This document shows, in pieces, positions 1 through 64,000 of a stretch of 64,000 bases of DNA. The notes under the pieces were generated by a model. That model ran no database searches. It was not told the DNA's origin and saw only the letters and a program-made list of their open reading frames with translations. Made by a program: the position numbers and the translations under genes. Positions within the stretch are counted from its first letter, which is position 1, and each line of letters begins with the position of its first letter. This DNA comes from Candidatus Haiyanarchaeum thermophilum (GTDB lineage Archaea > Nanobdellota > Nanobdellia > JAPDLS01 > Haiyanarchaeaceae), in assembly GCA_025920425.1 (NCBI GenBank), contig JAPDLS010000001.1:227449-291448 (forward strand), written 5' to 3'.

Positions 1-568
1 CTACTTTGTTAGATTCAGCATCTTGGAGAATGTATTTATTGAGACCTATGAATCCTTCTTTCCTTTCCTGCCTATCTCCATATGCTCCTACCAATGCTAA
101 GTAAGCCAATTTTACTAGTTTTGGATTAAGATATTTGGCTAAAAAGTACATAACTCCTGCTGCCGAGATTTCCTCACCACTTGCTCCTAGAAGATACGGA
201 TTTACATGATAGAAGTGTTGCACTTGATACTGCTCTTTAATTTGATGGTGATCTATAATTATTACCTTCCTCCCTTGCAAAATTTCTTTGAAGGTTGTCT
301 TATGAAGTTGGCCTGAGCCAAAGTCTAGCAGAATCAGGAGGTCACTCGATTCGTTTTTCAACTTTTCCAACCTATCCTCTTCCAATTGCCTCAGGAAATG
401 AATTTTGAAGACCTTATGTTTTTCGAGAAGTAACTTCGCCAATAATGCAGCCGCACAAATCCCGTCAGCATCCCAATGGGAAAACACGCTAATCCTCTGA
501 GAAGAAGATATTATCTCATCTATGCCTTTAGCTATAGATTGGAGTTGTTCCAAGAATTCGAGGCTCAT
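1..568 (-). CDS. DHH-family phosphoesterase (RecJ/GAN/Cdc45-like), 5' part only; gene runs off window start
   Basis: Manual reverse translation from ATG at 568-566: [19 protein letters not shown]...[17 protein letters not shown]...[10 protein letters not shown]. Contains DHH motifs I (DxD) and III (DHH). ATGA overlap with the stop of the upstream S15 gene. Not in ORF track because it is partial. Confidence 0.5.
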
Positions 569-969
569 TTTACCAGTAGTTTCGCCCTATCAGGATCGTA
601 CTCCCAATCTTGAGGAAGTTTTCCGACCCTCTTGTAGTATTTAATGAGCCTTTTAATCTTAGATTCGATCAAAAGTAACCCCCTAGCACTGTGTTTATCC
701 TTCCTATGAACTTTGAGGTGTTCCCTTACCCTTACAGCTCTCCTGATTAAAGAGATCAGATCCTCAGGTAATTCAGTTTTCAGATTATGTTCTTCCAAAA
801 TCTTAGAAATGCTTTTATTTGTAATAGCTTTAACGCTTGGAATTCCATACACATCTCTCAACACGAGCCCTATCTTTGAAGGAGGAAGTCCTTCCTTGAA
901 TAGATTTATCACTAGCTTCTCTACTTCATTCGGCTTATATTTTATCCAACTCTTGACTTTACCTTCCAC
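565..969 (-). CDS. rps15: 30S ribosomal protein S15 (uS15/S13e)
   Basis: 134 aa. Conserved C-terminal S15 signature ([10 protein letters not shown]...AKLLV), basic helical body. Confidence 0.8.
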
Positions 970-1006
970 TTCTCAAAGGTATAGGAAGCAATTTTTAAAC
1001 TTTATC

Positions 1007-1378
1007 TTATCTGTGAATGACCCCCTGACCATACCTCCTCATTACCTTTTTCTTTATTTTCTTAGGTTTGAACTCTCTAACAAGAAGTTCATAAGCTTTA
1101 AAGGCACATTTCTCATCACCACAGGTAAAAATATCCAATGCCATATAGCCTAGCTCCGGCCAAGTATGGACGCTAAGATGAGATTCCTTTAAAAGGTAGA
1201 CAGCAGAGACGCCATAAGGCTTGAATTGATGAAAAGTCGAAGAGACAACTTTCAAGCCAGATTTAGAAATAACAGTATCTAGAATTCTCTTTAGAGGCCT
1301 TACTCTCGCTATTTTCTCTGCTTCTACTCCCATGAATTCGACGATAAGGTGAATACTCATTGTATTCACCACTACCAT
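1007..1378 (-). CDS. speH: S-adenosylmethionine decarboxylase proenzyme (pyruvoyl-dependent, archaeal SpeH type)
   Basis: ~120 aa. ESHLSVHTWPE self-cleavage/pyruvoyl motif. Real start may be the internal MSIHLIVEF. Confidence 0.8.
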   Translation of the reverse strand: MVVVNTMSIHLIVEFMGVEAEKIARVRPLKRILDTVISKSGLKVVSSTFHQFKPYGVSAVYLLKESHLSVHTWPELGYMALDIFTCGDEKCAFKAYELLVREFKPKKIKKKVMRRYGQGVIHR

Positions 1379-1498
1379 CGAATTCTGGGGAGTGTTGTGA
1401 TCGAGTCATCAACAGCACCTAGTTCTAGGTATCATTGTAGTAAAAAATAAATTTTTCGTATCCAAGCTTTATAAACCTCGTCTAGTTAAAAATTAAAT

Positions 1499-4400
1499 AT
1501 GATAGAATTAGAGTATAAGAACTTGTGTCCAAATTGTGGAGGTAGAGTAAATTCTAAGAGGTTGGAGCAAGGTTTGCCCTGTGAAATCTGTTTACCTGAG
1601 CATTCAAGAGAGATGAAGGAAGGCTTCCTCACTTCCTTAATCATAAGAAATAGGATGCTTGGAGAAATAGAGGAAATCTTCAAGAAACTTCTAAGGACAA
1701 ATATGTGGGCCTTACAGAGATTTTGGGCACGGAGGTTTTTAGATGGGGAAAGTTTTGCCCTGATCGCTCCAACTGGAAGTGGAAAAACCACGATGCAGAT
1801 CATCTTGAGTCTTTACGCCTCTTCTAAGATGGGAAAAAGGTGTCTCATAATTTTACCCACAAGTATTCTTGTTCATCAGGTAAGCGAGAAACTCATCAGC
1901 TTCAAAGAAAGTCTCAACCTCAAAACGGAAATAGCCTTTTATCACAGTTTGCTAACTAAAAAAGAGAAAGAGGAGCAGCTCGGGAAGATGTTTACAGCGA
2001 ATATAATAGTTACCACACATCTCAGCATAATCAAAAGGGAAGAAATAAATTCTCAACTTGTAGATTTAGTTTTCGTTGACGATGTAGATAGCTTTCTTAA
2101 GAGAAGTAAAAGTGTTATGTTCGTCTTCAAGATGCTCAAGTTGCCTAAAAGGATGAAGAATGTAATTTTGAACGTATATGAAAAGAAAATGGAGTTGAAG
2201 AACGCACTCGAAAAGATAGAGAAAATTAAAGGAGAGGAAGAAATTCGCTCTCAAATCATTGTAAGCGGAGCCACTCCTAGGGGAAAAAGAACGAGGAGTA
2301 TCCTCCTCCTGAGCAGGGTTTTTGGATTCACTCTCGGAGGTAGAGTGGAATTTGGAAGGAAGGTACTAGACTCTTATCTCAAACCGAGAAGATCTATGGA
2401 AGAGGAAATTTTGGAGATAATTAAAAGGGTAGGAGGAGGGGCCTTGATCTTTATCCCCAGTGACAAGGGAAGTAAGTTCGCTGAAAGTCTAGAGCAGTAT
2501 CTCTGCGCAAGAAGTATCAGGGCGAAGGCCTTCTTAAAGCCTAACAGGAGGTACTTTGAAATGTTTGAGAAGGGAGAACTCGACTTTCTGATAGGAATAG
2601 CTACTACAAGAAGTCCACTGGTTAGAGGGATTGATTTGCCCCATAGGATAAGGTATGCTATTTTCGCTGGAGTTCCAAAATTCCTAATAAGGATAAATCT
2701 ACAAGAATTTCATCCTGCAAAGTGGCTCATGCTGCTTAACAATATATCTCATGCCATTGGAGAGGAGTATAGAAAAGATTTTGAAACTCTCGTCAGAAGA
2801 CTTGCTAAGATTCAAACTCTAAATGCAGAACAACTGAAATTGGTTAGGGAAGCTTTGCAGAATGGGATAAGATTGAAAGGATTTTTGGAATACGTAAGAG
2901 AAGTAGCGATGAACGGAATGGAATTTTTCAATAAAATATTGAAGGATCATAGAGTGATAGAAGCTATAAGAAAATCGCCGATTATATCGTTTGGAATGGA
3001 AAAGAATGAGTATTATTTTCTTGTTGTGGATGAAATTGCTTATCTTCAAGCGAGTGGAAGGACGAGTAGGCTCTATATCGGAGGACTAACAAAGGGTTTA
3101 AGTATTGTTGTAATAGATGATGAAAAAGCATTCAACAATTTGATAAAGGAGATCAGCTATTTGGGAGAGGAAATAGAATGGAAAAATTTTGATGAGATAG
3201 ATGTAGTCTCTGTGATGAGGGAAATAGATGAGGATAGAAGGAAAGTCTTGCTCGCACAAGAGGATAAATTGAAGGTAGAGGAAAAAATTTCTCTCTCCAC
3301 CATTCTCTTCATAGTAGAATCTCCTAACAAAGCTAGGACCATTGCAAGGTATTTCGGTAAACCCTTCATAAAGAAAATTGGAGACCTTAAGACATTCGAA
3401 GTTTTCATGGAGAATTCATTAGCAATAATTACCGCGAGTAAAGGCCACATCACCGATCTAGATTTGGTGGAGGGATTGTTTGGAGTCAAAGTTGGAAAAA
3501 AATTCATTCCTATTTATAGACCAATCAAAAGATGTGTCCACTGTGGGAGGGATGTAGATGGGGATGTTTGTTCTTTTTGTAATAGAAGTGAACTAGTAGA
3601 TGCTGGACCTAGGATTAAGGTCTTGAGGAGAGTAGCAAGTTTAGTGGATAAAGTAGTAATAGGAACTGATCCGGACGCTGAGGGGGAAAAAATAGCATTT
3701 GATCTGTATCTTTTACTCAAACCATTTAATTCTAATATAAAGAGGGTAAAGTTTCATGAGGTTACGAAGAAAGGAATAATTAGTAGCCTAAAGAGCTTAG
3801 AAGATTTTGACATGAATTTAGTAGAAGCCCAAATAGTGAGGAGAATTGAGGACAGATGGATAGGCTTCAGTATAAGCCCTGTACTCTGGAGGTTCTTCCA
3901 CAATACTAACTTATCTGCGGGCAGAGTGCAAACACCTGTGCTCGGTTGGATATATGAAAGAACTAAGAGATTGAAGGAGAAGCAGGAATTGTTGAATCTC
4001 ACTCTAGCGAATGGACTTAAAATTTCATTAAGAGGCGAAATTGGGACATTTAAGAGGATTTTGAAAAATAGGTTCGTGGAAATATTGAAAGTGGAGAGAG
4101 TAGTCCAAGAAATCCATCCCTACCCCCCCTTCACTACTGATACCTTACTTTCTGCCCTAACTTCCTCCTTGAAAATCAATGCAACCGAGGCCATGAAGAT
4201 CGCACAGAAACTCTTCGAAAGTGGTCTGATAACATACCATAGAACTAGTAGCACTACAGTAAGTAACACAGGAATAGCAATAGCTAAGGACTACATATCC
4301 TCAAACTTTGGGGAGGCATTTTTTATGGAGAGAAGATGGCAAATGGAAGGGGCGCATGAATGTATTAGGCCAACTAAGGCAATAGATTCAGAAAGATTGA

Positions 4401-5044
4401 GGAGTATGATTGCCCTAAGAACTATTAGAGTTAGTTTAAGTGAACAGGAACTCAAGGCCTATGATATAATCTTCAGAAGATTTATAGCAAGTCAAATGAA
4501 ATCTACAAAGGTTGAAAAGGTCTTCCTAAAAATCTCAGTAGCGGGAAAAGAAGTTAATTATGAATTCACCACCAATATTTTAGAAGAAGGGTTCTCTAGG
4601 CTTATACCCTTTTATGTGAGAGAAATACCTGAGATCAAGGTTGGAAAGCAATATATCTCCTCAGTGAGGAGGAAAATCGTCCGAGCCAATTATCCATTTA
4701 CTTACTCTGAAATAATCTCATTAATGAAGGAAAAGGGAATAGGAAGACCTTCCACTTATGCCAAGATTCTGGAGATCCTAAAAAGAAGGAAGTATGTGAA
4801 TGAGATAAATATGAGACTATTTTCCACTCCACTCGGGGCTAAGGTTTACTCTTTTTTGAGAGAGAAGTATGGAAAGTATTTAAGTGAGGAGCTAACAAAA
4901 AGTTTGGAAGAGAAAATGGACGAGATAGAAAAAGGTAAGCTAAGGGCACATGAAGTAATAAAGGAGTTCCTAGGGGAAGTCAATGAGATAATGAAGGATG
5001 CTATGGAAAGTGGGGTGAAATATAATGTCCAAATTATTCTCTAA
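1499..5044 (+). CDS. rgy: reverse gyrase (N-terminal SF2 helicase-like domain fused to type IA topoisomerase)
   Basis: 1181 aa. N-terminal Zn finger (CPNCGG...CEIC), Walker A APTGSGKTT, DEAD-like VDDVD. Toprim region ILFIVESPNKARTIARYFG, second Zn finger CVHCGRDVDGDVCSFC, topo IA catalytic ITYHRTSS. Intact, no intein-sized insertion. Confidence 0.95.
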   Translation: MIELEYKNLCPNCGGRVNSKRLEQGLPCEICLPEHSREMKEGFLTSLIIRNRMLGEIEEIFKKLLRTNMWALQRFWARRFLDGESFALIAPTGSGKTTMQIILSLYASSKMGKRCLIILPTSILVHQVSEKLISFKESLNLKTEIAFYHSLLTKKEKEEQLGKMFTANIIVTTHLSIIKREEINSQLVDLVFVDDVDSFLKRSKSVMFVFKMLKLPKRMKNVILNVYEKKMELKNALEKIEKIKGEEEIRSQIIVSGATPRGKRTRSILLLSRVFGFTLGGRVEFGRKVLDSYLKPRRSMEEEILEIIKRVGGGALIFIPSDKGSKFAESLEQYLCARSIRAKAFLKPNRRYFEMFEKGELDFLIGIATTRSPLVRGIDLPHRIRYAIFAGVPKFLIRINLQEFHPAKWLMLLNNISHAIGEEYRKDFETLVRRLAKIQTLNAEQLKLVREALQNGIRLKGFLEYVREVAMNGMEFFNKILKDHRVIEAIRKSPIISFGMEKNEYYFLVVDEIAYLQASGRTSRLYIGGLTKGLSIVVIDDEKAFNNLIKEISYLGEEIEWKNFDEIDVVSVMREIDEDRRKVLLAQEDKLKVEEKISLSTILFIVESPNKARTIARYFGKPFIKKIGDLKTFEVFMENSLAIITASKGHITDLDLVEGLFGVKVGKKFIPIYRPIKRCVHCGRDVDGDVCSFCNRSELVDAGPRIKVLRRVASLVDKVVIGTDPDAEGEKIAFDLYLLLKPFNSNIKRVKFHEVTKKGIISSLKSLEDFDMNLVEAQIVRRIEDRWIGFSISPVLWRFFHNTNLSAGRVQTPVLGWIYERTKRLKEKQELLNLTLANGLKISLRGEIGTFKRILKNRFVEILKVERVVQEIHPYPPFTTDTLLSALTSSLKINATEAMKIAQKLFESGLITYHRTSSTTVSNTGIAIAKDYISSNFGEAFFMERRWQMEGAHECIRPTKAIDSERLRSMIALRTIRVSLSEQELKAYDIIFRRFIASQMKSTKVEKVFLKISVAGKEVNYEFTTNILEEGFSRLIPFYVREIPEIKVGKQYISSVRRKIVRANYPFTYSEIISLMKEKGIGRPSTYAKILEILKRRKYVNEINMRLFSTPLGAKVYSFLREKYGKYLSEELTKSLEEKMDEIEKGKLRAHEVIKEFLGEVNEIMKDAMESGVKYNVQIIL

Positions 5045-5649
5045 ATTCCCCTCTTGACATATCTTCCTCTCTTCTCAATTTCAGCTACCCTCCTCAGCAC
5101 TTTTTCAGCATCCCCATACACATCTTTATATCCTTGAATTGCCCAATTGAAGCACTCTTCCCAAACGTGGAAATGTTTACTCCTCAATGCCTCTTGGAGA
5201 AGATGAAGATCCACAGCCTTGTCCTCAATTTTCTGAGAAAAAAATGCTAACCCAAAATCTATTAGATAGACTGCATTTCCCTTCAAAATCACATTTCCTG
5301 TAGTGAGGTCTCCGTGAATGATGTTGTTCGAATGCAATTTTCCGATCTGTTCTCCAAGATCATGGAAAATTCTCTTTCTCTCATCCTCTCCTAGTGATCC
5401 AAGTACATCCCTTAGGTTTGGTCCATCTATTTTTTCCATTTCAATGTAGAATTTACCAGCCCTTATTACCTTTGGTACCCTCACTCCAACCCTCCTAGCC
5501 TCGTTTAAAATTCTCACCTCACTTCTAGTTCTCCTCTCCCTAAGAATAAGGTCCAACTTCCTAGGCCTATACCCTTTCCTAATCCTCTCCTTTCTTACCT
5601 TGCTTCTCCCCACTTTTATCTTGGCCTCAGCCCCTATTATTTCCACCAT
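5041..5649 (-). CDS. bud32: Bud32/PRPK-type atypical Ser/Thr kinase (KEOPS subunit)
   Basis: Conserved start MVEIIGAEAKIKVG (LIxxGAEA motif), catalytic loop IIHGDLTTGNVIL, DFGLA. The track ORF extends to 5730; I chose the internal Met that matches the family N-terminus. Confidence 0.8.
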   Translation of the reverse strand: MVEIIGAEAKIKVGRSKVRKERIRKGYRPRKLDLILRERRTRSEVRILNEARRVGVRVPKVIRAGKFYIEMEKIDGPNLRDVLGSLGEDERKRIFHDLGEQIGKLHSNNIIHGDLTTGNVILKGNAVYLIDFGLAFFSQKIEDKAVDLHLLQEALRSKHFHVWEECFNWAIQGYKDVYGDAEKVLRRVAEIEKRGRYVKRGI

Positions 5650-6473
5650 TTTCTTAGGTAGAGCCAAATCGCTCCACAGTAACCTGCAAAGTTTTCCTTC
5701 ACGAATTGATATATCTCTTGCAAACTCCAAGAGGTATCAAAAACTTGATTAAACCTATTCCCAATTTCTTCGTCGATAGGGAAAGCATCTTCTCTACCAA
5801 ACCCGTAGAGGGCTATTAGTTCCCCATTATACCTATTTACTCCACACTTCTGGAAGAAATCGACTATTTTCTCAGTACTCTTGTTCCACAGAGTCTCCAC
5901 ATCGAACTTTTTATCTAACATTCTCCTCAACCACCTATATAAGGTAGGGAAATCTTTACTCTCTTCTACATTCTCCATCAAATCCCTAATCCTCTTCACC
6001 TTAAATATTTGGATCCCATTAATCCACTTTATTTCTGAAATCATCGAAAGAGCCTTATCGATTTCCCTATCACTTACGTCTTGAAGGAGGATCGAAACTA
6101 TTATCGCAAAATCTAGATCATAACTCCTTAGCGGTCTCATTCCATAATTCCCATCTATAATTTGTTTAAACTTTTCATTCCGAGATAATTTTTCATAGAG
6201 TTCGGAGAGTCTAAATTCTGGCCAGAAAAAGTATGTAAGTTTACTTCTCATTCCATCTACTTTTAACTTTTCCACTTTCTCCCTACTCAAAATTTGGAAA
6301 GTAAGGTCGCTAAAGAGTCTAATGGGAATGTCTTCACCCAGTACTTCTATACATGTTACGAAGGTTCTCCCAACTCTGCGAAAGAGATAGGACGGTATTT
6401 GGTCTCTTATAAGACTTTTCTCAAAGTCAAATGGTCCATCAAATTTTATCTGAAGCTTCATCCTTTTATCCAC
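5637..6473 (-). CDS. HhH-GPD superfamily DNA glycosylase (Ogg/EndoIII/AlkA-like)
   Basis: 278 aa. Helix-hairpin-helix plus Gly/Pro-rich loop and Asp: KCGVNRYNGELIALYGFGREDAFPIDEEIGNRF. Confidence 0.55.
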   Translation of the reverse strand: MDKRMKLQIKFDGPFDFEKSLIRDQIPSYLFRRVGRTFVTCIEVLGEDIPIRLFSDLTFQILSREKVEKLKVDGMRSKLTYFFWPEFRLSELYEKLSRNEKFKQIIDGNYGMRPLRSYDLDFAIIVSILLQDVSDREIDKALSMISEIKWINGIQIFKVKRIRDLMENVEESKDFPTLYRWLRRMLDKKFDVETLWNKSTEKIVDFFQKCGVNRYNGELIALYGFGREDAFPIDEEIGNRFNQVFDTSWSLQEIYQFVKENFAGYCGAIWLYLRKWWK

Positions 6474-7564
6474 GTTATCTCCACCTCATCCACCCTCCAC
6501 TTTGGATTTATATCTAATTTACTCAGCTCCTTCGTGGCCATTTGTTTAGCTAGGATCCCATTCCAAGCGATCATTGCTCCATTATCCATCGAAAAGCTCT
6601 CTGGTACTACATAAAACTTGGCCCCTCTTTCAGCACACATAATACTACACATCCTCTGCAGTTCCTTATTTCTAGCTACTCCTCCTATTAAGAGGAGCTC
6701 ATCCTTTTTGCAGTGAGCCATCGCCCTCTCGGCAGCTTCAATTACCATAGAAAAAGCTACCTGTTGGAGGGAATAGACCAAATCTTCTACCTTATATTTT
6801 TTCTCGTTTACTAGTCTCTCTACCTCAGTTAGGATCCCACTAAAGCTCATGTCCATACCCTTGACTGAGTATGGTAAGTCTATCAATCTTTTCCCTCTCT
6901 TAGCAAGTTGTTCTATGTGCTCCCCTCCTGGAAATGGGAGGCCAAGCAATCTAGCTACTCTATCGAAGAGGTTGCCAATTGCTATATCAAGTGTTTCCCC
7001 AAATACTCTGTACCTTCCATCTAAGTAGGAAATGATTTGAGTATTTCCTCCAGCTAAATATAGAAAAATAGGGTCTATGCACTTGCATACGAGCTTACCT
7101 ATCTCTAGATGAGCTACACAGTGATTTACCTCAACTACAGGCAGATCTAACTTGCTTGCCAATTCCTTCACCTTCTTTAGCCCTACTAGCAAACAGGGAG
7201 GCATGCCTGGACCTTTGGAGTAAGCTAGTAAACTTATGTTCTTTACTCTCTTTAGAGCCTGGGTGATGAGTTCATCGCTCTTCTCCAAATGATGCTTGGC
7301 AGCTTCTGTAGGACTCTTTCCAAAAGAAAAGCTGGGATATCTAGCCACTTCGTTTACAATTATTTCCCCATTCTCATCTACTACCCCCACTCCAAAAGTA
7401 TGAGCTGTAGCTTCAATTCCCAAGCATACTTCAACTCTTTCTCTCCTTAAATATGGTGTATCCACATCCACCACAGGTAAGTCTATCAGCATGTTCTGCC
7501 AAGAAAACTCCAGGCCCACACCTTGGGCAGAATTTATTTTTCCTTTTAATTCCATCCTCGCCAA
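6458..7564 (-). CDS. kae1: tRNA N6-adenosine threonylcarbamoyltransferase Kae1 (KEOPS catalytic subunit)
   Basis: ASKH-fold motifs [31 protein letters not shown]. The true start is uncertain: the conserved N-terminus (xLGIE) has no adjacent in-frame ATG/GTG. The nearest upstream ATG gives MLIDLPVVD... and overlaps the S27ae 3' end. Confidence 0.85.
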
Positions 7565-7688
7565 CTATATATTTCTCCCACTTCTTACTTCCTTCTCTCT
7601 TCTTCCTCTGCTTCTTACCTTTCCTCTTTACTTCTTTCTCATCCTCCCCCGCCTTCTCCACTTTTCTCACCCTTTTCCTGCTTTTCAA
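7431..7688 (-). CDS. rps27ae: 30S ribosomal protein S27ae
   Basis: Lys-rich N-terminus, C4 zinc ribbon CPRCG...CGGCG. Confidence 0.75.
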
Positions 7689-7968
7689 TTACTTTATTTC
7701 TTACTAATAAATGTTTCATCTCGAACTTGAGCATGGACTCCCTATCCTTATATAGATGGGCTATCCCTTCACATTCTCTCTTTCCCAGCTTTGGTTGGAG
7801 CTCTACTATTATAACTAAACTTTCATCCCACCCAGCAGTTGAGGCTATCATCTTTCTTGCTTCCTCCCTACTAGGAGTCTTGTCATCATGTCTAATTAGG
7901 AATTTGATCTCTTCTCTCATGAAGAAGGGATTCACTTTTCTTTCAATCACATCGAGCTCCATTTTCAC
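7639..7968 (-). CDS. rps24e: 30S ribosomal protein S24e
   Basis: [27 protein letters not shown]... matches the S24e family. Conserved archaeal neighbourhood with S27ae/RpoE. Confidence 0.75.
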
Positions 7969-8150
7969 TCCACATTAATTGCAAACTCTCCAGGAGCTCT
8001 TAGCTTGAGAAGCTCAGCTATTTTTGATTTGGATGGATCTAAAACTATTATCACACCACTCCAATTAGTACTTACTTCAGTGCTCCCACAGCACTTGCAT
8101 TTTCTTTCGGTAGAGAGGGCATGACACTTCTTACAGGCATATTCGATCAT
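7965..8150 (-). CDS. spt4: transcription elongation factor Spt4 / RNA polymerase subunit E''
   Basis: 61 aa, Zn ribbon CKKCH...CKCC. Lies immediately downstream of rpoE' as in most archaea. Confidence 0.7.
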   Translation of the reverse strand: MIEYACKKCHALSTERKCKCCGSTEVSTNWSGVIIVLDPSKSKIAELLKLRAPGEFAINVE

Positions 8151-8710
8151 TTCTTCACCCTCTCCTTCCCACTCTCAGCTTTTTTCTTCTCTTCCATTAT
8201 CCACTCAAATTTTCCCAAATGAGGTTGCCTCATAGTTAATCCTATCTTAGCTTCTGGAGATTTCATACTTACTGCGATGACTCTTGCCCTTACTCTATCA
8301 TCCAATTTCAGAGATTTTTTGCCATCCTTAGAAGCCAGACTCCCTGACTTGGAGTAGCTCATATAAGTATCAGCCACTTGGGAGATGTGTACTAACCCAT
8401 CTATTGGCCCTATCCGTACGAACGCCCCAAATTCTGTGATCTGGACAACATTTCCCTCCACTATCTCTTGAAGCTCAGGCTCAAATGCCAAAATTGAAAA
8501 CTTAACCTCATAGTAAACTGCACCATCTCCTGGAATTATCACCCCCTCTCCTATCTCCTCTACACCACATGGCACTAGCAACACATTATTCTTGAAGATT
8601 TTGGAAGAATATTCACTTACGATCGTCTCCTTGATTGCTTTCTCGAGGCTTTCTCTGAGTAGGGAAGGCGGTACTCTTATCCTCCCCTTCACCTTTAATA
8701 TCTTGTACAT
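8147..8710 (-). CDS. rpoE: DNA-directed RNA polymerase subunit E' (Rpb7 homologue, S1 domain)
   Basis: 187 aa, N-terminal Rpb7-like domain plus S1 fold. Conserved operon PIN-rpoE'-spt4-S24e-S27ae. Confidence 0.8.
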   Translation of the reverse strand: MYKILKVKGRIRVPPSLLRESLEKAIKETIVSEYSSKIFKNNVLLVPCGVEEIGEGVIIPGDGAVYYEVKFSILAFEPELQEIVEGNVVQITEFGAFVRIGPIDGLVHISQVADTYMSYSKSGSLASKDGKKSLKLDDRVRARVIAVSMKSPEAKIGLTMRQPHLGKFEWIMEEKKKAESGKERVKK

Positions 8711-8762
8711 TTTGAGAGGGATAGGCCTTTTAACTTATATTCCTTTCTATATTTAAGTCTTC

Positions 8763-9113
8763 TTATCTGAACTCTACCCTATAATCATGGAGGTAAATTA
8801 TATGTAACTTTTGTTTTGCAGCTTTTCTCCTTAACTTAGCATCTAAGGTAGCTACAGCGCACTGATTGAGTTTGGCGTACTGAAGGATTTTTTCGTCCAC
8901 ACTTCCAGGAAACTCAAATTCCACTATTTTCACCCTCCAGCTTTTGAGAAGCTCATCTATTTCTCTCTTGAAAACTTTTCTGATCTCCTCATCACAATCC
9001 TTTAACAGGATAAATTCAAACCCTTCAGGTACTACTTCACTTATCCTATCATAAAGATTTAATCTGTGTTTTATGGCAAAGATGATGAAATTTGAATCTA
9101 ACAGGATCTTCAT
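8763..9113 (-). CDS. PIN-domain protein (conserved archaeal partner of the rpoE operon)
   Basis: 116 aa. Starts MKILLDSNFIIFA (PIN acidic motif). Position is typical upstream of rpoE'. Confidence 0.55.
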   Translation of the reverse strand: MKILLDSNFIIFAIKHRLNLYDRISEVVPEGFEFILLKDCDEEIRKVFKREIDELLKSWRVKIVEFEFPGSVDEKILQYAKLNQCAVATLDAKLRRKAAKQKLHIIYLHDYRVEFR

Positions 9114-10378
9114 GGATACTTACGAGTAGGTGTCCTAGGAAATGGGATTGCGTCTAATACGCTTTCAAGATCAAGGAGCCAAGTCAACAATCTCTCTATT
9201 CCCATCCCAAATCCTCCATGGGGAATGCTCCCATATCTCCTCAGATCCAAATACCACTCATACTCCTTAGGATTCATCCCGAATTCTCTAATCCTCTCAA
9301 TTAATTCCTCCTCGTCATCTATCCTTTCACTTCCTGAGCTAAGCTCTCCTATTCTTGGTACAAGGAGATCTACAGATTTCACCAGCTCCTTGTTGTTCTC
9401 ATAGGCCTTGCAATAAAATGCCCTAATCTTTCTTGGGTAGGCATATACAAACACAGGACCATCTTTGGCAAGAAATTTCTCCTCTTTAAAGCCTAAATCA
9501 TCTCCAAATTGGAGTTTGAATCCTCCCTCATTAAGTATCTTCAGAGCTTCATCATATGTCATCCTCCTAAAGGGCTTATTTAGCTTCTCCAGCTTCTCTA
9601 AATTTACCTTAAGTACCTCAAGCTCATCTTTACATTCCTCCAAAGTCCGCTTACATATTTCATATACCAGGTTTTCTTCCATTCTCATTATTTCATCAAT
9701 GGTAGCAAATGCCCACTCAGCTTCAGCATGCCAGTATTCTGTGAGGTGTCGGATCGTCCTAGATTTCTCAGCCCTAAAGCTTGGGGCAATGGTATAGATC
9801 TTGTCTATAGTAAAGATCAATGCTTCTGCATAGAGTTGCCAACTTTGGGTAAGGAATGCCTTATCATCGAAATATTTCACCTCAAAGAGAGTTGCTCCTC
9901 CCTCGCATGCTCCCGATACTATCATAGGAGGAGAAATCTCAATGAAACCATTTCTTTCAAAGAATTCCCGTATGAATTTCATTACTTTGCTCCTCACCCT
10001 GAAAATTGCACTCATTCTCCTACTCCTTATGGAGAGATGTCTTATATCTAGTAAGAAGGCCTTACTTACATCTCTACTTATCGGAAATCTCTCTGCTAAA
10101 TGAATTATCTCCAGATCATCCACTATCACCTCAAATCCTCCAGGAGCTCTCATGTCCTGATGAAGTATTCCCCTCGCCCTAATGCTGGATTCTATTGTAA
10201 CTCGCTCAGCTGTTTCAAATGCTTTACTCCCTCTCTTCACCACCAATTGAATTATTCCCTTTGCATCCCTAAGTACTATAAAGATCTTATCCTTAAATTC
10301 TCTCTTCCTATAAACCCAACCGAATAAGCTTACTTCAGCCCCCTCTCTCGCAGTTTTGAGTACATCACTAGTGTACAT
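9110..10378 (-). CDS. aspS: aspartyl-tRNA synthetase (class IIb, archaeal type; Asp/Asn assignment not fully resolved)
   Basis: 422 aa. N-terminal OB anticodon-binding domain, class II motif 2 FRAEKSRTIRHLTEYWHAEAE, motif 3 GGFGMGIERL. Confidence 0.8.
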   Translation of the reverse strand: MYTSDVLKTAREGAEVSLFGWVYRKREFKDKIFIVLRDAKGIIQLVVKRGSKAFETAERVTIESSIRARGILHQDMRAPGGFEVIVDDLEIIHLAERFPISRDVSKAFLLDIRHLSIRSRRMSAIFRVRSKVMKFIREFFERNGFIEISPPMIVSGACEGGATLFEVKYFDDKAFLTQSWQLYAEALIFTIDKIYTIAPSFRAEKSRTIRHLTEYWHAEAEWAFATIDEIMRMEENLVYEICKRTLEECKDELEVLKVNLEKLEKLNKPFRRMTYDEALKILNEGGFKLQFGDDLGFKEEKFLAKDGPVFVYAYPRKIRAFYCKAYENNKELVKSVDLLVPRIGELSSGSERIDDEEELIERIREFGMNPKEYEWYLDLRRYGSIPHGGFGMGIERLLTWLLDLESVLDAIPFPRTPTRKYP

Positions 10379-10394
10379 AGTTTAAACCAAAAGC

Positions 10395-11045
10395 CTAATT
10401 TTTATAAATCTTCTCAAAATACCAAATTCCTGCATCGAATTTGTGGAATTTTTTCCTGTGATACCAAATACAATGCTTAAGTCTGAATTCAAACCTATGG
10501 AGAAGGTGTGATGAAAAACCAAACTCCTTGGCAAATTTTTCGTAAAATTTGATAGAAGTGATCTTGTGAATGCTATATACTTTATTCGCAATTTCAAATG
10601 CTTTCCTCAGAAAAATTCTGTCATAGTGCTTCCGCTTTATTCCAAATGGAGGATTCATGATTACTACATCCACTTTCTGGGAAAAATCTTCTATATTCAT
10701 GCAGAGAAAATCGATTCTGCTCATCTCATACCTAGATTTCAACTCCTCATAGTTGCTTTTAGCTACTTCTATAGCTCTTGGATCTATTTCTATTGCCACA
10801 ACTTTCCTAGCTCCGAGAAGGGCGCTGCCTATTGCTAGAATTCCATTTCCGCACCCAAGATCTGCTACCAATTTCCCCTTTAAATCACCTCTTTGATAAG
10901 CTATCCAAAGTAATTGACCTGCGACCTCACTAGGTGTAGTATACTGTTCCCACCTTACATATCTCTTCTCAAGATCTTTAAGCCTTGATAAGATTATCTC
11001 CAATTCCTTCTTAGACTTCATTGCTTGAAGAGTTCCCTTACACAC
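10395..11045 (-). CDS. SAM-dependent RNA methyltransferase (COG2263/METTL5-like, NPPF motif)
   Basis: SAM motif [13 protein letters not shown], catalytic VIMNPPFG. Confidence 0.6.
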
Positions 11046-12871
11046 TTCTCAACAGTTGGATATTCTGCTCTTCCCCTTAACTCCTTCATCGCGATGTTCA
11101 GAGCTCTTTGAAGTCCAAGCTCCTTCAAATTTTTCCCAGCGAATAGCTCTCTAATTATTTTCCTCACCTCACATTTACTTAGCTTGGTAAGCTTCCTCTT
11201 AACAATTATCTCTGAAATCTCCTCTCCAGTTTTCAGAAATTCCTCCAAGACCAACTCACATGCTTCAAATACGATCTTATCTTCACTCAAAAGTCGAAGT
11301 AATTGCTTTATATCCTCTTTTCTAACCTGTGATACATCTAAACCTTTCTTCTTGAGGTTCTCCAACGAATTGAATAGCAACTTCGCTATTAAACTACCCC
11401 TCACCCCTTTGAATTCTTTCACCAGCTCCTCAAACCATTCAAGTTTTTCAGACCTAACTATCTGCTGAGCTAGCTCAGGGGAAAGACCAAGTTTGATGAA
11501 CTTCTTTATTTTCTCTTCAGGAGTCTCTGGCAATCTACTGGTAAGCATTTCTCTCTTAATTTTTACAGGAGGTAAGTCAGTTTCAGGATACATTCTACTA
11601 GCACCTGGTAACTTCCTCATGAATCTTGTAGTTAAATCCTCTTTTACTCCACGTACTTCATTTATTCCCCCATATTTGATAAGCTCAATCAATCTTTCAT
11701 ATGCCAATCTCAGTGCTTCAATAGCCTCTTCTTCCTTTCCGAAGATGAGAATGAAATTATCGTTTTCCTTAGACTTTATGTGCTCCTCTATCCTAAGAAC
11801 TTCAGTTTCACTGATCCCATATCCGGGCAATTCATCCCTATGAATGAAACCCTTTATCCTTGAGAAACTCGATATGTACTCGAGAATCTCTTGGGCTAAT
11901 CTTTTATTTGGTTGAATCTCCCACTTCATAAGTCCTCTGAAATCGGGGATTTTCATGCATAATACTTTCCCTCCACTATTCAGGGTTTTCCTTATCATCT
12001 CACACTTGGTATTGGTGAATATGTGAGATATGTCTTTACATTCAAATTTATGTCGAAGTAAGTGAGAATATCTCTGTGAGAGTTCATCTAAACTCAGCTG
12101 ACGAAGTATCTCATTTTCTATTATCTTTTCTAGATGTCTTAGATCCTGTACCCCTTTGATCTCTACTCTCCCCTTTCCCCTTACTGATACATTTACATCC
12201 TGCCTGATCGTGCCTATCCCCCTCTTCACTTTACCAGTCATCCTGAGGAGTAGGCCTATTCGCTCGGCACATTCTCTAGCCTCTTTCGGAGTACTCATAT
12301 CTGGCTCTGTCCTTATCTCTACGAGGGGTATTCCAAGTCTATCAAGTCTAAATACTTGCTCCTCTTCCCCTTCTGAGATTTTCCTAGCAGCCTCTTCTTC
12401 AAGTGCCAATAGGGAAATTCTCACTTTTCCAAATGAGCATTCTATATAGCCATTTTCTGCTACGAGCATGGTGCGTTGGAATCCTGAAACATTGCTTCCA
12501 TCTATTACTACTTTCCTCATCACGCACAATTCATCAAATATCTTCATGTGTAACATTCTAGCTATCTCTACAGCTATAGCCAGTGCCTCTTCATTTACTT
12601 GGTGAGGAGGTTCCTCATCTAGTTCTACTAAACAAGTTGTATCTGAATATGCCTCATAAATAAACTTCTTCCTCCGTATTTCCTCTTCCTTCGCAGCTAT
12701 ATCTACTTCCCCAAGCTCTCCAGCGACAGCCCTCAATCTTCTGCGTATTCTGATATCTGGAGGATCATTTCTCAGAATACTTGGGCAACTACAGAAGAGT
12801 TTATGTGTATCTAATTGTTGATGAATTTCCAACCCTATCTTCACACCGAGCTTCTTGTAATCTATCCCCAT
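11018..12871 (-). CDS. gatE: Glu-tRNA(Gln) amidotransferase subunit E
   Basis: 617 aa. Archaeal-specific GatE architecture (GatB-like catalytic core with insertion plus C-terminal YqeY-like tail). Adjacent to gatD. Confidence 0.85.
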
Positions 12872-12872
12872 T

Positions 12873-13202
12873 TTAAAACATGCTTGGATTTATTAATAGA
12901 AATCCCATATCTATCATCGTATACTCTAAATTAAATTTCTCATCATATTCCTTAAGAAATTTGATGAAGAGCTCAGGGCTCAATTCTCCAGAGCTTACTG
13001 GATATGAGCTGAGATTATAGACCTTCACGTTATATTTCTTATGGAGTTCATCAAAACTCTCCCTAATTCCAGAAATGAGATTTACAAACTCAGGTTCAAG
13101 ACTCTCACTCCTGAGGATTGAGAATTTTACCTTCTTCAGTTGCAGTACTTCTAAGATCTTCTCCAATTTATCAAAAAGTTCCGGCTTGATCATGGAACTC
13201 AC
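12873..13202 (-). CDS. hypothetical protein (109 aa) between gatD and gatE
   Basis: Only an ORF, tightly packed (overlaps the gatD stop region). No recognisable motif. Confidence 0.3.
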   Translation of the reverse strand: MSSMIKPELFDKLEKILEVLQLKKVKFSILRSESLEPEFVNLISGIRESFDELHKKYNVKVYNLSSYPVSSGELSPELFIKFLKEYDEKFNLEYTMIDMGFLLINPSMF

Positions 13203-14454
13203 TCCTCTCCTTTAATTCTCCAGCCATGTTCGTAAGCATTAATTTCTTTACTTCATCCAAGTCCTTAGTTTTTCCCAGCACATAAATTAATTTACAGTAG
13301 GCTACTTCAGGTAGCATATCCTCGCAGTAAATTGCCTTTCCTACCATTGAAACCAGCCTCAGATTTCTATAAACATATGGGTTCGTCCTCCCAAATAAAC
13401 ATTGAGATGTAATACAAACGGCTACTCCCTCCTCATATGCTCTCTTAAGCTTAGGGATGAAGGAGTATTTCTTGAAAGAAGTTGGTACGTGCCCAAGCCC
13501 TGTGCCAGCTATTACTATTCCTTTATAACCTCTATCTATAAAAAAATCTATTATTCCTGGATCAGCTCCGGGATAAGAGTAAATTAATGCTACTCTCGGC
13601 TCAAGCTTTAAATCCAACTTAATCCTAGATTCATCTCTCCTTCTATATGTATTAAGGAACTCTACCTTTCCATCGGAGAAGACCTTAGCTATAGGTTTAT
13701 CATTAATGCTCTGAAAGGCGTCTCTCCTTGAAGTATGCATCTTCCTAACCCTACAACCACGATGCAGATAACAGAAATCATCGTGTGATGAACCATGCAT
13801 ACATACCATTACTTCAGCAATATCTAAAGTGGCTGCCTTCACTGAACAGATGAGGTTGAGGAAAGCATCGCTCGAACCCCGATCGCTGCTTCTTTGAGAG
13901 CCAGTAAGCACTACTGGCTTATTCAGATTTCTTAACACGAAGCTGAGAATGGCTGAGGTGAAATGCATCGTATCAGTACCATGAGTTACCACTACCCCAT
14001 CCACATCTTCTTTTGTTAGCTCCTCAAATACTGCCCTTGCTATTCTCTTCCATAATCCTACGTGCATATCCTCGCTCATCACTTGCATTACTACTTTGCT
14101 TCTTAACTGAGCAAGTTTGAGGAGCTCAGGTACAGTGGCTAAGATATCAGAAAGCTCAAAACTGGCATGCACACCTCCGCTTAAATAATCTACTCTACTA
14201 GCAATTGTCCCTCCAGTAGATAGAATTGAGACCACAGGTAGACTCTCCTCAAACTTTATCTCTTTCCCTCTCTCCTGTTTGGGTTGAGGTAACTTTTTAA
14301 TCCGTTTAATTTGTTTTACTTGGCTCTTCCTTATCCTAATGTTGTAGCCATTTTCCAACTTCAGAATAATAAAACCTCTGTCAAAGATCTCTCCGGATGG
14401 CAACAGAATTCCTCTGTACTTGCCCGTCTTAGTTATTACCTCCACCAATTCCAT
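13171..14454 (-). CDS. gatD: Glu-tRNA(Gln) amidotransferase subunit D (asparaginase-like)
   Basis: 427 aa. Asparaginase signature ILSTGGTIAS and downstream TDTM/HGTDTM motif. N-terminal GatD-specific extension. Confidence 0.85.
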   Translation of the reverse strand: MELVEVITKTGKYRGILLPSGEIFDRGFIILKLENGYNIRIRKSQVKQIKRIKKLPQPKQERGKEIKFEESLPVVSILSTGGTIASRVDYLSGGVHASFELSDILATVPELLKLAQLRSKVVMQVMSEDMHVGLWKRIARAVFEELTKEDVDGVVVTHGTDTMHFTSAILSFVLRNLNKPVVLTGSQRSSDRGSSDAFLNLICSVKAATLDIAEVMVCMHGSSHDDFCYLHRGCRVRKMHTSRRDAFQSINDKPIAKVFSDGKVEFLNTYRRRDESRIKLDLKLEPRVALIYSYPGADPGIIDFFIDRGYKGIVIAGTGLGHVPTSFKKYSFIPKLKRAYEEGVAVCITSQCLFGRTNPYVYRNLRLVSMVGKAIYCEDMLPEVAYCKLIYVLGKTKDLDEVKKLMLTNMAGELKERSEFHDQAGTF

Positions 14455-14650
14455 GTTTTGTAGATGGAATTTAAGTTTTTAACATTTATCACTATTCACC
14501 AGTAATTAATTGCTATCTTTCTCCCAATGCAGAAAATTTTTTAAGTATAGATCTTCACAGCAGAGTTAACTCTAGAAGTTGACCCCCCAGAACTCGTTCT
14601 TAGCTAGAATAAAGAGTGTAAAACAAATTTAAAAAGTTTTCGATGGTGAG

Positions 14651-15730
14651 GTGTACAAAATGGAATCCATAATCGAAAATGCATTGAAGCAAGCCAAGCA
14701 AGAAGTAAACTTCGAAGCATTGATTGCAGGCCAAGCCAACATCAAAGTAATTGGTGTAGGAGGAGCTGGAAATAACATGGTGGATTGGCTATATCACAAG
14801 GGTGTGAAGGGAGCTAAGATTATAGCATGCAATACAGATAAAGTGCAGCTCGACACGAGAGATGCGGATATCAAGATCATCCTGGGAAAGGAACTTACCA
14901 AAGGTCTGGGAGCAGGAGGATATCCTGAAATTGGAGAGCAAGCTGCTAGAGAAAGTCAGCAGGAGATCAAGGAAGCTCTCCGAGGAGCCGATATGGTCTG
15001 GATCTGCGCAGGACTTGGAGGGGGAACTGGAACTGGAGCTTCTCCAGTGATTGCCCAAATTGCAAAGGAACTTGGAGCAATAGTGATAGGAGTAGTTACC
15101 ATGCCATTCAACATAGAGAGAGCTAGAATAGATAAGGCAGAAATTGGACTGCAGAAGCTTAGGGAAATCTGTGATACTGTAATTGTGATAGACAACAATA
15201 GGCTTGTGGAAATAGCTGGAAGTCTACCAATTACTCAAGCATTCGCTGTAGCTAACGAGCTCATAGCCACCATGATCAAGGGAATAGTGGAAACCATAGC
15301 TATTCCAAGCCTAGTGAACTTAGACTTCGCAGATGTAAAGGCTATAATGAAGAAGGGAGGAGTAAGTGTGATAGGAGTCGGAGAAAGTTCAACTGAGAAT
15401 AGGGTACAGGAAGCTGTGAAGAGGGCATTGGAGCATCCGCTACTAGATGTAAGTTATGAAGGAGCTACTGGAGCTCTCATCCATATTACTGGCGGTCCAG
15501 ACCTTACATTGGAGGAAGTGAATAGGATAGGAGAACTCGTTACGGCAAGCATAGATCCCAATGCTACTGTAATTTGGGGAGCAAGGATCCAGGACGATAT
15601 GGCTGGAAAGCTCAGAGTGATGACTATTGTCACAGGAGTAAAATCTCCATACATCCTTGGACCAATGAAGACTCAGAAGGTTGAGGGAAGAGAATTGAAT
15701 GAAGATTTAGGAATCTCAGTTATTCGCTGA
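14651..15730 (+). CDS. ftsZ: cell division GTPase FtsZ
   Basis: Tubulin signature [20 protein letters not shown] nucleotide loop, NTD. ~355 aa. Confidence 0.9.
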
Positions 15731-15761
15731 TCATGCTCATTCTAGCACCCCCACCCTTTTT

Positions 15762-16289
15762 TTATTTTTTTCCAAACTCCTCAAAAAACACCACTTCTTC
15801 TAAAGGAAGCCTCCTGGGCTTGATGGTTTTCTCAGCGGGATAACCTATTGGAATAAGAGCATGTACTTCTATTTCTGGAGGTATATTCAAGATATGTTTC
15901 ACTGCTGTCTCATCAAACGCACCAACCCAACATGAGCCCAATCCGAGAGCAGTAGCTGCTAAAAGCATATTCTCTATTGCTGCTGCGCAATTCTGGATAG
16001 CATATAGTCTACCTCTCTCCCCATATCTCATGGTGACCCTACTAGTCTTCGAACATACAGCTATAATTACGTCTGCTGTTGTCATCCACATCTGGCCTAG
16101 AGCCGCCTCAGCTAACTGGAGCTTCTTTTTCCTGTCTCTCACCAGGATGAAAAGCCAATTCTGCAAATCTCCTGAACTTGGGGCATGTATGGCTGCCTCC
16201 AATATCTTCGATATTTTCTCATCTTCTACAGCTCTGTTTAGAAAACTCCTAACACTTCTCCTCCTAAAGATACACTCAAATACGTCCAT
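15762..16289 (-). CDS. nitroreductase-family flavoprotein
   Basis: 175 aa. RRSVRSF...I..ILEAA..APS.G..Q.W.F pattern typical of NfnB/NADH oxidase-like nitroreductases. Confidence 0.75.
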   Translation of the reverse strand: MDVFECIFRRRSVRSFLNRAVEDEKISKILEAAIHAPSSGDLQNWLFILVRDRKKKLQLAEAALGQMWMTTADVIIAVCSKTSRVTMRYGERGRLYAIQNCAAAIENMLLAATALGLGSCWVGAFDETAVKHILNIPPEIEVHALIPIGYPAEKTIKPRRLPLEEVVFFEEFGKK

Positions 16290-16370
16290 AAGTTTGGATA
16301 GAACATTTTATAGTTAAAAAACCTATGCTTAACATAAAAATAAAATATTTCCCCCTCCTGTATTTTTATT

Positions 16371-18092
16371 ATGAAATTCGCTGAGGTAGTTAAGGTCTAT
16401 AAACAGCTCGAATCAACTACTAAAAGACTAGAGCTTACCTCTGTGGTAGAAAACTTCCTCAAACAAGTAGATACAAAATATCTTCCGAAAGTCCTGCTTC
16501 TCTTGAGCGGGGAGATCTTTCCTAAGTATACTGGGAAGGAAATAGGTGTGGCTTCTCAACTCTTGATTAGAGCTATTAGCATATCTACTGGCTTCTCGGA
16601 GGAGAAGATCAACGAGTTGTTCAAGAAGACTGGGGATTTAGGAATGGCAACTGAGGAAGCCGTAAAGGCTAGGAAGCAGTACCTCCTATTAACTAGAGAG
16701 CTTACGTTAGATAAGTTATTTGAGAATCTAGAAAAATGTGCAGAGCTCACTGGCCCAAGGACGGTGGATAGAAAGATAGGGCTGGTAGCAGAGCTTCTTT
16801 CTAATGCATCTGCCGAGGAAGCTAAATATGTGGTAAGACTGATCCTCGGGGAGCTAAGGGTGGGTGTAGCTGAAGGGATCATAAGAGATGCTATCGCTAG
16901 AGCTTTTCTAGTTAAGGATCCATCAAACAGGGAGGAATTGGAGAAAGCTATAGAAGCCGTAGATTATGCTTGGAATGTAACCTCAGATTTCGGAGAGGTA
17001 GCCAAAATTGCAAAAGAACAGGGAATTCAGGGATTGCTCAAGGTAAAGCCGATTTTAGGAAAACCTATCCAGCTCATGCTTGGAGAAAAAGCCCCAAATA
17101 TCGAGGAAGTGGTAAGGGAGTTCGGAAAAGTAGCTGCAGAATGGAAATACGATGGGGCGAGGGCTCAGTGCCACAAGAAAGGAGATAGGATCTGGATCTT
17201 CACGAGGAGGTTGGAGGATGTAACTACTCAATTCCCAGAGGTAGTAGAGATGTGCAGAAGGTGCTTAATTCCTAACGAATGTATTGTAGAGGGTGAAATC
17301 TTAGCCATAGATCCCAGAACTCAATCCCCACTTCCCTTCCAAGTATTGAGCCAGAGAATTCATAGGAAATATGAAATAGATAAGATGGTAAGGGAAATCC
17401 CAATCCAAGTAAATCTCTTCGATGTAGTATATGTAGACGGCAAAGTGCTCTTCAATATTCCATTCCTCGAGAGGAGGAAGATCTTGGAAAAAATAGTGAA
17501 AGTGGAGGAAGGCAAATTCCAACTGGCTAAACAGATAATAACCGATGATCTGAAGGAATTAGAGGAATTCTATCAAGAAGCTCTTAATGCCAAGCAGGAG
17601 GGCATATTTCTCAAAGTATTAAATTCTACCTACATGTTCGGTAGGAGGGTTGGAGGATGGTACAAGATAAAACCTATAATGGAAACTCTCGATCTAGTAA
17701 TAGTTGGAGCTAGTTGGGGAACAGGTAAGAGAGCTGGCTGGCTTGGCTCATTTGTACTAGCATGCAGGGATGAGGTAACAGGCAAATTCTTGGAATGTGG
17801 AATGCTGGGGACTGGAATAAAGGAAAAGAAAGAGGAAATTACCGACGTAACATTTGAGGAACTTACCAATCTGCTCAAACCACATATCGTGGCTGAGAAG
17901 GGAACTGAAGTGAGAATAGCTCCGAAGTTAGTGATAGAGGTAGCTTATCAAGAAATTCAGAGGTCCCCCCACTACGCTAGCGGTTTTGCACTCAGGTTTC
18001 CAAGGCTGGTGAGAATAAGATTTGATAAATCTCCAGAAGAATGTGATACCTTGGAGAGGGTTAAGGCCCTTTATGAAATGCAGAAAAAGTGA
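16371..18092 (+). CDS. lig: ATP-dependent DNA ligase
   Basis: 573 aa. Adenylation motif I EWKYDGARAQ (KxDG), OB-fold domain, motif VI-like C-terminus. Confidence 0.9.
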   Translation: MKFAEVVKVYKQLESTTKRLELTSVVENFLKQVDTKYLPKVLLLLSGEIFPKYTGKEIGVASQLLIRAISISTGFSEEKINELFKKTGDLGMATEEAVKARKQYLLLTRELTLDKLFENLEKCAELTGPRTVDRKIGLVAELLSNASAEEAKYVVRLILGELRVGVAEGIIRDAIARAFLVKDPSNREELEKAIEAVDYAWNVTSDFGEVAKIAKEQGIQGLLKVKPILGKPIQLMLGEKAPNIEEVVREFGKVAAEWKYDGARAQCHKKGDRIWIFTRRLEDVTTQFPEVVEMCRRCLIPNECIVEGEILAIDPRTQSPLPFQVLSQRIHRKYEIDKMVREIPIQVNLFDVVYVDGKVLFNIPFLERRKILEKIVKVEEGKFQLAKQIITDDLKELEEFYQEALNAKQEGIFLKVLNSTYMFGRRVGGWYKIKPIMETLDLVIVGASWGTGKRAGWLGSFVLACRDEVTGKFLECGMLGTGIKEKKEEITDVTFEELTNLLKPHIVAEKGTEVRIAPKLVIEVAYQEIQRSPHYASGFALRFPRLVRIRFDKSPEECDTLERVKALYEMQKK

Positions 18093-18141
18093 AAAGGAGA
18101 AGATTTATAAGGATGAAATTTAATATTATAAACGTTTATTA

Positions 18142-18957
18142 TTGGAAGGTGGAAAAATGGTAGTAAGCGAAGACCTGCTTGCGAGACTTAGGAAAATTTT
18201 CGATCTAAATCTGTATGAAGTTAAGATCTGGACTGCGCTCTTAAGTAAAGGAGTAAGCACCGCTGGAGAACTCAGTGAAATTTCTGGAGTTCCAAGATCT
18301 AGGACGTATGATATCCTCGAGAGCTTAGAGAGAAAGGGATTCGTGATCATGAAGCTAGGAAAACCCACTAAGTTCATAGCAGTCCCTCCATCTGAGGTAA
18401 TAGAGAGGTTTAAGAAGGTAGTAATGGAAGAAGCAGAGAGGAAGTTGCAGCTAATAGACAAGATAAGGGAAACAGAAGTCTTCCAGGAGCTCAATAAGCT
18501 CTATGAGAAGGGGGAAGAATATGTAAAAGCTGAGGAGATAAGTGCAATGTTGAGAGGAAGCCTTAATGTCTATAGTCAACTTAGCGATCTTATGAAAAAG
18601 GCTCAAAAGAAGATATACATCGTAAGCTCTGAGGAAGGAATTATAAGAAAGGTGGAGAAATTGCTTCCTGTACTCCAAAAGGTAAGGAACAAAGGGATCA
18701 AGATCAAAGTAGCATTCCCTATCACCGAAAAGAACAGAGAAGTAGTTGAGGAGCTGAAAAAGGCTGCAGAAGTGAAGAACTTAAAGGATGTGAATGCTAG
18801 ATTCTGCGTGATTGATGGTAAATATGTTGTATTTTTCCCTACCCCAGATACAGTAAGCCCAAACTTTGAAACAGCCATCTTAGTCAACAGCGAACATTTG
18901 GGAAAAGCATTAGATTATATGTTCGAGAATCTCTGGGAACAGCTGAAGAAGAGTTAA
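18142..18957 (+). CDS. TrmB-family transcriptional regulator
   Basis: 271 aa. N-terminal wHTH LLSKGVSTAGELSEISGVPRSRTYDILESLERKGFV, coiled-coil linker, C-terminal effector-domain-sized region. Confidence 0.6.
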   Translation: MEGGKMVVSEDLLARLRKIFDLNLYEVKIWTALLSKGVSTAGELSEISGVPRSRTYDILESLERKGFVIMKLGKPTKFIAVPPSEVIERFKKVVMEEAERKLQLIDKIRETEVFQELNKLYEKGEEYVKAEEISAMLRGSLNVYSQLSDLMKKAQKKIYIVSSEEGIIRKVEKLLPVLQKVRNKGIKIKVAFPITEKNREVVEELKKAAEVKNLKDVNARFCVIDGKYVVFFPTPDTVSPNFETAILVNSEHLGKALDYMFENLWEQLKKS

Positions 18958-19796
18958 GCCATTAATCTCAGTAAGGGAGAAGATGGAAAAAGAGAAAACA
19001 GAAGTTTCCACAAATCCAATCTCTCCTCAAAGCCTTTAAATCTTACCTCCTTCACTTTGCTCAACTCCTTAACCATCTCTTTTACTTCTTTCTCACTCCC
19101 CAACTTGTCTACAAGTCTGAGCTCGAGAGCCCTCTTACCTAAGAAAATTGATCCATCTGCTATCTCTGCTACATAGCTCTCATTCAACCCCCTATTTCGA
19201 GCCACATCTTGGATAAACTTCCTATGGATTTCCCTCACTATTTCCATGAAAATATTTATTTCCTCCTCAGTGGGTTTCTTGAACGGGGAGCCTATGTCCT
19301 TTCTTTCCCCTGAGACGATTCTGATATATGATATGTTATATCTCTCCAAAAATCCTGAGAACTCTAAGTAACTGGCAGTAACTCCGATGCTCCCTGTGAG
19401 ACTAAAATCATTAGCTATTATCTTGTCACAGTAGGTAGCAATCCAGTATGCCCCTGATGTACCCATTTCCCTAATCCAAGCCACTTTGGGCTTATTTATC
19501 TCCGAAAGTTTCCTTATCACCTCATCTATAGCTACTACGCTCCCTCCAGGAGAATTTATCTCGAGCACGATCGCCATAATGTTCGGATCTCCTGCTGCAA
19601 GCTCTAGTTGTCTTACTATCTCTACACTGCTTACACCTCCAAAAATTGAACTATCACTATTTATTTCCCCAATTATCCTTATTAACGCCACATTCTCCAC
19701 TTTCCTCAGGCTAATTGTGAAAAGGAAGAGAATGAATAGAGTTACCGCACATAGAAGGAGAAGGAATGCCTTTCCCCTTATCTTCCTTTGCCTCAT
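18954..19796 (-). CDS. sppA: signal peptide peptidase SppA (S49 family, 36K type)
   Basis: N-terminal TM anchor, ClpP/crotonase fold, GTSGAYWIA...GSIGV serine protease motif. Confidence 0.75.
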   Translation of the reverse strand: MRQRKIRGKAFLLLLCAVTLFILFLFTISLRKVENVALIRIIGEINSDSSIFGGVSSVEIVRQLELAAGDPNIMAIVLEINSPGGSVVAIDEVIRKLSEINKPKVAWIREMGTSGAYWIATYCDKIIANDFSLTGSIGVTASYLEFSGFLERYNISYIRIVSGERKDIGSPFKKPTEEEINIFMEIVREIHRKFIQDVARNRGLNESYVAEIADGSIFLGKRALELRLVDKLGSEKEVKEMVKELSKVKEVRFKGFEERLDLWKLLFSLFPSSPLLRLMA

Positions 19797-19832
19797 CTTG
19801 GAAGCGAGAGCTATACAACTTTATAAACCTTT

Positions 19833-20885
19833 TTACACTCCAACCTCATAAATTATCTTATAAGCCTCATCCTCACTCAAATTCAGTTTATGGAGAATCG
19901 TGTATCTATCTATCCTCAAATTTTTAGCATTTACCACTGCAGCTACTAGCTCATCTATATTTATATTTAGCATCTCTGCCTTAGTTTCAAGCCCCACCGA
20001 GTGGATGATCTGTTTAATTTTCTTCCATTTGAGTCCATGTAACCTACTCATGATTATAGTACCTAACGCACATTTCTCCCCATGGAGTGCATTTGAACTG
20101 GAATGAATATCTAAGTAATGTGAGAACAAGTGCTCACTCCCCGAACATGGCCTGGATGATCTGGCATAAGCCATAGCTATCCCGCAGTTTACCAGAGCTT
20201 CAGATAGGGCCCTCAAGCCAGACAATTTACCACTAGCTATTTCTTTCCTCGCCTTTACCACTTCCTTCAAGCTCCTTCTCACCATCTTTGCTATCTCCTC
20301 ACAGTAATATTCGTTGATCTCATCCCTCCCAAGCTTCCAATCAGCGAGGGCAGTATATTTAGCTATTATATCTCCAAAACCGGCTAATCTCAGTCTAGAT
20401 GGGGCCTCCATTAAGATTGACAAATCGATGAAAATTGCCTTTGGTTGTCTAGAGAGAAGAGAGAGTTTGGATGAAGCCAGCTTAATTGAAACTATTGGAG
20501 AAGCTATACCATCATGGGAGGGGGCTGTTGGAAAAGCTATAAAGCATTTGTTTAAACTGTAACTACTAAACTTCACCAAATCTATAGTACTTCCTCCACC
20601 CACTCCTATTAGAAAATCGAACTTCCTTCCAATCTTATTCAGTTTTTTGAAATTGCTCAAATTGAAGGAATCTGCCAGAAATTTTTTCAACTTGAAATAA
20701 GGTCTAAGTTCCTCCTCTAACCTCCTCCCAAACTTCAGATAAACGTTTGGTCCAAATACTAATAAACATCTCTTACCTATGTTCAACTCGTATAAGTGCT
20801 TACCTAGGTCCTCTACCCTCTCATCTATTTGAATGAATTCGAGATCACTCGCATGAATCTTGCCGCAACTACATTTGAATCTCAT
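19833..20885 (-). CDS. egsA: glycerol-1-phosphate dehydrogenase [NAD(P)+] (archaeal lipid backbone synthesis)
   Basis: 350 aa. DHQS/iron-ADH-like fold with GVGGGSTIDLVKF and PTAPSHDGIASP motifs characteristic of G1PDH. Confidence 0.7.
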   Translation of the reverse strand: MRFKCSCGKIHASDLEFIQIDERVEDLGKHLYELNIGKRCLLVFGPNVYLKFGRRLEEELRPYFKLKKFLADSFNLSNFKKLNKIGRKFDFLIGVGGGSTIDLVKFSSYSLNKCFIAFPTAPSHDGIASPIVSIKLASSKLSLLSRQPKAIFIDLSILMEAPSRLRLAGFGDIIAKYTALADWKLGRDEINEYYCEEIAKMVRRSLKEVVKARKEIASGKLSGLRALSEALVNCGIAMAYARSSRPCSGSEHLFSHYLDIHSSSNALHGEKCALGTIIMSRLHGLKWKKIKQIIHSVGLETKAEMLNINIDELVAAVVNAKNLRIDRYTILHKLNLSEDEAYKIIYEVGV

Positions 20886-20935
20886 AACTTCACTAGGGAG
20901 CCTAACTTTATAAACTTAGTAATCCTTAAACTTTC

Positions 20936-21976
20936 ATGCTTGTAGAAGATCTGATGAAAAGAAAAGTGATCACCGTTACTAAGGATGAGGATGTGATGAG
21001 GGCTGTGGCCCTCATGGAAAAATACGATATCAAGGAACTTCCTGTAGTTGAGGATTCAAAGGTAATCGGAATTGTCACTCTCTACGATTTCCTATATTTA
21101 GGAAAAGTCTCAGGAAATGTTGGAAGCTATATGTTCTCTCCTCCCCTCATTCATAGAAAAGCTACTTTAGAGGAAGCATTGGAATTGATGGTAGCCAGTG
21201 GTGTTGAAGCCTTACCAGTAATAGATGAAAATGGAAAACTGGTAGGAATTATTTCTGAATATGATATATTATCTAGTTTTAGGGATGCTCCAATCTTCAG
21301 ACAACTCCAAGCTAGGGATGTTATGCGAAGGTATTTTGCCCCCATTCATCCAGATGACAATATCGGAAAAGCTCTAAGGATAATGCAGTTTTATAGGATA
21401 GATAGACTTCCTGTAGTAGATGAGCAGAATAAGGTTGAAGGGATAGTGCTACTTATAGATATTCTTAGAGTACTTAGCCTCAAAAGGTTCAACAAGCTGA
21501 AATTTAAGCCTGAGAAACTGATCTCAACCGAAGTAAAAGGAGTGTTAAGAAAATTGCATTTTAAGGTAAGGGAAGATACTCCAGTTTCCCAAGTACTCAC
21601 TTACATGCTCAAAGAAAGACTCAAGGGCACATATGTGACAAATGAAAGGGACGAACCTGTAGGCATTATCCTAAGAAGAGATTTACTAGAAAAATTAAGA
21701 TCGTCTCGAAAATTGGAAGTGATGTTCTCTGGAGTGGAGATAACCCAGACGCTAATGCAGCCAATAACACCTATATTGAGAAAGCTGCATCTCATCTTTC
21801 CTGAGTGGGACAGAATCGAAGTTCATGTTAAACGGGTGGGAAGAAATAAATATGAAGTGAGGATCCCGATCAGACCCTACCATACTACAATTCATCATAT
21901 TGACTTTTCACTTAGGAAAGCTGTCAAAGTAGGATTCGATAAGTTGTATGAATTCCTTAGAAGGAGGAGGGAATAA
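20936..21976 (+). CDS. CBS-domain protein (two CBS pairs plus C-terminal domain)
   Basis: 346 aa. Repeated CBS signature (ITV..D....A...M....I..LPVVD). Confidence 0.65.
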   Translation: MLVEDLMKRKVITVTKDEDVMRAVALMEKYDIKELPVVEDSKVIGIVTLYDFLYLGKVSGNVGSYMFSPPLIHRKATLEEALELMVASGVEALPVIDENGKLVGIISEYDILSSFRDAPIFRQLQARDVMRRYFAPIHPDDNIGKALRIMQFYRIDRLPVVDEQNKVEGIVLLIDILRVLSLKRFNKLKFKPEKLISTEVKGVLRKLHFKVREDTPVSQVLTYMLKERLKGTYVTNERDEPVGIILRRDLLEKLRSSRKLEVMFSGVEITQTLMQPITPILRKLHLIFPEWDRIEVHVKRVGRNKYEVRIPIRPYHTTIHHIDFSLRKAVKVGFDKLYEFLRRRRE

Positions 21977-22014
21977 AATTTAATTATTGAGACGTTGGTA
22001 ATTATATTCTATAT

Positions 22015-22122
22015 AGCCCCGTCGTCTAGCGGTCAAGGATGCAGGGCTTTGGACGGAGTCTAAAGCACTGATCCAGATGAGGAAGAAACCCTGCGACGGC
22101 GGTTCGAATCCGCCCGGGGCTA
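22015..22122 (+). tRNA. tRNA-Gln (anticodon TTG) with ~36-nt intron at canonical 37/38 position
   Basis: Acceptor AGCCCCG/CGGGGCT plus discriminator A. Anticodon stem CAGGG/CCCTG with loop CUUUGG-[intron]-A. T-arm GGCGGTTCGAATCCGCC. Confidence 0.7.
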
Positions 22123-22671
22123 TTTAAAGATCCTCTCCAGTTCCTCTATTCTCTTGAGCCCCTCTTCCAGTTCCTTTTCTATTTTCTCCAAGCTTTTCTC
22201 CCTCAATACTACATTGCATTTAGGACAAGTAAACAGATTTTCTAGGGCTTTCTCATACCCCATCCTCAGTTCGCATTTGGGACATTCAAAAATTTGAATG
22301 CTCCCTTCCTCAGCTATCCTCTTCCGCAACATCTCTAACTTCTTTATTTTTTCCCGTTTGAGCAGATGAAACAATCTGTCGAAATTTATCTCCCAAGAAT
22401 ATATCCACCACCCTCTCCTCCTCTCTCTTTTCCTCGAAAAAGTAACAAGCCTGTGAGCATATAATTTGTAGAGAATGGTCCTTACGTCATTTATCTCCTT
22501 GTTTACCATCTCTGCCAGCTTGAATTCGTTGACTAAGCCTTTCTCAAACAATATCTTCACAACCTCCATTCCTTCCCTTCCCACAATTCTTTCTAAGAAA
22601 TCCTGAATCTCTTCATTCTCAAATACTTCCAACAATTTCTTCCTGCTAGGCCTTCTCTTCCTAGCTGGCAT
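22120..22671 (-). CDS. tfe: transcription factor E (TFIIE-alpha homologue)
   Basis: 183 aa. Basic N-terminus, winged helix, C-terminal Zn ribbon CPKC...CPKC. Confidence 0.65.
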   Translation of the reverse strand: MPARKRRPSRKKLLEVFENEEIQDFLERIVGREGMEVVKILFEKGLVNEFKLAEMVNKEINDVRTILYKLYAHRLVTFSRKRERRRGWWIYSWEINFDRLFHLLKREKIKKLEMLRKRIAEEGSIQIFECPKCELRMGYEKALENLFTCPKCNVVLREKSLEKIEKELEEGLKRIEELERIFK

Positions 22672-22709
22672 ACAGATAAAATTAATTTTCTATCAATAAA
22701 AAAGTTATT

Positions 22710-23852
22710 TCAGAGGAGAAAAAAGGTTCCCCTGAAAAGGGCATTCATGGCTCCTGATGCGAAGAGAAATACGGTCAAAAGGTTTATTGCATTATAGACC
22801 ATTCGCTTCACCCCTGCATGTTTAATGAGATAATCTAAGAAGTCGTAGAGGAGTCTTGAACCATCTGTAATAAAAAGTGGGAGCAGGTTTACTACTCCTA
22901 TTAGAAGATTTAGGGTGCTGCTGTATAATAAAAAGTCATATACCCAAAGAATGAAATCTCCAATTATCCCGTACTTAGCTTTTGCATCTTCACGCACCCC
23001 TACTTCCTCACTCAGTCCGACTCCTAAATAGGCTTTAGATTCATTTTGGGGATGAGGAGAAGTTCGTATTCTGAAACTCTTATGGTCTGCTATTAACTCT
23101 ATTTCTTCTCCAACCCCTACCTTCCCCATCACCATTCTAAAATCGGAGAGATTGTTAATTTTTACCCCATTGATCTCTTGAATCACCATACCCGCACTTA
23201 AATTACTCTCATAGGCTGGAGTACCCCCATATACATAGGATATTTTTACTCCTTTCACTTCCATCATTTCCTTCATCAAAAATGGATGAAGAAAGCTGGA
23301 GATGATTAGAGCTAAGATAAGATATACGAGAATGTTTGTAAAGGAACCTGCTGAGAAGATCTTAATTCTATCCAATCTCCTCAACTCTTCAAGGTCTCTG
23401 TCCTCCACTTCCACAAAAGCTAGAGGAATAAATAAGAATGCTCCCACGCCTGTGGACTTTATCCGTACTCCCTTTACTCTTGCCATTATTCCATGAGAAG
23501 CTTCATGCACCAGTAGGAGCAAGATAATTGAGAAAAGCAAAGTAGATTTGTATGGAATGATTAAAAATACTGCTGTCTGGGGAGATCCTACCCCCATAAT
23601 AGTAGGGAGAAAAAAGTAAGCGAGCATCGAGTAAATGCCTGAGAAAATTAGAAAGATGCAGAACACAGCCCCTATTGTAAAGATGATCTCCCACAACCAC
23701 CCTATCTTGGCTAACTTATCAAAGGTTTTTATCCCTCTCCTCCCCTTTAATAGAAACACCACTTTCCCAATAATCTCCACCCTTCTCCTATTTTTAACTA
23801 AAAATATTATCAAAGCTAAATAGAAAGCACCTACGATCACCAGATCTATCAT
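22710..23852 (-). CDS. site-2 protease (M50 family intramembrane metalloprotease with PDZ domain)
   Basis: 380 aa. Polytopic membrane protein, HExxH motif LLLVHEASHG, PDZ-like GMVIQEINGVKINNLSDF, C-terminal TM helices. Confidence 0.75.
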   Translation of the reverse strand: MIDLVIVGAFYLALIIFLVKNRRRVEIIGKVVFLLKGRRGIKTFDKLAKIGWLWEIIFTIGAVFCIFLIFSGIYSMLAYFFLPTIMGVGSPQTAVFLIIPYKSTLLFSIILLLLVHEASHGIMARVKGVRIKSTGVGAFLFIPLAFVEVEDRDLEELRRLDRIKIFSAGSFTNILVYLILALIISSFLHPFLMKEMMEVKGVKISYVYGGTPAYESNLSAGMVIQEINGVKINNLSDFRMVMGKVGVGEEIELIADHKSFRIRTSPHPQNESKAYLGVGLSEEVGVREDAKAKYGIIGDFILWVYDFLLYSSTLNLLIGVVNLLPLFITDGSRLLYDFLDYLIKHAGVKRMVYNAINLLTVFLFASGAMNALFRGTFFLL

Positions 23853-23930
23853 TCAACTTGAAAGGAAAAATATGATTTTAAATTTTTACTTCACAAAAAA
23901 ATTAAATATCTTGATTTTCAGTGTTTAAGC

Positions 23931-24236
23931 ATGAAGGATTGGCAGGAGTTGGAACATAAGATATCTGCATTGAATGAATTAACTGATAAGATCAAGGGAA
24001 TAGAGAAGGAGAAACTGCTGGGAGAAAATTTAGGTTTGGTAGTAGCTGGCAAGAAGCTTATCCAAGAAATAAGTGAAAAATTCGGTGAGCTCCTCAATGC
24101 CACAGCATTTCTCAAAACTTCAGGTCTCTGCGCTGAAGAACTGAATAGGATTGAATACACTATAAATCAAAAATTGCAGGAGTTTACGAGGATCAAGAGA
24201 AAATTTGAGGAATCAATAGTGGAAATTAGCGTTTAA
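23931..24236 (+). CDS. hypothetical coiled-coil protein (101 aa)
   Basis: ORF only. Heptad-rich acidic/basic sequence. Confidence 0.25.
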   Translation: MKDWQELEHKISALNELTDKIKGIEKEKLLGENLGLVVAGKKLIQEISEKFGELLNATAFLKTSGLCAEELNRIEYTINQKLQEFTRIKRKFEESIVEISV

Positions 24237-24396
24237 GCTCTTTATGCTTCAACCTCAACGCCTTTGAGCCGCATTTCCTACATTTTACTTTACCTCTCCT
24301 CACATCCTCTGGATCTGCCCTTAGCTTTGTCTTGCATCGTTTGCACACGTAGACATTCTTGAATAACCTGGCCTCAGCTTCCTTAAACTTGACCAC
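24226..24396 (-). CDS. rpl40e: 50S ribosomal protein L40e (manually found, not in ORF track)
   Basis: Reverse translation gives (M)VKFKEAEARLFKNVYVCKRCKTKLRADPEDVRRGKVKCRKCGSKALRLKHKELKR, the L40e Zn-ribbon family pattern (FxEAEARL...C.RC...C.KCG). Apparent GTG start at 24396; an in-frame TGA lies immediately upstream. Confidence 0.6.
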   Translation of the reverse strand: MVKFKEAEARLFKNVYVCKRCKTKLRADPEDVRRGKVKCRKCGSKALRLKHKELKR

Positions 24397-24558
24397 CCTT
24401 ACCCCTCCTCTTCAACTCTTCTCTTAGAAGGCCCACTTCCGCACTTAGAGCCTCGATACTCTTTTTCAATTTAACTATGTCTTCTTTAGCCTTCTTTATT
24501 TCTCTGCACTTGAAAAAGCACATAAAACAATTTAAAAATCCGAGAATTTATAATAATT

Positions 24559-24861
24559 ATGGAGAGAACTCTTACTTGGAAGGATATAGACACTGTAATA
24601 TTGAAGATCACGGGTAAATGGATCCTCGGGGTAATCGTTCAAGAAGATGCAAGTGGGAGAAAGAGACTAAAGTTATTCAAGGGAAGGATTAAAGATGATG
24701 GAAATAGGAAAGTAGAATATAAGGGGAAGGAAATAAAGTTCTCAATGATTCAGAGATTCAATATCCCCAGCGAAAAATATTGGATCAAGCTAAATAGGGA
24801 AATGTTAAAGGTAATTTCCAAATATCTGGGAAAGGAACAGAGGTATTTGCCTGAATTTTAA
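24559..24861 (+). CDS. hypothetical protein (100 aa)
   Basis: ORF only, basic. No motif recognised. Confidence 0.25.
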   Translation: MERTLTWKDIDTVILKITGKWILGVIVQEDASGRKRLKLFKGRIKDDGNRKVEYKGKEIKFSMIQRFNIPSEKYWIKLNREMLKVISKYLGKEQRYLPEF

Positions 24862-25391
24862 CATTTCTCCACTTCTTCATACTTAGAATAAATTCCTAAG
24901 AAGAGCTGTGCACTTCTATTGCATGGAAAATGCAACTTCATTGAAAAAATTGGGATCTTTTCCAAGCATACAGATCTCCTAGCACTATAGAATACTGCCT
25001 CCTTATCTCCTTGCATGTAGAGAATAAATTCGTAGCTTGGTTTATTAAGTTTTGAGATGATTTTACTTACGCTTCGATTTAGTATCGAATATTCCAGAAG
25101 CTGACAGACATATAGAGAAATTGCTTCAGCCAGTGTAAGATTGTTGAGTTCCGTTACTCTGCTCTTCAGCATGGTAAGGAGCAATCTTCCTGTATACTCA
25201 AGACCTACTCTCTCCCGAGCTACTGCTGAGATTTGAAGATTTAATTTTAATGTTAGAATGAGCAAGAGGGCACTCCCCACGAGGAAAAGGATGAGCAATT
25301 CCAACAGAGACACATTCCCCTTAGTAACAGAGGAGGGTAGGTTCATTTTTCTTCCTGTCCAAATATGGGAGACAAATTTCACCACTAGCAT
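24858..25391 (-). CDS. type IV pilin-like protein (class III signal peptide-like N-terminus)
   Basis: 177 aa. N-terminus ...SSVTKG|NVSLLELLILFLVGSALLLILTL has a positively charged stretch, Gly, then a ~20-aa hydrophobic helix. Last gene of the pilus-like operon. Confidence 0.35.
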   Translation of the reverse strand: MLVVKFVSHIWTGRKMNLPSSVTKGNVSLLELLILFLVGSALLLILTLKLNLQISAVARERVGLEYTGRLLLTMLKSRVTELNNLTLAEAISLYVCQLLEYSILNRSVSKIISKLNKPSYEFILYMQGDKEAVFYSARRSVCLEKIPIFSMKLHFPCNRSAQLFLGIYSKYEEVEKC

Positions 25392-25563
25392 TTAGATCAT
25401 CAACTTTTTCCTCAAATAGGCGAAAGGAAAGGTTTCTATTTCTCTCTACTAGATCCCAGCTCCTATCAAGCTCCCCTAGATGATAGGTAAAGAAAAAAGT
25501 TAAGCTTACTAGGAGCATAGTCACCATTATCAGTAAACTTATAAGGAAAATTATTTCATCCAT
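25321..25563 (-). CDS. small membrane protein with N-terminal TM helix (pilin-like operon member)
   Basis: 80 aa. MDEIIFLISLLIMVTMLLVSLTFFF. Overlaps neighbouring ORFs, so its status is uncertain. Confidence 0.25.
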   Translation of the reverse strand: MDEIIFLISLLIMVTMLLVSLTFFFTYHLGELDRSWDLVERNRNLSFRLFEEKVDDLNASGEICLPYLDRKKNEPTLLCY

Positions 25564-25915
25564 TTTTCAAGTAAACCCTATTCCCATCCCTCAGCAAGGT
25601 AAGTTTAGAATCCACCTCAATTCGGGTCCTCTCAACTTCTGTAATTACCACCATTTCACACTTATACCGATTTGATGAAAAATTGATGGAAGTTCCTTCA
25701 GCTACAATCTCTCCTCCTATCCCCCTCATGCTTAAACTCACATTTTCCCTCGAAAAGTTGAGAAAATTGATAATGGAACGGAGGGACCCACAGAAATATT
25801 TAACCTCAAGTAAATATAGGGCTTCACTCAGTGAAAGGAAGAGGGATGAAAATATGAGGATTATGAAGAATGTTGAAATAAGTGCTGAAATTTGACTTAG
25901 TGGTATTTGAATCAT
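25556..25915 (-). CDS. pilin-like/FlaF-FlaG-like protein with N-terminal TM helix
   Basis: 119 aa. N-terminal hydrophobic helix ISALISTFFIILIFSSLFL followed by a beta-rich domain. Confidence 0.3.
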   Translation of the reverse strand: MIQIPLSQISALISTFFIILIFSSLFLSLSEALYLLEVKYFCGSLRSIINFLNFSRENVSLSMRGIGGEIVAEGTSINFSSNRYKCEMVVITEVERTRIEVDSKLTLLRDGNRVYLKNG

Positions 25916-26304
25916 CTGAAGATGATCGTAAGCTTATCCTTTTCTTCCCACTCTTTCATTCCAAATACCAATACTACTTCATTTCTCCCTTCGCCAATCG
26001 TCACGTTATAGAGTATATCTCCGGGAAATTTGATCTCTAAATGGTTTTCCTCCTCAAATACCTCTAGCACATCCTTCTCTGCATTTGCTAAGATCGATGA
26101 ACCTCTAGGCAAAAAGATCTCAAATCTATCGAAACTCCCTTCACTCATGCTCCTAAGCATTGATGCTCTCTCAACTATCCTCTGAGTATAGATCACTGCT
26201 AAGCTTTTCTCCATCCTGATCCACCTCTCAATCTGAAAAGAGAAAATTTGTAGTATGAAAATACTGCTGAGTATCCCTATCGCAAGATAGCTCCACTCCT
26301 CCAT
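25912..26304 (-). CDS. pilin-like/FlaF-FlaG-like protein with N-terminal TM helix
   Basis: 130 aa. N-terminal TM YLAIGILSSIFILQIFSF followed by a soluble domain. Confidence 0.3.
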   Translation of the reverse strand: MEEWSYLAIGILSSIFILQIFSFQIERWIRMEKSLAVIYTQRIVERASMLRSMSEGSFDRFEIFLPRGSSILANAEKDVLEVFEEENHLEIKFPGDILYNVTIGEGRNEVVLVFGMKEWEEKDKLTIIFR

Positions 26305-26502
26305 TTACTTAGTCAAGTTGGATGTCAAGTTTCTCACGTACTCTCCGATGGTAGAGGTAGCATTCCTTATATCACTTCCCAAACTAGTGTAAGTGGAGAC
26401 AATAAGTGCTATAATCAACGCCATCGCTATCATTAGTACCATATACTTCAATGGCATTCCCTCAATTCCCCTCTTATTCATATCATCACCCCAAAAAACC
26501 AT
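26305..26502 (-). CDS. short pilin-like protein (possible class III signal peptide)
   Basis: 65 aa. NKRG|IEGMPLKYMVLMIAMALIIALIV with a short mature domain, size typical of minor or major archaeal pilins. Confidence 0.3.
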   Translation of the reverse strand: MVFWGDDMNKRGIEGMPLKYMVLMIAMALIIALIVSTYTSLGSDIRNATSTIGEYVRNLTSNLTK

Positions 26503-28232
26503 TTAGTAACTATCCATGAGCCTAGGAGTATGAATATGGTAAGTGGTAGGCTCTTATAGATTGCCTCGGAGAATCTTACTTTATCTTCACCAAACTCGAG
26601 GGCAGTGCTTAATTTGAGGAGGAGATAGGAAAGACATAGGAGATACATTCCAATTACTAAGTAAAGGACCTCCGGATGAAGTGAAGCCTCAAGGAGAAAG
26701 AAGTTAAATCCAAGTTCCAATCGAGTTTTTTGGGCTAAGAAAATGAGCATCTCATTAATTCCTATTACCAATCCACAGATAATTGGGGCTAGAAAGACTG
26801 AGGTGATCCTCATCATCCCAATAACTTGTCTCAGCATATCTCTCACTTCCATCTCCAATTTCTTCAACTCTCCATAATATTGGGTAATTGTTAATAACAT
26901 GTTGGTCAACATTTCAGAATTTTTCCAATTTTGCTTCAAGATTCCAAGGCAAACTCTAACCTTACTCGAAAGAATTCTTCTTTCGTCCCCCAGCTTTTTA
27001 GAAAAAACTTCACTCAAACTTAAGCCTAACCTCTTAGCTAATTTCATCTTTCTCCTCATCACCTTAGAGATCTCTGTATGCTTAAAGGAAGTGTAATAAA
27101 AACTCAATGCTTCTTCAACACTCCTTCCTCCTTCAACCCTCATTGCTAGCTGATAGTTAAAATCTAGGATCTCCTCCTCCATCCTCTCATTCTTCCTTAC
27201 AACCCCAATTAGATCCTTAACTTTCAGATAATGGTAAAGAGAAAAAGCAATGCTCAACCCCATCGGAATGAGCATACACAAGTAAAGCCCTCTTCCTGAG
27301 GAGAGGAGGTTGATGAGGGAGAGTATGCCTGGAAATGCTATCACAAACCAAACTAGTAGGCAGAAGTAAAGCTTCCTCTCCTCCATCTCCCTAGGAATTG
27401 GGAGAGAAGAAAAGGAAATGAGGGGCCTCTTCTCTAGTAGCTTAGAGGAGATCGCCCATACGATGAGTAGAAGAATAAAAGGTGAGATCAATAGAAAGAA
27501 TTGTGCTCCTTTACTCATGAAAAAGGCGGAAAAGGGAGTAAATGAAATTAGGAGAAATGGAATTGTGCTGCTCAGCGAAAATATAATTAGGACTGGAAAA
27601 TAAATCGATTTGGAAAATTTCTTAAATTCACTTAGGATGGAATCGAGGGTCAGCTTGAAACCTCTATCTAGGAGGTAACTCCTCTCTTCCTTTTTACCAT
27701 AGGAGAGGGATGAGATCACGTAATAGATGCTTGTCCTTATCACAGTCCCCTTGGAATCTGACCACCTAATCAATTCCTCTTTTAGATTTCCGCTTAGGCT
27801 AGCTCTTCTCAAAATCTCTTCCAACTCCCTCTTCAACTTACCCCGCAAACCATGAATTGAACGTAAAATGGCTACTTCCAAATTCGGATTTATTTTTAAG
27901 TAACTCATGATCTGAGCCAAAGCCTCAATATACTGCGCCATGTAATGCATCTTCTTCACCCTAGCTTTTGACTTAGGATATTCTAGAAAAGCATAGTATG
28001 CCAGAAATGGTAGAAGTAATAGAAGAGGCATGAACCACTTAATTAGGAGAAATGAGGAAATGAGGAATGAGAGGATGAGGATTGCTCTGGCAGCATTTAC
28101 TACATCTTCCCCACCTACTCTCCATTCCAGAAAGCTAAGCGCTTCCTCCAATTCGTGGTCCCTAGCCTTCCCACGTAGAGGAAATCTCTTAGAGAACTTA
28201 CATACTATTTCATAAAAAGTTGGAGCCTGCAT
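26478..28232 (-). CDS. TadC/FlaJ-like polytopic membrane platform protein (GspF/T2SSF-like, internally duplicated)
   Basis: 584 aa. Two repeats of a cytoplasmic helical domain followed by TM helix bundles. First gene of an operon with five downstream pilin-like genes. Confidence 0.5.
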   Translation of the reverse strand: MQAPTFYEIVCKFSKRFPLRGKARDHELEEALSFLEWRVGGEDVVNAARAILILSFLISSFLLIKWFMPLLLLLPFLAYYAFLEYPKSKARVKKMHYMAQYIEALAQIMSYLKINPNLEVAILRSIHGLRGKLKRELEEILRRASLSGNLKEELIRWSDSKGTVIRTSIYYVISSLSYGKKEERSYLLDRGFKLTLDSILSEFKKFSKSIYFPVLIIFSLSSTIPFLLISFTPFSAFFMSKGAQFFLLISPFILLLIVWAISSKLLEKRPLISFSSLPIPREMEERKLYFCLLVWFVIAFPGILSLINLLSSGRGLYLCMLIPMGLSIAFSLYHYLKVKDLIGVVRKNERMEEEILDFNYQLAMRVEGGRSVEEALSFYYTSFKHTEISKVMRRKMKLAKRLGLSLSEVFSKKLGDERRILSSKVRVCLGILKQNWKNSEMLTNMLLTITQYYGELKKLEMEVRDMLRQVIGMMRITSVFLAPIICGLVIGINEMLIFLAQKTRLELGFNFFLLEASLHPEVLYLVIGMYLLCLSYLLLKLSTALEFGEDKVRFSEAIYKSLPLTIFILLGSWIVTKWFFGVMI

Positions 28233-28329
28233 AAGTGGTGAAGATAAAGCTGTTTATTTAAGCAGAATTCTATCTTTCCCGTAACCATTTTGAGAAAAAA
28301 TTTTTTATTGTAAAAGCCTTCTAAAGCTT

Positions 28330-28402
28330 GGGCCCGTGGTCTAGGGGTTATGACGTCGCCTTGACGCGGCGAAGGTCCTGGGTTCAAGTCCCAGCGGGCC
28401 CA
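28330..28402 (+). tRNA. tRNA-Val (anticodon GAC)
   Basis: GGGCCCG acceptor paired with CGGGCCC plus A. Anticodon loop UUGACGC. T-arm CTGGGTTCAAGTCCCAG. Confidence 0.8.
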
Positions 28403-28467
28403 AAAATTCCTCAAGCGATCACAACCATAAGCTGGAGATCTAATTCGAAGGGTTAAATTTAAAAACT

Positions 28468-29097
28468 ATGTCCTCCCCTCTCTTTGCTATGCCAGAATTT
28501 CCATCTTATTTAAGAATTATTTTTCAATACAAATCCATTATACTCTTTATAGCATTTCTCATCATTTCTTTTCACATCATCTCCAACCCAATGATTGAGA
28601 AGGCAGTAATAGGATTTTGCGAGAGGTTTTCCTACTTCACTGCCTTCATAGCAGGACTACTTTATGCCTCGTTCGTTACTATTCCTCTCTCTATCGTGTT
28701 AATTTATGATGTAGCCCGCTTCCTTCATCCAGTTATGATAGGAATAATTGGGGGTGTGGGCTCAATGTTAGCAGATGTCTTGGTCTTTCAGTTCTTCAAG
28801 CTCTCAATAATCCCTGAGATCAAATTACTGGCCACTACCCTGAAAGAAAGGAGTGGGAGAGCGAGGAGACTGTTTGAGTATGTGAAACTCTCTGAAAGTA
28901 TGAGGAAAAATGCCCTCTGGATTCAAAAATTTGCTCCATTGATAGCAGCATTTATCATTTCCTCCCCCCTCCCCGATGAATTGGCCATTTTCTTTCTAGC
29001 TGCTGTAGAATACGATATGAGGAAACTCATGGTACTTACCTTCGTTCTCAATTCAATTGGAATCGTCTCCATAGCGTCCATAAGTCTCCTCTTATAA
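28468..29097 (+). CDS. small polytopic membrane protein (DedA/VTT-like topology, unassigned)
   Basis: 209 aa with ~5 hydrophobic helices. Sits directly upstream of the Mo-oxidoreductase gene. Confidence 0.35.
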   Translation: MSSPLFAMPEFPSYLRIIFQYKSIILFIAFLIISFHIISNPMIEKAVIGFCERFSYFTAFIAGLLYASFVTIPLSIVLIYDVARFLHPVMIGIIGGVGSMLADVLVFQFFKLSIIPEIKLLATTLKERSGRARRLFEYVKLSESMRKNALWIQKFAPLIAAFIISSPLPDELAIFFLAAVEYDMRKLMVLTFVLNSIGIVSIASISLLL

Positions 29098-29132
29098 CAA
29101 ACTTTTTAATTGATCCATTTCTAGCCTATCTA

Positions 29133-31076
29133 ATGAAGGTAATCCCATCTATTTGTCCTTACTGTGGATGTGGATGCGCTCTAACTTTTAAGATAAAAGA
29201 TTCTGAAATAGAAGTGCTTCATAATCCAGAAGATGAGGTAAGTAAGGGTAAACCATGTGTGAAGGGGCTTACTTGTGCTGAACCTATTTTCGTAGAGAGA
29301 ATAAAGAACCCTATGATCAGGAGAAGTAAGCAGGCGAAATTTAAGGAGGTAAGTTGGACTGAAGCACTTGAGTTTATTAGAAAGGAAATAGAGAAATATA
29401 GTGGGGAGGAAATAGCCATTACTGGTTCTGGAGAACTTACTAATGAAGATAATTATGTTATTCAGAAGTTTGCTAGGACAGTACTTCATACAAATAATAT
29501 AGACACTACCGCAAGACTCTGTCATGCGCCCACTCTGTACGCACTTTACCAGAGCTTCGGAATCACTACAAGCCCCAATTTTCTAGAGGATATCGGCGAA
29601 TGTGACTGCGTTCTCCTCGTAGGTACTAATCCTAGGTCAAATTATCCTGTAGCCTTCAATCGGCTGATGGATGCCAAATACAAGAGAGGGGCAAAAATTA
29701 TCTCAGTGCAGACAATCTTCAACCTAACCTCTGAGTATTCGGATCTCGCTATTTGTCTTAAACCCAACACAGAAGTAGCACTTTTCAATTGCATCCTAAA
29801 TTATTTAATCGAATTCGATTTGATCGAGGAGAAGGTAAAGCGTATAGAAAATTTCGAGAGACTCAAGCAAACAGTTTCCTCCTATACCTTAGAGAGGACT
29901 TCATATATCTGCGGATTGGAAAAGGAGATTCTACAAAGGATTTGTGAGATGATTGGAAGTGCTGAGAAATTTGGAATAATGCATGGAATGGGCCTTACCC
30001 AACACATCTTTGGGGTGGAGAACGTGCTTTCCCTTCTCAATTTAGCCATAGCGAAGAATGCCTACCTGCTTTCCCTTAGAGGAAAAGTAAACATTCAGGG
30101 GGCTGGAGATATGGGATGCTTCCCAAACCTTCAGGACTTTTGGAGTAAAGAGGATATAAATCGTTTGCAACAGTTATGGGGAGTTGAGCTTCCTAAGAGG
30201 ATAGGTAAAACCCTCACTGAGACATTCATCTCGGATCCAGTTAAATTTTACTATATTATAGCCATGGATCCTGCTAAATCTTTACCCTATCTGAATGAGG
30301 TGCATCGCAATTTGAACAGGATGTTCATAGTACTCCAACACCACTACACTACTTATACTATGAAATTTGCGAATGTGCTCCTACCAAGTTGTAGTTTACT
30401 TGAGAAAGAAGGTACAATCACAAATGCTGAGGGAAGGGTAAGGTATGTGAGGAGAGTTATTTCTCCATTGCATTCCTCCATGCAGGATTGGAAGATCCTA
30501 GTTTCATTGGCTCAGTTACTGGAAGTTGAGAAAATCTTCCCCTACGAGGAGGAAATCGACATTTTTGAAGAGATCACTGAGGTAATTCCATCCTATAGAC
30601 ATCTGAGGGCTAAGGAGATATATTCTGGCTTCGATGGCTTCACCCAAAAGGCTCCGAAGTTCTTTAGATTTAACCCAGTAGAATTTAGAGGGTTTGAGGA
30701 AACAACTGATAGGAAGTTTAATTTTATGCTCATCACTGCTAGACAACCTTACCACTTCTGTACAGGAGAAGCCACCCTCAGGTCCAAAACTTTGAAAAAA
30801 TTCTTGGATAAGGGTTTCTGCTATTTAAATCCATTCGATGCAAGAGATCTTGGAATCTTGGATGGGGATCTCATAGAGCTAGAATCAAGAGCAGGTAAAC
30901 TCAAGGCTCAAGTGAAAATTGATCCTAGGGTAACCCAAGGAATAGTTGTAGCCCCATTCTTCGATGATGAGCTTCTAGTAAATAAATTGATTCCCCTCTC
31001 CTTTGATCCTCATACTAAAACCCCTAATTATAAAAACGTTGCTGTGAGGATTAGAAAATTATCGAAGAGGAAATAG
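29133..31076 (+). CDS. molybdopterin (bis-MGD) oxidoreductase catalytic subunit, formate dehydrogenase-like
   Basis: 647 aa. N-terminal 4Fe-4S motif CPYCGCGCAL...KGKPCVKG, MopB domains, C-terminal molybdopterin dinucleotide-binding beta-barrel (GDLIELESRAGKL...V). Confidence 0.8.
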   Translation: MKVIPSICPYCGCGCALTFKIKDSEIEVLHNPEDEVSKGKPCVKGLTCAEPIFVERIKNPMIRRSKQAKFKEVSWTEALEFIRKEIEKYSGEEIAITGSGELTNEDNYVIQKFARTVLHTNNIDTTARLCHAPTLYALYQSFGITTSPNFLEDIGECDCVLLVGTNPRSNYPVAFNRLMDAKYKRGAKIISVQTIFNLTSEYSDLAICLKPNTEVALFNCILNYLIEFDLIEEKVKRIENFERLKQTVSSYTLERTSYICGLEKEILQRICEMIGSAEKFGIMHGMGLTQHIFGVENVLSLLNLAIAKNAYLLSLRGKVNIQGAGDMGCFPNLQDFWSKEDINRLQQLWGVELPKRIGKTLTETFISDPVKFYYIIAMDPAKSLPYLNEVHRNLNRMFIVLQHHYTTYTMKFANVLLPSCSLLEKEGTITNAEGRVRYVRRVISPLHSSMQDWKILVSLAQLLEVEKIFPYEEEIDIFEEITEVIPSYRHLRAKEIYSGFDGFTQKAPKFFRFNPVEFRGFEETTDRKFNFMLITARQPYHFCTGEATLRSKTLKKFLDKGFCYLNPFDARDLGILDGDLIELESRAGKLKAQVKIDPRVTQGIVVAPFFDDELLVNKLIPLSFDPHTKTPNYKNVAVRIRKLSKRK

Positions 31077-31096
31077 GATAAAATAATAAAACTCGA

Positions 31097-32392
31097 ATGT
31101 ATGGGAGAAGTATGAAGCCTAGCGATATTATTAGATATTATAAGAAGGCAGAGGTGAAGGAAAAGATAATAAAGGTAGCTAAGGATAGAGAGGTTGTACC
31201 TCTTCTCCTCACAGGGGAATTTGGGACAAGACCTCAAGCGATATTGTTTGAGAGGGATTATGATGAGTTAATAAAGGAAGGGGTAGCTAGTCTTCACATG
31301 AGCATTGAGAGATGGAGAAATCCTATGCTCCTGAAGAGCGAAATGAAAAGATCTGAACTTGATGAGCTCAGAATAGGCTGGGATCTCATAATAGATATCG
31401 ATGCAAAGGCCTTTGAGTTCTCAAAGCTTTGTGCTCCTTTAGTCATTGAAGCCCTAGAGCTTCATGGGGTGAAGGACATATTTGTGAAGTTCTCTGGAAG
31501 AAATGGATTTCACATCGCAGTCCCATTTGAGACATTCCCACACAGAGTAGGAGAAAAACTTGTGGATCGAATGTTTCCTGAAGCTGCTAGGATAATTGTC
31601 GCCTACCTTAAACAGATGATCGAAAAGCATCTGGCTGAGGAACTCCAGACAAATTTCTCCCTCGAGGAATTGTGTAGGCTTTCCAATTTAAAAATGGAAG
31701 AACTAATAGATGAAGAACTTGGGATAAATCCTTATAAATTAGTGGATATAGATCCAGTAGCTATCTCCTCTAGGCACTTAGTGAGATGCCCATATTCCCT
31801 TCATGAAAAGACTTGGTTGATCAGTATACCTATAGACAAACGTAAAATTCTAAGCTTCTCTAAGGAAGAGGCCAAACCATTCCAAGTTTCATTTGAAGGG
31901 GACTTCTTAAGTAGGGAGGATTATGAATTATACAGCGCTAGGGAGCTGTTCCTCCAAGCCTTCGATTGGGCTGCAAGGCATGAAGTGGAGGAGAGAGTCT
32001 CTAGGCAGATTGGGGAAAGATTCGAGTTACCAAAACAGGCAATTCCTGAACAATTTTTCCCTCCATGTATAAAAAGTATCTTGAGAGGTGTGAGCGACGG
32101 AAGGAAGAGGTCTATATTTATCCTCATCAACTTCCTGCGCCTTATGGGTTATGATTGGAATTCTGTGGAGAAGATAATTTGGGAGTGGAATAAGAGAAAT
32201 GTGGAGCCCCTGCGGGATTCCTATATAAACTCTCAACTCAACTGGCATAAGAAGTTGAGGGAAGTGTATACTCCTCCGAATTGTGATCACGAGAACTATT
32301 ATCGTAACATGGGAGTATGTGCTCCTGATGAACTTTGTAAAAAAATAAAAAACCCGCTTACCTATGCATTAAGGAGATACAGAAAGGGTTAA
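31097..32392 (+). CDS. priS: DNA primase, PriS catalytic domain fused to a PriL-CTD-like 4Fe-4S domain
   Basis: 431 aa. AEP motifs GWDLIIDIDAKAFEF (DxD) and FSGRNGFHIAVPF. C-terminal ~120 aa has the FFPPCIKSILRG (p58C-like PPCM) motif plus three further Cys (NCDHE...GVCAPDELC), giving a 4-Cys cluster. Confidence 0.7.
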   Translation: MYGRSMKPSDIIRYYKKAEVKEKIIKVAKDREVVPLLLTGEFGTRPQAILFERDYDELIKEGVASLHMSIERWRNPMLLKSEMKRSELDELRIGWDLIIDIDAKAFEFSKLCAPLVIEALELHGVKDIFVKFSGRNGFHIAVPFETFPHRVGEKLVDRMFPEAARIIVAYLKQMIEKHLAEELQTNFSLEELCRLSNLKMEELIDEELGINPYKLVDIDPVAISSRHLVRCPYSLHEKTWLISIPIDKRKILSFSKEEAKPFQVSFEGDFLSREDYELYSARELFLQAFDWAARHEVEERVSRQIGERFELPKQAIPEQFFPPCIKSILRGVSDGRKRSIFILINFLRLMGYDWNSVEKIIWEWNKRNVEPLRDSYINSQLNWHKKLREVYTPPNCDHENYYRNMGVCAPDELCKKIKNPLTYALRRYRKG

Positions 32393-32393
32393 G

Positions 32394-32990
32394 ATGGAAG
32401 AGGAGATATTAACTTACGAAGATATTCGAAAGGTCTTTAGGAAGGAGAAAGAGGAGAATAGTCTGGTAAAGGTAGAGGAAGATTTCCTTAAGAAAGTATC
32501 TATTTATCTTAGCGAGAAGCGAAGACTCCTAGAAGAGGCTAGGAAAGAAGAAGGGAAACTCTCGAGGGAGATGGCGGAAAAGCTAGAGCTGGAAATAAAA
32601 CATGCACTTTCAGCTCTCGAGAAGTGGTACAACCTGCGGGAGAGGAAGATATTAGATCTTGCCCTAGTGGGAGTTAAAACGAGAAATGTTGATCTCAGCA
32701 AGTTGCTTGCAGATGAGAGGGAACTTTTTGAGAAGCTTGTGGAGATCCTAAGGGAGTATAGGGAAAGATTTAAGAACTTATTCCAAACCCAGCCAAAGCC
32801 GAAGAAGCCACATTCTGATAAGCAGCTCGTAAGGGTAATAGAAAAAATAGATAAATTTTTATGGACTGATGGAAATACTTACGGACCATATGAGGAGGGG
32901 GAAGTAGCAAACCTCCCAAAGGAAATAGCTCAACATCTGATTGAGTTAGGAAAGGTGGAGGAGGTGAAGGTGGAAGATGAAGAAAGTTAA
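32394..32990 (+). CDS. putative GINS subunit (Gins51/Gins15-like)
   Basis: 198 aa. Helical A-domain followed by a small C-terminal beta domain. Position immediately downstream of priS matches the conserved priS-gins15 neighbourhood in archaea. Sequence similarity judged only by architecture. Confidence 0.4.
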   Translation: MEEEILTYEDIRKVFRKEKEENSLVKVEEDFLKKVSIYLSEKRRLLEEARKEEGKLSREMAEKLELEIKHALSALEKWYNLRERKILDLALVGVKTRNVDLSKLLADERELFEKLVEILREYRERFKNLFQTQPKPKKPHSDKQLVRVIEKIDKFLWTDGNTYGPYEEGEVANLPKEIAQHLIELGKVEEVKVEDEES

Positions 32991-33273
32991 AGAGGTGAGA
33001 AGGTATTGCAAGTATTGCAGAAAACATACTCTCCACAAGGTAAGTCAGCTCAAGCTTACTAGAAAGAGAGGAGCACTCAAGTTAAGCAGTAGGAAATTCG
33101 AGAGAATCATGAAAGGGTATGGAGGCTTTCCTAGGCCAAAAACTATGAAGAGCTCTAGACATGGGGTAAAGACTACAAAGAGAGTTACTCTCCTCTACAA
33201 GTGCTCTGAATGTAATAGGATCACTCCCTCCATTGGAATCAAGGCTAAAAAATTCAGCTTCGTTGAAAAATGA
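32977..33273 (+). CDS. rpl44e: 50S ribosomal protein L44e
   Basis: 98 aa. MKKVKEVRRYCKYCRKHTLHKV... and C-terminal CSEC Zn ribbon. Confidence 0.8.
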   Translation: MKKVKEVRRYCKYCRKHTLHKVSQLKLTRKRGALKLSSRKFERIMKGYGGFPRPKTMKSSRHGVKTTKRVTLLYKCSECNRITPSIGIKAKKFSFVEK

Positions 33274-33436
33274 CGAGCAAATTTTTAAGAGTACGCTGTC
33301 CTAAGTGCAAAAGTGAGCAGATCATTTTCGGGAAGGCCAGTATGGTAGTGAAGTGTCTGGTGTGCAATAGGAAATTGGCTACCCCTACAGGAGGCAAAGT
33401 AAAGGTGCATGCTAAGATCTTGGAGGTGCTTTCTTA
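33270..33436 (+). CDS. rps27e: 30S ribosomal protein S27e (manually found, not in ORF track)
   Basis: ATGA overlap with the L44e stop. Translation MTSKFLRVRCPKCKSEQIIFGKASMVVKCLVCNRKLATPTGGKVKVHAKILEVLS is the S27e C4 Zn-finger family. Confidence 0.75.
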
Positions 33437-33439
33437 GAT

Positions 33440-34234
33440 ATGTTCTATAAGAAAGAGGGACTTCCAAAGCTGGATGAACTTGTAATTTGCAAAGTAAGTA
33501 GAATCACTCCACATACGGCATTCGTTACATTAGAAGAATATAGAGATAAAGAGGCTATGCTCCACATCTCTGAGGTTTCATCTAAATGGGTAAGTGATAT
33601 TCGGGAAATACTAAAGGAGGGAAAACTTATCGTGTGCAAAGTGCTGAAGGTAGATGAAAAGACAGGATTCATAGACGTTTCCTTGAAGAGAGTGAGTAGG
33701 ACTGAAGAGCTCATTAAGAGAGATGAATGGAAGAACGAGAATCGTGTTGAGAAAATGCTGGAAGCAGCAGCTTCCAAGATCAACTCAAGCCTAGAGGAGG
33801 CATATAATGCTATTGGTTATAAGATCCTCAAAAAATATGGAAGCTTGAGAGCAATAATTCCAGAAATTGCTGAAAGAGGGGAAGAAGCCTTGAGGGAACT
33901 TGGAGTTGATGAGAAATGGATAGGGAGTTTCATGGATGTAATAGAGGATTATCTTAAGAGTTCTAAGGTTTCCATTTCAGTGCTCTTGACCTTAAAAAGC
34001 TTCGATGGAGATGGTGTAGTTAAGATAAGAAATCTATTTGATGAGATAAGTAAGAAGTGTAGACGAAGTAGGATGGAATTTACCTTCTCCTACTTTGGGG
34101 CTCCGAGGTACAGGATTAAACTTACCTCCAATAATTACAAGCAAATAGAGAAGTTCCTCTCTTCCCTTTCAGCTGAGCTTCAAAACTTATCCAAGAAGTA
34201 TGGACTTGAGATCGAGATGAAGAGGGAGGAATGA
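33440..34234 (+). CDS. eif2a: translation initiation factor 2 alpha subunit
   Basis: 264 aa. N-terminal S1 domain, central helical and C-terminal alpha-beta domains. Conserved L44e-S27e-eIF2a-Nop10 cluster. Confidence 0.85.
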   Translation: MFYKKEGLPKLDELVICKVSRITPHTAFVTLEEYRDKEAMLHISEVSSKWVSDIREILKEGKLIVCKVLKVDEKTGFIDVSLKRVSRTEELIKRDEWKNENRVEKMLEAAASKINSSLEEAYNAIGYKILKKYGSLRAIIPEIAERGEEALRELGVDEKWIGSFMDVIEDYLKSSKVSISVLLTLKSFDGDGVVKIRNLFDEISKKCRRSRMEFTFSYFGAPRYRIKLTSNNYKQIEKFLSSLSAELQNLSKKYGLEIEMKREE

Positions 34235-34371
34235 AGACAAAAATTTTATATTGTGAAAATTGTAGGATTTATACATTAAAGCCCATATGCAAGTTGTGTG
34301 GGGGAAAGACTGTTGAGAGAAAACCGATGAGATTTTCCCTCCAAGATAAATACCTGAAGTATAGAAAATGA
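34231..34371 (+). CDS. nop10: H/ACA RNP protein Nop10 (manually found)
   Basis: ATGA overlap with eif2a. MKTKILYCENCRIYTLKPICKLCGGKTVERKPMRFSLQDKYLKYRK is the Nop10 Zn ribbon. ATGA overlap again with the next gene. Confidence 0.7.
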   Translation: MKTKILYCENCRIYTLKPICKLCGGKTVERKPMRFSLQDKYLKYRK

Positions 34372-35132
34372 AATTTTTGATCAAAAAATTCGAGAAAGAA
34401 GTGAAGCTAAATGACCCTCTCCTAATTGAGGGTCTGCCAGGAATAGGAAATGTAGCTAGAATAGCTGTCTCTTATCTAATCAATAAGTTGAATGCTAGAC
34501 CATATCTCTCCATTTATTCCTACATCTCTCCGAATTCCGTATTCGTAAATGAGGATGCCACAATAGAGCTGCCAAAGATAGATTTCTACTATTACAAGAA
34601 TAAGAAAGGAAGGGACATTGTATTTGTATCTGGAGATTACCAACCTGGGAGGGAGGACTACAGTTATCTCCTTGCCGAAAAGATTCTTGACATAGCAGAG
34701 GAACTCAATGTGAAGGAAATAATCACACTGGGGGGCTTTCCAGTAATCGGAGAGTTAAATAAAGTAAGAGTCTATGGGGCAATTACTACCAAAGAATACA
34801 TAAAAGATTTCTCGAAGTTGGGAGTAATCTTCGATGGTTCTGGTGTGAACTTGATTATAGGAGCTGCAGGCCTTCTCCTTGGATTAGGAAAGTTAAGGGG
34901 AATGAAGGGAATTAGTCTCCTCGCAGAGACTAAGACTATGCCTGAATATGCTGGAATAAAAAGCAGTAGGGAAATACTGAGAATCTTGAATGATTATCTA
35001 AATCTTGGACTTTCCCTACAGGATCTAGACAAGGAAATAGAGAGGATGGAAAGTAGGAAAATAGAGAGAAAAAGGACTAGAAGAAAAGCTCTTACCGAAC
35101 CTAAAGTAGAGGAGACGAGATACATTGGATAG
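34368..35132 (+). CDS. PAC2-family protein (proteasome assembly chaperone-like, ATP-grasp-like fold)
   Basis: 254 aa. LIEGLPGIGNVARIA...FVSGDYQP pattern of the archaeal PAC2 family. Conserved position after nop10. Confidence 0.55.
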   Translation: MKFLIKKFEKEVKLNDPLLIEGLPGIGNVARIAVSYLINKLNARPYLSIYSYISPNSVFVNEDATIELPKIDFYYYKNKKGRDIVFVSGDYQPGREDYSYLLAEKILDIAEELNVKEIITLGGFPVIGELNKVRVYGAITTKEYIKDFSKLGVIFDGSGVNLIIGAAGLLLGLGKLRGMKGISLLAETKTMPEYAGIKSSREILRILNDYLNLGLSLQDLDKEIERMESRKIERKRTRRKALTEPKVEETRYIG

Positions 35133-35134
35133 TT

Positions 35135-36400
35135 ATGAGGGTAATCTCTGACTTCCACATTCACTCATTCTGGAGTAGGGCTACGAGCAAGGAAATGAAT
35201 TTAGACGGGATAGCTGCCGGAGCGAGAGTGAAAGGATTAAATCTTGTGGGTACTGGAGATTTTACACATCCTAAGTGGTTATCTGAGCTGAAGGAAAAAC
35301 TTGAGCCCATTCCTGAGAATGGAGTGTTTCGTTACCAGGGCGTTTTTTTCACGCTTACCACAGAAGTAGCTACATACTTTACCTTTCTGGGAAGATGGAG
35401 GAGGATTCATCATGTGATTCATGCCCCCTCTTTTGAGATCGTAGCCCAAATCAATGAATCCCTTTCCAAATATGGGGACCTCAGTGCTGATGGCAGGCCA
35501 ATTTTGAGGATGAGTGCTCCAGAACTTGTAGAGACACTAATGGAGATAAGTCCAGATATTCTCATCTACCCTGCGCACGCTTGGACTCCATGGATGTCAT
35601 GCTTCGGAAGCCGCTCAGGATTCGATTCTCTAGAAGAATGCTATCAAGATCAGGTAAAGCACATATCTGCCTTAGAAACAGGACTCTCCAGTGATCCTCC
35701 AATGAACTGGAGATTGAGCTCCTTAGATAGATTCACTTTGCTTAGCAACAGCGATAGTCACTCTCCCCATCCATGGAGACTCGGAAGAGAAGCCAATGTA
35801 TTTGAACTCAAAGAGATCGATTACTGGGAGATCTTGGAAGTGATAAGACGTAAAGATAGGGAAAGATTTTTATATACGATTGAGGTGGATCCCAATTACG
35901 GAAAGTATCATTTCGATGGACACAGGAATTGCAAGATAAGCTTACATCCTATCGATGCCATTAAGCTGGGTAATATCTGCCCAAAGTGTGGAAAAAAATT
36001 GACTGTTGGAGTACTACATAGAGTTGAGGAACTAGCCGATAGGGAGGAAGGATTTATTCCAGAAAATGCCATTCCATTTAAGACGTTGCTTCCTCTCTAT
36101 GAAATCATTTCCTCAGTTTTGGGGATAGGTGAACTTTACTCTCAAAGGGTGCTGGAAGAGCATAATAAACTGATTAACAAATTTCAAAACGAATTGGATG
36201 TGCTTCTAATGGTCCCAAAAGAGAAACTACTTGAGGTCACAAGTAAGGAAATTGCAGATGCAATAATAAAAGTAAGGGAAAGAAAAGTAAAATATATTCC
36301 CGGCTACGATGGAGTCTATGGTAGGCCTATCTTCGATGAAAGTTTCGAAGTAAGTAAAATAAACTTCTACCCATTCCAACGACGTTTAGATCAATTCTAG
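35135..36400 (+). CDS. PHP-domain phosphoesterase with Zn ribbon (COG1379-like)
   Basis: 421 aa. N-terminal DFHIHSFWS (PHP His motif), further His clusters, CPKCGKKL Zn ribbon, C-terminal helical region. Confidence 0.5.
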   Translation: MRVISDFHIHSFWSRATSKEMNLDGIAAGARVKGLNLVGTGDFTHPKWLSELKEKLEPIPENGVFRYQGVFFTLTTEVATYFTFLGRWRRIHHVIHAPSFEIVAQINESLSKYGDLSADGRPILRMSAPELVETLMEISPDILIYPAHAWTPWMSCFGSRSGFDSLEECYQDQVKHISALETGLSSDPPMNWRLSSLDRFTLLSNSDSHSPHPWRLGREANVFELKEIDYWEILEVIRRKDRERFLYTIEVDPNYGKYHFDGHRNCKISLHPIDAIKLGNICPKCGKKLTVGVLHRVEELADREEGFIPENAIPFKTLLPLYEIISSVLGIGELYSQRVLEEHNKLINKFQNELDVLLMVPKEKLLEVTSKEIADAIIKVRERKVKYIPGYDGVYGRPIFDESFEVSKINFYPFQRRLDQF

Positions 36401-36423
36401 AATTGATAAAAATTAAAGAAGGA

Positions 36424-37320
36424 TTAAGCTGCACCTATAGCTGTAAATGTAATGGTAGGTATATTGATTACGTATCCATATTTTACACTTAGTAGTATTT
36501 CATCTCTGAAAGCAGTAGGTTGTGTGAGCTTTTCAGGCCTTACATTTATAGTGAGGTAAACATCTAACCTGTTAGCTTCTAATTTCAATAGGCTTGGATC
36601 TGTCACTTGAAGCACGTAGAAATTATCTTGTAGTGTGGCATTAACTTCTTTCATCTTTATCTTAGCCGAAAATCCTGTGATCAACTCTTTGCTTATCTTG
36701 ATCACTAATTCAGTAAGAGTTGAATCGGGAGTCACACTTACATTTGAGGAACTTACAAAGCCATTCAGCTCATTTTTAATGGTGAGTGTAGGTTTAAATG
36801 AGGTAGTGGTGATGACATCCTTTATTCCACTCATCGTAATGGTAAGTGGACCATCTTCTACATAGGATCTAGGAGTAATTCCAGTTGCGTACTCGCTTTT
36901 GTTGGCTAATACAAACTCATAGCTAGCCTCTTGCAGATAATTGAACTTAAGCTTTCCAACGATTGAATAACTCTTGTTTTCCCTGGCAGAAGATAAGAGT
37001 GAAAACTGGGCGGTAATAGTAGTAGTATCCCCAGCTGGGATAGTCCCAATTTGCAAATATGGATCTTGAATTGATACTGTCACGTCTGGTGAGCTTATAT
37101 AGGCTTCTACATCATCTATGTTTTTAGGATATCCATTCTTTATCTCTAAGCTATATTCTGCTGTCTCACCTATAATTATGCTACTAGGCGCACTTGGTCT
37201 TACTGTTACTTTTAGTGTTACCGGAGGCTGGATTGTGGGAGGCCACCAACCCTGCTGAATGCATCCTAGAGAAAGTAGGAGTAGTGTTAGACTCGCAAAC
37301 AAGAGGATCTCTTTTTTCAT
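36424..37320 (-). CDS. putative lipoprotein, paralogue family A (gene 5 of surface operon)
   Basis: 298 aa. Signal plus LLLSLGC|I. IGETAEYSLEIKNGYPKNIDDVEAYISSPDVTVS and IKNELNG shared with gene 4. Confidence 0.4.
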   Translation of the reverse strand: MKKEILLFASLTLLLLSLGCIQQGWWPPTIQPPVTLKVTVRPSAPSSIIIGETAEYSLEIKNGYPKNIDDVEAYISSPDVTVSIQDPYLQIGTIPAGDTTTITAQFSLLSSARENKSYSIVGKLKFNYLQEASYEFVLANKSEYATGITPRSYVEDGPLTITMSGIKDVITTTSFKPTLTIKNELNGFVSSSNVSVTPDSTLTELVIKISKELITGFSAKIKMKEVNATLQDNFYVLQVTDPSLLKLEANRLDVYLTINVRPEKLTQPTAFRDEILLSVKYGYVINIPTITFTAIGAA

Positions 37321-37367
37321 TTTCCGCTCTTTAATTCGTAGAAGCTTTGGCTTTTTAAAATTTATCC

Positions 37368-38255
37368 TCAGTAAGAGGTAAATGTGAATGCAGGAGCTTC
37401 AACACAGTAAGTATAATTTAATCCAAAGTAAACTGGAAAACTAATGAAATTTACACTCTTCAACATCTCTAGAATCTCTTCCCTTAAGGAGATGTATGCT
37501 CTAATTTCCTTACTTTCCTTCAATTGTAATAATAACCTATCACTCTCATTCTGATAACTTAATCTCACTCTTATATTTCCATCTATTACTTTCCCATACC
37601 TCTGGAAGGCATACAGGCTTGCAATTATATCATCTCTAGGTACCCTTATTTCAATCTCTTTTATTATAGAGTCACAAGGTTGACCCACTTCTTTAGAAGT
37701 AATCTCTCCGCTCAGTTCATTCTTCAATTTAATTGTGAAATTTATCTCATGGACAGGCGAAAATACATTTTCAATACCAATAAAGCTTACTGAAATTATT
37801 TCCTTATCTAAGCTAGAATGTGGCTTCGTGTTTACCATGCTGGGATCCGAGGCGATAATGATCTCATGATATCCTTCTACTTCTCTGTCTACGCATATCT
37901 TCCCATAGATCTTGTACTCCATGTTTGGATATGCTTTCGTATTCAAAGCACAGTTTACGTAACCTTCATTACTTGTACCAGAAATTAGGTCTCCCAGATC
38001 GATCCTCTGCTGGAGTAAGCTCACAGATATATCTGGACTGTAGAGGAATGCCCTCACGTTTTTCAAAGTTGCGGAGAAATTGTTAGTCACCTGTACTCTA
38101 AGCTCAAAGGTCTCCCCTCTTTTTACCCTCTTAGGCCCGTACATATAAACGCTAATTCCCCCATATATTGCTCCTCCACTTGGAGGGGATGGGGTAATTT
38201 GAATGCATCCCAATAGAATAAGAAGTATCAACAAAGATCCAAGCTCCTTCATCAT
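37368..38255 (-). CDS. putative lipoprotein, paralogue family A (gene 4 of surface operon)
   Basis: 295 aa. Signal plus LILLGC|I. Motif RGETFELRVQVTNNFSATLKNVRAFLYSPDISVS and KNELSGE align with gene 5. Confidence 0.4.
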   Translation of the reverse strand: MMKELGSLLILLILLGCIQITPSPPSGGAIYGGISVYMYGPKRVKRGETFELRVQVTNNFSATLKNVRAFLYSPDISVSLLQQRIDLGDLISGTSNEGYVNCALNTKAYPNMEYKIYGKICVDREVEGYHEIIIASDPSMVNTKPHSSLDKEIISVSFIGIENVFSPVHEINFTIKLKNELSGEITSKEVGQPCDSIIKEIEIRVPRDDIIASLYAFQRYGKVIDGNIRVRLSYQNESDRLLLQLKESKEIRAYISLREEILEMLKSVNFISFPVYFGLNYTYCVEAPAFTFTSY

Positions 38256-39202
38256 ATTTTAATAGGCACTACTGTAATCATAAAATTTCCATTTTTTATG
38301 AAGGTATAGTTCAACTCTATTCGAAAATCTAAATTGATAAATGGGCGTAGATCTGGTGGAAGATTGAGTGGAAGGTAAAATTCTGGAGAGGTAGCTAACT
38401 CTATTGCGCTTATGTTCCTACTAAATCCCTCTGAAACCTTTATCCAATTTTCGATTTCCGATGGCATATACTCTTGAGAAGGATAGAATACTGTAATCGA
38501 TAAGTCCCCTTCCACAGTTCCCCTAGCCTCTGGGATCACTGAAAGTGAGAATATCAAATAAGATTCCCTACTTTGGTTGGTAGAAAAAACTACATAGTTA
38601 TCTGGAGTCTTTCCTTCGAATTTGATGGGACTTGGGGTAGAGTAGATTATTGAATTCGAAACCCTGCTGCCTCTTATGAGTTCCTCCTCATTGATTGCAG
38701 TTATCCTATAAATGAACTTTGCCACGTAGTTATACTTCACTGTATAATACATCTGATGGTCATAAACCATTTTCCCTATCTCCTCCTTACTTGGAACTTT
38801 CAATATCCAAAAGAAATCTATTATTTCTCCGGGCATGATACCTTCCATACAATGCGTCCTCACTTCTTTACCATCATCACAAGTATATCCGTAAGGACTA
38901 CCTTTTCTCCTCTCAGATGGATTACTATACTCCTTCCCTCCCTCTACTATTCGGAAAGGTTCTACATTTTCTAGGCTTACTATGACACTCGTAGCATTTC
39001 CTCCCAGTGCATTGTTCATTATCGTAATTACTACAAAAGTATTTGTGTCTGGAGCTACCCTACTTATTTTAGAACCAGCGAACAATACTTTGATGTCCTC
39101 ATAACTCTGTGGGATTTCCTCCTTAGCAATACAACCTAAACTAAGGAGTAATATGAGTAAATAGAAAAAAATGCTGAAGTGATTGCGGATTCTTCTCCTC
39201 AT
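38252..39202 (-). CDS. putative lipoprotein, paralogue family A (gene 3 of surface operon)
   Basis: 316 aa. Signal peptide plus lipobox-like LLLSLGC|I, beta-rich CARDB/DUF11-like strands (TFVVITIMNNALGGNATSVIVSLENVEPF). Confidence 0.4.
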   Translation of the reverse strand: MRRRIRNHFSIFFYLLILLLSLGCIAKEEIPQSYEDIKVLFAGSKISRVAPDTNTFVVITIMNNALGGNATSVIVSLENVEPFRIVEGGKEYSNPSERRKGSPYGYTCDDGKEVRTHCMEGIMPGEIIDFFWILKVPSKEEIGKMVYDHQMYYTVKYNYVAKFIYRITAINEEELIRGSRVSNSIIYSTPSPIKFEGKTPDNYVVFSTNQSRESYLIFSLSVIPEARGTVEGDLSITVFYPSQEYMPSEIENWIKVSEGFSRNISAIELATSPEFYLPLNLPPDLRPFINLDFRIELNYTFIKNGNFMITVVPIKI

Positions 39203-41745
39203 ATTACACTACAGGATACTGTAGTTTCCCCATAGGTTAAATAGGTGTAGGTGGCTACTGCATATATCAGAAAGCTTTTGAAGACTCTGCTTTCGAGCAG
39301 AGTTTTATTCACTTTAATAGGACAAGTGTATAATTTGAACTCTTTGGGACTTTGAGTGAGTATGTGTAGGTTGTAATTATATAAACTGGTCAAGTTGCTC
39401 AAAATTGAATTCAATTCACCACCAAACTGCCTACAATATGTGCCTGGCGAAATTTTTAGGCTAGTAGTCGCACATTGATACTCTCTCTCCCCCTTTCTGA
39501 AAGAGAATCTCACAGTAATTGGACTTCCTGCCTTGAGGAAGGTTTTGGGCGAAGAGAAATTAACACTTTTTATCTCAATCTTTTCTCTACTTAAGTTTGA
39601 TACTTCCAGCCTATCTAAAGTTTTGCTCTCATTGTAGTTTAAGCTCTGAGATAAAACATCAATCCTCACGTATAACAAAGTGGTCGAATTCCCATTTGTC
39701 CAAGGTTTGAAGAACAAATATCCATCCTCGTGGAATGAAATGTCAAGAAATGAAATGTCTCCTCCTCCGCACGAGTTGATATCTTCTCTCACTTCCTTCT
39801 CCTTACAGTTACCGACCACTTCATCTAGTGTTACTGCACTAAAATCTCCCTCTGGTAAACAATTACCCAATTCTCTGGGAAGTAGTAGATAATAACTAGT
39901 GGGAGTTACCTCTCCACTAGCTATATCTGCCCTCCCACTAGAGACGAAGATATACATCGTCCTATTTTCCTCACTTAAATCTATCGGTTGGGGTTCAGTA
40001 TTTATGTTGAGTTTGATTGGGCCAAGGGTAACAATGGCTGGAACTTCAGATTTAGTGAGGAAACCTAAGTCTTGTAAGCTCCAAGAGTAATTTTGTTCTA
40101 TGAAAGTAATCGGCAACCTAGAAAAGGAGTAGAGGTCCATCTTTACTCCAATTCTCAACACACAGCTCAACGAACTTATTTCAGTATTTTTGGGTTTTAT
40201 ATTCGTAACACAACTGTATTGATAACCTTGCTTCGGTCTGAGTACAAGTGTTTTATTACACTCAGGGAAGACTTCAAGTTCCTCTAAACAAGTCCAATGA
40301 GTAAGAGCAAATGCTGTTAACCAATCAGCCATCCACTGGCTATAAGGATTTATTAAAGATGCTTGGATCTGAATTGGGTAGTTGGCTATGTTCTCTATCT
40401 TAGCTATTACAGAAAAGTTCTTTCCACAGTAGGTAGCTCCGTAGCTCTTGAATTCAGAGATCCTAACCCCAGAAGTAGGCATGAGTTCAGGAGTGGAACC
40501 TTTACACTCTATTCCATATACATCACACCATAAGGTTTCATATTGGGCTTGTACCTGCTCCAAATATTTTCTATAATCCAAGGTTTTATAGAGATCTGCT
40601 AAGCTCCAAGAAAGGCTCCAAGTCCAGCCAATTTTCCAACCGATCACTGGAAGGATAGGTTGAATTTGTATGTTGATTATAGGAAGGATGGCTGGAAAAA
40701 TCCAGAAAATTAGAATGAAAGTTGGAACTAGTGAGAGGAAAAAACTTACCCAGCCTTTTGGTATTATTGCCCCAAAAATGGAATAGAAGATGAAAGTGAA
40801 GATCATTCCTCCAAGCACACCGAATAGTGGATAACCAATCCCATAGCCTGTAGCAAATGGTCCTCCCACCTGAGGAGCTGGAGCGCTCATAGCTCCTATC
40901 GCGATACTGCCGGTGAGTATAAGAAAGGTAAAAAGAAGTATTGAGAGATAGAGCAACGCAGGAACCGCCCCTCCAGTTTTTTTAGGTAATCCATATTTCA
41001 GATCAGAAATTCCTAGATACACATACAATATCGAAACTATGAGAATTAAGAGTATAAATGGAATAATTACCATGAGACTAAATCCCCCAGCACTATACAA
41101 AAAGTAACCTCCTATTCCTACTAGTGCAAAGCCTATAATGAGGAAAAAAATTTTGAATCTCTCATATACTGTAGAAATTTCCTCTCTGCTTCTTTCCAAC
41201 CAACCTCTTACTCGCTTAATTCCCCACTTCTTTCGCCTTCCCAATAATTTTTCATATTCTACTCTCCCCGCTAGCGATGGAAAGATCAAGATGTAAATGC
41301 CAAGAATAATAAGGAATATATAGGAAGTATATGCTCTTGCTGCAGCCATCCAGGGATACAAGTAAGTCATTGAGACAAAGGCAACGAAGCTAGCGATGAT
41401 AATCCTAGATAATACATTCCCTATTGACCATTTCCTCTCATATTCTTTCCTCAACTCATGATCTCCACCACTAGCTCTCCTAGCTATATCTTTTCCCCTT
41501 AGGATTGCTAATGGTAAGAAGATGAGGGAGAAGAATACTATGAACGGAATTACTAATTCAAAATAGTTAATAGGTATACCTCCCCAAGCAGCATAAAAGG
41601 AGAGGATAAAAATAATAGGATAATAAATCCAGTCTGGTACTTCTTTTGTTATGTCCTCCCTCCTCTTCTCCTTCATCTCCTTCAGGAGTTCCTTGTAATA
41701 TTCCTCTACTGAGGGAGGATAAGGTGGAGGAGGTGGAGATTGCAT
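39199..41745 (-). CDS. large polytopic membrane protein with ~430-aa cysteine-rich extracellular C-terminal domain (gene 2 of surface operon)
   Basis: 848 aa. Pro-rich cytoplasmic start (MQSPPPPPYPP), ~10 predicted TM helices over residues ~40-420, then a soluble domain with >15 Cys and >10 N-glycosylation sequons. Confidence 0.45.
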   Translation of the reverse strand: MQSPPPPPYPPSVEEYYKELLKEMKEKRREDITKEVPDWIYYPIIFILSFYAAWGGIPINYFELVIPFIVFFSLIFLPLAILRGKDIARRASGGDHELRKEYERKWSIGNVLSRIIIASFVAFVSMTYLYPWMAAARAYTSYIFLIILGIYILIFPSLAGRVEYEKLLGRRKKWGIKRVRGWLERSREEISTVYERFKIFFLIIGFALVGIGGYFLYSAGGFSLMVIIPFILLILIVSILYVYLGISDLKYGLPKKTGGAVPALLYLSILLFTFLILTGSIAIGAMSAPAPQVGGPFATGYGIGYPLFGVLGGMIFTFIFYSIFGAIIPKGWVSFFLSLVPTFILIFWIFPAILPIINIQIQPILPVIGWKIGWTWSLSWSLADLYKTLDYRKYLEQVQAQYETLWCDVYGIECKGSTPELMPTSGVRISEFKSYGATYCGKNFSVIAKIENIANYPIQIQASLINPYSQWMADWLTAFALTHWTCLEELEVFPECNKTLVLRPKQGYQYSCVTNIKPKNTEISSLSCVLRIGVKMDLYSFSRLPITFIEQNYSWSLQDLGFLTKSEVPAIVTLGPIKLNINTEPQPIDLSEENRTMYIFVSSGRADIASGEVTPTSYYLLLPRELGNCLPEGDFSAVTLDEVVGNCKEKEVREDINSCGGGDISFLDISFHEDGYLFFKPWTNGNSTTLLYVRIDVLSQSLNYNESKTLDRLEVSNLSREKIEIKSVNFSSPKTFLKAGSPITVRFSFRKGEREYQCATTSLKISPGTYCRQFGGELNSILSNLTSLYNYNLHILTQSPKEFKLYTCPIKVNKTLLESRVFKSFLIYAVATYTYLTYGETTVSCSVI

Positions 41746-41747
41746 TT

Positions 41748-42902
41748 TTACTCAATCAAGATCTTCAAATCTGAAATTCTAAATTTGCCTGATGGGGCAT
41801 ACAGCCTCAACGTATTCCTCCCCACTACTAAATCCTCCTTCCCAAATTCTATAGTAATTAAGTCTAGTGTCCTGCCTGAGGCTACGTAAATGTGCTTATT
41901 GGTCTCAAGGAGGTGAATCCAAAGAGTACCTGGAATCTCCACATCAGTTATTCTCATTAATAACTTCACTTTCTTTTGGATGAGCTCAGTCTTATTTAGA
42001 GAAAAAGTAAAGCTCTCTTCCCTCTTCATCTCTCTCCCAAAAAGAGTAACAAGTGTTACTGCTCTAACATGAATTTCGGAATTATCTCCTGCTGAAAGCT
42101 TGAGGATATGCCTTCCTTCTCCCAATCCTATTTCACTCAAATAGATGCTGAAATTATACTGCGTATATGGAGTCACTTTTTCCACACTCATGATCTTCTT
42201 CTCATCTATGAATAAACTAAAAGCTCCTGTTGCCTCTCCAGTATGTACAAATATTTTGAGTATTTCGGCCTCATCTCCTCTGCTTAAATAAAAACTTAAG
42301 CTCTTCTCTGGATTATATGTAAATTCTTGGGTTCTCATGATCTCCACTTCATAACTGCAGCTCTGATAGAGGGCTAAACCCTGAAAGATACAATACACAT
42401 ACAGCTCATTTGTAGCTTGGATTGGCTCAAATTTGTAGTAAAACTCCTCTCCGACCTCCATTGACTTTTCTAAGATGTTCTGGTTGTTTAGTACAAGTTT
42501 GACGGTTGGAGTTGAATCCTTCCCAATTAACTTTATCTTGATATGAATTTCCCTCGTATTTTCATCTATTTGAGTTATGGAGTATTTTTTGTATGGAGAA
42601 CCAAAGATAGCAGAAAGAATATTCGATGAGAGGCTCAATTTTTCCTGAAGCAGGGTCTCATTCCTAGTAGTCCTACTCAAAACAAAGCCCTCTGGAAAGG
42701 TTTTTCTCCACTTTTCTTCCCCATCAGCTCCACCTATTACCAGCTCCTCTGCCAAGCTAATTATTTTCCCCTTAGGGGCTGTGGTTGGTGTGGTAAGGTT
42801 TAGGTACTCCCTCTTCACCGATGGGGAGACTGCAATGAGGAAGAAAAGGATGATCCCTAGCATTACTAAGATAATTATGGGGACTGCAAGCTGAGACCTC
42901 AT
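41748..42902 (-). CDS. N-terminally anchored or secreted envelope protein (gene 1 of 5-gene surface operon)
   Basis: 384 aa. N-terminal hydrophobic segment AVPIIILVMLGIILFFLIAV, then a beta-rich domain with many NxS/T sequons. No recognisable catalytic motif. Confidence 0.4.
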   Translation of the reverse strand: MRSQLAVPIIILVMLGIILFFLIAVSPSVKREYLNLTTPTTAPKGKIISLAEELVIGGADGEEKWRKTFPEGFVLSRTTRNETLLQEKLSLSSNILSAIFGSPYKKYSITQIDENTREIHIKIKLIGKDSTPTVKLVLNNQNILEKSMEVGEEFYYKFEPIQATNELYVYCIFQGLALYQSCSYEVEIMRTQEFTYNPEKSLSFYLSRGDEAEILKIFVHTGEATGAFSLFIDEKKIMSVEKVTPYTQYNFSIYLSEIGLGEGRHILKLSAGDNSEIHVRAVTLVTLFGREMKREESFTFSLNKTELIQKKVKLLMRITDVEIPGTLWIHLLETNKHIYVASGRTLDLITIEFGKEDLVVGRNTLRLYAPSGKFRISDLKILIE

Positions 42903-42980
42903 TTTCTACTACAAAATTGTAATCCTATTTAAATCTTTTTTATTCAAAAGTTTTTTATCAGCTCCACCTATTTTAATCAT

Positions 42981-45206
42981 GTGAAGATAACTGAACTCAA
43001 GAAACTTTTACCTCCTCCTCTTTTTGAGAAAGTTAGACTTAGAGGATTTGCTGAGCTCACCCCTCCCCAGAGAAAGGCCATAAAGAGCGGAATATTAAAT
43101 GGAGAAAATATAGTTATATCTTCCCCAACAGCCTCAGGTAAGACCTTCGCAGCTGAGCTGGCATGCTTGAAGAACATAATAGAGGAGAAAAGGAAGGCCC
43201 TTTATGTTGTCCCATTGAAAGCCTTAGCTGTAGAAAAGTATGAGGAATTCAGCAAAATTTATGGAGATCTGGTAAGGGTAGCTATCTCGATAGGAGATCT
43301 GGACTCAAGTGATCCATGGCTTGAGAAGTACGATTTGATCATAGTCACATCTGAAAAGCTAGACAGTCTCATTCGGCATGGAGCCATATGGCTGAAAGAG
43401 GTAAAAACCCTTGTTTTGGATGAAATCCATTTGCTTGATGATTATGCCAGAGGGCCAGTGTTGGAGATCCTAGTAGCTAAGCTGAGAAAACTCGTGGATG
43501 ATCTCCAGATCATAGCTCTCTCCGCTACCATCCGAAATGCTAGGGAAATTGCTGAATGGCTCGATGCTAAATTAGTAACAAGTGATTTCAGACCTGTGAA
43601 GTTGTATGAATGCATTTTTCATGACTCGTCTCTATGCTATTGGGATAATGGTAAGCTTTGGAAGGAGGAAAAGATCGAGAAAAAGTATGATAGAGCAGAC
43701 CTCGTTCTCATCGAACATTTTGTGAGGATGGGAAAGCAAGTACTAATCTTCCTCAGCTCAAGGAGATTCGCTGAAGCTCTCGCGAAGAAGGCTTCGAAGC
43801 TTGTAACCAAATACCTAAGTGAAGGGGAAAAGGCCAAACTTGCAGAAATAAGTGATTATGTGCTCAACTACTTAGAAAGACCTACCAAGCAGTGTGAGGC
43901 ATTAAGTGAATGTGTAAAGCATGGATGCGCATTCCATCATGCTGGAGTCGTAAGAGGGCAACTCAAATTGATCGAAGATGCCTTTAGAGATAGGATTCTT
44001 AAAGTAATTTGCTGCACTCCCACCCTCAGCTTGGGAGTAAATATTCCAAGCTTCTGTTCAATAGTAAGGGACCTCAAGCGCTATGATGAGGAGTTCGGGT
44101 ATGATTGGATTAAAACCCTCGAATGGAAACAATACATTGGGAGGAGTGGAAGACCAGGACTAGAAGAATATGGGCTAGGAATAGCAATAGTCCATACCAA
44201 AGGGGAGGTAGATGAAATCTTAGAGCGCTACATTCTTGGTGAACCTGAAGCAATCTACTCTAAGCTCTCATCCCAGCCAGTACTTAGGATGCATGTGTTA
44301 GCTTTGATCGCAGACCTCTTCATAAGAAATACAAATGAGATCGATGAATTCTTCAGACATACTTTCTACGCCCATCAATTTGGGGATCTTGAGGAGATAA
44401 GAAAAAATGTGTTGGAAGTGATAGAACAGCTGAAGAACTGGGGATTCATAGAAGTGAAGAAGAATAAATTACTTGTAACCAGAATAGGGAAGAGAGTGAG
44501 CGAACTTTATATAGACCCCTTATCAGCGCATAAGATGATAATGGGTATGCAGAGCTCGGAAGGAAAAGAGCTCTCAGAGCTCTCCTACCTCCAGTTACTC
44601 TGCACCACGACCGAAGCCAAACCCTTACTTAAGCTGAGGAGTAAAGATGTCCCTGAGCTTAATTCAAAACTAGTTGAATATGAAGACTTAATCATCTCCG
44701 AGATTCCCGAGATCTGGAGTTATGAGTATGAGGATTTTCTGAGGTCATTCAAAACTGCACTCATGTTCTTGGATTGGATCGAGGAAAAAACTGAGGATGA
44801 GATCTTAGAGAAGTATAATGTCGCTCCTGGGGAGCTTAGAAGCAGATTGGTGAACATGGATTGGCTCCTTTACGCAATTCGTGAGCTCATCCTCCTCTTG
44901 GGAATGAAGGAAAGAGTAAAGGAACTTACCAAGCTAAGATTGAGGATGGAGCACGGAGTGAAGGAGGAACTACTAAGTTTAGTGAGATTTAGAGGAATTG
45001 GAAGGGTAAGGGCTAGGATCCTCTGGAACGCTATGATAAGAAGCAGTAGGGATGTAAAAAAATGTAGTTATGAGAAATTGGCCTCATTGATAGGCCCAAA
45101 GATCGCTAAGCAGCTCAAAGAACAAGTGGGTGAAAGGATACATGAGGAAAGAGGGGAGAAACTAATTAAAACTCAATTGGAATTATTTGACTTTGAGGGG
45201 TCGTAG
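42981..45206 (+). CDS. hel308: Hel308/Hjm-type Ski2-like DNA helicase
   Basis: 741 aa. Walker A SPTASGKT, DEIH box, two RecA domains, winged helix, ratchet and C-terminal HhH domain (RFRGIGRVRARIL). Confidence 0.8.
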   Translation: MKITELKKLLPPPLFEKVRLRGFAELTPPQRKAIKSGILNGENIVISSPTASGKTFAAELACLKNIIEEKRKALYVVPLKALAVEKYEEFSKIYGDLVRVAISIGDLDSSDPWLEKYDLIIVTSEKLDSLIRHGAIWLKEVKTLVLDEIHLLDDYARGPVLEILVAKLRKLVDDLQIIALSATIRNAREIAEWLDAKLVTSDFRPVKLYECIFHDSSLCYWDNGKLWKEEKIEKKYDRADLVLIEHFVRMGKQVLIFLSSRRFAEALAKKASKLVTKYLSEGEKAKLAEISDYVLNYLERPTKQCEALSECVKHGCAFHHAGVVRGQLKLIEDAFRDRILKVICCTPTLSLGVNIPSFCSIVRDLKRYDEEFGYDWIKTLEWKQYIGRSGRPGLEEYGLGIAIVHTKGEVDEILERYILGEPEAIYSKLSSQPVLRMHVLALIADLFIRNTNEIDEFFRHTFYAHQFGDLEEIRKNVLEVIEQLKNWGFIEVKKNKLLVTRIGKRVSELYIDPLSAHKMIMGMQSSEGKELSELSYLQLLCTTTEAKPLLKLRSKDVPELNSKLVEYEDLIISEIPEIWSYEYEDFLRSFKTALMFLDWIEEKTEDEILEKYNVAPGELRSRLVNMDWLLYAIRELILLLGMKERVKELTKLRLRMEHGVKEELLSLVRFRGIGRVRARILWNAMIRSSRDVKKCSYEKLASLIGPKIAKQLKEQVGERIHEERGEKLIKTQLELFDFEGS

Positions 45207-46028
45207 TTCAGCTTGGGAGAATGCTGGCTTCGGGAGCCAGTGGTCCTGGGTTCGAATCCCAGCGACCCCACTCCCCACCTTTAGGAATTCATAGATAAAG
45301 ATTCTGAATCTAGGAATGGCCTTCCACTTTCTCTTGAAGCAAATTACCCCAGAATCACAACCCCAACCTATGTCTAACCACTTATACTTGTTTTGTTTAG
45401 CATAAATTATCTCTGCGTACATAAGGAAATCGGCCACATATTTATATGGAAGATAGAAGCCATATGGAACTATCATTACTGTATCTGTAAAATCCACCAA
45501 ATCGAAGCCGATTAACCTATTACCTCTATAAGCGTTGAAGAGGAGTGGAGATGGAAATTTCTTCAAATATTCTGAGATCCTCATAAAGCACCATTTATCC
45601 CAATCCTCGAATTTTATCCTCTCCATACAATTTGCAATTATATAGGAATGGGCGCAGGTGAAATCTTTGCTTATTACTAATTTAAATTTCTCTTTTGCCT
45701 TTTCCACAACATATCTCAACCCCTTATACTCCCTCCCCCTAAATTTTTCATCGAATCCATCAAGGGGAATTTGGTAATCTTCCTCCTCTACACTCCTCTT
45801 TAAGAGATAACCAAAGCACTCGAGCTCTACATTTAGTGGGGATGTGGAGGAGATATAAAGCATTCTTGGGGAGAATGTGAGAATAACCTCTCTTATACAA
45901 TCTTTCCAATCTTCCTTGAGATGAATCAAATCTACCCATATTCTCCCAGTAGCTTGATCGCGATAGATAATATAATTCTCTTTATAGCTTAAGGTTTCAC
46001 CCATGAGGATAGAACCTAATGCAATCAA
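45183..46028 (-). CDS. hypothetical protein (possible GNAT/FemAB-like fold); 3' end reads antisense through tRNA-Pro
   Basis: 281 aa ORF. C-terminal ~25 codons are the reverse complement of the tRNA-Pro(CGG) gene. Weak resemblance to acyltransferase C-termini (LDIGWGCDSGVICFKRKWKAIP). Confidence 0.3.
   Translation of the reverse strand: MIALGSILMGETLSYKENYIIYRDQATGRIWVDLIHLKEDWKDCIREVILTFSPRMLYISSTSPLNVELECFGYLLKRSVEEEDYQIPLDGFDEKFRGREYKGLRYVVEKAKEKFKLVISKDFTCAHSYIIANCMERIKFEDWDKWCFMRISEYLKKFPSPLLFNAYRGNRLIGFDLVDFTDTVMIVPYGFYLPYKYVADFLMYAEIIYAKQNKYKWLDIGWGCDSGVICFKRKWKAIPRFRIFIYEFLKVGSGVAGIRTQDHWLPKPAFSQAELRPLKVK
45198..45271 (+). tRNA. tRNA-Pro (anticodon CGG)
   Basis: GGGGTCG/CGACCCC acceptor plus A. 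Anticodon loop UUCGGGA. T-arm CTGGGTTCGAATCCCAG. Overlaps the last 9 nt of hel308. Confidence 0.8.
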
Positions 46029-46158
46029 TTCCTCCTCAAAATTCCCCTCTCTTTGTCGCTCTAAGATTTCTTTCTCACTTAATTTGCGGAAATGTGACGG
46101 ATCTGCCTCTTCGATAAGCAGGTCCCCAAGATGTTCCTCTTTTTTCTTGTTTAAAAGC

Positions 46159-46407
46159 TTATCTCCACAGATTTGTTAAACATAAGTAGTAAATCAACAT
46201 CATTAGTAGGACTAACAGAGTTATGAGGAGAACAGTCCATAGAGCTTCTCTCGAAGTGGCAAATCCTATAGGAATTGGGCCGATGAGGAAAACGACTCCA
46301 ACCTCACTCTTAGATTTTCTAACATTTGCTATTATCCCGACTGCGGTAAGGAATATGCCAAGCAGGATTGCTGTAATGCCTAATTTCATCAAAGTCTCGG
46401 CTTCCAT
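46159..46407 (-). CDS. small two-TM membrane protein
   Basis: 82 aa with two hydrophobic helices. Directly downstream of proS with a 2-nt gap. Confidence 0.3.
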   Translation of the reverse strand: MEAETLMKLGITAILLGIFLTAVGIIANVRKSKSEVGVVFLIGPIPIGFATSREALWTVLLITLLVLLMMLIYYLCLTNLWR

Positions 46408-46409
46408 TT

Positions 46410-47858
46410 CTAGTAGGACTTAGCCAAATATACTACTGCTTTCGCCTTTTTACCGCACCACACGCATTTACCACTTGGCTCTTCTACTTTGTCAGCCAAT
46501 GTACCTTTCACCTCTAATCCATTTGTCTCTTCTTTAAGCTTCCTCGCACATTCTTCCTCATTGCAAAAGTTAACTCTAATAAATCCTCTCTTCTCGTTCA
46601 TTAGTTTGAGCAGCTCTTCTTTGCTATGGGCTTCTGAAATCATGCTCCTGAAAACTTCTTCCGCCCTCCTTCTTAGGTTCTCTAGCATCTCTTTACTCAA
46701 TGCTAGAATGCTTTCCACTAGCTTATCATCTTCTACTTTGATCTTGGAAAAGTTATCTCTTCTAAAAACTGTCACAAAATTCCCATCGACCTCATTGATA
46801 CCTATTTCTAACCTAAATGGAACTCCTAACATCTCCCAGTGATTGAACTTTTCTCCAGGAGTCTTTTCAGAGTCATCTATCTTCACCCTAAACTCCTTCA
46901 ACTTCCGAGCAATATTTGAACACTTCCTCAGTACTTTCTCTTTCTCATCTTCAGAGTAGAAGATAGGTATAATTACTACTTGAATTGGTGAGAATTCAAA
47001 TGGATAAATTAACCCCTTATCATCTCCGTGGATGCTCACTAGGGCTGCAAAGATCCTCCACACACCTGGTCCATAGCATGTCTGCCATACATACTTCCAC
47101 TCCCCATTCCTATCCACAAATTTTATGTCAAATGCTTTTGAAAATCTCTGCCCAAGATCATGGGTTGATGCTATCTGAAGAGATCTTCCATCAGGCATTA
47201 TAGTATCTGCAGCATAAGTATCCTCAGCTCCCTTGAACTTATCCCAATGAGGTCTCTTAAAGTAGATGAAAGGTATGGCTAGTTTATTAGTAATTACTTC
47301 TCTAGAAATCTCCATGTCCTCCCTAATTTGTTTGAGAGCATCCTCATGCTCTCTGAATGCATCATGGGCCTCTATGAAAATAAACTCCCTTCCCCGAATG
47401 AATGGCCTGGTGACATGCTCATATCTATAAACTGTCACCGACTGGTAGATTTTGAGAGGAAGATCTGTATAACTCTGAATCCAAAGTGAGAACATTGGAT
47501 AAATTGCTGTCTCAGATGTAGGTCTCAAAGCTAGTCTTCGGGAGAGCTTCCTCTCCCCTGCTTCTGTGATGAAAAATACTTGAGGCTTAAATCCTGTATG
47601 CTCCTCCTCCTTGACCAAATTTTCCTCTGGGATTACTAGTGGAAATAAAGCTACCTCGTGTCCTCTCTTCTCAAGCTCCTCCTCGAAGGCCTGAATTATT
47701 TTGCGGATTACGAAGAATGACCATGGTCTGTGCACGATAAAGCCTTGAACAGGATAACGAATGTCGGCAAGTCCACATTTCTCTACCACCTCGCTAAACC
47801 ACTCAGAAAAATTTTCGGACTTTTTATATCTTATCCCAAGTAATTCCTCCCTCTTCAT
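46410..47858 (-). CDS. proS: prolyl-tRNA synthetase (archaeal/eukaryotic type with C-terminal Zn-binding domain)
   Basis: 482 aa. Class II motifs, anticodon-binding domain, C-terminal CVWCGKKA...Y tail characteristic of archaeal-type ProRS. Confidence 0.85.
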
Positions 47859-48382
47859 TTCTTCCCCTTATGTAATAGTCCTCTCATCCTCTTACCAGCT
47901 GCGGTTAGGCCTCGAAATACCCTCCTCCTATGCTGTTTTTCCACTATCCACCCTACATCCTTATCCTTAATTATTGTAGGAGAGTTTGGATCTACCATGA
48001 TCACCTCAAACCATTTATATTTTCCATCTTCAGCTAAGTAATAGCTGTTGAGTACCTCCAAATTTGGAAACTTCCTAGCAGCTCTCTCCTCTGCAATGAG
48101 TCTTAGGCTCTTAGCTGGAGAAAATCTCACCAACCCTGCCTTGCTTGGCTTTCTTCCCCCGCGCTTAGATGGTCTCCTCCTCCCCCCCTTCCTTACTCTA
48201 ACTCTCACTATTACAAATCCCTTCTTCGCTTTGTAGCCTAAGGCTCTGGCCCTATCCAGCCTGGTTGGTTTCTTTACCCTAGTAATGGCCCTCTCCCTCC
48301 TCAATTTGATAAGTAATTCCTTCCATCTCCCACTTCCGATCTCCTCTCTAAATGTCTTAGCCAATTGTTGATAGAGCCCCAT
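47855..48382 (-). CDS. rpl15e: 50S ribosomal protein L15e
   Basis: 175 aa. Highly basic, L15e family pattern ([27 protein letters not shown]). Confidence 0.8.
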
Positions 48383-48431
48383 TTTCAGCTAAATTGGGAA
48401 ACCTAACTTAATATTAAATTTTTTCGGAGAA

Positions 48432-49472
48432 TTAGCACTGGCCTGAAGGAGCTGAACTAGTAGAGCTTAATCTTTGGGCGCATTCGCTCGGTCTTTCTAT
48501 GAAATATCTGCAAACGAAATTCTTGAAACCTTCTGGGGTCCTTTCCCCAGTATATAGATCCCCGTTTACAAATACTGTGGGGGAGCCCCAAGCATTATAG
48601 CTGGCACATGCCTCCTGATCTTTTTGAAGGAAGAAGAAGCCCTCATTTTCGATACATGCATTTATCACGTTCACATTTATTCCTAGTCTCTGCAAACATG
48701 TGTCTGCATTTTTATTTTGATTGAAACAATATACATACTCCCACCACACATTCTCTCCTAGATACTTGTAGATGCACGCCTGTCTTTTGTTCTCGTAAAG
48801 TTCTTGATTCCCATGCATGGCCCAAAGGGTCACATTTATTCCATTTACCTCTCTAGTTTCACATCCATCGTTGGAGGAGCAAGAGGGATAGAGGATAAAG
48901 TAAGGTCTTACTCTTAGCTTATCCTTCAACAAATTCTTAACAGGATAGATAGCATTTTCCATTGCTATTCCGAATGGACAATAACTCATCACAAAGAGAT
49001 CTACATTGACCACTGAAGTCTTATTTAAGTTTTCCTCCACAAATCTACAGGCATTTTCGCTTCCAATTGCCTTACAAATGGTATCTGCAAAATTCTTTTT
49101 GCTTGAGAAATCTACTATCCATACCTTATCATTAGAGTAAAGTAAAGCCACATGTCCCTGCATCCATTCAGCAAAGTACGAATGGAAATTTACTCCAAAT
49201 TCCTCACTCCAACTTCTGAGCTGAGAAACATTACAATACTCTGGAGGGCAATTGGGGTGATAAAGATATGTAATGATTGCACCTTCAACTCTCCCTAATA
49301 CCGCTCCTCCCGTAACACTTGGGGTAAGGTACAAGTAGAGAAAATATGCTAGTACTCCTAAAATTGCGATGACTCCAATTAGGATGATCCACTTAGGAAT
49401 TTTAATTTTAGCTTCACCAACTCCTTCCTTCTTTTCTACCTGTGACTTTCCCTCTTCAGCTGTCATCATCAT
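48432..49472 (-). CDS. membrane-anchored cysteine-rich thioredoxin-fold (DsbA-like) protein
   Basis: 346 aa. N-terminal TM anchor (WIILIGVIAILGVLAYFLYLYL), extracellular domain with ~18 Cys, thioredoxin-like elements (SYCPFG, GSPTVFVNG). Confidence 0.4.
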   Translation of the reverse strand: MMMTAEEGKSQVEKKEGVGEAKIKIPKWIILIGVIAILGVLAYFLYLYLTPSVTGGAVLGRVEGAIITYLYHPNCPPEYCNVSQLRSWSEEFGVNFHSYFAEWMQGHVALLYSNDKVWIVDFSSKKNFADTICKAIGSENACRFVEENLNKTSVVNVDLFVMSYCPFGIAMENAIYPVKNLLKDKLRVRPYFILYPSCSSNDGCETREVNGINVTLWAMHGNQELYENKRQACIYKYLGENVWWEYVYCFNQNKNADTCLQRLGINVNVINACIENEGFFFLQKDQEACASYNAWGSPTVFVNGDLYTGERTPEGFKNFVCRYFIERPSECAQRLSSTSSAPSGQC

Positions 49473-49694
49473 CCAGTAACCCCTCCAACTTACAAGGAAC
49501 TCTAATTTATTAATCTTTCGTTATTCAAACTCGTAGAGGGCTATCTTTAAGTCTTAGCATCTCTTAAACTACCACAATCGATTGAACTACAATGTTTAAA
49601 ACATGTTCCCAATTCTCTAGGAGTAAGCTCAGTTCTTCAGCATTTTACCGAATCCTTTATTAAGGAGAAAGAAATAGTAAAGAAGGGAAGTAAA

Positions 49695-49925
49695 ATGGTT
49701 ACAGCATATATCCTCATCGTAGTGGCGCCAGGAAAGGAAAACCAAGTAGCTTCGAGGTTGCTCAAGCTAAGTGAGGTGAAGGACCTAGGAATAGTGTATG
49801 GAGAATATGATATCATCATCAAAGTGGAAGTACCATCGATGGAAGCACTTCAGAACTTTGTACTCAATATAAGGAAGGACAAATCTATTGAGAGGACTTC
49901 AACTATGATAGTAGCCTCCAGATGA
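49695..49925 (+). CDS. stand-alone Lrp/AsnC-type RAM (ACT-like) domain protein
   Basis: 76 aa. Beta-alpha-beta-beta-alpha-beta pattern (VTAYILIVVAPGKENQVASRLLKLSEVKDLGIVYGEYDIIIKVEV). Confidence 0.5.
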   Translation: MVTAYILIVVAPGKENQVASRLLKLSEVKDLGIVYGEYDIIIKVEVPSMEALQNFVLNIRKDKSIERTSTMIVASR

Positions 49926-50437
49926 GCTGGGAGGAAGATGTAATCGATGTCTTCCAAACCACTAAAAATCCAATACTAGACTACCTCGCCCTTCTTTTTG
50001 ATTTCTTGTTTTCTGCACCATTCCTCCTACTTATCCTCTGCTTGGCTCTACTTATAAAAAGGGATAAGAAGATTTTCTTAATCTTGTTTGGACTTCTCTT
50101 AAATTACTTGGTAGTGATCATTCTCAAGCTCCTCTTCGCACTTCCTAGACCAGCTGGGAATAGAAGAGATTCCTTTCCCTCAGGCCATACCGCCAATGCC
50201 TTCTTTATAGCTAAAGCCTCATCAAGATACGTTAAATACTCAAGTGGTCCCCTTTACTTTATAGCCTTTCTTGTAGCAATCAGTAGATTATACTTGGCTG
50301 CTCATTATCCTCTGGATGTAATAGGGGGAGCCATCGTAGGATATCTCATAGCTTGGCTTGTCCTGAAATTTGAACGTGAAATATTTGAAATCTTCAAAAC
50401 GATTAGATCAAAGACCAGTCCTAAACGCAAGAAGTAA
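49922..50437 (+). CDS. PAP2-family membrane phosphatase
   Basis: 171 aa. Motifs KLLFALPRP, PSGH and SRLYLAAHYPLDV (PAP2 signature), four TM helices. Confidence 0.7.
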   Translation: MSWEEDVIDVFQTTKNPILDYLALLFDFLFSAPFLLLILCLALLIKRDKKIFLILFGLLLNYLVVIILKLLFALPRPAGNRRDSFPSGHTANAFFIAKASSRYVKYSSGPLYFIAFLVAISRLYLAAHYPLDVIGGAIVGYLIAWLVLKFEREIFEIFKTIRSKTSPKRKK

Positions 50438-50806
50438 ACTGCTCACTCTTTCGCATAGATGATCCATATCTTCCTTAGTGAAGAAAATTGAATATTTTCT
50501 CGAATCAGCTCTGAACTTTGTCCTAGATATTCTCTTAAAATCTCTCTGCAGTAAACTCTTGATATAGAAATATGTCTCCAGGATCTGGATGAGGTTCTCA
50601 TCTATGAGTTGTGGTGAGACCTCATCAAGTATGAAATCCTCACCATACATGGCCTTAGCAAGATAATTGAGAGTATTTAGGAGGAATTGGAGATAATTTT
50701 TGATGCTCTCAGGAGGCAAATGTTCCACCCCCCTCACGATCTTCTTCGCCTTCTCTATTTCCTCCTCAGCCTTTCTAAGTAGTTCCTCCTTTTCCAACCT
50801 TCTCAC
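50408..50806 (-). CDS. hypothetical helical protein (132 aa)
   Basis: ORF only. Overlaps the upstream 165-aa ORF by 32 nt. Confidence 0.25.
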   Translation of the reverse strand: MRRLEKEELLRKAEEEIEKAKKIVRGVEHLPPESIKNYLQFLLNTLNYLAKAMYGEDFILDEVSPQLIDENLIQILETYFYIKSLLQRDFKRISRTKFRADSRKYSIFFTKEDMDHLCERVSSLLLAFRTGL

Positions 50807-51272
50807 CTATCCAGTTTATCACATCCTTCACTACTTTGTCCAACTCTTCAAGCTTTTTTCTCTCAAGTATACTCAACTCAAAGTCCTTTGAAATTAAAAT
50901 GGTTTTGGTGGCATCTCCCAGAGTAGTTCCTTCCCTCTGAATCGCCCTAATCCTTAACATTTCTCTCAACGTCTCTTTAACCCCTTCCCCTACCTCTCCA
51001 GCATAGTTCTCAATGAAGAAACCTACAGCTAGATCCTCATCCTGAGGAATGAAACCTATGCCCCTATTCCTCCTCTCCACTTCTATAAATTCTCTAGCTG
51101 CCATCACCAATGCCTTATAGAGATGCTCGAAAATTGAGGCATTTATCTTAGGATCGCTCACGAGCTGGGAGGTAATTGCAAGCAGATGTTCAGCTATTCT
51201 CAGTTCCTTTAGAGCTTCTTCCACTTTCTCCAAAAATCGATCAAAAATTTTAAATTTATCCCACATTCTCAA
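50775..51272 (-). CDS. hypothetical helical protein (165 aa)
   Basis: ORF only. Possibly one interrupted gene together with 50408-50806. Confidence 0.25.
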   Translation of the reverse strand: MRMWDKFKIFDRFLEKVEEALKELRIAEHLLAITSQLVSDPKINASIFEHLYKALVMAAREFIEVERRNRGIGFIPQDEDLAVGFFIENYAGEVGEGVKETLREMLRIRAIQREGTTLGDATKTILISKDFELSILERKKLEELDKVVKDVINWIGEKVGKGGTT

Positions 51273-51278
51273 TCTTCC

Positions 51279-51794
51279 ATGGTAAGGCTTAAGCCAGCTA
51301 GAGTATATAGAACCCCAAAACGTCCCTATGTGAGGGTATCTAGGCTTAGGGAAAAGAGTTACATTACTGGTGTTCCTCCTCTCAAGTTAAGAGTATTTGA
51401 AATGGGAAATAAGCAGGGTGAATTTGAGAAGAAGGTTTCTCTCGTGAGCAACGCAGAGATGCAGATCAGGGAAAATGCTCTGGAAGCTGCGAGGGTAACA
51501 GCAAATAAATTCTTGGAGAAAAATGCTGGAATAGAAAATTATTTCATGAGGATCAATGTCTATCCCCATCAAGTGTTGAGAGAACATTCATTCGCTACTG
51601 TGGCTGGAGCAGATAGATTTCAAAGAGGTATGAGTCTTGCCTTCGGCAAACCCTGTGGAAGAGCTGCTAGGGTAAGAAAGGATCAAGAGCTCATCATCGT
51701 AAAGACAAGCGAAAAGTATGTAGAGATTGCTAAGGAAGCTCTGAAGAGGGCTGCCGCTAAGCTACCTGGCAATTGCAAAGTAGTAATAAGTTAG
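51279..51794 (+). CDS. rpl10e: 50S ribosomal protein L10e (uL16)
   Basis: 171 aa. MVRLKPARVYRTPKRPYVRVS... is the L10e/L16 family. Confidence 0.85.
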   Translation: MVRLKPARVYRTPKRPYVRVSRLREKSYITGVPPLKLRVFEMGNKQGEFEKKVSLVSNAEMQIRENALEAARVTANKFLEKNAGIENYFMRINVYPHQVLREHSFATVAGADRFQRGMSLAFGKPCGRAARVRKDQELIIVKTSEKYVEIAKEALKRAAAKLPGNCKVVIS

Positions 51795-51835
51795 AAAAAT
51801 TTATTTATTGAAGTCTTTCCTACTTATTTCCATAT

Positions 51836-54211
51836 ATGGAAAAGCTTGAGGAAAAATACATTGTATGGAATAAAGAAGTTGGTAAGGAAGATGTAAGAAT
51901 TGCAGGAGGAAAAGGTGCTAACCTAGGAGAACTGTTGAGAGCAGGCCTCCCAGTTCCTCCATTCTTCATCGTCACAGCGAAGGCTTATAGGGACTTTATC
52001 GAGAGTACTCATCTGAAGGAAAAAATAGAGGAACTTTTAAGTCAACTGAATGTAGACGATACTCAGGCTCTCCAACTTACCTCGTCTAGGATTCAGGAGT
52101 TGATCATAACTACACCTCTTCCCGAGGAGATAAAAAGTGCTATCATCGAGGCCTACAAAATGCTAGGAGCAGGTGGGCCAGAGAGGTATGTTCCTATGAG
52201 TTTGAAGGTCCTAGACATCCTAAAGTTAAGTAGGGAAATTCCATTCGTAGCCATAAGAAGCTCTGCTACTGCAGAGGATCTACCTAGCGCATCTTTCGCT
52301 GGTCAACAGGCAACTTTCCTGAATGTACGTGGAGAAAGTGAGGTGGTAGAAGGAGTGCAAAAGTGTTGGGCAAGCCTATTCTCAGCTAGGGCCATCTTCT
52401 ATCGAGCGAAGCATGGCTTTAAGCATATGCAGGTAGAAATAGCGGTAATCGTTCAAAAAATGGTAAACTCAGAAAAGTCTGGAGTAGCGTTCTCATGTGA
52501 TCCTGTAACAGGAGATCTTAGTAAAATTGTAATAGAAGCTGGTTTCGGGCTTGGGGAAGCTATCGTGAGCGGAGAGATAAATCCAGATCTTTATTTAGTA
52601 GATAAGCAGAGTTTACAAATCCTGAAAAAGGAGGTGAAGGAGCAGAAGATATTGAGAACTAGAGATCCCTATACTGGCAAAAATGTTACCTTAGTAGTGC
52701 CTTCTGAGAAACAGAATTCCCAGAAGTTGAGTGATGAGGAGATAGTCGAACTGGCCAAGGTAATCAGAAGTATTGAGGAGTATTACAGATTTCCCCAAGA
52801 TGTGGAGTGGGCCATCGAAGATGGTAAGATCTACATAGTCCAAACTAGGCCAGTAACCACTCTACAGAAAGTGAAGGAAATGAAAGGTAAGGAAATGGAA
52901 GTGAAGGGTAGGGAGATCTTAAAAGGTTTACCTGCCTCTCCTGGAATCGCAAGTGGAATAGTAAGGCTCATCCTCGACCCATCCCAGCTCCACAGATTGA
53001 ATCCTGGAGAGGTCCTAGTAACCAAGATGACCAACCCAGACTACGTACCTGCTATGAGGAAAGCAGCAGCCATTATTACAGATGAAGGAGGGCTTACTTG
53101 CCATGCTGCAATCGTTTCAAGGGAACTAGGGATTCCATGCATCGTAGGTACTGGAAATGCAACTGCCTTACTTCAGGACGGGGAGCTTGTGACTGTAGAT
53201 GCCATAAATGGGGCAGTATATAAAGGAATCATAGAGGTGCCATCTGAGAGGAAGAAAATGGTTAGCCTTGAGGAGGTGAAGGGGCTTAAAACAAAGACTA
53301 AGATCTACATGAATTTAGGAGTACCTGAGAAGATAGATGAATATAAGGACTTACCATTCGATGGAATAGGGCTGATGAGAATAGAATTCATCATAGCTAG
53401 CTATATAGGAGAACATCCAAACTATCTGCTTGAGAAAGGTGAGGGGGAGAAATATGTAAATAAACTCGCAGAAGGCATAGCTAAGGTAGCCCAAGCTGTA
53501 GCACCTAGACCTGTAGTAGTTAGATTCTCAGATTTCAAAACAAATGAATATAGAGATCTCAAGGGAGGAGAAAAATATGAGCCCCAAGAAGCCAATCCCA
53601 TGCTTGGATGGAGAGGAGTCTCAAGATACATCTCAAATGAATTTGAAAACGCCTTTAGGTTAGAGTGTAAGGCAATTAGAAAGGTGAGGGAAGAATTTAA
53701 GTTGAGGAATGTATGGGTAATGCTACCATTCGTGAGGACCACTTGGGAAGTGGAAAAATGTATTAAGATCATGGAGGAGGAGGGATTGAAAAGAAGCGAG
53801 GATTTCCAAATTTGGCTCATGGCGGAAGTGCCAAGCATCATCTTCTTGGCAGACGAATTCAGTAAGCTATGTGATGGTTTCAGTATAGGCTCAAACGATC
53901 TTACCCAACTCATCTTAGGAGCTGATAGAGACTCTCAGATTCTCGGAAAGATGGGTTACTTCGATGAAAGGAATGCTGCTGTGCTCAGAGCCATGAAACA
54001 CTTGATTCAAGTAGCCCACCAGTTCGGAAAAACTGTCTCAATCTGCGGTCAAAGTGTAAGCGTTTATCCAGAGATCAACGAGTTCCTAGTTAGATGTGGA
54101 ATAGATTCAATTTCAGTAAATCCAGACGCAGTTATAGAAGCTAGGAAGCACATTTATGAAATTGAGGAGAAGCTAGCTATGGAAAAGCTAGCTGCTGAGT
54201 TCAGATTCTGA
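51836..54211 (+). CDS. ppsA: phosphoenolpyruvate synthase (pyruvate, water dikinase)
   Basis: 791 aa. N-terminal ATP-grasp, central phosphohistidine domain GGLTCHAAIVSRELGIPCIVG, C-terminal PEP/pyruvate TIM barrel (GSNDLTQL). Confidence 0.85.
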   Translation: MEKLEEKYIVWNKEVGKEDVRIAGGKGANLGELLRAGLPVPPFFIVTAKAYRDFIESTHLKEKIEELLSQLNVDDTQALQLTSSRIQELIITTPLPEEIKSAIIEAYKMLGAGGPERYVPMSLKVLDILKLSREIPFVAIRSSATAEDLPSASFAGQQATFLNVRGESEVVEGVQKCWASLFSARAIFYRAKHGFKHMQVEIAVIVQKMVNSEKSGVAFSCDPVTGDLSKIVIEAGFGLGEAIVSGEINPDLYLVDKQSLQILKKEVKEQKILRTRDPYTGKNVTLVVPSEKQNSQKLSDEEIVELAKVIRSIEEYYRFPQDVEWAIEDGKIYIVQTRPVTTLQKVKEMKGKEMEVKGREILKGLPASPGIASGIVRLILDPSQLHRLNPGEVLVTKMTNPDYVPAMRKAAAIITDEGGLTCHAAIVSRELGIPCIVGTGNATALLQDGELVTVDAINGAVYKGIIEVPSERKKMVSLEEVKGLKTKTKIYMNLGVPEKIDEYKDLPFDGIGLMRIEFIIASYIGEHPNYLLEKGEGEKYVNKLAEGIAKVAQAVAPRPVVVRFSDFKTNEYRDLKGGEKYEPQEANPMLGWRGVSRYISNEFENAFRLECKAIRKVREEFKLRNVWVMLPFVRTTWEVEKCIKIMEEEGLKRSEDFQIWLMAEVPSIIFLADEFSKLCDGFSIGSNDLTQLILGADRDSQILGKMGYFDERNAAVLRAMKHLIQVAHQFGKTVSICGQSVSVYPEINEFLVRCGIDSISVNPDAVIEARKHIYEIEEKLAMEKLAAEFRF

Positions 54212-54913
54212 ATGATTCTTGGAAATCAATTCAACATATTCTAAGATTTCATCTCTAGATATTGAGCATCCATTTAATTTAAGGGAAGTAAGTGCTCCTC
54301 TCAGAAACCTCTTTCTAATCCATCCATCTACTCCACAACCAGCGAGAAAGTCGGTAAATACCCCTCTCCTATAAGAGATCATGAGGAGCTCTGCTGATCT
54401 GAAGATCAGAAAATCTCCATAATTTTTCTTCAACTCCTCCAACCTCTCATTCCTTATCTCAATAGGGGTATGCAATTTCCTTTCCATTAAGCGCTTCAGA
54501 GCAATTGGATCTTCAAGTAGAATTCTCATAGTTTTCTCATCAACACAAAGATTCTTAGTACCAACGATTTTAGAGAGAGCAACAACTTCAGCCTCCCCAT
54601 AGTGAATGAGCTTAAGGCTTCTCCCCCTAGCTACGAATAAATTATTAGCAAGATCTAGAAACCTAGAGGCAAAACCTTGAATTCGAGCATCATCCACCAC
54701 TTCGATTATTCCTTCCCCTATATAATTGAGAATCCTAATCCCATCCAGTTGATAATTGGGATTCGTTAGGGAGATATCTACCACTTCCTCCTTCACTTTT
54801 CTTGGAATTACGAATCTCACATGGGCAATTTCCTTCAACTTCTTGAGGATCCAAAGGAGACATGTGGTAGAGAGGCTTATAATTGAACTAGAATCCAAGA
54901 CTATTGTCCTCAT
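54188..54913 (-). CDS. PIN-like domain protein (241 aa)
   Basis: N-terminus MRTIVLDSSSIISL resembles the PIN acidic-pocket start. Larger than VapC. Coupled to the upstream HTH protein. Confidence 0.4.
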   Translation of the reverse strand: MRTIVLDSSSIISLSTTCLLWILKKLKEIAHVRFVIPRKVKEEVVDISLTNPNYQLDGIRILNYIGEGIIEVVDDARIQGFASRFLDLANNLFVARGRSLKLIHYGEAEVVALSKIVGTKNLCVDEKTMRILLEDPIALKRLMERKLHTPIEIRNERLEELKKNYGDFLIFRSAELLMISYRRGVFTDFLAGCGVDGWIRKRFLRGALTSLKLNGCSISRDEILEYVELISKNHSESELSS

Positions 54914-54914
54914 T

Positions 54915-55514
54915 TTACTTGAAAATTTCCTCCAGCTCCTTTAGCCTCTTCCTCAGATCCTTTATCTTACTTTCATCCACATCATGGACTTTGGTCTTTC
55001 CAGCATACTGCATGAGCTCCCACTCACTTAAGCCAAGCAGTTCAGCAGCCTTTCCTATACTTAGTCCATGCTCATATACTTTGCTTGCCTTCTTCAATCT
55101 AGCCTTATGTAATACTTCTTCCATATAGTCTGAAAAATGAGAATCCACTTGGGCTATCTTCCCTCTCACTTTCCCACATTCTATTAAAAATTCCTCAAAT
55201 TCCCCTCGCTCTAATAAAGAGCTAAGTTTCTCTAACTCTTCTTTCATCTCCCTTACAAAAGCTGACAGCTCTCTTTCCTCTTGCTTGAGCTTCCATCTTT
55301 CCAATGTTTTGGAGATGGCATATACGATGACTGCTGCATTGGTAGCATATTTGTCTTGATATATGGTCATGCTGTGAATTACTTTATTGCTACAATCTTT
55401 CAACTCATTTATTTTACCAGCCTGCAGTAGCGTTCTAGCCTCATTTAACATTTGAACTATATCTCTTCTCTCCTCCTCTTCTAACTCCATATTTATAATG
55501 TCCTTCTCCCCCAT
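54915..55514 (-). CDS. coiled-coil protein with C-terminal HTH (GLSIGKAAELLGLSEWEL)
   Basis: 199 aa. Stop is 1 nt from the PIN-like gene start. Confidence 0.35.
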   Translation of the reverse strand: MGEKDIINMELEEEERRDIVQMLNEARTLLQAGKINELKDCSNKVIHSMTIYQDKYATNAAVIVYAISKTLERWKLKQEERELSAFVREMKEELEKLSSLLERGEFEEFLIECGKVRGKIAQVDSHFSDYMEEVLHKARLKKASKVYEHGLSIGKAAELLGLSEWELMQYAGKTKVHDVDESKIKDLRKRLKELEEIFK

Positions 55515-55562
55515 AAAATATTTTTCTAAAGAAATATTAAATCGCTACAAGAATCGCCAAGC

Positions 55563-56060
55563 TCAAACCTTGAATTCGAGATCATCAGAATAAAAAATGT
55601 TTGAAAAAACAGGTTCTCCATCTTTCTTGATCAACGCTATATAGTATCTTGGGTATTGAATTGCCCTTCCATCCAAAAGTTTCTTCTTCCAAGACCTACT
55701 TGATCCCCTTGCGCTGAATTCCTTTCTATCATAGCCAGTAGCTGCATCTAATCTTGGAGGTAGTGTGAACTTTACATTCCCATACACCACTATTAGTTCA
55801 GGTAGAGTAAAGTCAGAGATGAGGCCTTTTTGCTTAAGCCGTGTAGCTACTTGGTAAACTATCGTATTACTTCGCTTGAGAATTCTCCCTAATTGTGCTA
55901 ACTTTGGAGTTCTCCCTCCCAAATTCTCCTCAATTATAGCTCCCAGTAACTTCTTTTCGAGAGGGGAGAGTCTCTTTTGCCCCACCTCCAGAAAATCTAC
56001 AAGTTCCTTAGAGATCTTTCCCTCTTTGATTTGTTGAAGCAATTTCACACCCTCTATCAT
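55563..56060 (-). CDS. hypothetical protein with N-terminal wHTH-like region, translationally coupled to rnz
   Basis: 165 aa. 4-nt overlap with the rnz stop. Confidence 0.25.
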   Translation of the reverse strand: MIEGVKLLQQIKEGKISKELVDFLEVGQKRLSPLEKKLLGAIIEENLGGRTPKLAQLGRILKRSNTIVYQVATRLKQKGLISDFTLPELIVVYGNVKFTLPPRLDAATGYDRKEFSARGSSRSWKKKLLDGRAIQYPRYYIALIKKDGEPVFSNIFYSDDLEFKV

Positions 56061-56962
56061 TTCAATTCCACCTTCATAAAATCGTAGGCTAGTTCTACTT
56101 CCTTAAATACTTGTCTCGCCTCTTCCAGCAATACTTTAGGGTCTGCATATCTCTGAGAGAAATGAAAGAGAATTAGCTTCTTCGCTCCAGCTTCCTTAGC
56201 TATTTTGGCTGCTTCCTCTGCAGTAAGATGATAATACTCTTGAGCTAGCTCGGAGTCCTTTTTACTGTAACATGCCTCACAGATGATGAGGTCTGCATCT
56301 TTACAATACTCAGTTAATTTATCAAAATATTTTGTATCTGGAATATAGCAAATCTTCTTACCCTTTACTATATAAGTTGCATCTTCTGCCCTTATGAGCT
56401 TCCCTTTCCAAACTATATCTTCCCCAGCCTGCAGTTTTTTCATAATTGGATGTTGCACCAATCCATACTTCTTCGTATACTCTACTTTAATTTTTCTCCT
56501 ACTATTTTCTTGAAAAACGAATCCCAAGCATGGAATTAAATGCAGTAGTGGAAATGCTAAAATCTTAAATCGTTCGGCCACATAGATCTCTTGCAGATCT
56601 GCAACATTAATGTCATGACAACTTATCTCAAAATTTCTATAGAACGAAAATGCATTCAACAAGGATTTGACTCTTTTTTGAGTATCATCCGGCCCATAGA
56701 TCTCCAGCATCTCCCTCCTCTTACTTGCACTTAGACTTTGAATTATCCCCCCTAGACCGAGGGCATGATCTCCATGCCAATGGGAAATGAATATCCTCTT
56801 TATTTTTACTCCACTGATCCCAGCTATTCTCATCTGCCTTTGGGTCCCCTCTCCGCAGTCAAATAGCATCCTTTCTCCCTCATATCTCAAGTAAATGGAA
56901 GTATGATTCCTCTCCTTGGTGGGGAACATACTGCTCGTCCCTAGAAAAACTATCTCTATCAT
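56057..56962 (-). CDS. rnz: ribonuclease Z (tRNA 3' endonuclease, metallo-beta-lactamase fold)
   Basis: 301 aa. ISHWHGDHALG (HxHxDH) and downstream His/Asp motifs. Short-form RNase Z length. Confidence 0.8.
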   Translation of the reverse strand: MIEIVFLGTSSMFPTKERNHTSIYLRYEGERMLFDCGEGTQRQMRIAGISGVKIKRIFISHWHGDHALGLGGIIQSLSASKRREMLEIYGPDDTQKRVKSLLNAFSFYRNFEISCHDINVADLQEIYVAERFKILAFPLLHLIPCLGFVFQENSRRKIKVEYTKKYGLVQHPIMKKLQAGEDIVWKGKLIRAEDATYIVKGKKICYIPDTKYFDKLTEYCKDADLIICEACYSKKDSELAQEYYHLTAEEAAKIAKEAGAKKLILFHFSQRYADPKVLLEEARQVFKEVELAYDFMKVELK

Positions 56963-57038
56963 TGAAGATTATATCCTCCAAAAAAACAAAAACTTTTTGA
57001 TTGATAAACTTAAAAAGCTAAATCATCCTAGAATAAGT

Positions 57039-57929
57039 ATGCAGGAAGTAATGATCGTCATGCTTGCTCTATGCTTTTTCCTACTCTTATACTTCCTCTT
57101 CACAAATCCCATCCTAGTATATTTCCTACTTCTCGCCGTGATCCTTTGGGCATTTTTTACCTTCTTCGTGAAGAAGTATGATGAGTATGAGAGAGCCGTG
57201 ATCTTCAGGCTCGGAAGGTTCAATCGAATAGCTGGCCCAGGATGGAGCATAGTAATTCCCTTTTTCGAGAAGGAATTTGCTAGACTCGATGTAAGGACTA
57301 AGATGCTCAGCTTAAACATTCCCCAAGCATTTACTAAGGATGATCTAAGATTAGCCATAAGCGGTTTCATCTATTATAGGATAGTTGATCCTAGTAAGGC
57401 TGTTTTAAGAGTAGAGAACTATCAATTTGCAATCACGAATTTGATCCAATCTGAAACTAGGAACGTGATTGGCTCGCTTTACATGAGGGAGGTATTCGCC
57501 AATCTAGATAAGCTGAATGACATGATAGCTGAGAGGGTAAGACTAGCTACATGGAAATGGGGGATCGATGTAAGCTCGGTACAAATAAGGAGTGTTTCCC
57601 CGCCAGAGGAGGTAGCTATAGCAATGCAGGAAAAGTTCGTGAGAGCTGAACTCCTCCAAGCAGCCAAATTTAGGGCAGAAGCGAGGAAGGTAGCAATTGA
57701 AGCAATTGGGGAGGCAGCGACCAAGCTGGATGATAGAGCTATAATGTATCTCTATATCAAAGCACTCGAGGAAATCAGCAAGGGAACTGCGACCAAAATC
57801 ATATTTCCTCTCCAGTTCTTCGATGTACTCAGAGATATGGAAAAAGACATAGGAAAGGCACTTGCTGGACTTAACGTAGGAGCTCTCGTTAATGCTATGA
57901 AGGATAAGATCTTGGAAGCAACAAAATAA
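57039..57929 (+). CDS. SPFH/band-7 (stomatin-like) membrane protein
   Basis: TM helix followed by the SPFH core RLGRFNRIAGPGWSIVIPF and a coiled-coil tail. Start chosen at MQEVMIV (ORF-track start 56916 would overlap divergent rnz). Confidence 0.75.
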   Translation: MQEVMIVMLALCFFLLLYFLFTNPILVYFLLLAVILWAFFTFFVKKYDEYERAVIFRLGRFNRIAGPGWSIVIPFFEKEFARLDVRTKMLSLNIPQAFTKDDLRLAISGFIYYRIVDPSKAVLRVENYQFAITNLIQSETRNVIGSLYMREVFANLDKLNDMIAERVRLATWKWGIDVSSVQIRSVSPPEEVAIAMQEKFVRAELLQAAKFRAEARKVAIEAIGEAATKLDDRAIMYLYIKALEEISKGTATKIIFPLQFFDVLRDMEKDIGKALAGLNVGALVNAMKDKILEATK

Positions 57930-58086
57930 AAATAAGAACAAGGATTTAAAAGAAAGTGTTATTTCTTCTTTTTCTTCTTAGCCATTTTCGCCCAATTAAA
58001 TACATTCAGAATCTTTGATATAAATTTTTTTATGTTAAAGCATATAATTTATCAACATTTTTAAAATCCAGAAGCTTGGGGATAGC

Positions 58087-58950
58087 ATGGAACTCCCTTA
58101 CCTCTACCTTAAACCTCCACGTACCTTTCTTGGCTTAGAATGCAAACTGGAGGCTGCCAAATATGTGGTACTACCTATTCCTTTTGATTCTACAGAATCC
58201 TACAAGCCTGGTCAGATGAATGCTCCACGGGCTATCATCGATGCTTCCCTCCATATTGACTCTATATTCGACCCTAAGACTAAGAAAAAGGTGCCCACAG
58301 CCATTTATACTTCAAAAGAAATCGAATTGCCAAGAGGAGAAGTAGATGAAAGTATGAAGAGGATCAAGGAACTAGTAGGGGAAGTAATTAGGCTGGGCAA
58401 GATTCCTGTGATAATTGGAGGAGAACATACTGTTAGTTTCGGAGCTCTAGCAGCATTCGAAAAGAGAGTAAAATTCGTTGTCCTAGATGCACATGCCGAT
58501 CTGAGAGATGAATTTGAGGGAAGTAAGTTAAATTATGCCACCTTCTGCAGGAGGATTGTGGAAAATGGAGTAGAGGTAATTGAAATAGGGGTGAGAAGCA
58601 TAAGTGAAGAGGAATATGTTTTTGCAAACTCTTCCAAAAACCTCAAAATTCTATATAAATGGGAACTCGATGAGGATTTCGATAAATGTCTAGAGAAAAT
58701 CGAAAAATTCCTCAAAGGAGAGAGGATATATCTGAGCATAGATTTTGATGTGCTCGATCCGAGCATAGCTAGGGGAGTTTCCCACTTGGAGCCAAATGGA
58801 TTTAACTGGATTCAAATCTGTGAAGTTCTAACCACAATTCATAGCTGTGCCCAAATAGTGGGCTTCGATCTGGTAGAGGTAATACCTGACGGTTTTACCG
58901 AGGAAATTGCAGCTAAACTCTTATGTTATCTACTTTCCCTCCTCGGTTAA
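58087..58950 (+). CDS. speB: agmatinase (ureohydrolase family)
   Basis: 287 aa. Mn-binding motifs GGEHTVSF, DAHADL, SIDFDVLDP. Confidence 0.75.
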   Translation: MELPYLYLKPPRTFLGLECKLEAAKYVVLPIPFDSTESYKPGQMNAPRAIIDASLHIDSIFDPKTKKKVPTAIYTSKEIELPRGEVDESMKRIKELVGEVIRLGKIPVIIGGEHTVSFGALAAFEKRVKFVVLDAHADLRDEFEGSKLNYATFCRRIVENGVEVIEIGVRSISEEEYVFANSSKNLKILYKWELDEDFDKCLEKIEKFLKGERIYLSIDFDVLDPSIARGVSHLEPNGFNWIQICEVLTTIHSCAQIVGFDLVEVIPDGFTEEIAAKLLCYLLSLLG

Positions 58951-59433
58951 TCGCTTAGCCTTCTTATCGCAGAATATCTTGAGTTTCATTTTCTCTTGCA
59001 CATCCTTATCCCTTATTTCATGAACTTGCACTCTATTCTCGTCGAAGATGTGAATTACCTGATAGCCTAATTTGACCAATGCCTCTGCAATATATCGGCG
59101 ATGACATCTAAACCACAAAAGCTCGCTGCATAGAATCGCAGGAGTCTTGGCCTCCATCATTTTTATCAGCTCTCTTAAAGCCTCTTCAAATTCCCTACTC
59201 TTGCTAAAGGTCTCGTAACCTTCCTTTCTAAATCCCCCAAGCTTCGAAAAATGAATATACTCTATTTCATTCTCCTCCAAGCTCTTCTTGAGTTCTTCCT
59301 TATTGAAGTGAGGAAATTTCTTGCTGGTGGGAAATCTGCGAACATCTATTACTAGGTTTATTCCGTAATGTTTTAGGAGATGTAGAAAAGTTGCGAGATC
59401 TCTAGTGCTATGGCCTAAAGTATAAACTCTCAT
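58930..59433 (-). CDS. DUF488-family protein
   Basis: 167 aa. MRVYTLGHS...LVIDVRRFPTS matches the DUF488 N-terminal signature. Confidence 0.55.
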   Translation of the reverse strand: MRVYTLGHSTRDLATFLHLLKHYGINLVIDVRRFPTSKKFPHFNKEELKKSLEENEIEYIHFSKLGGFRKEGYETFSKSREFEEALRELIKMMEAKTPAILCSELLWFRCHRRYIAEALVKLGYQVIHIFDENRVQVHEIRDKDVQEKMKLKIFCDKKAKRLTEEGK

Positions 59434-60941
59434 TTCTTTACTCTATAGATTATCACTAACGCTCCAGTCTCTTCTCTCAGAATTCTAACTATTTCCAGTC
59501 CTGTTTTCTCCAACCACTTTGAGTATGAAGTCTCATCAAATCCATAGAGAGTAAAAAATCTTCTTAATGTCAAATAATCCACATCCCCATCATATGGAAA
59601 GGCGTAGTAAATTAGAGCATCCTTCTCTCTAGCGAGCTGTAGCAGCAAGTTAAAGTTTTCTTCAGATGAAAGATTTTCGAAGACTGGAAGTTTTAAGAAT
59701 ATCTTATTTTCAGCAAAAAGGCATAATTGGGGATGGGGAGCCTCTACCGAAAAGGGGACAATCACATAAGTATTGGGTAGTTTATTTAACTCCTTACTTG
59801 CCTCAAGTGTTACTGAGTAAGTTGGCGCCTTTATCCTAATTATTGGCCATCCATAGGAGAGCGAAAGATAGGAGAGAAAAATGGTAAGTAAGAAACTAAG
59901 GGCAACTCTATAATGCTCCTGCTTCACTACAGTATTCGTTATTAGGACAATTGCTATCGATATTATTAAGAATGTAACTGGTAGGATTGGGATGAGATAT
60001 CTATCTTCATGGTGGGGGGATAGCGATGTGGTAAGGAGGTAAAATATGAAAAGAACTGCGAGAAGTAAGTATTTCTTTTCCTTGTAGTGCAGGATTATGT
60101 AAACTAAGCCTATAATGAAGATGAGGAGGGTAATATGAATCCCAAACATACTGCCAGCTATTACATGGGGAAGCATCTCAAAATACGCGAAGTAACTTTC
60201 ATTCATTTCCCTTACCAGTTCGTAGATTAATCTTTCTTGATAGAACACGTCTCCAAAGCGATGATACTGCCAGAGTTGATAGGATGTAAATGGAATAAGG
60301 AAAGTTCCTACTAAAATATAGAACTTCTTCTGCTTGAAGAAAGATAGCTTTTCAGTTATGATCAAAAAGATGAGTAATCCAAGAATTATTGGAATCGCTT
60401 CTATTCTTAGTAGGTACATGAATCCTAGTACCAATCCAGCTAATGCGAGTCTAATTGGGCTATTTCTAAACCATCCTGTGTAGAAGAGATAAATAGCCAA
60501 GATAGCGATGGCCATGGCTTCTATATGGGCCAACAGACGTAACCAGTAAAACATTACAATCCAAGAGGTGGAGAGCAAGATAATTGAGATAGATGCAACC
60601 TTCTTACCATAAAGTTCAGAAGCCAATAAATATAGGAAACATAGAGAAACAATCATAAATACTGTCTGTAGAATTCTGAGGACACTCAGATTTAGACCAA
60701 AAAGGAGCACAAATGGTGCAAGAGTGAGAGGATATCCTGGAAATCTTGCCCACTCCCAACTTCGATTAGTTTCTGAACCACATACTTTTTGTCCAACGAT
60801 TTCTTTAACTACGATCAGAAAGCTAGCTTCATCCCACCACAAGCCTTTATTAAAGTCTCTGAAGAGTATTCCAAACATTACCACATATACTAATACCACT
60901 AGCAATGGGAGCTTGTAGAAAGAAATTTTTCTATGGATCAT
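59430..60941 (-). CDS. GT-C-fold membrane glycosyltransferase (PMT_2/ArnT-like)
   Basis: 503 aa, >10 TM helices. N-terminal first-loop D/E motif (WWDEASF). Sits in a glycosylation gene cluster. Confidence 0.5.
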   Translation of the reverse strand: MIHRKISFYKLPLLVVLVYVVMFGILFRDFNKGLWWDEASFLIVVKEIVGQKVCGSETNRSWEWARFPGYPLTLAPFVLLFGLNLSVLRILQTVFMIVSLCFLYLLASELYGKKVASISIILLSTSWIVMFYWLRLLAHIEAMAIAILAIYLFYTGWFRNSPIRLALAGLVLGFMYLLRIEAIPIILGLLIFLIITEKLSFFKQKKFYILVGTFLIPFTSYQLWQYHRFGDVFYQERLIYELVREMNESYFAYFEMLPHVIAGSMFGIHITLLIFIIGLVYIILHYKEKKYLLLAVLFIFYLLTTSLSPHHEDRYLIPILPVTFLIISIAIVLITNTVVKQEHYRVALSFLLTIFLSYLSLSYGWPIIRIKAPTYSVTLEASKELNKLPNTYVIVPFSVEAPHPQLCLFAENKIFLKLPVFENLSSEENFNLLLQLAREKDALIYYAFPYDGDVDYLTLRRFFTLYGFDETSYSKWLEKTGLEIVRILREETGALVIIYRVKK

Positions 60942-61065
60942 TTTCCTAACCTGCTTGCCACTGAAAGCTTTAATATTTTGAGCATATCTCTTTTAACTGA
61001 AAAATTTTTTCCTTCCAGCTCTTTCAAGGTATGGAATAGAGATTCCTATCATCTTCTTTCCTAAC

Positions 61066-61284
61066 TTAGTAGCTTTTATATGCATTTCCTTTCCCATCGT
61101 TCTTCTGTCTAATTACCCTAACTCCCAACCTCTTACAAATATATGGAGTTGCATCCCTCGATTTATCTACCACAACTATCTCATATTTTCTCCCCAGCTT
61201 TCTTATCTTCTCTATAACTCTCTCTATATTTTCCTCTTCGTTTTCGGTAGGAATTATGATAGAAGCCTCATACATTTCACACAA
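61066..61284 (-). pseudogene. N-terminal remnant of a GT2 glycosyltransferase (dolichyl-phosphate sugar synthase-like)
   Basis: 72 aa. SIIIPTENEEENI...EIVVVDKSRDAT...NDGKGNAY is the first ~70 aa of a GT2 Rossmann domain, then a stop. Only ~125 nt remain before the next gene, so a full GT2 (>200 aa) cannot be encoded. Confidence 0.45.
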
Positions 61285-62323
61285 CCCTGAGCAATGTTAA
61301 TACAAAGGATAAAATTACCACTATGATTTCAAACCCTATGAGGAAGAGCGTAACTTCCTTCTCTTCCATTGGTTTTAAGTTCATCGCCAAATGGGTAAGC
61401 GAGTAAATTTTTCTTCCATATGGCGGCTTAAGTGTTCCATCCCTTTGTAGGATTCCTAGGCTCTTCGCTGAGAACTTTGATCTTAACTTAAGGAAGGCTT
61501 CTATTATCCAAGGAGTAAACACTAAGATCCCAAACTTCTCCATATTTCCAATTATTACTGTACTAGCATAACATGCTCCTAGCATATAAGTTAAACTATC
61601 CCCAGGCAAGAACTTAGCAGGGTACCAATTATATTTGATGAATCCCAACAGGGAGAAGAAAGTACAGAAAGCTATGGCTGCTGAGCTCCATTCCTGATTG
61701 ATGAGTGCATAGCTTCCCAATGCTGAGAAGGCAACTAATCCTAGTCCGCTCTCCAGTCCATTCATACCTGCTAAGAAATTGTATGCATTCGTAACACAAA
61801 GAAAAGCAATTGGAACCAGTACTAAATTGTAAATTACCCCCAAATCTATTGGACCAATAAAGGGTAAATACATCTTGGTAACTCCTGCTCTTATTATTAC
61901 AAGAGGCACAGCTGCCGGAAGAGTAAGAAGCGGCTTTTGCCAAGGTTTAAGTCCTACTCTGTACTCCTTAATCCCATATCTTGCCTGCTTAACTCTCCGA
62001 GTTCTGAGATTTAGATCATCAAGTAAACCTGTGAATACTGCTAAGAAGATTGAGGTTAATGCTGCAAACAAGTTCTCTACAGTAATTCCAAGTTCTAATA
62101 TGAATTTATCTACAAATACTAAAAGGGAAATACCAACCCAAAAGCTCAACAACAGAACTATGCCTGCTGAAGTAGCTATTGAAGGTTTACCCCTCTTCTG
62201 CTGATCTACTCCCACAATGCCTGAATCCTCCAGAAAATTTTTCACGTAGGGTGTAATAAAATAGGAAAATATTGCTGCACTCGAGCTAAGCCCCAAGATT
62301 GCAACTATTTCCATTGGGATCAT
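61277..62323 (-). CDS. UDP-sugar:dolichyl/polyprenyl-phosphate hexose-1-phosphate transferase (GT4, MraY/WecA/AglH family)
   Basis: 348 aa, ~10 TM. Signature NAYNFLAGMNGLESG. Confidence 0.65.
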   Translation of the reverse strand: MIPMEIVAILGLSSSAAIFSYFITPYVKNFLEDSGIVGVDQQKRGKPSIATSAGIVLLLSFWVGISLLVFVDKFILELGITVENLFAALTSIFLAVFTGLLDDLNLRTRRVKQARYGIKEYRVGLKPWQKPLLTLPAAVPLVIIRAGVTKMYLPFIGPIDLGVIYNLVLVPIAFLCVTNAYNFLAGMNGLESGLGLVAFSALGSYALINQEWSSAAIAFCTFFSLLGFIKYNWYPAKFLPGDSLTYMLGACYASTVIIGNMEKFGILVFTPWIIEAFLKLRSKFSAKSLGILQRDGTLKPPYGRKIYSLTHLAMNLKPMEEKEVTLFLIGFEIIVVILSFVLTLLRVV

Positions 62324-62361
62324 AGGAGGAATAATGAAAACATAAATTAAAAAGTGATCGC

Positions 62362-62445
62362 TGCAGGGGCTGGGATTCGAACCCAGGAAGGCACTAAGCC
62401 ACAGGGTCCTAAGCCCTGCCCCTTTGACCGCTTGGGTACCCCTGC
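62362..62445 (-). tRNA. tRNA-Leu (anticodon TAG), long variable arm
   Basis: Reverse complement gives GCAGGGGTACCCAAGCGGTCAAAGGGGCAGGGCTTAGGACCCTG-TGGCTTAGTGCCTTC-CTGGGTTCGAATCCCAGCCCCTGCA. Anticodon loop CUUAGGA. Confidence 0.75.
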
Positions 62446-62499
62446 ATCTTCTTGTAGTTTTTAGGAAGATTTAAAAATTTTCAAGGACAGTTCTTCGAA

Positions 62500-62850
62500 A
62501 TGCTGAGAATTAGGAAGACAAATCCCCAATTAATCAGAGTAATCCAGATTCTGATGAGGAGAAGAGAGAAGATCTGGAGAAGGGTAGCTAAAGATCTCCA
62601 GAAGCCTAGGAGGAGATGGAGAAGAGTAAACTTAGCCCGAATAAATAAATATACTAAGGATGGGGATGTGGTAGTGGTTCCTGGCAAAGTCCTAGCTTTC
62701 GGTTCTCTAGATCACAAAATTAAGATTTGGGCCTTCTCATTTTCCAAAGCAGCTATTGAAAAAATTCAAAAAGCTGGAGGTGAAATTTTAAGGATTGATA
62801 CTCTCCTCCAGCAAAATCCTCGCGGTTCAGGGGTGAAGTTAATTGGCTAA
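62500..62850 (+). CDS. rpl18e: 50S ribosomal protein L18e
   Basis: 116 aa. TNPQLIRVIQ...VVVPGKVLAFGSL...AGGEIL pattern of L18e. Confidence 0.8.
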   Translation: MLRIRKTNPQLIRVIQILMRRREKIWRRVAKDLQKPRRRWRRVNLARINKYTKDGDVVVVPGKVLAFGSLDHKIKIWAFSFSKAAIEKIQKAGGEILRIDTLLQQNPRGSGVKLIG

Positions 62851-63271
62851 GATATTTATCGATGCTGAAGGTAAGGTGCTGGGTAGGCTCTGTAGCTACA
62901 TAGCAAAAAACGCTCTCCTTGGAAATGAAGTAATCGTATGCAACATAGAGAAATGTGTGATCTCTGGGGATAGGAGGCACGTAATAGAAACTTATCTGCA
63001 GAGGAGGAGAAGGGGAAAATCTCCAAGATGGGGACCAAAATATCCGAAGAGGCCGGATCTTGTATTTAGAAGGGCTCTGAGAGGAATGCTCCCTTATAAG
63101 AAGGAGAAGGGGAAAAAGGCATTGAGAAGAATAAAGGTATTCATAGGGGTTCCCGAGGAGTTCAAAGATGCAAACTTTATAAAGCTTGAAGAGTTTGATA
63201 AATCCAAGTTTAAGATCCCAAAGTTTGTCACTCTTGAGGAGGTGTGTAGGGAGCTCGGGTGGAAAGGATGA
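62843..63271 (+). CDS. rpl13: 50S ribosomal protein L13 (uL13)
   Basis: 142 aa. IDAEGKVLGRLCSYIAK is the uL13 N-terminus. Overlaps the L18e stop by 8 nt. Confidence 0.85.
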   Translation: MAKIFIDAEGKVLGRLCSYIAKNALLGNEVIVCNIEKCVISGDRRHVIETYLQRRRRGKSPRWGPKYPKRPDLVFRRALRGMLPYKKEKGKKALRRIKVFIGVPEEFKDANFIKLEEFDKSKFKIPKFVTLEEVCRELGWKG

Positions 63272-63669
63272 AGAAAAAAGTGATCATCGCTGTGGGAAAG
63301 AGAAAGACTTCAATTGCCAAGGCTTACTTAACTCCTGGTAAGGGAATTGTAAGAATAAACTCCCTAAGATTGGATTGCTATCCTGAGTTAATCAGATTGA
63401 AAATAGCTGAACCTCTCATTCTAGCGGATAAGGTAGCTAAAAAGGTGAACATAAAGGTAAATGTGGAAGGAGGGGGAATTATGTCTCAAGCAGAGGCTGC
63501 TAGGATCGCCATAGCTAGAGCCATCCTTGAGTATAGTGGAAGTGATAAACTGAAGCAGAAGTTCTTAGAGTACGATAGGCATTTGCTAGTGGCAGATGTA
63601 AGAAGGACCGAACCTCAGAAACCATACTATTCAGCTGCAAGGAGAGGAAGGCAAACCTCTAAGAGGTAG
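63259..63669 (+). CDS. rps9: 30S ribosomal protein S9 (uS9)
   Basis: 136 aa. GKRKTSIAKAYL...GGG...QAEAARIAIARAI...RRTEPQKPYYSAARRGRQTSKR. Confidence 0.85.
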   Translation: MERMKKKVIIAVGKRKTSIAKAYLTPGKGIVRINSLRLDCYPELIRLKIAEPLILADKVAKKVNIKVNVEGGGIMSQAEAARIAIARAILEYSGSDKLKQKFLEYDRHLLVADVRRTEPQKPYYSAARRGRQTSKR

Positions 63670-63674
63670 TTAAA

Positions 63675-63872
63675 ATGATAATTCCAGTACGCTGCTTTTC
63701 ATGTGGAAAGCCCGTAGCCCATCTTTGGGAAAAGTTCAAACAAGAGATAGCAAAAGGGAGGAATGCTAAAGAAGTGTTGGATGAGCTAGGATTGAAAAGA
63801 TATTGCTGTAGAGCCCTATTCCTCGGGCATATAGATCTAATTCAAACCATAGCTAAATATAAAAAATTTTAA
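63675..63872 (+). CDS. rpoN: DNA-directed RNA polymerase subunit N (Rpb10)
   Basis: 65 aa. MIIPVRCFSCGKP...RYCCR Zn-binding motif. Confidence 0.8.
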   Translation: MIIPVRCFSCGKPVAHLWEKFKQEIAKGRNAKEVLDELGLKRYCCRALFLGHIDLIQTIAKYKKF

Positions 63873-63889
63873 AGCAAGTATATTATTCT

Positions 63890-63963
63890 GGGGAGATAGT
63901 TCAGCTTGGTAGAATGCTGGCCTTGGGAGCCAGTGGTCCGGGGTTCAAATCCCCGTCTCCCCA
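63890..63963 (+). tRNA. tRNA-Pro (anticodon TGG)
   Basis: GGGGAGA/TCTCCCC acceptor plus A. Anticodon loop CUUGGGA. Near-identical body to tRNA-Pro(CGG) at 45198. Confidence 0.8.
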
Positions 63964-64000
63964 GAAAAATTAAAAAGCGTTGAGTGGTGAAATCTAAGAA

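Follow-up and report, generated by a model that had tools for sequence, protein, structure and literature searches.

The locus at positions 24858-28232 (minus strand) of the window, i.e. the whole 64-kb stretch of DNA analysed here, probably encodes the platform-and-subunit half of a split, DPANN-specific type IV filament (pilus-like) system, the motor of which is encoded elsewhere. It consists of six close-packed genes, one for a polytopic protein of 584 aa and five for small proteins, all found where a preliminary description of this DNA had placed them.

Gene organization and the platform protein

Successive genes overlap or abut (junctions of -4, 0, -4, -8, and -26 nt). None of the six is disrupted, and all, each of the five small ORFs included, show strong purifying selection (dN/dS 0.04-0.25) when compared with the orthologous locus L003, whose platform protein is 76-77% identical to that of the window. 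Given these junctions and dN/dS values, the genes are taken as real, selected, and co-transcribed, which at the sequence level makes them a single operon.

The neighbouring site-2 protease (Peptidase_M50 plus PDZ) and TFE genes are as previously described. Upstream, the intergenic region at 28233-28328 (minus strand) separates the platform gene from a divergent tRNA-Val gene and contains a TTAAATAA element 22-29 nt before the platform ATG (window 28254-28261), which may be the TATA box of a leaderless transcript. At the other end, a gene for a 46-aa soluble coiled-coil protein (cc46; 24383-24523, minus strand) co-travels with the cluster. In L003, L005, L006, L007, L008, L029, L031, L032, and L048, a homolog is encoded downstream of the pilin genes, and in L040 one lies farther away; in the window, an opposite-strand 100-aa gene lies between cc46 and the last small gene of the operon, p162. 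A role as cytoplasmic accessory or regulator is possible.

The 584-aa protein (OH339_00745; 26478-28232, minus strand) had been proposed to be an internally duplicated platform protein of the T2SSF (GspF/PilC/TadC/FlaJ) superfamily, and family-level comparisons uphold both points. Pfam T2SSF matches it in two stretches (E=7.8e-5), with a score of 23.1 bits that falls slightly below the cutoff of 25.2 bits, and matches 36 of the 62 platform family members (best E=1.1e-15). Searched against solved structures, the family profile retrieves the GspF cytoplasmic domain (2vma/3c1q, E=0.0099), and the top Foldseek match of an AF2 model (pTM 0.71) is PilC of 3jc8 (E=0.073). About nine TM segments are arranged in bundles alternating with two soluble helical domains (residues ~85-208 and ~340-468). 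When the two halves are aligned as profiles (hhalign E=1.9e-4), PNLE.A (E119) pairs with G.P.E.A (E373). In these cytoplasmic-domain motifs, N117, L118, E119, A121, and E373 are invariant or nearly so among 62 representatives of the whole family, which fits a shared cytoplasmic partner. The gene itself has a dN/dS of 0.07.

Five small proteins with pilin-like N-termini

As the preliminary description noted, each of the five small ORFs opens with a hydrophobic helix. By the same criterion, such a helix is found in 20% of the remaining ORFs of the window, so that five consecutive cases have a chance probability of ~3.5e-4. All five are thus small membrane-anchored or secreted proteins, and sequon density (2.37 vs. 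0.37 per 100 aa) points to surface exposure. Three of the proteins, p58, p130, and p162, belong to conserved families that adjoin this platform across DPANN archaea and have in common a class III-like N-terminus, [KR][KR]G|[VI]-E-x-x-P followed by the hydrophobic helix. This N-terminal architecture and the genomic association bear out their description as pilin-like.

The five match no curated pilin or archaellin model, and a reconstructed FlaFind-style pattern rejects them all. The class III pattern differs from the leader motif of this locus, G|[VI]-E-x-x-P. The preliminary description had held that a lack of prepilin peptidase sites under dedicated predictors would count against a pilus; as all five fail the pattern, such a test would return a false negative here. 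The positive evidence comes from family-level sequence comparison rather than from pilin models.

The best-conserved gene of the operon is p58 (26305-26481, minus strand; 91% identity to L003, dN/dS 0.04). Its longest ORF extends to 26502 and would encode 65 aa, but translation most likely starts at Met8, because a Shine-Dalgarno-like GGGGTGAT lies immediately before this codon and both NCBI and Logan gene calls are of 58 aa. The resulting mini-pilin-like protein reads MNKRG|IEGMPLKY, continues into the hydrophobic helix, and ends in a short tail bearing three N-x-S/T sequons. Nearly all related loci, ATPase-adjacent ones included, have a member of its family next to the platform gene, and p58 is a candidate major subunit.

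The second family (21 members by jackhmmer) includes p130 (25912-26304, minus strand; dN/dS 0.08), which starts MEEWSY-LAIGIL... Its homologs carry a leader, KKG|VE[SA]FPF, and Met1 of p130 falls in the column of the +1 V/I after their KKG (alignment A5); an in-frame TAA directly precedes the ATG. As judged from its sequence, p130 is therefore genetically leaderless, its start coinciding exactly with +1, the residue next to the Gly after which its homologs are predicted to be cleaved. A gene-encoded, "pre-trimmed" pilin-like subunit of this kind is new here. Leaderless natural variants beginning exactly at +1 occur in three lineages, which supports the predicted cleavage site. The top PDB match of the family profile is the type IV pilin PilE1 (8pfb, E=0.0015), over helix alpha-1. 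Of the three proteins without the leader signal noted in the preliminary description, at least p130 is more than a membrane anchor, as its family normally bears a leader.

For p162 (24858-25346, minus strand; dN/dS 0.15), the longest ORF reaches 25391 (177 aa), and the most likely start is Met16, giving 162 aa in agreement with the NCBI call. The leader reads MNLPSSVTKG|NVSLLELLILFLVG, with an acidic residue at +6. Family members flank the platform gene in 11 further loci, with a leader of the form [KR][GA]|[QN] and four conserved Cys columns, the C-terminal Cys162 being invariant and Cys81 nearly so (alignment A7); these columns were also counted toward surface exposure. A single-sequence AF2 model of low confidence (pLDDT 52) shows a 54-residue N-terminal helix, short helices, and three beta-strands.

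The two other proteins are lineage-specific. The first, p119 (25556-25915, minus strand; MIQIPLSQ-ISALIS...), was detected only in the window, L003, and L005 (dN/dS 0.25); its N-terminal helix has a KD17 hydrophobicity of 2.54, and it carries three sequons. By eye, its first residues can be aligned to VEGLPLKY, a motif found in the p58 family. The second, p80 (25321-25563, minus strand), is an 80-aa protein that opens directly with its hydrophobic helix (MDEIIFLISLLIMV...; KD17 2.92) and has orthologs only in L003 and L005 (dN/dS 0.19); other jackhmmer matches were probably driven by the TM segment.

Absence of a neighbouring motor gene and competing explanations

The preliminary description reported neither a secretion ATPase nor a prepilin peptidase in the window, and this absence was confirmed. 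Neither a T2SSE ATPase nor an A24 peptidase turned up in Pfam scans or precomputed Pfam tables, which between them cover essentially all ORFs. Searching every window ORF of at least 40 aa with a T2SSE HMM gave no ATPase either, and when six ATPase sequences were compared with the raw window DNA by tblastn, the best E was 0.15. Some 10 kb past each window end (~84 kb in all), both are still missing. Contigs of this MAG do not appear among the best 120 of thousands of matches in each of two ATPase searches, a sample too small to speak much for or against an ATPase elsewhere in the MAG.

The absence is not peculiar to this genome, however. When 40 related platform proteins are placed in a tree, the window's DPANN clade almost never has an ATPase neighbour, whereas platform genes of neighbouring clades are directly adjacent to one. 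Eight loci (the window, L008, L009, L029, L031, L032, L033, and L048) have no ATPase even though their flanks exceed 9 kb on either side; counting the near-identical pairs L009/L033 and L029/L048 once each leaves six independent cases. The ATPase-less arrangement is thus the conserved state throughout one paralogous clade of these DPANN genes. The same pilin families occur in a neighbouring, ATPase-adjacent clade (L034-L036, L041, and L042). L034, L041, and L042 combine the p58 and p130 families with a T2SSE ATPase ~405-411 nt downstream of the platform gene. These two families are also present in L040, with an ATPase directly upstream. In Nanopusillus and Woesearchaeota, a platform paralog overlaps or abuts the gene of a 747-763-aa T2SSE ATPase (Pfam E=2.6e-23). 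ATPases of this 690-770-aa family are common in DPANN (4584 matches at E<=1e-20 among scored candidates). Of the two possibilities raised earlier, an apparatus split across the genome or a non-canonical partner, the comparative evidence favours the former.

In such a split system, the small proteins would sit with their N-terminus in the cytoplasm and their C-terminus outside. A prepilin-type peptidase encoded elsewhere would cut p58 and p162 after Gly; p130, and probably p80 and p119, would require no cleavage, their genes beginning at +1 itself with Met-Glu or Met-Asp. The platform would dock a hexameric secretion ATPase from another locus, probably the DPANN 690-770-aa FlaI-like ATPase, possibly one shared with a second, ATPase-linked platform paralog. 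In Haloferax, limited cross-complementation between the ATPases and platforms of different loci argues against easy motor sharing (bioRxiv 10.64898/2026.04.22.720090). ATP-driven platform movements would lift subunits from the membrane into a thin N-glycosylated fibre, with p58 as major subunit and the other small proteins as minor or tip components. In a host-dependent DPANN archaeon, such a fibre would most plausibly attach the cell to its host or to surfaces.

An unlikely alternative is that the locus builds no long fibre but a short pseudopilus embedded in the membrane, or a scaffold for surface display (bindosome- or stator-like). The platform and N-terminally anchored glycoproteins would then expose adhesive or binding domains on the cell surface, whether or not an ATPase drives assembly, as in archaeal TFF machineries described as displaying binding proteins (bioRxiv 10.64898/2026.04.22.720090). 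Three of the five small proteins lack a leader, one of 38 proteins examined weakly matches ArlF (stator; E=0.028), and p58 homologs from Woesearchaeota carry an Ig-like Big_7 head domain (3 members, best E=4.2e-5). However, many lineages have very short p58 forms (54-67 aa) that lack any head to display and resemble bare filament subunits, and the same families adjoin a true secretion ATPase in neighbouring clades.

Likewise unlikely is a system in which the clade has no T2SSE motor at all, subunits being assembled by a non-canonical partner or spontaneously and leaders being removed by a different protease. One candidate is a presenilin-type, GxGD-type intramembrane aspartyl protease, SPP (PF06550), encoded ~3 kb beyond the window, but SPP cleaves within TM helices and not at the cytoplasmic boundary. 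The clade-wide persistence of the ATPase-less arrangement and the relaxed need for processing shown by leaderless variants are consistent with this reading, while the near-invariance of the cytoplasmic T2SSF-domain motifs and the abundance of the 690-770-aa ATPases in DPANN lineages speak against it, and no type IV filament system is known to function without its ATPase. Two nanoarchaea without a recognisable prepilin peptidase (PMC4858521) count in its favour. Finally, a decaying or non-functional relic of a pilus or archaellum operon, its ATPase lost as the genome shrank, as the reduced DPANN genomes and the ~84 kb devoid of ATPase and peptidase might suggest, is very improbable in view of the intactness and purifying selection of all six genes, the conservation of the gene set across deeply diverged DPANN lineages (platform identity 26-40%), and the absence of archaellin, ArlF, and ArlG signatures.

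Comparison with known filament systems

The split system favoured here resembles catalogued archaeal TFF loci (Makarova, Koonin & Albers 2016; PMC4858521) and T4P islands described from DPANN genomes (Makarova et al. 2019; PMC6393860, Fig. 2A): a TadC/FlaJ-type platform followed by small, fast-evolving, model-evading proteins with class III-like N-termini, in a DPANN host. [quoted passage not shown] Catalogued systems are defined by an adjacent ATPase-platform pair, and the 2026 MacSyFinder models make ATPase and peptidase mandatory; standalone pilins are mentioned in the same study (bioRxiv 10.64898/2026.04.22.720090). The window's platform clade, in contrast, is almost never ATPase-adjacent.

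DPANN paralogs with a linked ATPase, such as Nps_02245 of Nanopusillus acidilobi (669 aa, with a 747-aa FlaI-like ATPase) and a 716-724-aa platform of Woesearchaeota (with a 763-aa ATPase), belong to the same family as the 584-aa protein: the HMM profile finds both (22-24% identity), and they have PNLE and G.P.E motifs in common with that protein. They nevertheless form a separate clade (BLAST score matrix, tree), with a gene that overlaps or abuts that of the ATPase, and no p58, p130, or p162 family member was found beside them, save two weak p162 matches in L018.

The archaellum offers a FlaJ-like platform and, in ArlF/ArlG, comparable small proteins with an N-terminal TM segment. The archaellum-like label given earlier was rejected, as there is no archaellin (PF01917: one weak match among 38 proteins) and no ArlF, ArlG, ArlH, or ArlI signature. 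Tad/Flp pili share a TadB/TadC-type platform (homologs are labelled 'Flp pilus assembly protein TadB' by JGI), a mature major subunit of ~50 aa, and a conserved Tyr close to where the hydrophobic helix begins. However, p58 (G|IEGMPLKY) departs from the G|xxxxEY signature of Flp, a single fused gene encodes the platform, and the Tad components TadA, TadV, RcpA, and TadZ are lacking.

The Epd pili of Methanococcus maripaludis likewise have a very short, N-glycosylated major pilin and structural genes set apart from other components, although Epd pilin models gave no sequence match to the small proteins. In Epd, ATPase and platform are encoded together and the major pilin apart, whereas in the window the platform stays with the pilin-like genes and it is the ATPase that would lie apart.

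The platform gene and its neighbours

All six ORFs that the preliminary description had reported within 24858-28232 are present on the minus strand: a platform gene (26478-28232, NCBI locus tag OH339_00745) encoding a 584-aa protein, followed by five small genes. The 65-aa ORF most likely starts at Met8, behind GGGGTGAT, a Shine-Dalgarno-like sequence, and encodes 58 aa (p58), a start with which public gene calls concur, and the 177-aa ORF most likely starts at Met16 and encodes 162 aa (p162). Between them lie p130, p119 and p80. Since the six genes overlap or abut one another (junctions of -4, 0, -4, -8 and -26 nt), they very probably form a single operon.

By the same criterion, an N-terminal hydrophobic helix is found in 20% of the other window ORFs, so that a run of five consecutive helix-bearing ORFs is unlikely to have arisen by chance (p ~3.5e-4). 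In addition, L003, an orthologous locus whose platform is 76-77% identical to that of the window, retains all five small ORFs in the same order. Between the two loci, dN/dS is 0.04-0.25 for the small ORFs, comparable to the value for the adjoining site-2 protease (0.06). The five small ORFs are real genes under selection.

Two other small genes border the cluster beyond p162. The nearer one (24559-24861, plus strand) encodes a 100-aa soluble protein without any Pfam hit and is shared by L003 and L005 only. The other one, cc46 (24383-24523, minus strand), encodes a 46-aa soluble coiled-coil protein and accompanies the cluster in ten further loci of the ATPase-less clade, among them L040, in which an ATPase is adjacent. 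On the opposite side, a tRNA-Val gene (28329-28403, plus strand) lies directly upstream of the platform gene, from which it diverges. ORFs resembling translated tRNA genes hold the same position in two distant clade members, L008 (~9730-9885) and L009 (~9791-9949), and the tRNA-platform adjacency may thus be conserved in the clade. Elsewhere in the window, a 281-aa ORF that matches no Pfam model (45183-46028, minus strand) overlaps tRNA-Pro(CGG) (45197-45271, plus strand) at its C-terminal end; as its last residues resemble a translated tRNA, the true end of this gene is doubtful. A functional link of the neighbouring site-2 protease and TFE genes to the cluster was also considered and rejected, since this adjacency exists in the close relatives L003 and L005 but not in Woesearchaeota-type loci.

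Besides TFE, other window genes encode a reverse gyrase, Gins51, a Hel308-type helicase, FtsZ and a fused PriS/PriL primase, the latter being a single 431-aa ORF (31097-32392, plus strand) that matches both the PriS and PriL Pfam models. Such fused primases are known from Nanoarchaeota. This gene set points to a thermophilic archaeon as the source, the genome of which is presumably small, as is typical of DPANN.

Taken singly, the 584-aa protein gives modest evidence of its ancestry. The T2SSF model (PF00482) matches it in two stretches with 23.1 bits (E=7.8e-5), just below the 25.2-bit cutoff, and a sequence-only search of the PDB returns no match. At family level the evidence is much stronger. 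A word-indexed homolog search missed the closest platform clade entirely, but an exhaustive HMMER search combined with locus scans recovered it, the HMMER search yielding 1293 representative clusters of the family (534 at E<1e-30). Among 62 sampled family members, 36 match T2SSF (best E=1.1e-15) and five match the SpoIIIAB model, SpoIIIAB having been reported to adopt a GspF-like fold. The family profile also reaches crystal structures of the GspF cytoplasmic domain (E=0.0099). On these profile matches, the assignment to the T2SSF superfamily (GspF/PilC/TadB-TadC/FlaJ-ArlJ) is secure for the family.

The internal duplication proposed in the preliminary description is borne out. Halves of the protein align profile-to-profile (hhalign E=1.9e-4), an invariant PNLE.A motif (E119) pairing with G.P.E.A (E373), and ~9 hydrophobic segments flank two soluble helical domains. 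The AF2 model (pTM 0.71) consists of helices only, its confidence being greatest in these two domains, and its top PDB match in Foldseek is the PilC chain of the type IVa pilus machine model 3jc8, although this match is weak (E=0.073).

No ATPase or prepilin peptidase in the window

The preliminary description had also stated that the window lacks both a secretion ATPase and a prepilin peptidase, and our searches agree. Neither a T2SSE ATPase nor an A24 peptidase was found in the window in Pfam scans or precomputed Pfam tables. No ATPase was retrieved when the T2SSE HMM was run on every window ORF of at least 40 aa, and tblastn against the raw window DNA gave nothing significant (best E=0.15). 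The ~10 kb past each window end are likewise devoid of a T2SSE gene or an A24 peptidase. The usual position of the ATPase gene is here filled by tRNA-Val and a divergent gene for a 209-aa membrane protein (28468-29097). The latter was examined as the missing peptidase and discarded: it has no Pfam hit, no GxGD motif was seen by eye, and it was not seen at that position in other lineages, which counts against such a role.

Two homology searches for a motor beyond the window carry little weight in either direction. Whether the query was the Nanopusillus ATPase or a profile built from ATPases of the closest ATPase-adjacent clades, no protein from the window's genome, or from a contig with another ATPase-less locus, was among the best 120 of thousands of matches. 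Two ATPases of intermediate identity, P0194 and P0191, were dismissed as the cluster's motor because they are encoded in other MAGs. Finally, a presenilin-type signal-peptide peptidase (PF06550) is encoded ~3 kb beyond window position 64000, at 12677-13462 of L050, a stretch that runs past the window end; that this GxGD-family intramembrane aspartyl protease could stand in for the missing A24 prepilin peptidase is speculative.

Homologous platforms are found beside an ATPase in other DPANN genomes. For example, the gene for a 669-aa platform in Nanopusillus acidilobi overlaps that for a 747-aa T2SSE ATPase (Pfam E=2.6e-23), one of a large family of DPANN proteins with lengths of about 740-770 aa. 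In Woesearchaeota, a platform paralog of 716-724 aa comes after an ATPase of this family, and a run of small ORFs comes after the paralog. We delineated clades among 42 related loci from a BLAST score matrix and from a tree of 40 platform proteins built by neighbour joining. The ATPase gene immediately precedes that of the platform in Nanopusillus, L018, L020, L022, L023 and L044, and is located ~405-411 nt downstream of it in L035, L036, L041 and L042. No ATPase is found near the platform in the window's clade (the window, L003, L005, L024, L006-L009, L025-L032 and L048), in which eight loci have flanks longer than 9 kb on each side; as these include two near-identical pairs, they amount to six independent loci. 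Within the larger clade around the window, only the L040 sub-branch has an ATPase. The missing ATPase is a trait conserved in a clade of paralogous platforms and, being common to the whole clade, reflects neither an assembly accident nor a recent loss.

In one Nanopusillaceae-type MAG, the ATPase-platform pair of the DPANN type lies ~5 kb away from a second, canonical locus (L022, 1-3247), in which a T2SSE ATPase of 509 aa is accompanied by two split T2SSF genes. Two motors are thus present in some relatives.

Pilin-like families and leaderless members

The class III (prepilin) leaders claimed for the 65-aa and 177-aa ORFs are supported by their sequences, in which basic residues and a Gly precede the hydrophobic helix (MNKRG|IEGMPLKYMVLMIAMAL in p58 and ..VTKG|NVSLLELLILFLVG in p162, the bar marking the predicted cleavage site), but not by curated models or a FlaFind-like pattern. 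None of TIGR02537, PF07790, PF04021 and PF01917 is significant on window proteins, the best value being that of TIGR02537 on the 65-aa ORF (E=0.15). When 38 members of the small-protein families were compared with pilin and archaellin models, one Arch_flagellin match (1.3e-4) and nothing else relevant was obtained. The pattern [KRDE][GA][ALIFQMVED][ILMVTAS]x3, which approximates FlaFind and may differ from it, matches none of the five window proteins, none of 39 p58-family members, none of 21 p130-family members and 4 of 11 p162-family members. It fails on these leaders because a conserved Glu at +2 breaks it. FlaFind, which the preliminary description had put forward as a check, would thus probably have yielded a false negative.

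We defined three families by iterative profile searches over all fetched loci. The p58 family adjoins the platform in nearly every locus and starts with [KR][KR][GA]-[VI]-E-[GA]-x-P-[LF]-[KR]-Y, followed by a hydrophobic helix; its members range from mini-proteins of 54-67 aa to forms of 160-180 aa with an Ig-like domain. Most p130-family members start with ..KKG-V-E-[SA]-F-P-F, again followed by the helix. The p162 family starts with ..[KR][GA]-[QN]-G-x-x-I-D-L-x-L-L and has four conserved Cys columns, the C-terminal Cys being invariant; a single-sequence structure model of p162 was too poor for fold searching. Over all fetched loci, p119 and p80 turn up in the window's own lineage alone. Members of the p58 and p130 families are further present in L040 and, within the clade comprising L034-L036, L041 and L042, in L034, L041 and L042. 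A T2SSE ATPase is adjacent in L040, L041 and L042 (the L034 contig stops before the expected ATPase position), linking the two families to a genuine secretion-ATPase machine. The top PDB match of the p130-family profile is the type IV pilin PilE1 (8pfb), a marginal but independent match in which composition bias is possible (E=0.0015); the alignment spans both the hydrophobic (transmembrane) and amphipathic halves of helix alpha-1. PAK pilin comes lower in the same list (E=1.4), and the p162 profile matches PilE1 with E=1.3.

Within the window, p130, p119 and p80 have no leader and begin at or near the hydrophobic helix. In the p130-family alignment, Met1 of the window protein (MEEWSY-LAIGIL) pairs with Val/Ile at +1, immediately after KKG, in leader-bearing homologs, and an in-frame stop lies immediately 5' of its ATG. 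This alignment shows p130 to be a genetically leaderless member of a normally leader-bearing family. Leaderless p130-family members have appeared independently in L030 (MEEMPFK; 1991-2380) and in L035 and L047 (METTPFY; 129-554 and 5254-5670, both on the minus strand). The p58-family member of L038 (2037-2219) starts MEGLPFKY, some leaders are reduced to MKG, and MMETTVFY is a further leaderless start among DPANN relatives. As the ORFs shown in L030, L035 and L047 are the longest possible, they hide no leader. By alignment, these natural variants place the predicted cleavage site after the Gly, and evolution appears to have repeatedly yielded subunits mimicking a processed N-terminus, with Met-Glu replacing Val/Ile-Glu. 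Methionine aminopeptidase should retain a Met that precedes Glu. Further leaderless examples may be p80 (MDEIIF) and p119 (MIQIPLSQ, compare VEGLPLKY).

N-x-S/T sequons are ~6-fold denser in the five small proteins (2.37 per 100 aa) than in the rest of the window (0.37), and glycosylation genes lie on the minus strand of the same window (59430-62323): a 503-aa PMT_2/GT22-like protein, a 348-aa GT4 (AglH-like) protein and, between them in public annotation, a GT2 fragment. Both features would fit surface glycoproteins. A second cluster of surface or membrane proteins, none with a Pfam hit, is located at 36424-42902 (minus strand) and includes a 384-aa protein with an N-terminal transmembrane helix, three paralogs of ~300 aa with lipobox-like N-termini (..LSLGC|I), and an 848-aa polytopic membrane protein whose N-terminus is rich in Pro and whose C-terminal domain is large. 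Past the window, L050 encodes an adhesin-like surface protein that exceeds 1564 aa and contains Laminin_G_3, DUF2341 and VWA domains (16014 to beyond 20429, ~6 kb past window position 64000).

A probable split filament system and its comparison with known systems

We consider it probable that the cluster is the platform-and-pilin half of a split DPANN type IV filament system, the motor of which is encoded elsewhere. This reading is based on an operon combining a T2SSF-superfamily platform with conserved pilin-like glycoprotein families, and on the secretion ATPase adjacent in neighbouring clades. The subunits would insert with their N-terminus inside the cell; p58 and p162 would be cut after the Gly by a peptidase encoded elsewhere, and leaderless subunits would bypass cleavage. 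A T2SSE hexamer from another locus would dock on the cytoplasmic domains of the platform and drive the extraction of subunits into a thin fibre. The major subunit would be p58, as it is the most conserved of the small proteins, the smallest, and encoded immediately after the platform. Pili are the usual suspects in the little-understood attachment of DPANN archaea to the host cells on which they live. The fibre would probably serve in attachment to a host or a surface.

The same surface proteins might serve in non-filament display or as a pseudopilus, which we regard as unlikely. Somewhat less likely still is a motorless system or one that relies on a non-canonical partner, the latter having been raised in the preliminary description. 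In the cytoplasmic domains, residues N117, L118, E119, A121 and E373 show little or no variation over 62 representatives of the whole platform family, which argues that the partner docked in the cytoplasm by ATPase-less platforms is still of the same kind as that of ATPase-linked ones. That the cluster is a decaying remnant is highly improbable, a pseudogene reading having been rejected on the dN/dS values against L003.

The split-system reading can be extended, more tentatively, to a widespread DPANN clade in which a platform paralog is co-transcribed with pilins, the ATPase is permanently elsewhere and acts in trans, and some subunits are leaderless and peptidase-free. If this possible but doubtful scenario were true, it would provide the first natural example of type IV pilin-like subunits that dispense with the peptidase, and it would help to account for the apparent absence of a peptidase in some nanoarchaea. 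The leaderless variants pose a testable question, namely whether passage through a prepilin peptidase is obligatory for a type IV pilin. A motor shared in trans by two platform paralogs would bear on the specificity of ATPase-platform pairing.

The cluster belongs to the known type IV filament superfamily. The preliminary description had called it archaellum-like, a reading that we reject, as model searches found no archaellin (PF01917), ArlH or ArlI in the window and the ArlF model matches only one of 38 family proteins (E=0.028). Bacterial Tad/Flp systems, in which the prepilin motif is G|xxxxEY, differ as well: in p58 the corresponding stretch is G|IEGMPLKY, which has Lys-Tyr at +7/+8 instead of Glu-Tyr at +5/+6, and while these systems have a TadA ATPase and a TadV peptidase, the window has neither a TadA-like gene nor an A24 peptidase. 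More generally, T2SSF platform genes usually lie beside their own T2SSE ATPase gene, from which the window and its clade depart.

Divergent type IV pilus islands are known in DPANN genomes (PMC6393860), as are nanoarchaeal ATPase clades without identifiable cognate pilins and nanoarchaea without a peptidase (PMC4858521). In the latest census, the ATPase, platform and peptidase are mandatory in archaeal TFF systems (bioRxiv 10.64898/2026.04.22.720090). As far as the searched literature shows, a conserved ATPase-less platform-plus-pilin module, the leader motif [KR][KR]G|[VI]-E-x-x-P and genetically leaderless pilin-like subunits are all undescribed. Surveys seeking a co-localised ATPase-platform pair with a peptidase would miss such a module, and as its small proteins escape every curated model, many DPANN genomes probably have an under-annotated surface repertoire. 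This leader, together with the p58, p130 and p162 families, provides a concrete search signature.

Follow-up and report, generated by a model that had tools for sequence, protein, structure and literature searches.

A single-chain PriS-PriL(CTD) primase encoded beside gins51 in Candidatus Haiyanarchaeum thermophilum, a probable member of the NEQ395 family

The locus described here raises the question of whether one 431-aa protein serves as the replicative primase of Candidatus Haiyanarchaeum thermophilum, and whether such an arrangement sets this organism apart. An earlier note on the 64-kb stretch of DNA that was analysed (the window) had described the protein as a PriS catalytic domain joined in cis to a four-cysteine domain of the PriL-CTD type, and had regarded the fusion as a rarity of a few reduced lineages and a sign of a streamlined replisome in this organism. 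Sequence profiles, conservation and genomic context agree on the fusion; the rarity was overstated, and the streamlining concerns nothing special to the organism. We consider, with a probability of about 0.9, that this is the replicative primase of the organism, a monomeric enzyme of the kind typical of Undinarchaeota plus DPANN Cluster 2, that is, a member of the NEQ395 family. The one-piece primase call is correct but ordinary, its architecture, distribution, neighbourhood and biochemistry having all been published.

All the motifs previously quoted for the open reading frame were located in its translation: DIDAKAFEF at residues 100-108, FSGRNGFHIAVPF at 132-144, FFPPCIKSILRG at 320-331, PPNCDHE at 393-399 and GVCAPDELC at 406-414. 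The protein contains seven cysteines (C112, C193, C231, C324, C396, C408 and C414). Its full-length AF2 model, with a mean pLDDT of 91, consists of two domains joined by a long helix (Table 1). A fold search with this entire model returned mostly matches to the PriS domain and was uninformative on the C-terminal one.

Table 1. Features of the priSL locus and of the co-directional genes that follow it (positions in the window)
Feature	Position	Strand	Basis
priSL, single-chain PriS-PriL(CTD) primase gene	31097..32392	+	ORF, 431 aa plus stop; Pfam PF01896 + PF04104; NCBIfam PriL and PriS models; AF2
PriS-type AEP catalytic domain, residues 1-281	31097..31939	+	PF01896; Foldseek; family profile matches
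AEP motif I, D100-x-D102, predicted metal-binding aspartates (NEQ395 D87/D89)	31394..31402	+	conservation
AEP motif II, S133-G-R-N-G-F-H139 (NEQ395 S119/H125)	31493..31513	+	conservation
AEP motif III region, D219...H227..R230 (NEQ395 D194/H202/R205)	31751..31786	+	conservation
Long linker alpha-helix between the two domains, residues 282-305	31940..32011	+	AF2 helix
Flexible hinge, residues 306-316	32012..32044	+	low AF2 pLDDT
PriL-CTD-type helical 4Fe-4S domain (predicted), residues 317-431	32045..32389	+	PriL profiles, P. abyssi PriL, family matches
Cys324 (FFPPC), predicted Fe-S ligand 1 (NEQ395 C289)	32066..32068	+	invariant; aligns with FPPC of P. abyssi PriL
R336-K-R338-S-I-F341, predicted site for initiating nucleotide, primer 5' end and template (NEQ395 R301/R303/F306)	32102..32119	+	conservation
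Cys396 (PPNC), predicted Fe-S ligand 2 (NEQ395 C364)	32282..32284	+	invariant; aligns with PPNC of P. abyssi PriL
Cys408, predicted Fe-S ligand 3 (NEQ395 C376)	32318..32320	+	at least 90% conserved; aligns with LCTPD of P. abyssi PriL
Cys414, predicted Fe-S ligand 4 (NEQ395 C384)	32336..32338	+	invariant; aligns with KHCK of P. abyssi PriL
gins51 (Gins15), AB-type GINS subunit, 198 aa	32394..32990	+	PF22090 Gins51_C; PDB 3anw_A
Gins51 helical A domain, about residues 6-126	32409-32771	+	part of gins51
Gins51 B domain, residues 146-189	32829-32960	+	Gins51_C match
Ribosomal protein L44e	32977..33273	+	PF00935 E 2e-16; NCBIfam L44e 79.5 bits, under cutoff 87
Ribosomal protein S27e, 55 aa	33270..33437	+	NF001629 E 4.5e-25, above cutoff
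aIF-2 alpha	33440..34234	+	NF003062 E 2.7e-70, above cutoff
Nop10, 46 aa	34231..34371	+	NF009623 E 4.6e-15
PAC2-family protein	34368..35132	+	PF09754 E 2.6e-42
Endonuclease Q homologue, at the end of the co-directional cluster	35135..36400	+	PfuEndoQ 5zb8_A E 1.8e-71 over residues 3-406; TIGR00375

The N-terminal half is recognized as PriS-type both by profile and by fold. Pfam PF01896 covers residues 103-247 with 27.0 bits, just over its cutoff of 26.8, and 56 of the 59 family members match it as well, while the best Foldseek matches of the model are P. abyssi PriS (9f26_A) and the human and yeast Pri1 proteins (E about 1e-7, probability 1.00). The AEP motifs DxD, SGxxGxH and D...H..R are all intact. 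Both aspartates of motif I are invariant in 59/59 homologues and in 81/81 wider relatives; in motif II, S133, G134, G137 and H139 are invariant among the 59, and the wider set retains H139 in 81/81 and S133 in 79/81; in motif III, position 219 is D or E, and H227 and R230 are kept, in all 81. In NEQ395, the double mutant D87A+D89A and the mutants of motif III (D194/H202/R205) have no activity (PMC10250227). Furthermore, C112, C193 and C231 all vary among the 81 relatives, and the N-terminal domain is therefore devoid of a conserved Cys-based zinc site.

An AEP core of this kind could also belong to a primase with an accessory or repair role, in a genome that encodes a canonical PriS/PriL pair elsewhere. 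In favour of this, the primase search covered 64 kb, out of a contig that measures 136 kb or more and a genome larger still, and the core weakly matches the related LigD_Prim-Pol model, the only other family matched in the 59-member set, over the N-terminal domain. We nevertheless regard it as very improbable. HMMs of each half, searched against the window translated in all six frames, matched the 431-aa protein alone, so that these 64 kb carry no further sequence resembling PriS or PriL, in line with the claim that they hold no separate priL. Moreover, according to published surveys, Undinarchaeota and Cluster 2 DPANN without exception carry the fused version in place of the separate priS and priL genes of other archaea (PMC7414124, bioRxiv 10.64898/2026.06.17.729505), N. 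equitans is reported to have no other AEP (PMC10250227), and priSL sits at the priS position of a conserved gene supercluster (PMC2643942). As for a LigD/NHEJ polymerase, this reading was rejected: the matches to PF21686 fall short of the cutoff and extend no further than the common AEP core, and no Ku family was matched among the window genes scanned.

The protein is one of a very large family. About 1981 full-length homologue clusters at 90% identity cover 95-99% of the query (E down to 1e-264), and 317-711 representative clusters at 50% identity share the same PriS-PriL architecture (317 at E <= 1e-30). A misassembly or false fusion can be discarded, as the same single reading frame exists on hundreds of independent contigs. 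Among reference-genome contigs there are 142 relatives, of which 80, with 36-50% identity, were kept; these are labelled Nanoarchaeota, Woese-, Pace-, Aenigmat-, Nanohalo- or Undinarchaeota, Nanopusillaceae included. The best database match is 90% identical to the protein, and the nearest reference-genome relative found (L001, labelled Nanoarchaeota AUK136) only 50%. The PriS-PriL fusion had been noted in Nanoarchaeum equitans in 2005, it is common to Undinarchaeota plus DPANN Cluster 2 (PMC7414124, PMC3914693, bioRxiv 10.64898/2026.06.17.729505), and it was biochemically characterised as NEQ395 in 2023 (Schneider, Bergsch and Lipps, PMC10250227). Being clade-wide, the fusion marks the clade and is not a peculiarity of Candidatus Haiyanarchaeum thermophilum.

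The genomic context points in the same direction. priSL is the first gene of a tight co-directional cluster, priSL-gins51-L44e-S27e-aIF2alpha-Nop10-PAC2-EndoQ, whose junctions range from -14 to +2 nt, with a spacer of 1 nt between its first two genes; from this packing, priSL is probably co-transcribed with gins51. The 198-aa product of the latter, for which a GINS-like nature had been proposed, matches Gins51_C (PF22090) over its B domain with E 1e-8 and 35.3 bits, above the curated cutoff of 27, presents a weak Sld5 A-domain match in Pfam at residues 17-125, and aligns nearly full length (residues 11-191, E 1.2e-4) with TkoGins51 (PDB 3ANW chain A). By these matches, the gene beside the primase encodes Gins51, a GINS subunit that belongs to the MCM helicase complex. 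A Gins23 assignment was set aside, since the NCBIfam match is weak (E 0.002) and limited to the common A domain, and the C-terminal position of the B domain is that of the Gins51 (AB) type, according to the AB/BA definition of GINS types (PMC3114041).

The cluster corresponds to the archaeal PPsG-LSIN supercluster, PCNA-PriS-Gins15 / L44E-S27E-aIF2alpha-Nop10 (Berthon et al. 2008, PMC2643942), with the same order and orientation from the primase through Gins15/51, L44e, S27e and aIF-2 alpha to Nop10. It differs from it in the upstream position, where an FdhA-like oxidoreductase gene stands in place of PCNA, which is likewise missing upstream in several lineages (PMC2643942), and in its downstream extension by the PAC2 and EndoQ genes. 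The same gene order is seen again in Undinarchaeota, Nanohaloarchaea, Aenigmatarchaeota and Woesearchaeota, and the near-zero spacing between priSL and gins51 is retained in the first three and in some Woesearchaeota.

It could still be argued that the protein is the primase-polymerase of an integrated plasmid or virus, in the manner of PolpTN2 or pRN1 ORF904, rather than a cellular replicative primase. Mobile elements commonly carry PriS domains fused to helical-bundle primase domains (PMC3973330, PMC10250227), the C-terminal domain gives weak fold matches in the viral library (phage PriCT-1/2 domains, baculovirus LEF-2 and phage primases), and it is argued in a preprint of 2026 that the DPANN family as a whole derives originally from a mobile element (bioRxiv 10.64898/2026.06.17.729505). 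However, the location in a core replication and translation supercluster, the recurrence of this synteny in the lineages just named, and a rough NJ tree in which the relatives group largely by lineage all speak against it. In addition, integrase, capsid and helicase-fusion families were not matched among the neighbouring genes scanned, and no sequence similarity was reported between PolpTN2 and the primases of nanosized archaea (Raymann et al., PMC3914693). Such an origin is very improbable.

Of the two Pfam profiles proposed as a check, the one for the catalytic half passed; PF04104, the one for the C-terminal domain, matched residues 299-417 with 19.9 bits, below its 22.4 cutoff. However, 53 of the 59 family members match PF04104 at E <= 1e-3 (best 1e-11), and five NCBIfam PriL models match the domain with E from 4e-12 to 3e-6. 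These models align only through about the last third of PriL, which indicates that the PriL N-terminal domain is absent from the protein. P. abyssi PriL (9f26_B) is the best PDB sequence match, with E 1e-8, and its cysteines align one-to-one with C324, C396, C408 and C414, as expected from the four-Cys cluster claimed in the earlier note. Together with those to the full-length homologues, these matches exceed chance by a wide margin. Among the 59 homologues C324, C396 and C414 are invariant and C408 is at least 90% conserved; each of the four is kept in 72-78 of the 81 wider relatives, and three relatives (L039, L042 and L061) have lost them all. Conservation is also high at the predicted nucleotide-binding site, where all 81 relatives have R338 and either R or K at position 336, and 75 of the 81 keep F341. 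In NEQ395, the substitutions R301A, R303A and F306A abolish priming and leave elongation intact, and the protein displays an Fe-S chromophore that disappears in Cys mutants; Cys-to-Ala mutants are still active (PMC10250227).

That the domain would instead be a PriX-like or lineage-specific helical bundle without Fe-S, with incidental or zinc-binding cysteines, finds some basis in the Cys-less relatives, in the active Cys mutants of NEQ395 and in a Foldseek search of the PDB, where the isolated domain (AF2 pLDDT 85.5) obtained as best hits S. solfataricus PriX (5of3_C/F and 4wyh) and not PriL-CTD, but those hits are non-significant (E 0.09-0.26), PriX is itself described as a PriL variant without Fe-S cluster (PMC10250227), and the significant PriL profiles, the aligned and retained cysteines and the NEQ395 chromophore make this hardly credible. 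With its ligand cysteines and its PriL profile matches, the domain does not give the result that the earlier note had named as a refutation, a failure to match PriL-CTD.

Between the two modules of the NEQ395-type primase, the AF2 pLDDT falls below 50 at residues 305-308, the block mean dropping to 48 over 301-310. This hinge corresponds to the protease-sensitive transition known between the domains of NEQ395, whose model also contains a long connecting helix and in which the length of the linker controls primer length (PMC10250227).

Altogether, a mechanism can be proposed by analogy with NEQ395. D100, D102 and D219 would bind metal, and H67, S133, H139, H227 and R230 the nucleotide, in an AEP domain that would polymerise ribonucleotides. 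The helix and the hinge would tether it to the compact helical domain homologous to the PriL C-terminal domain, where the four cysteines should carry a [4Fe-4S] cluster and where R336, R338 and F341 should bind the initiating nucleotide together with the template and the 5' end of the primer, and so allow a dinucleotide to form. The two domains would act only in cis, the tether length setting that of the primer, as in NEQ395, for which the cis-only action, the role of the linker as a ruler, Fe-S binding and a primer of about 9 nt were demonstrated (PMC10250227). The covalent link replaces the PriL N-terminal domain, the bridge between PriS and PriL-CTD in two-subunit primases. For the present protein, we infer both the enzymatic activity and the Fe-S binding from its family.

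A contact between the primase and GINS may likewise be envisaged. The near-zero spacing of priSL and gins51 could reflect a direct complex, in which Gins51 would dock the primase onto MCM, standing in for the PriL N-terminal domain (and for Gins23 where the latter is absent), and so constitute a minimal MCM-Gins51-PriSL primosome. Since catalysis in vitro proceeds without the Fe-S cluster, and a few lineages have lost it, the cluster could be a regulatory or docking element in that assembly. This scheme is speculative and, in our estimate, rather unlikely.

As a discovery, the protein adds little, the fused primase being already known. It is, however, a taxonomic marker that places the contig in Undinarchaeota plus DPANN Cluster 2. 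The window also encodes a full-length reverse gyrase, and the two genes together point to a thermophilic DPANN archaeon, one that is poorly represented among reference genomes, as seen from the 50% identity of the nearest species representative found. No member of the NEQ395 family was found among solved structures, and an orthologue from a thermophile, whose fold is predicted with confidence, could be a suitable target for the structure of a minimal AEP primase, which the field lacks. Moreover, comparing the naturally Cys-less relatives with this Cys-bearing protein offers a handle on the role of the primase Fe-S cluster.

Set beside the known systems, the protein is closest to NEQ395. In both, a single chain of about 400-430 aa runs from a PriS AEP domain through a long linker helix and a hinge to a four-Cys PriL-CTD, and each NEQ395 residue that was mutated (PMC10250227) has a conserved counterpart here, an equivalence derived from motif identity and from constant offsets per motif block. 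Full-length homology extends, with 37-50% identity, to the orthologues of Nanopusillaceae, Undinarchaeota, Nanohaloarchaea and other lineages. The protein comes from a different, uncultured organism, and no functional difference is apparent. Like the canonical heterodimeric PriS-PriL enzymes of archaea and eukaryotes (for example P. abyssi 9F26 and human PRIM1/PRIM2), it has the AEP fold with its catalytic motifs, and its C-terminal domain is homologous to their Fe-S domain, down to the arrangement of the four cysteines, but the PriL N-terminal domain is missing and the modules that are separate subunits there are covalently linked here. PriX of Sulfolobales (PDB 4WYH, 5OF3) resembles it as a compact PriL-CTD-related helical domain that supports primer initiation; unlike PriX, a separate third subunit, the present domain keeps the four ligand cysteines. 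Finally, PolpTN2 (Thermococcus nautilus plasmid pTN2), pRN1 ORF904 and RSF1010 RepB' also combine an AEP and a helical regulatory domain in a single chain (PMC3973330, PMC10250227), but they are plasmid-borne and of independent origin, whereas priSL is a chromosomal gene that belongs to a core gene cluster.

The 431-residue priSL product can be read, with a probability of about 0.9, as a single-chain replicative primase in which AEP catalysis is combined with a tethered PriL-CTD-type Fe-S domain. Both ORFs described in the earlier note were found in the window with all the motifs quoted for them (Table), and four of the seven cysteines of the primase (C324, C396, C408 and C414) lie within its last 108 residues. 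In a profile search of the kind suggested there, Pfam PF01896 (DNA_primase_S) matched residues 103-247 with 27.0 bits, just above its cutoff of 26.8, PF04104 (DNA_primase_lrg) matched residues 299-417 with 19.9 bits, under its cutoff of 22.4, and five NCBIfam PriL equivalog models matched residues ~303-428 (E 4e-12 to 3e-6), NCBIfam offering the stronger support for the PriL identity of the C-terminal part. Since each of these NCBIfam matches is confined to about the final third of its model, the PriL N-terminal domain is absent. Furthermore, the best sequence match among solved structures is P. abyssi PriL (9f26_B, E 1e-8), in which the cysteines of FPPC, PPNC, LCTPD and HCK correspond by alignment to C324, C396, C408 and C414, respectively. 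Sequence profiles, conservation and gene context support the proposed fusion in cis. Among 59 aligned homologues, the PriS model matches 56 and the PriL model 53 (best E 1e-11), the sole further family being LigD_Prim-Pol, a related AEP model overlapping the N-terminal domain.

Table. Features of the window and motifs of the primase
Feature	Position	Strand	Remarks
Reverse gyrase, full-length single-chain, 1181 aa	1499..5044	+	zinc finger, helicase, Toprim, topoisomerase IA domains
AspRS, 216-aa ORF, GatE, GatD cluster	9110..14454	-	
FtsZ	14651..15730		
ATP-dependent DNA ligase	16371..18092		
tRNA match, 108 nt	22015..22122	+	length could accommodate an intron
Polytopic membrane protein, 584 aa	26478..28232	-	T2SSF-type match, weak and under its cutoff (E 8e-5)
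FdhA-like molybdopterin oxidoreductase	29133..31076	+	TIGR01591, E 1e-145, below its cutoff
Primase ORF (priSL), 431 aa	31097..32392	+	
DIDAKAFEF	primase residues 100-108		
FSGRNGFHIAVPF	primase residues 132-144		
FFPPCIKSILRG	primase residues 320-331		
PPNCDHE	primase residues 393-399		
GVCAPDELC	primase residues 406-414		
gins51 ORF, 198 aa	32394..32990	+	Gins51_C match, adjoins priSL
Endonuclease Q homologue	35135..36400	+	last cluster gene; PfuEndoQ 5zb8_A, E 1.8e-71
Five consecutive genes, 298, 295, 316, 848, 384 aa	36424..42902	-	unmatched run
Gene order: priSL - gins51 - L44e - S27e - aIF-2 alpha - Nop10 - PAC2 - EndoQ		+	

According to Raymann et al. (PMC3914693), the joining of the PriS catalytic and PriL Fe-S domains was first recognised in N. 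equitans by Iyer et al. 2005; Raymann et al. extended it to further nanosized archaea, and Dombrowski et al. considered it a shared derived trait of Undinarchaeota and DPANN Cluster 2 (PMC7414124). More recently, a 2026 preprint with a 154-sequence primase phylogeny named the clade after it (bioRxiv 10.64898/2026.06.17.729505). Our own searches agree with this picture: ~1981 clusters at 90% identity share the length and coverage of the window primase, and representative clusters at 50% identity number 711, 494 and 317 at E <= 1e-3, 1e-10 and 1e-30, respectively. Six peptide patterns alone retrieved 142 relatives on reference-genome contigs, and the labels of the 80 retained are the expected DPANN lineages. 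The fused primase itself stands, but its supposed rarity was overstated (317-711 clusters), and the architecture tells no more about this organism than that it belongs to a large DPANN clade. In a rough NJ tree, where named lineages form largely coherent clusters, the window protein stands beside that of a MAG with the label Nanoarchaeota AUK136, to which it is 50% identical. The DPANN-type fused primase also occurs at loci L002, L021, L022, L030, L031, L062 and L064, from reference MAGs labelled "uncultured Methanosarcinales archaeon"; mislabelling or contamination of these bins is probable, as noted for other MAGs (bioRxiv 10.64898/2026.06.17.729505). Some family representatives (P0128, P0165, P0180 and P0252) reach 880-1020 aa, with the primase match split or beginning ~560-810 residues in, and many members of 500-550 aa have a ~70-100-aa insertion near residues 190-215; the extra length could correspond to inteins or additional domains.

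That the protein is an accessory enzyme, with a canonical PriS/PriL pair elsewhere, seems improbable in view of this literature and of a scan of the window. HMMs built from each family half, run with filters off on all six-frame segments, match this ORF (E 2e-121 and 5e-63) and no second PriS- or PriL-like sequence in the 64 kb, all other matches having E > 0.3; the earlier note was thus right that the window has no separate priL.

Turning back to the single-chain primase, the AEP residues D100, D102, S133, G134, G137, H139, D219, R226, H227 and R230 and the C-terminal C324, R338, F341, C396, C408 and C414 either do not vary among the 59 homologues or are kept in at least 90% of them. The same pattern appears in 81 sequences from reference-genome loci, in which C112, C193 and C231 are variable, unlike the four C-terminal cysteines. 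All residues mutated in NEQ395, the monomeric primase of N. equitans (H58, D87/D89, S119, H125, D194, H202, R205, C289, R301, R303, F306, C364, C376, C384), have counterparts at a constant offset within each motif block, the mapping being drawn from motifs and spacing rather than from alignment of the NEQ395 sequence. All four Fe-S cysteines are replaced (by TYYE, TYYE and SYQL) in three fused primases, L039 519-1760, L042 6001-7248 and L061 6001-7443, from two Nanohaloarchaea B1-Br10 MAGs and one Nanoarchaeota SCGC AAA011-G17; the also nanohaloarchaeal L079 retains them. Judging by sequence, these lineages seem to have lost the cluster naturally, which would fit with NEQ395, whose Cys-to-Ala mutants are still active in vitro and can thus dispense with it (PMC10250227).

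AlphaFold2, with the 59-sequence alignment, gave a model of mean pLDDT 91, in which the N-terminal domain is alpha/beta and the C-terminal one helical, the two being joined by a long helix (282-305) and a low-confidence hinge (~305-316). With the whole model, Foldseek retrieved P. abyssi PriS, human and yeast Pri1 and LigD polymerase domains (E ~1e-7), which confirms the catalytic half. The isolated CTD (residues 317-431) gave weak, non-significant matches, PriX being the best, and a PriX-like domain was the outcome that the earlier note had set against its own proposal. However, PriX is described as a PriL variant without the Fe-S cluster (PMC10250227), whereas this CTD retains four ligand cysteines and matches PriL profiles, which makes a PriX-like, cluster-free domain very unlikely.

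The proposed GINS-like neighbour was likewise borne out. Gins51_C matches residues 146-189 of the 198-aa protein (Pfam, E 1e-8, above cutoff), a weak Sld5-type helical match covers residues 17-125, and residues 11-191 align with chain A (188 residues, taken here to be Gins51) of 3ANW, a crystal structure of GINS from T. kodakarensis. With the A domain first and the B domain last, as in the Gins51/Sld5/Psf1 type (PMC3114041), the protein is Gins51. A single nucleotide separates the two ORFs, and priSL is the first of a series of genes on one strand whose junctions range from -14 to +2 nt, so that co-transcription with gins51 is probable; some primase-GINS contact would be possible. A gins51 homologue was detected in the ~6-kb flanks of 27 of the 80 related loci, in 16 of which it is the next gene after the primase; the complete gene order is found again in Undinarchaeota, Nanohaloarchaea, Aenigmatarchaeota and some Woesearchaeota, and five loci have an EndoQ homologue downstream of PAC2, three of them on the cluster strand. 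Elsewhere the window carries core chromosomal genes (reverse gyrase, DNA ligase, Hel308-type helicase, FtsZ, GatD/GatE, AspRS, ProRS). The primase gene is chromosomal, and this core context and conserved synteny leave hardly any room for a mobile-element primase-polymerase.

Ending 20 nt upstream of the primase gene, the FdhA-like gene encodes a protein with a Cys-type ARLCHAP motif; among DPANN archaea, a metabolic gene of this kind would be unusual, and no homologue occurs near the primase in the 80 related loci. The full-length reverse gyrase implies that the host DPANN organism is a thermophile or hyperthermophile, and the AspRS/GatE/GatD cluster points to tRNA-dependent amidation. The 584-aa protein, flanked by small unannotated ORFs, may serve as the platform protein on which a pilus or archaellum is assembled. 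No product of the five-gene run has a match in Pfam, NCBIfam or PADLOC. Three of them start with a lipoprotein-like signal sequence that ends in LGC, another has ~10 TM segments and the fifth an N-terminal anchor, so that the run resembles an uncharacterised module of the membrane or cell surface.

The fused architecture is thus already known, and NEQ395 provides its biochemistry: it is a monomer containing a [4Fe-4S] cluster, primes at triplets with a central T, makes primers of ~9 nt, initiates only with the PriL domain in cis and uses its linker as a primer length ruler (Schneider et al. 2023; PMC10250227). For the window primase, whose activity and Fe-S binding we infer, the mechanism draws on its homology and gene context, on the conservation of residues and on the predicted fold, the biochemistry being that of NEQ395. 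The AEP domain would be the catalytic part, while R336, R338 and F341 of the tethered domain would hold the initiating nucleotide, primer 5' end and template and thereby allow formation of the first dinucleotide. The tether of helix and hinge would connect the two parts in place of the PriL N-terminal domain, and the length of the primers probably depends on it. The predicted layout agrees with that published for NEQ395, and the gene cluster is the archaeal PPsG-LSIN supercluster published in 2008 (PMC2643942), but without PCNA.
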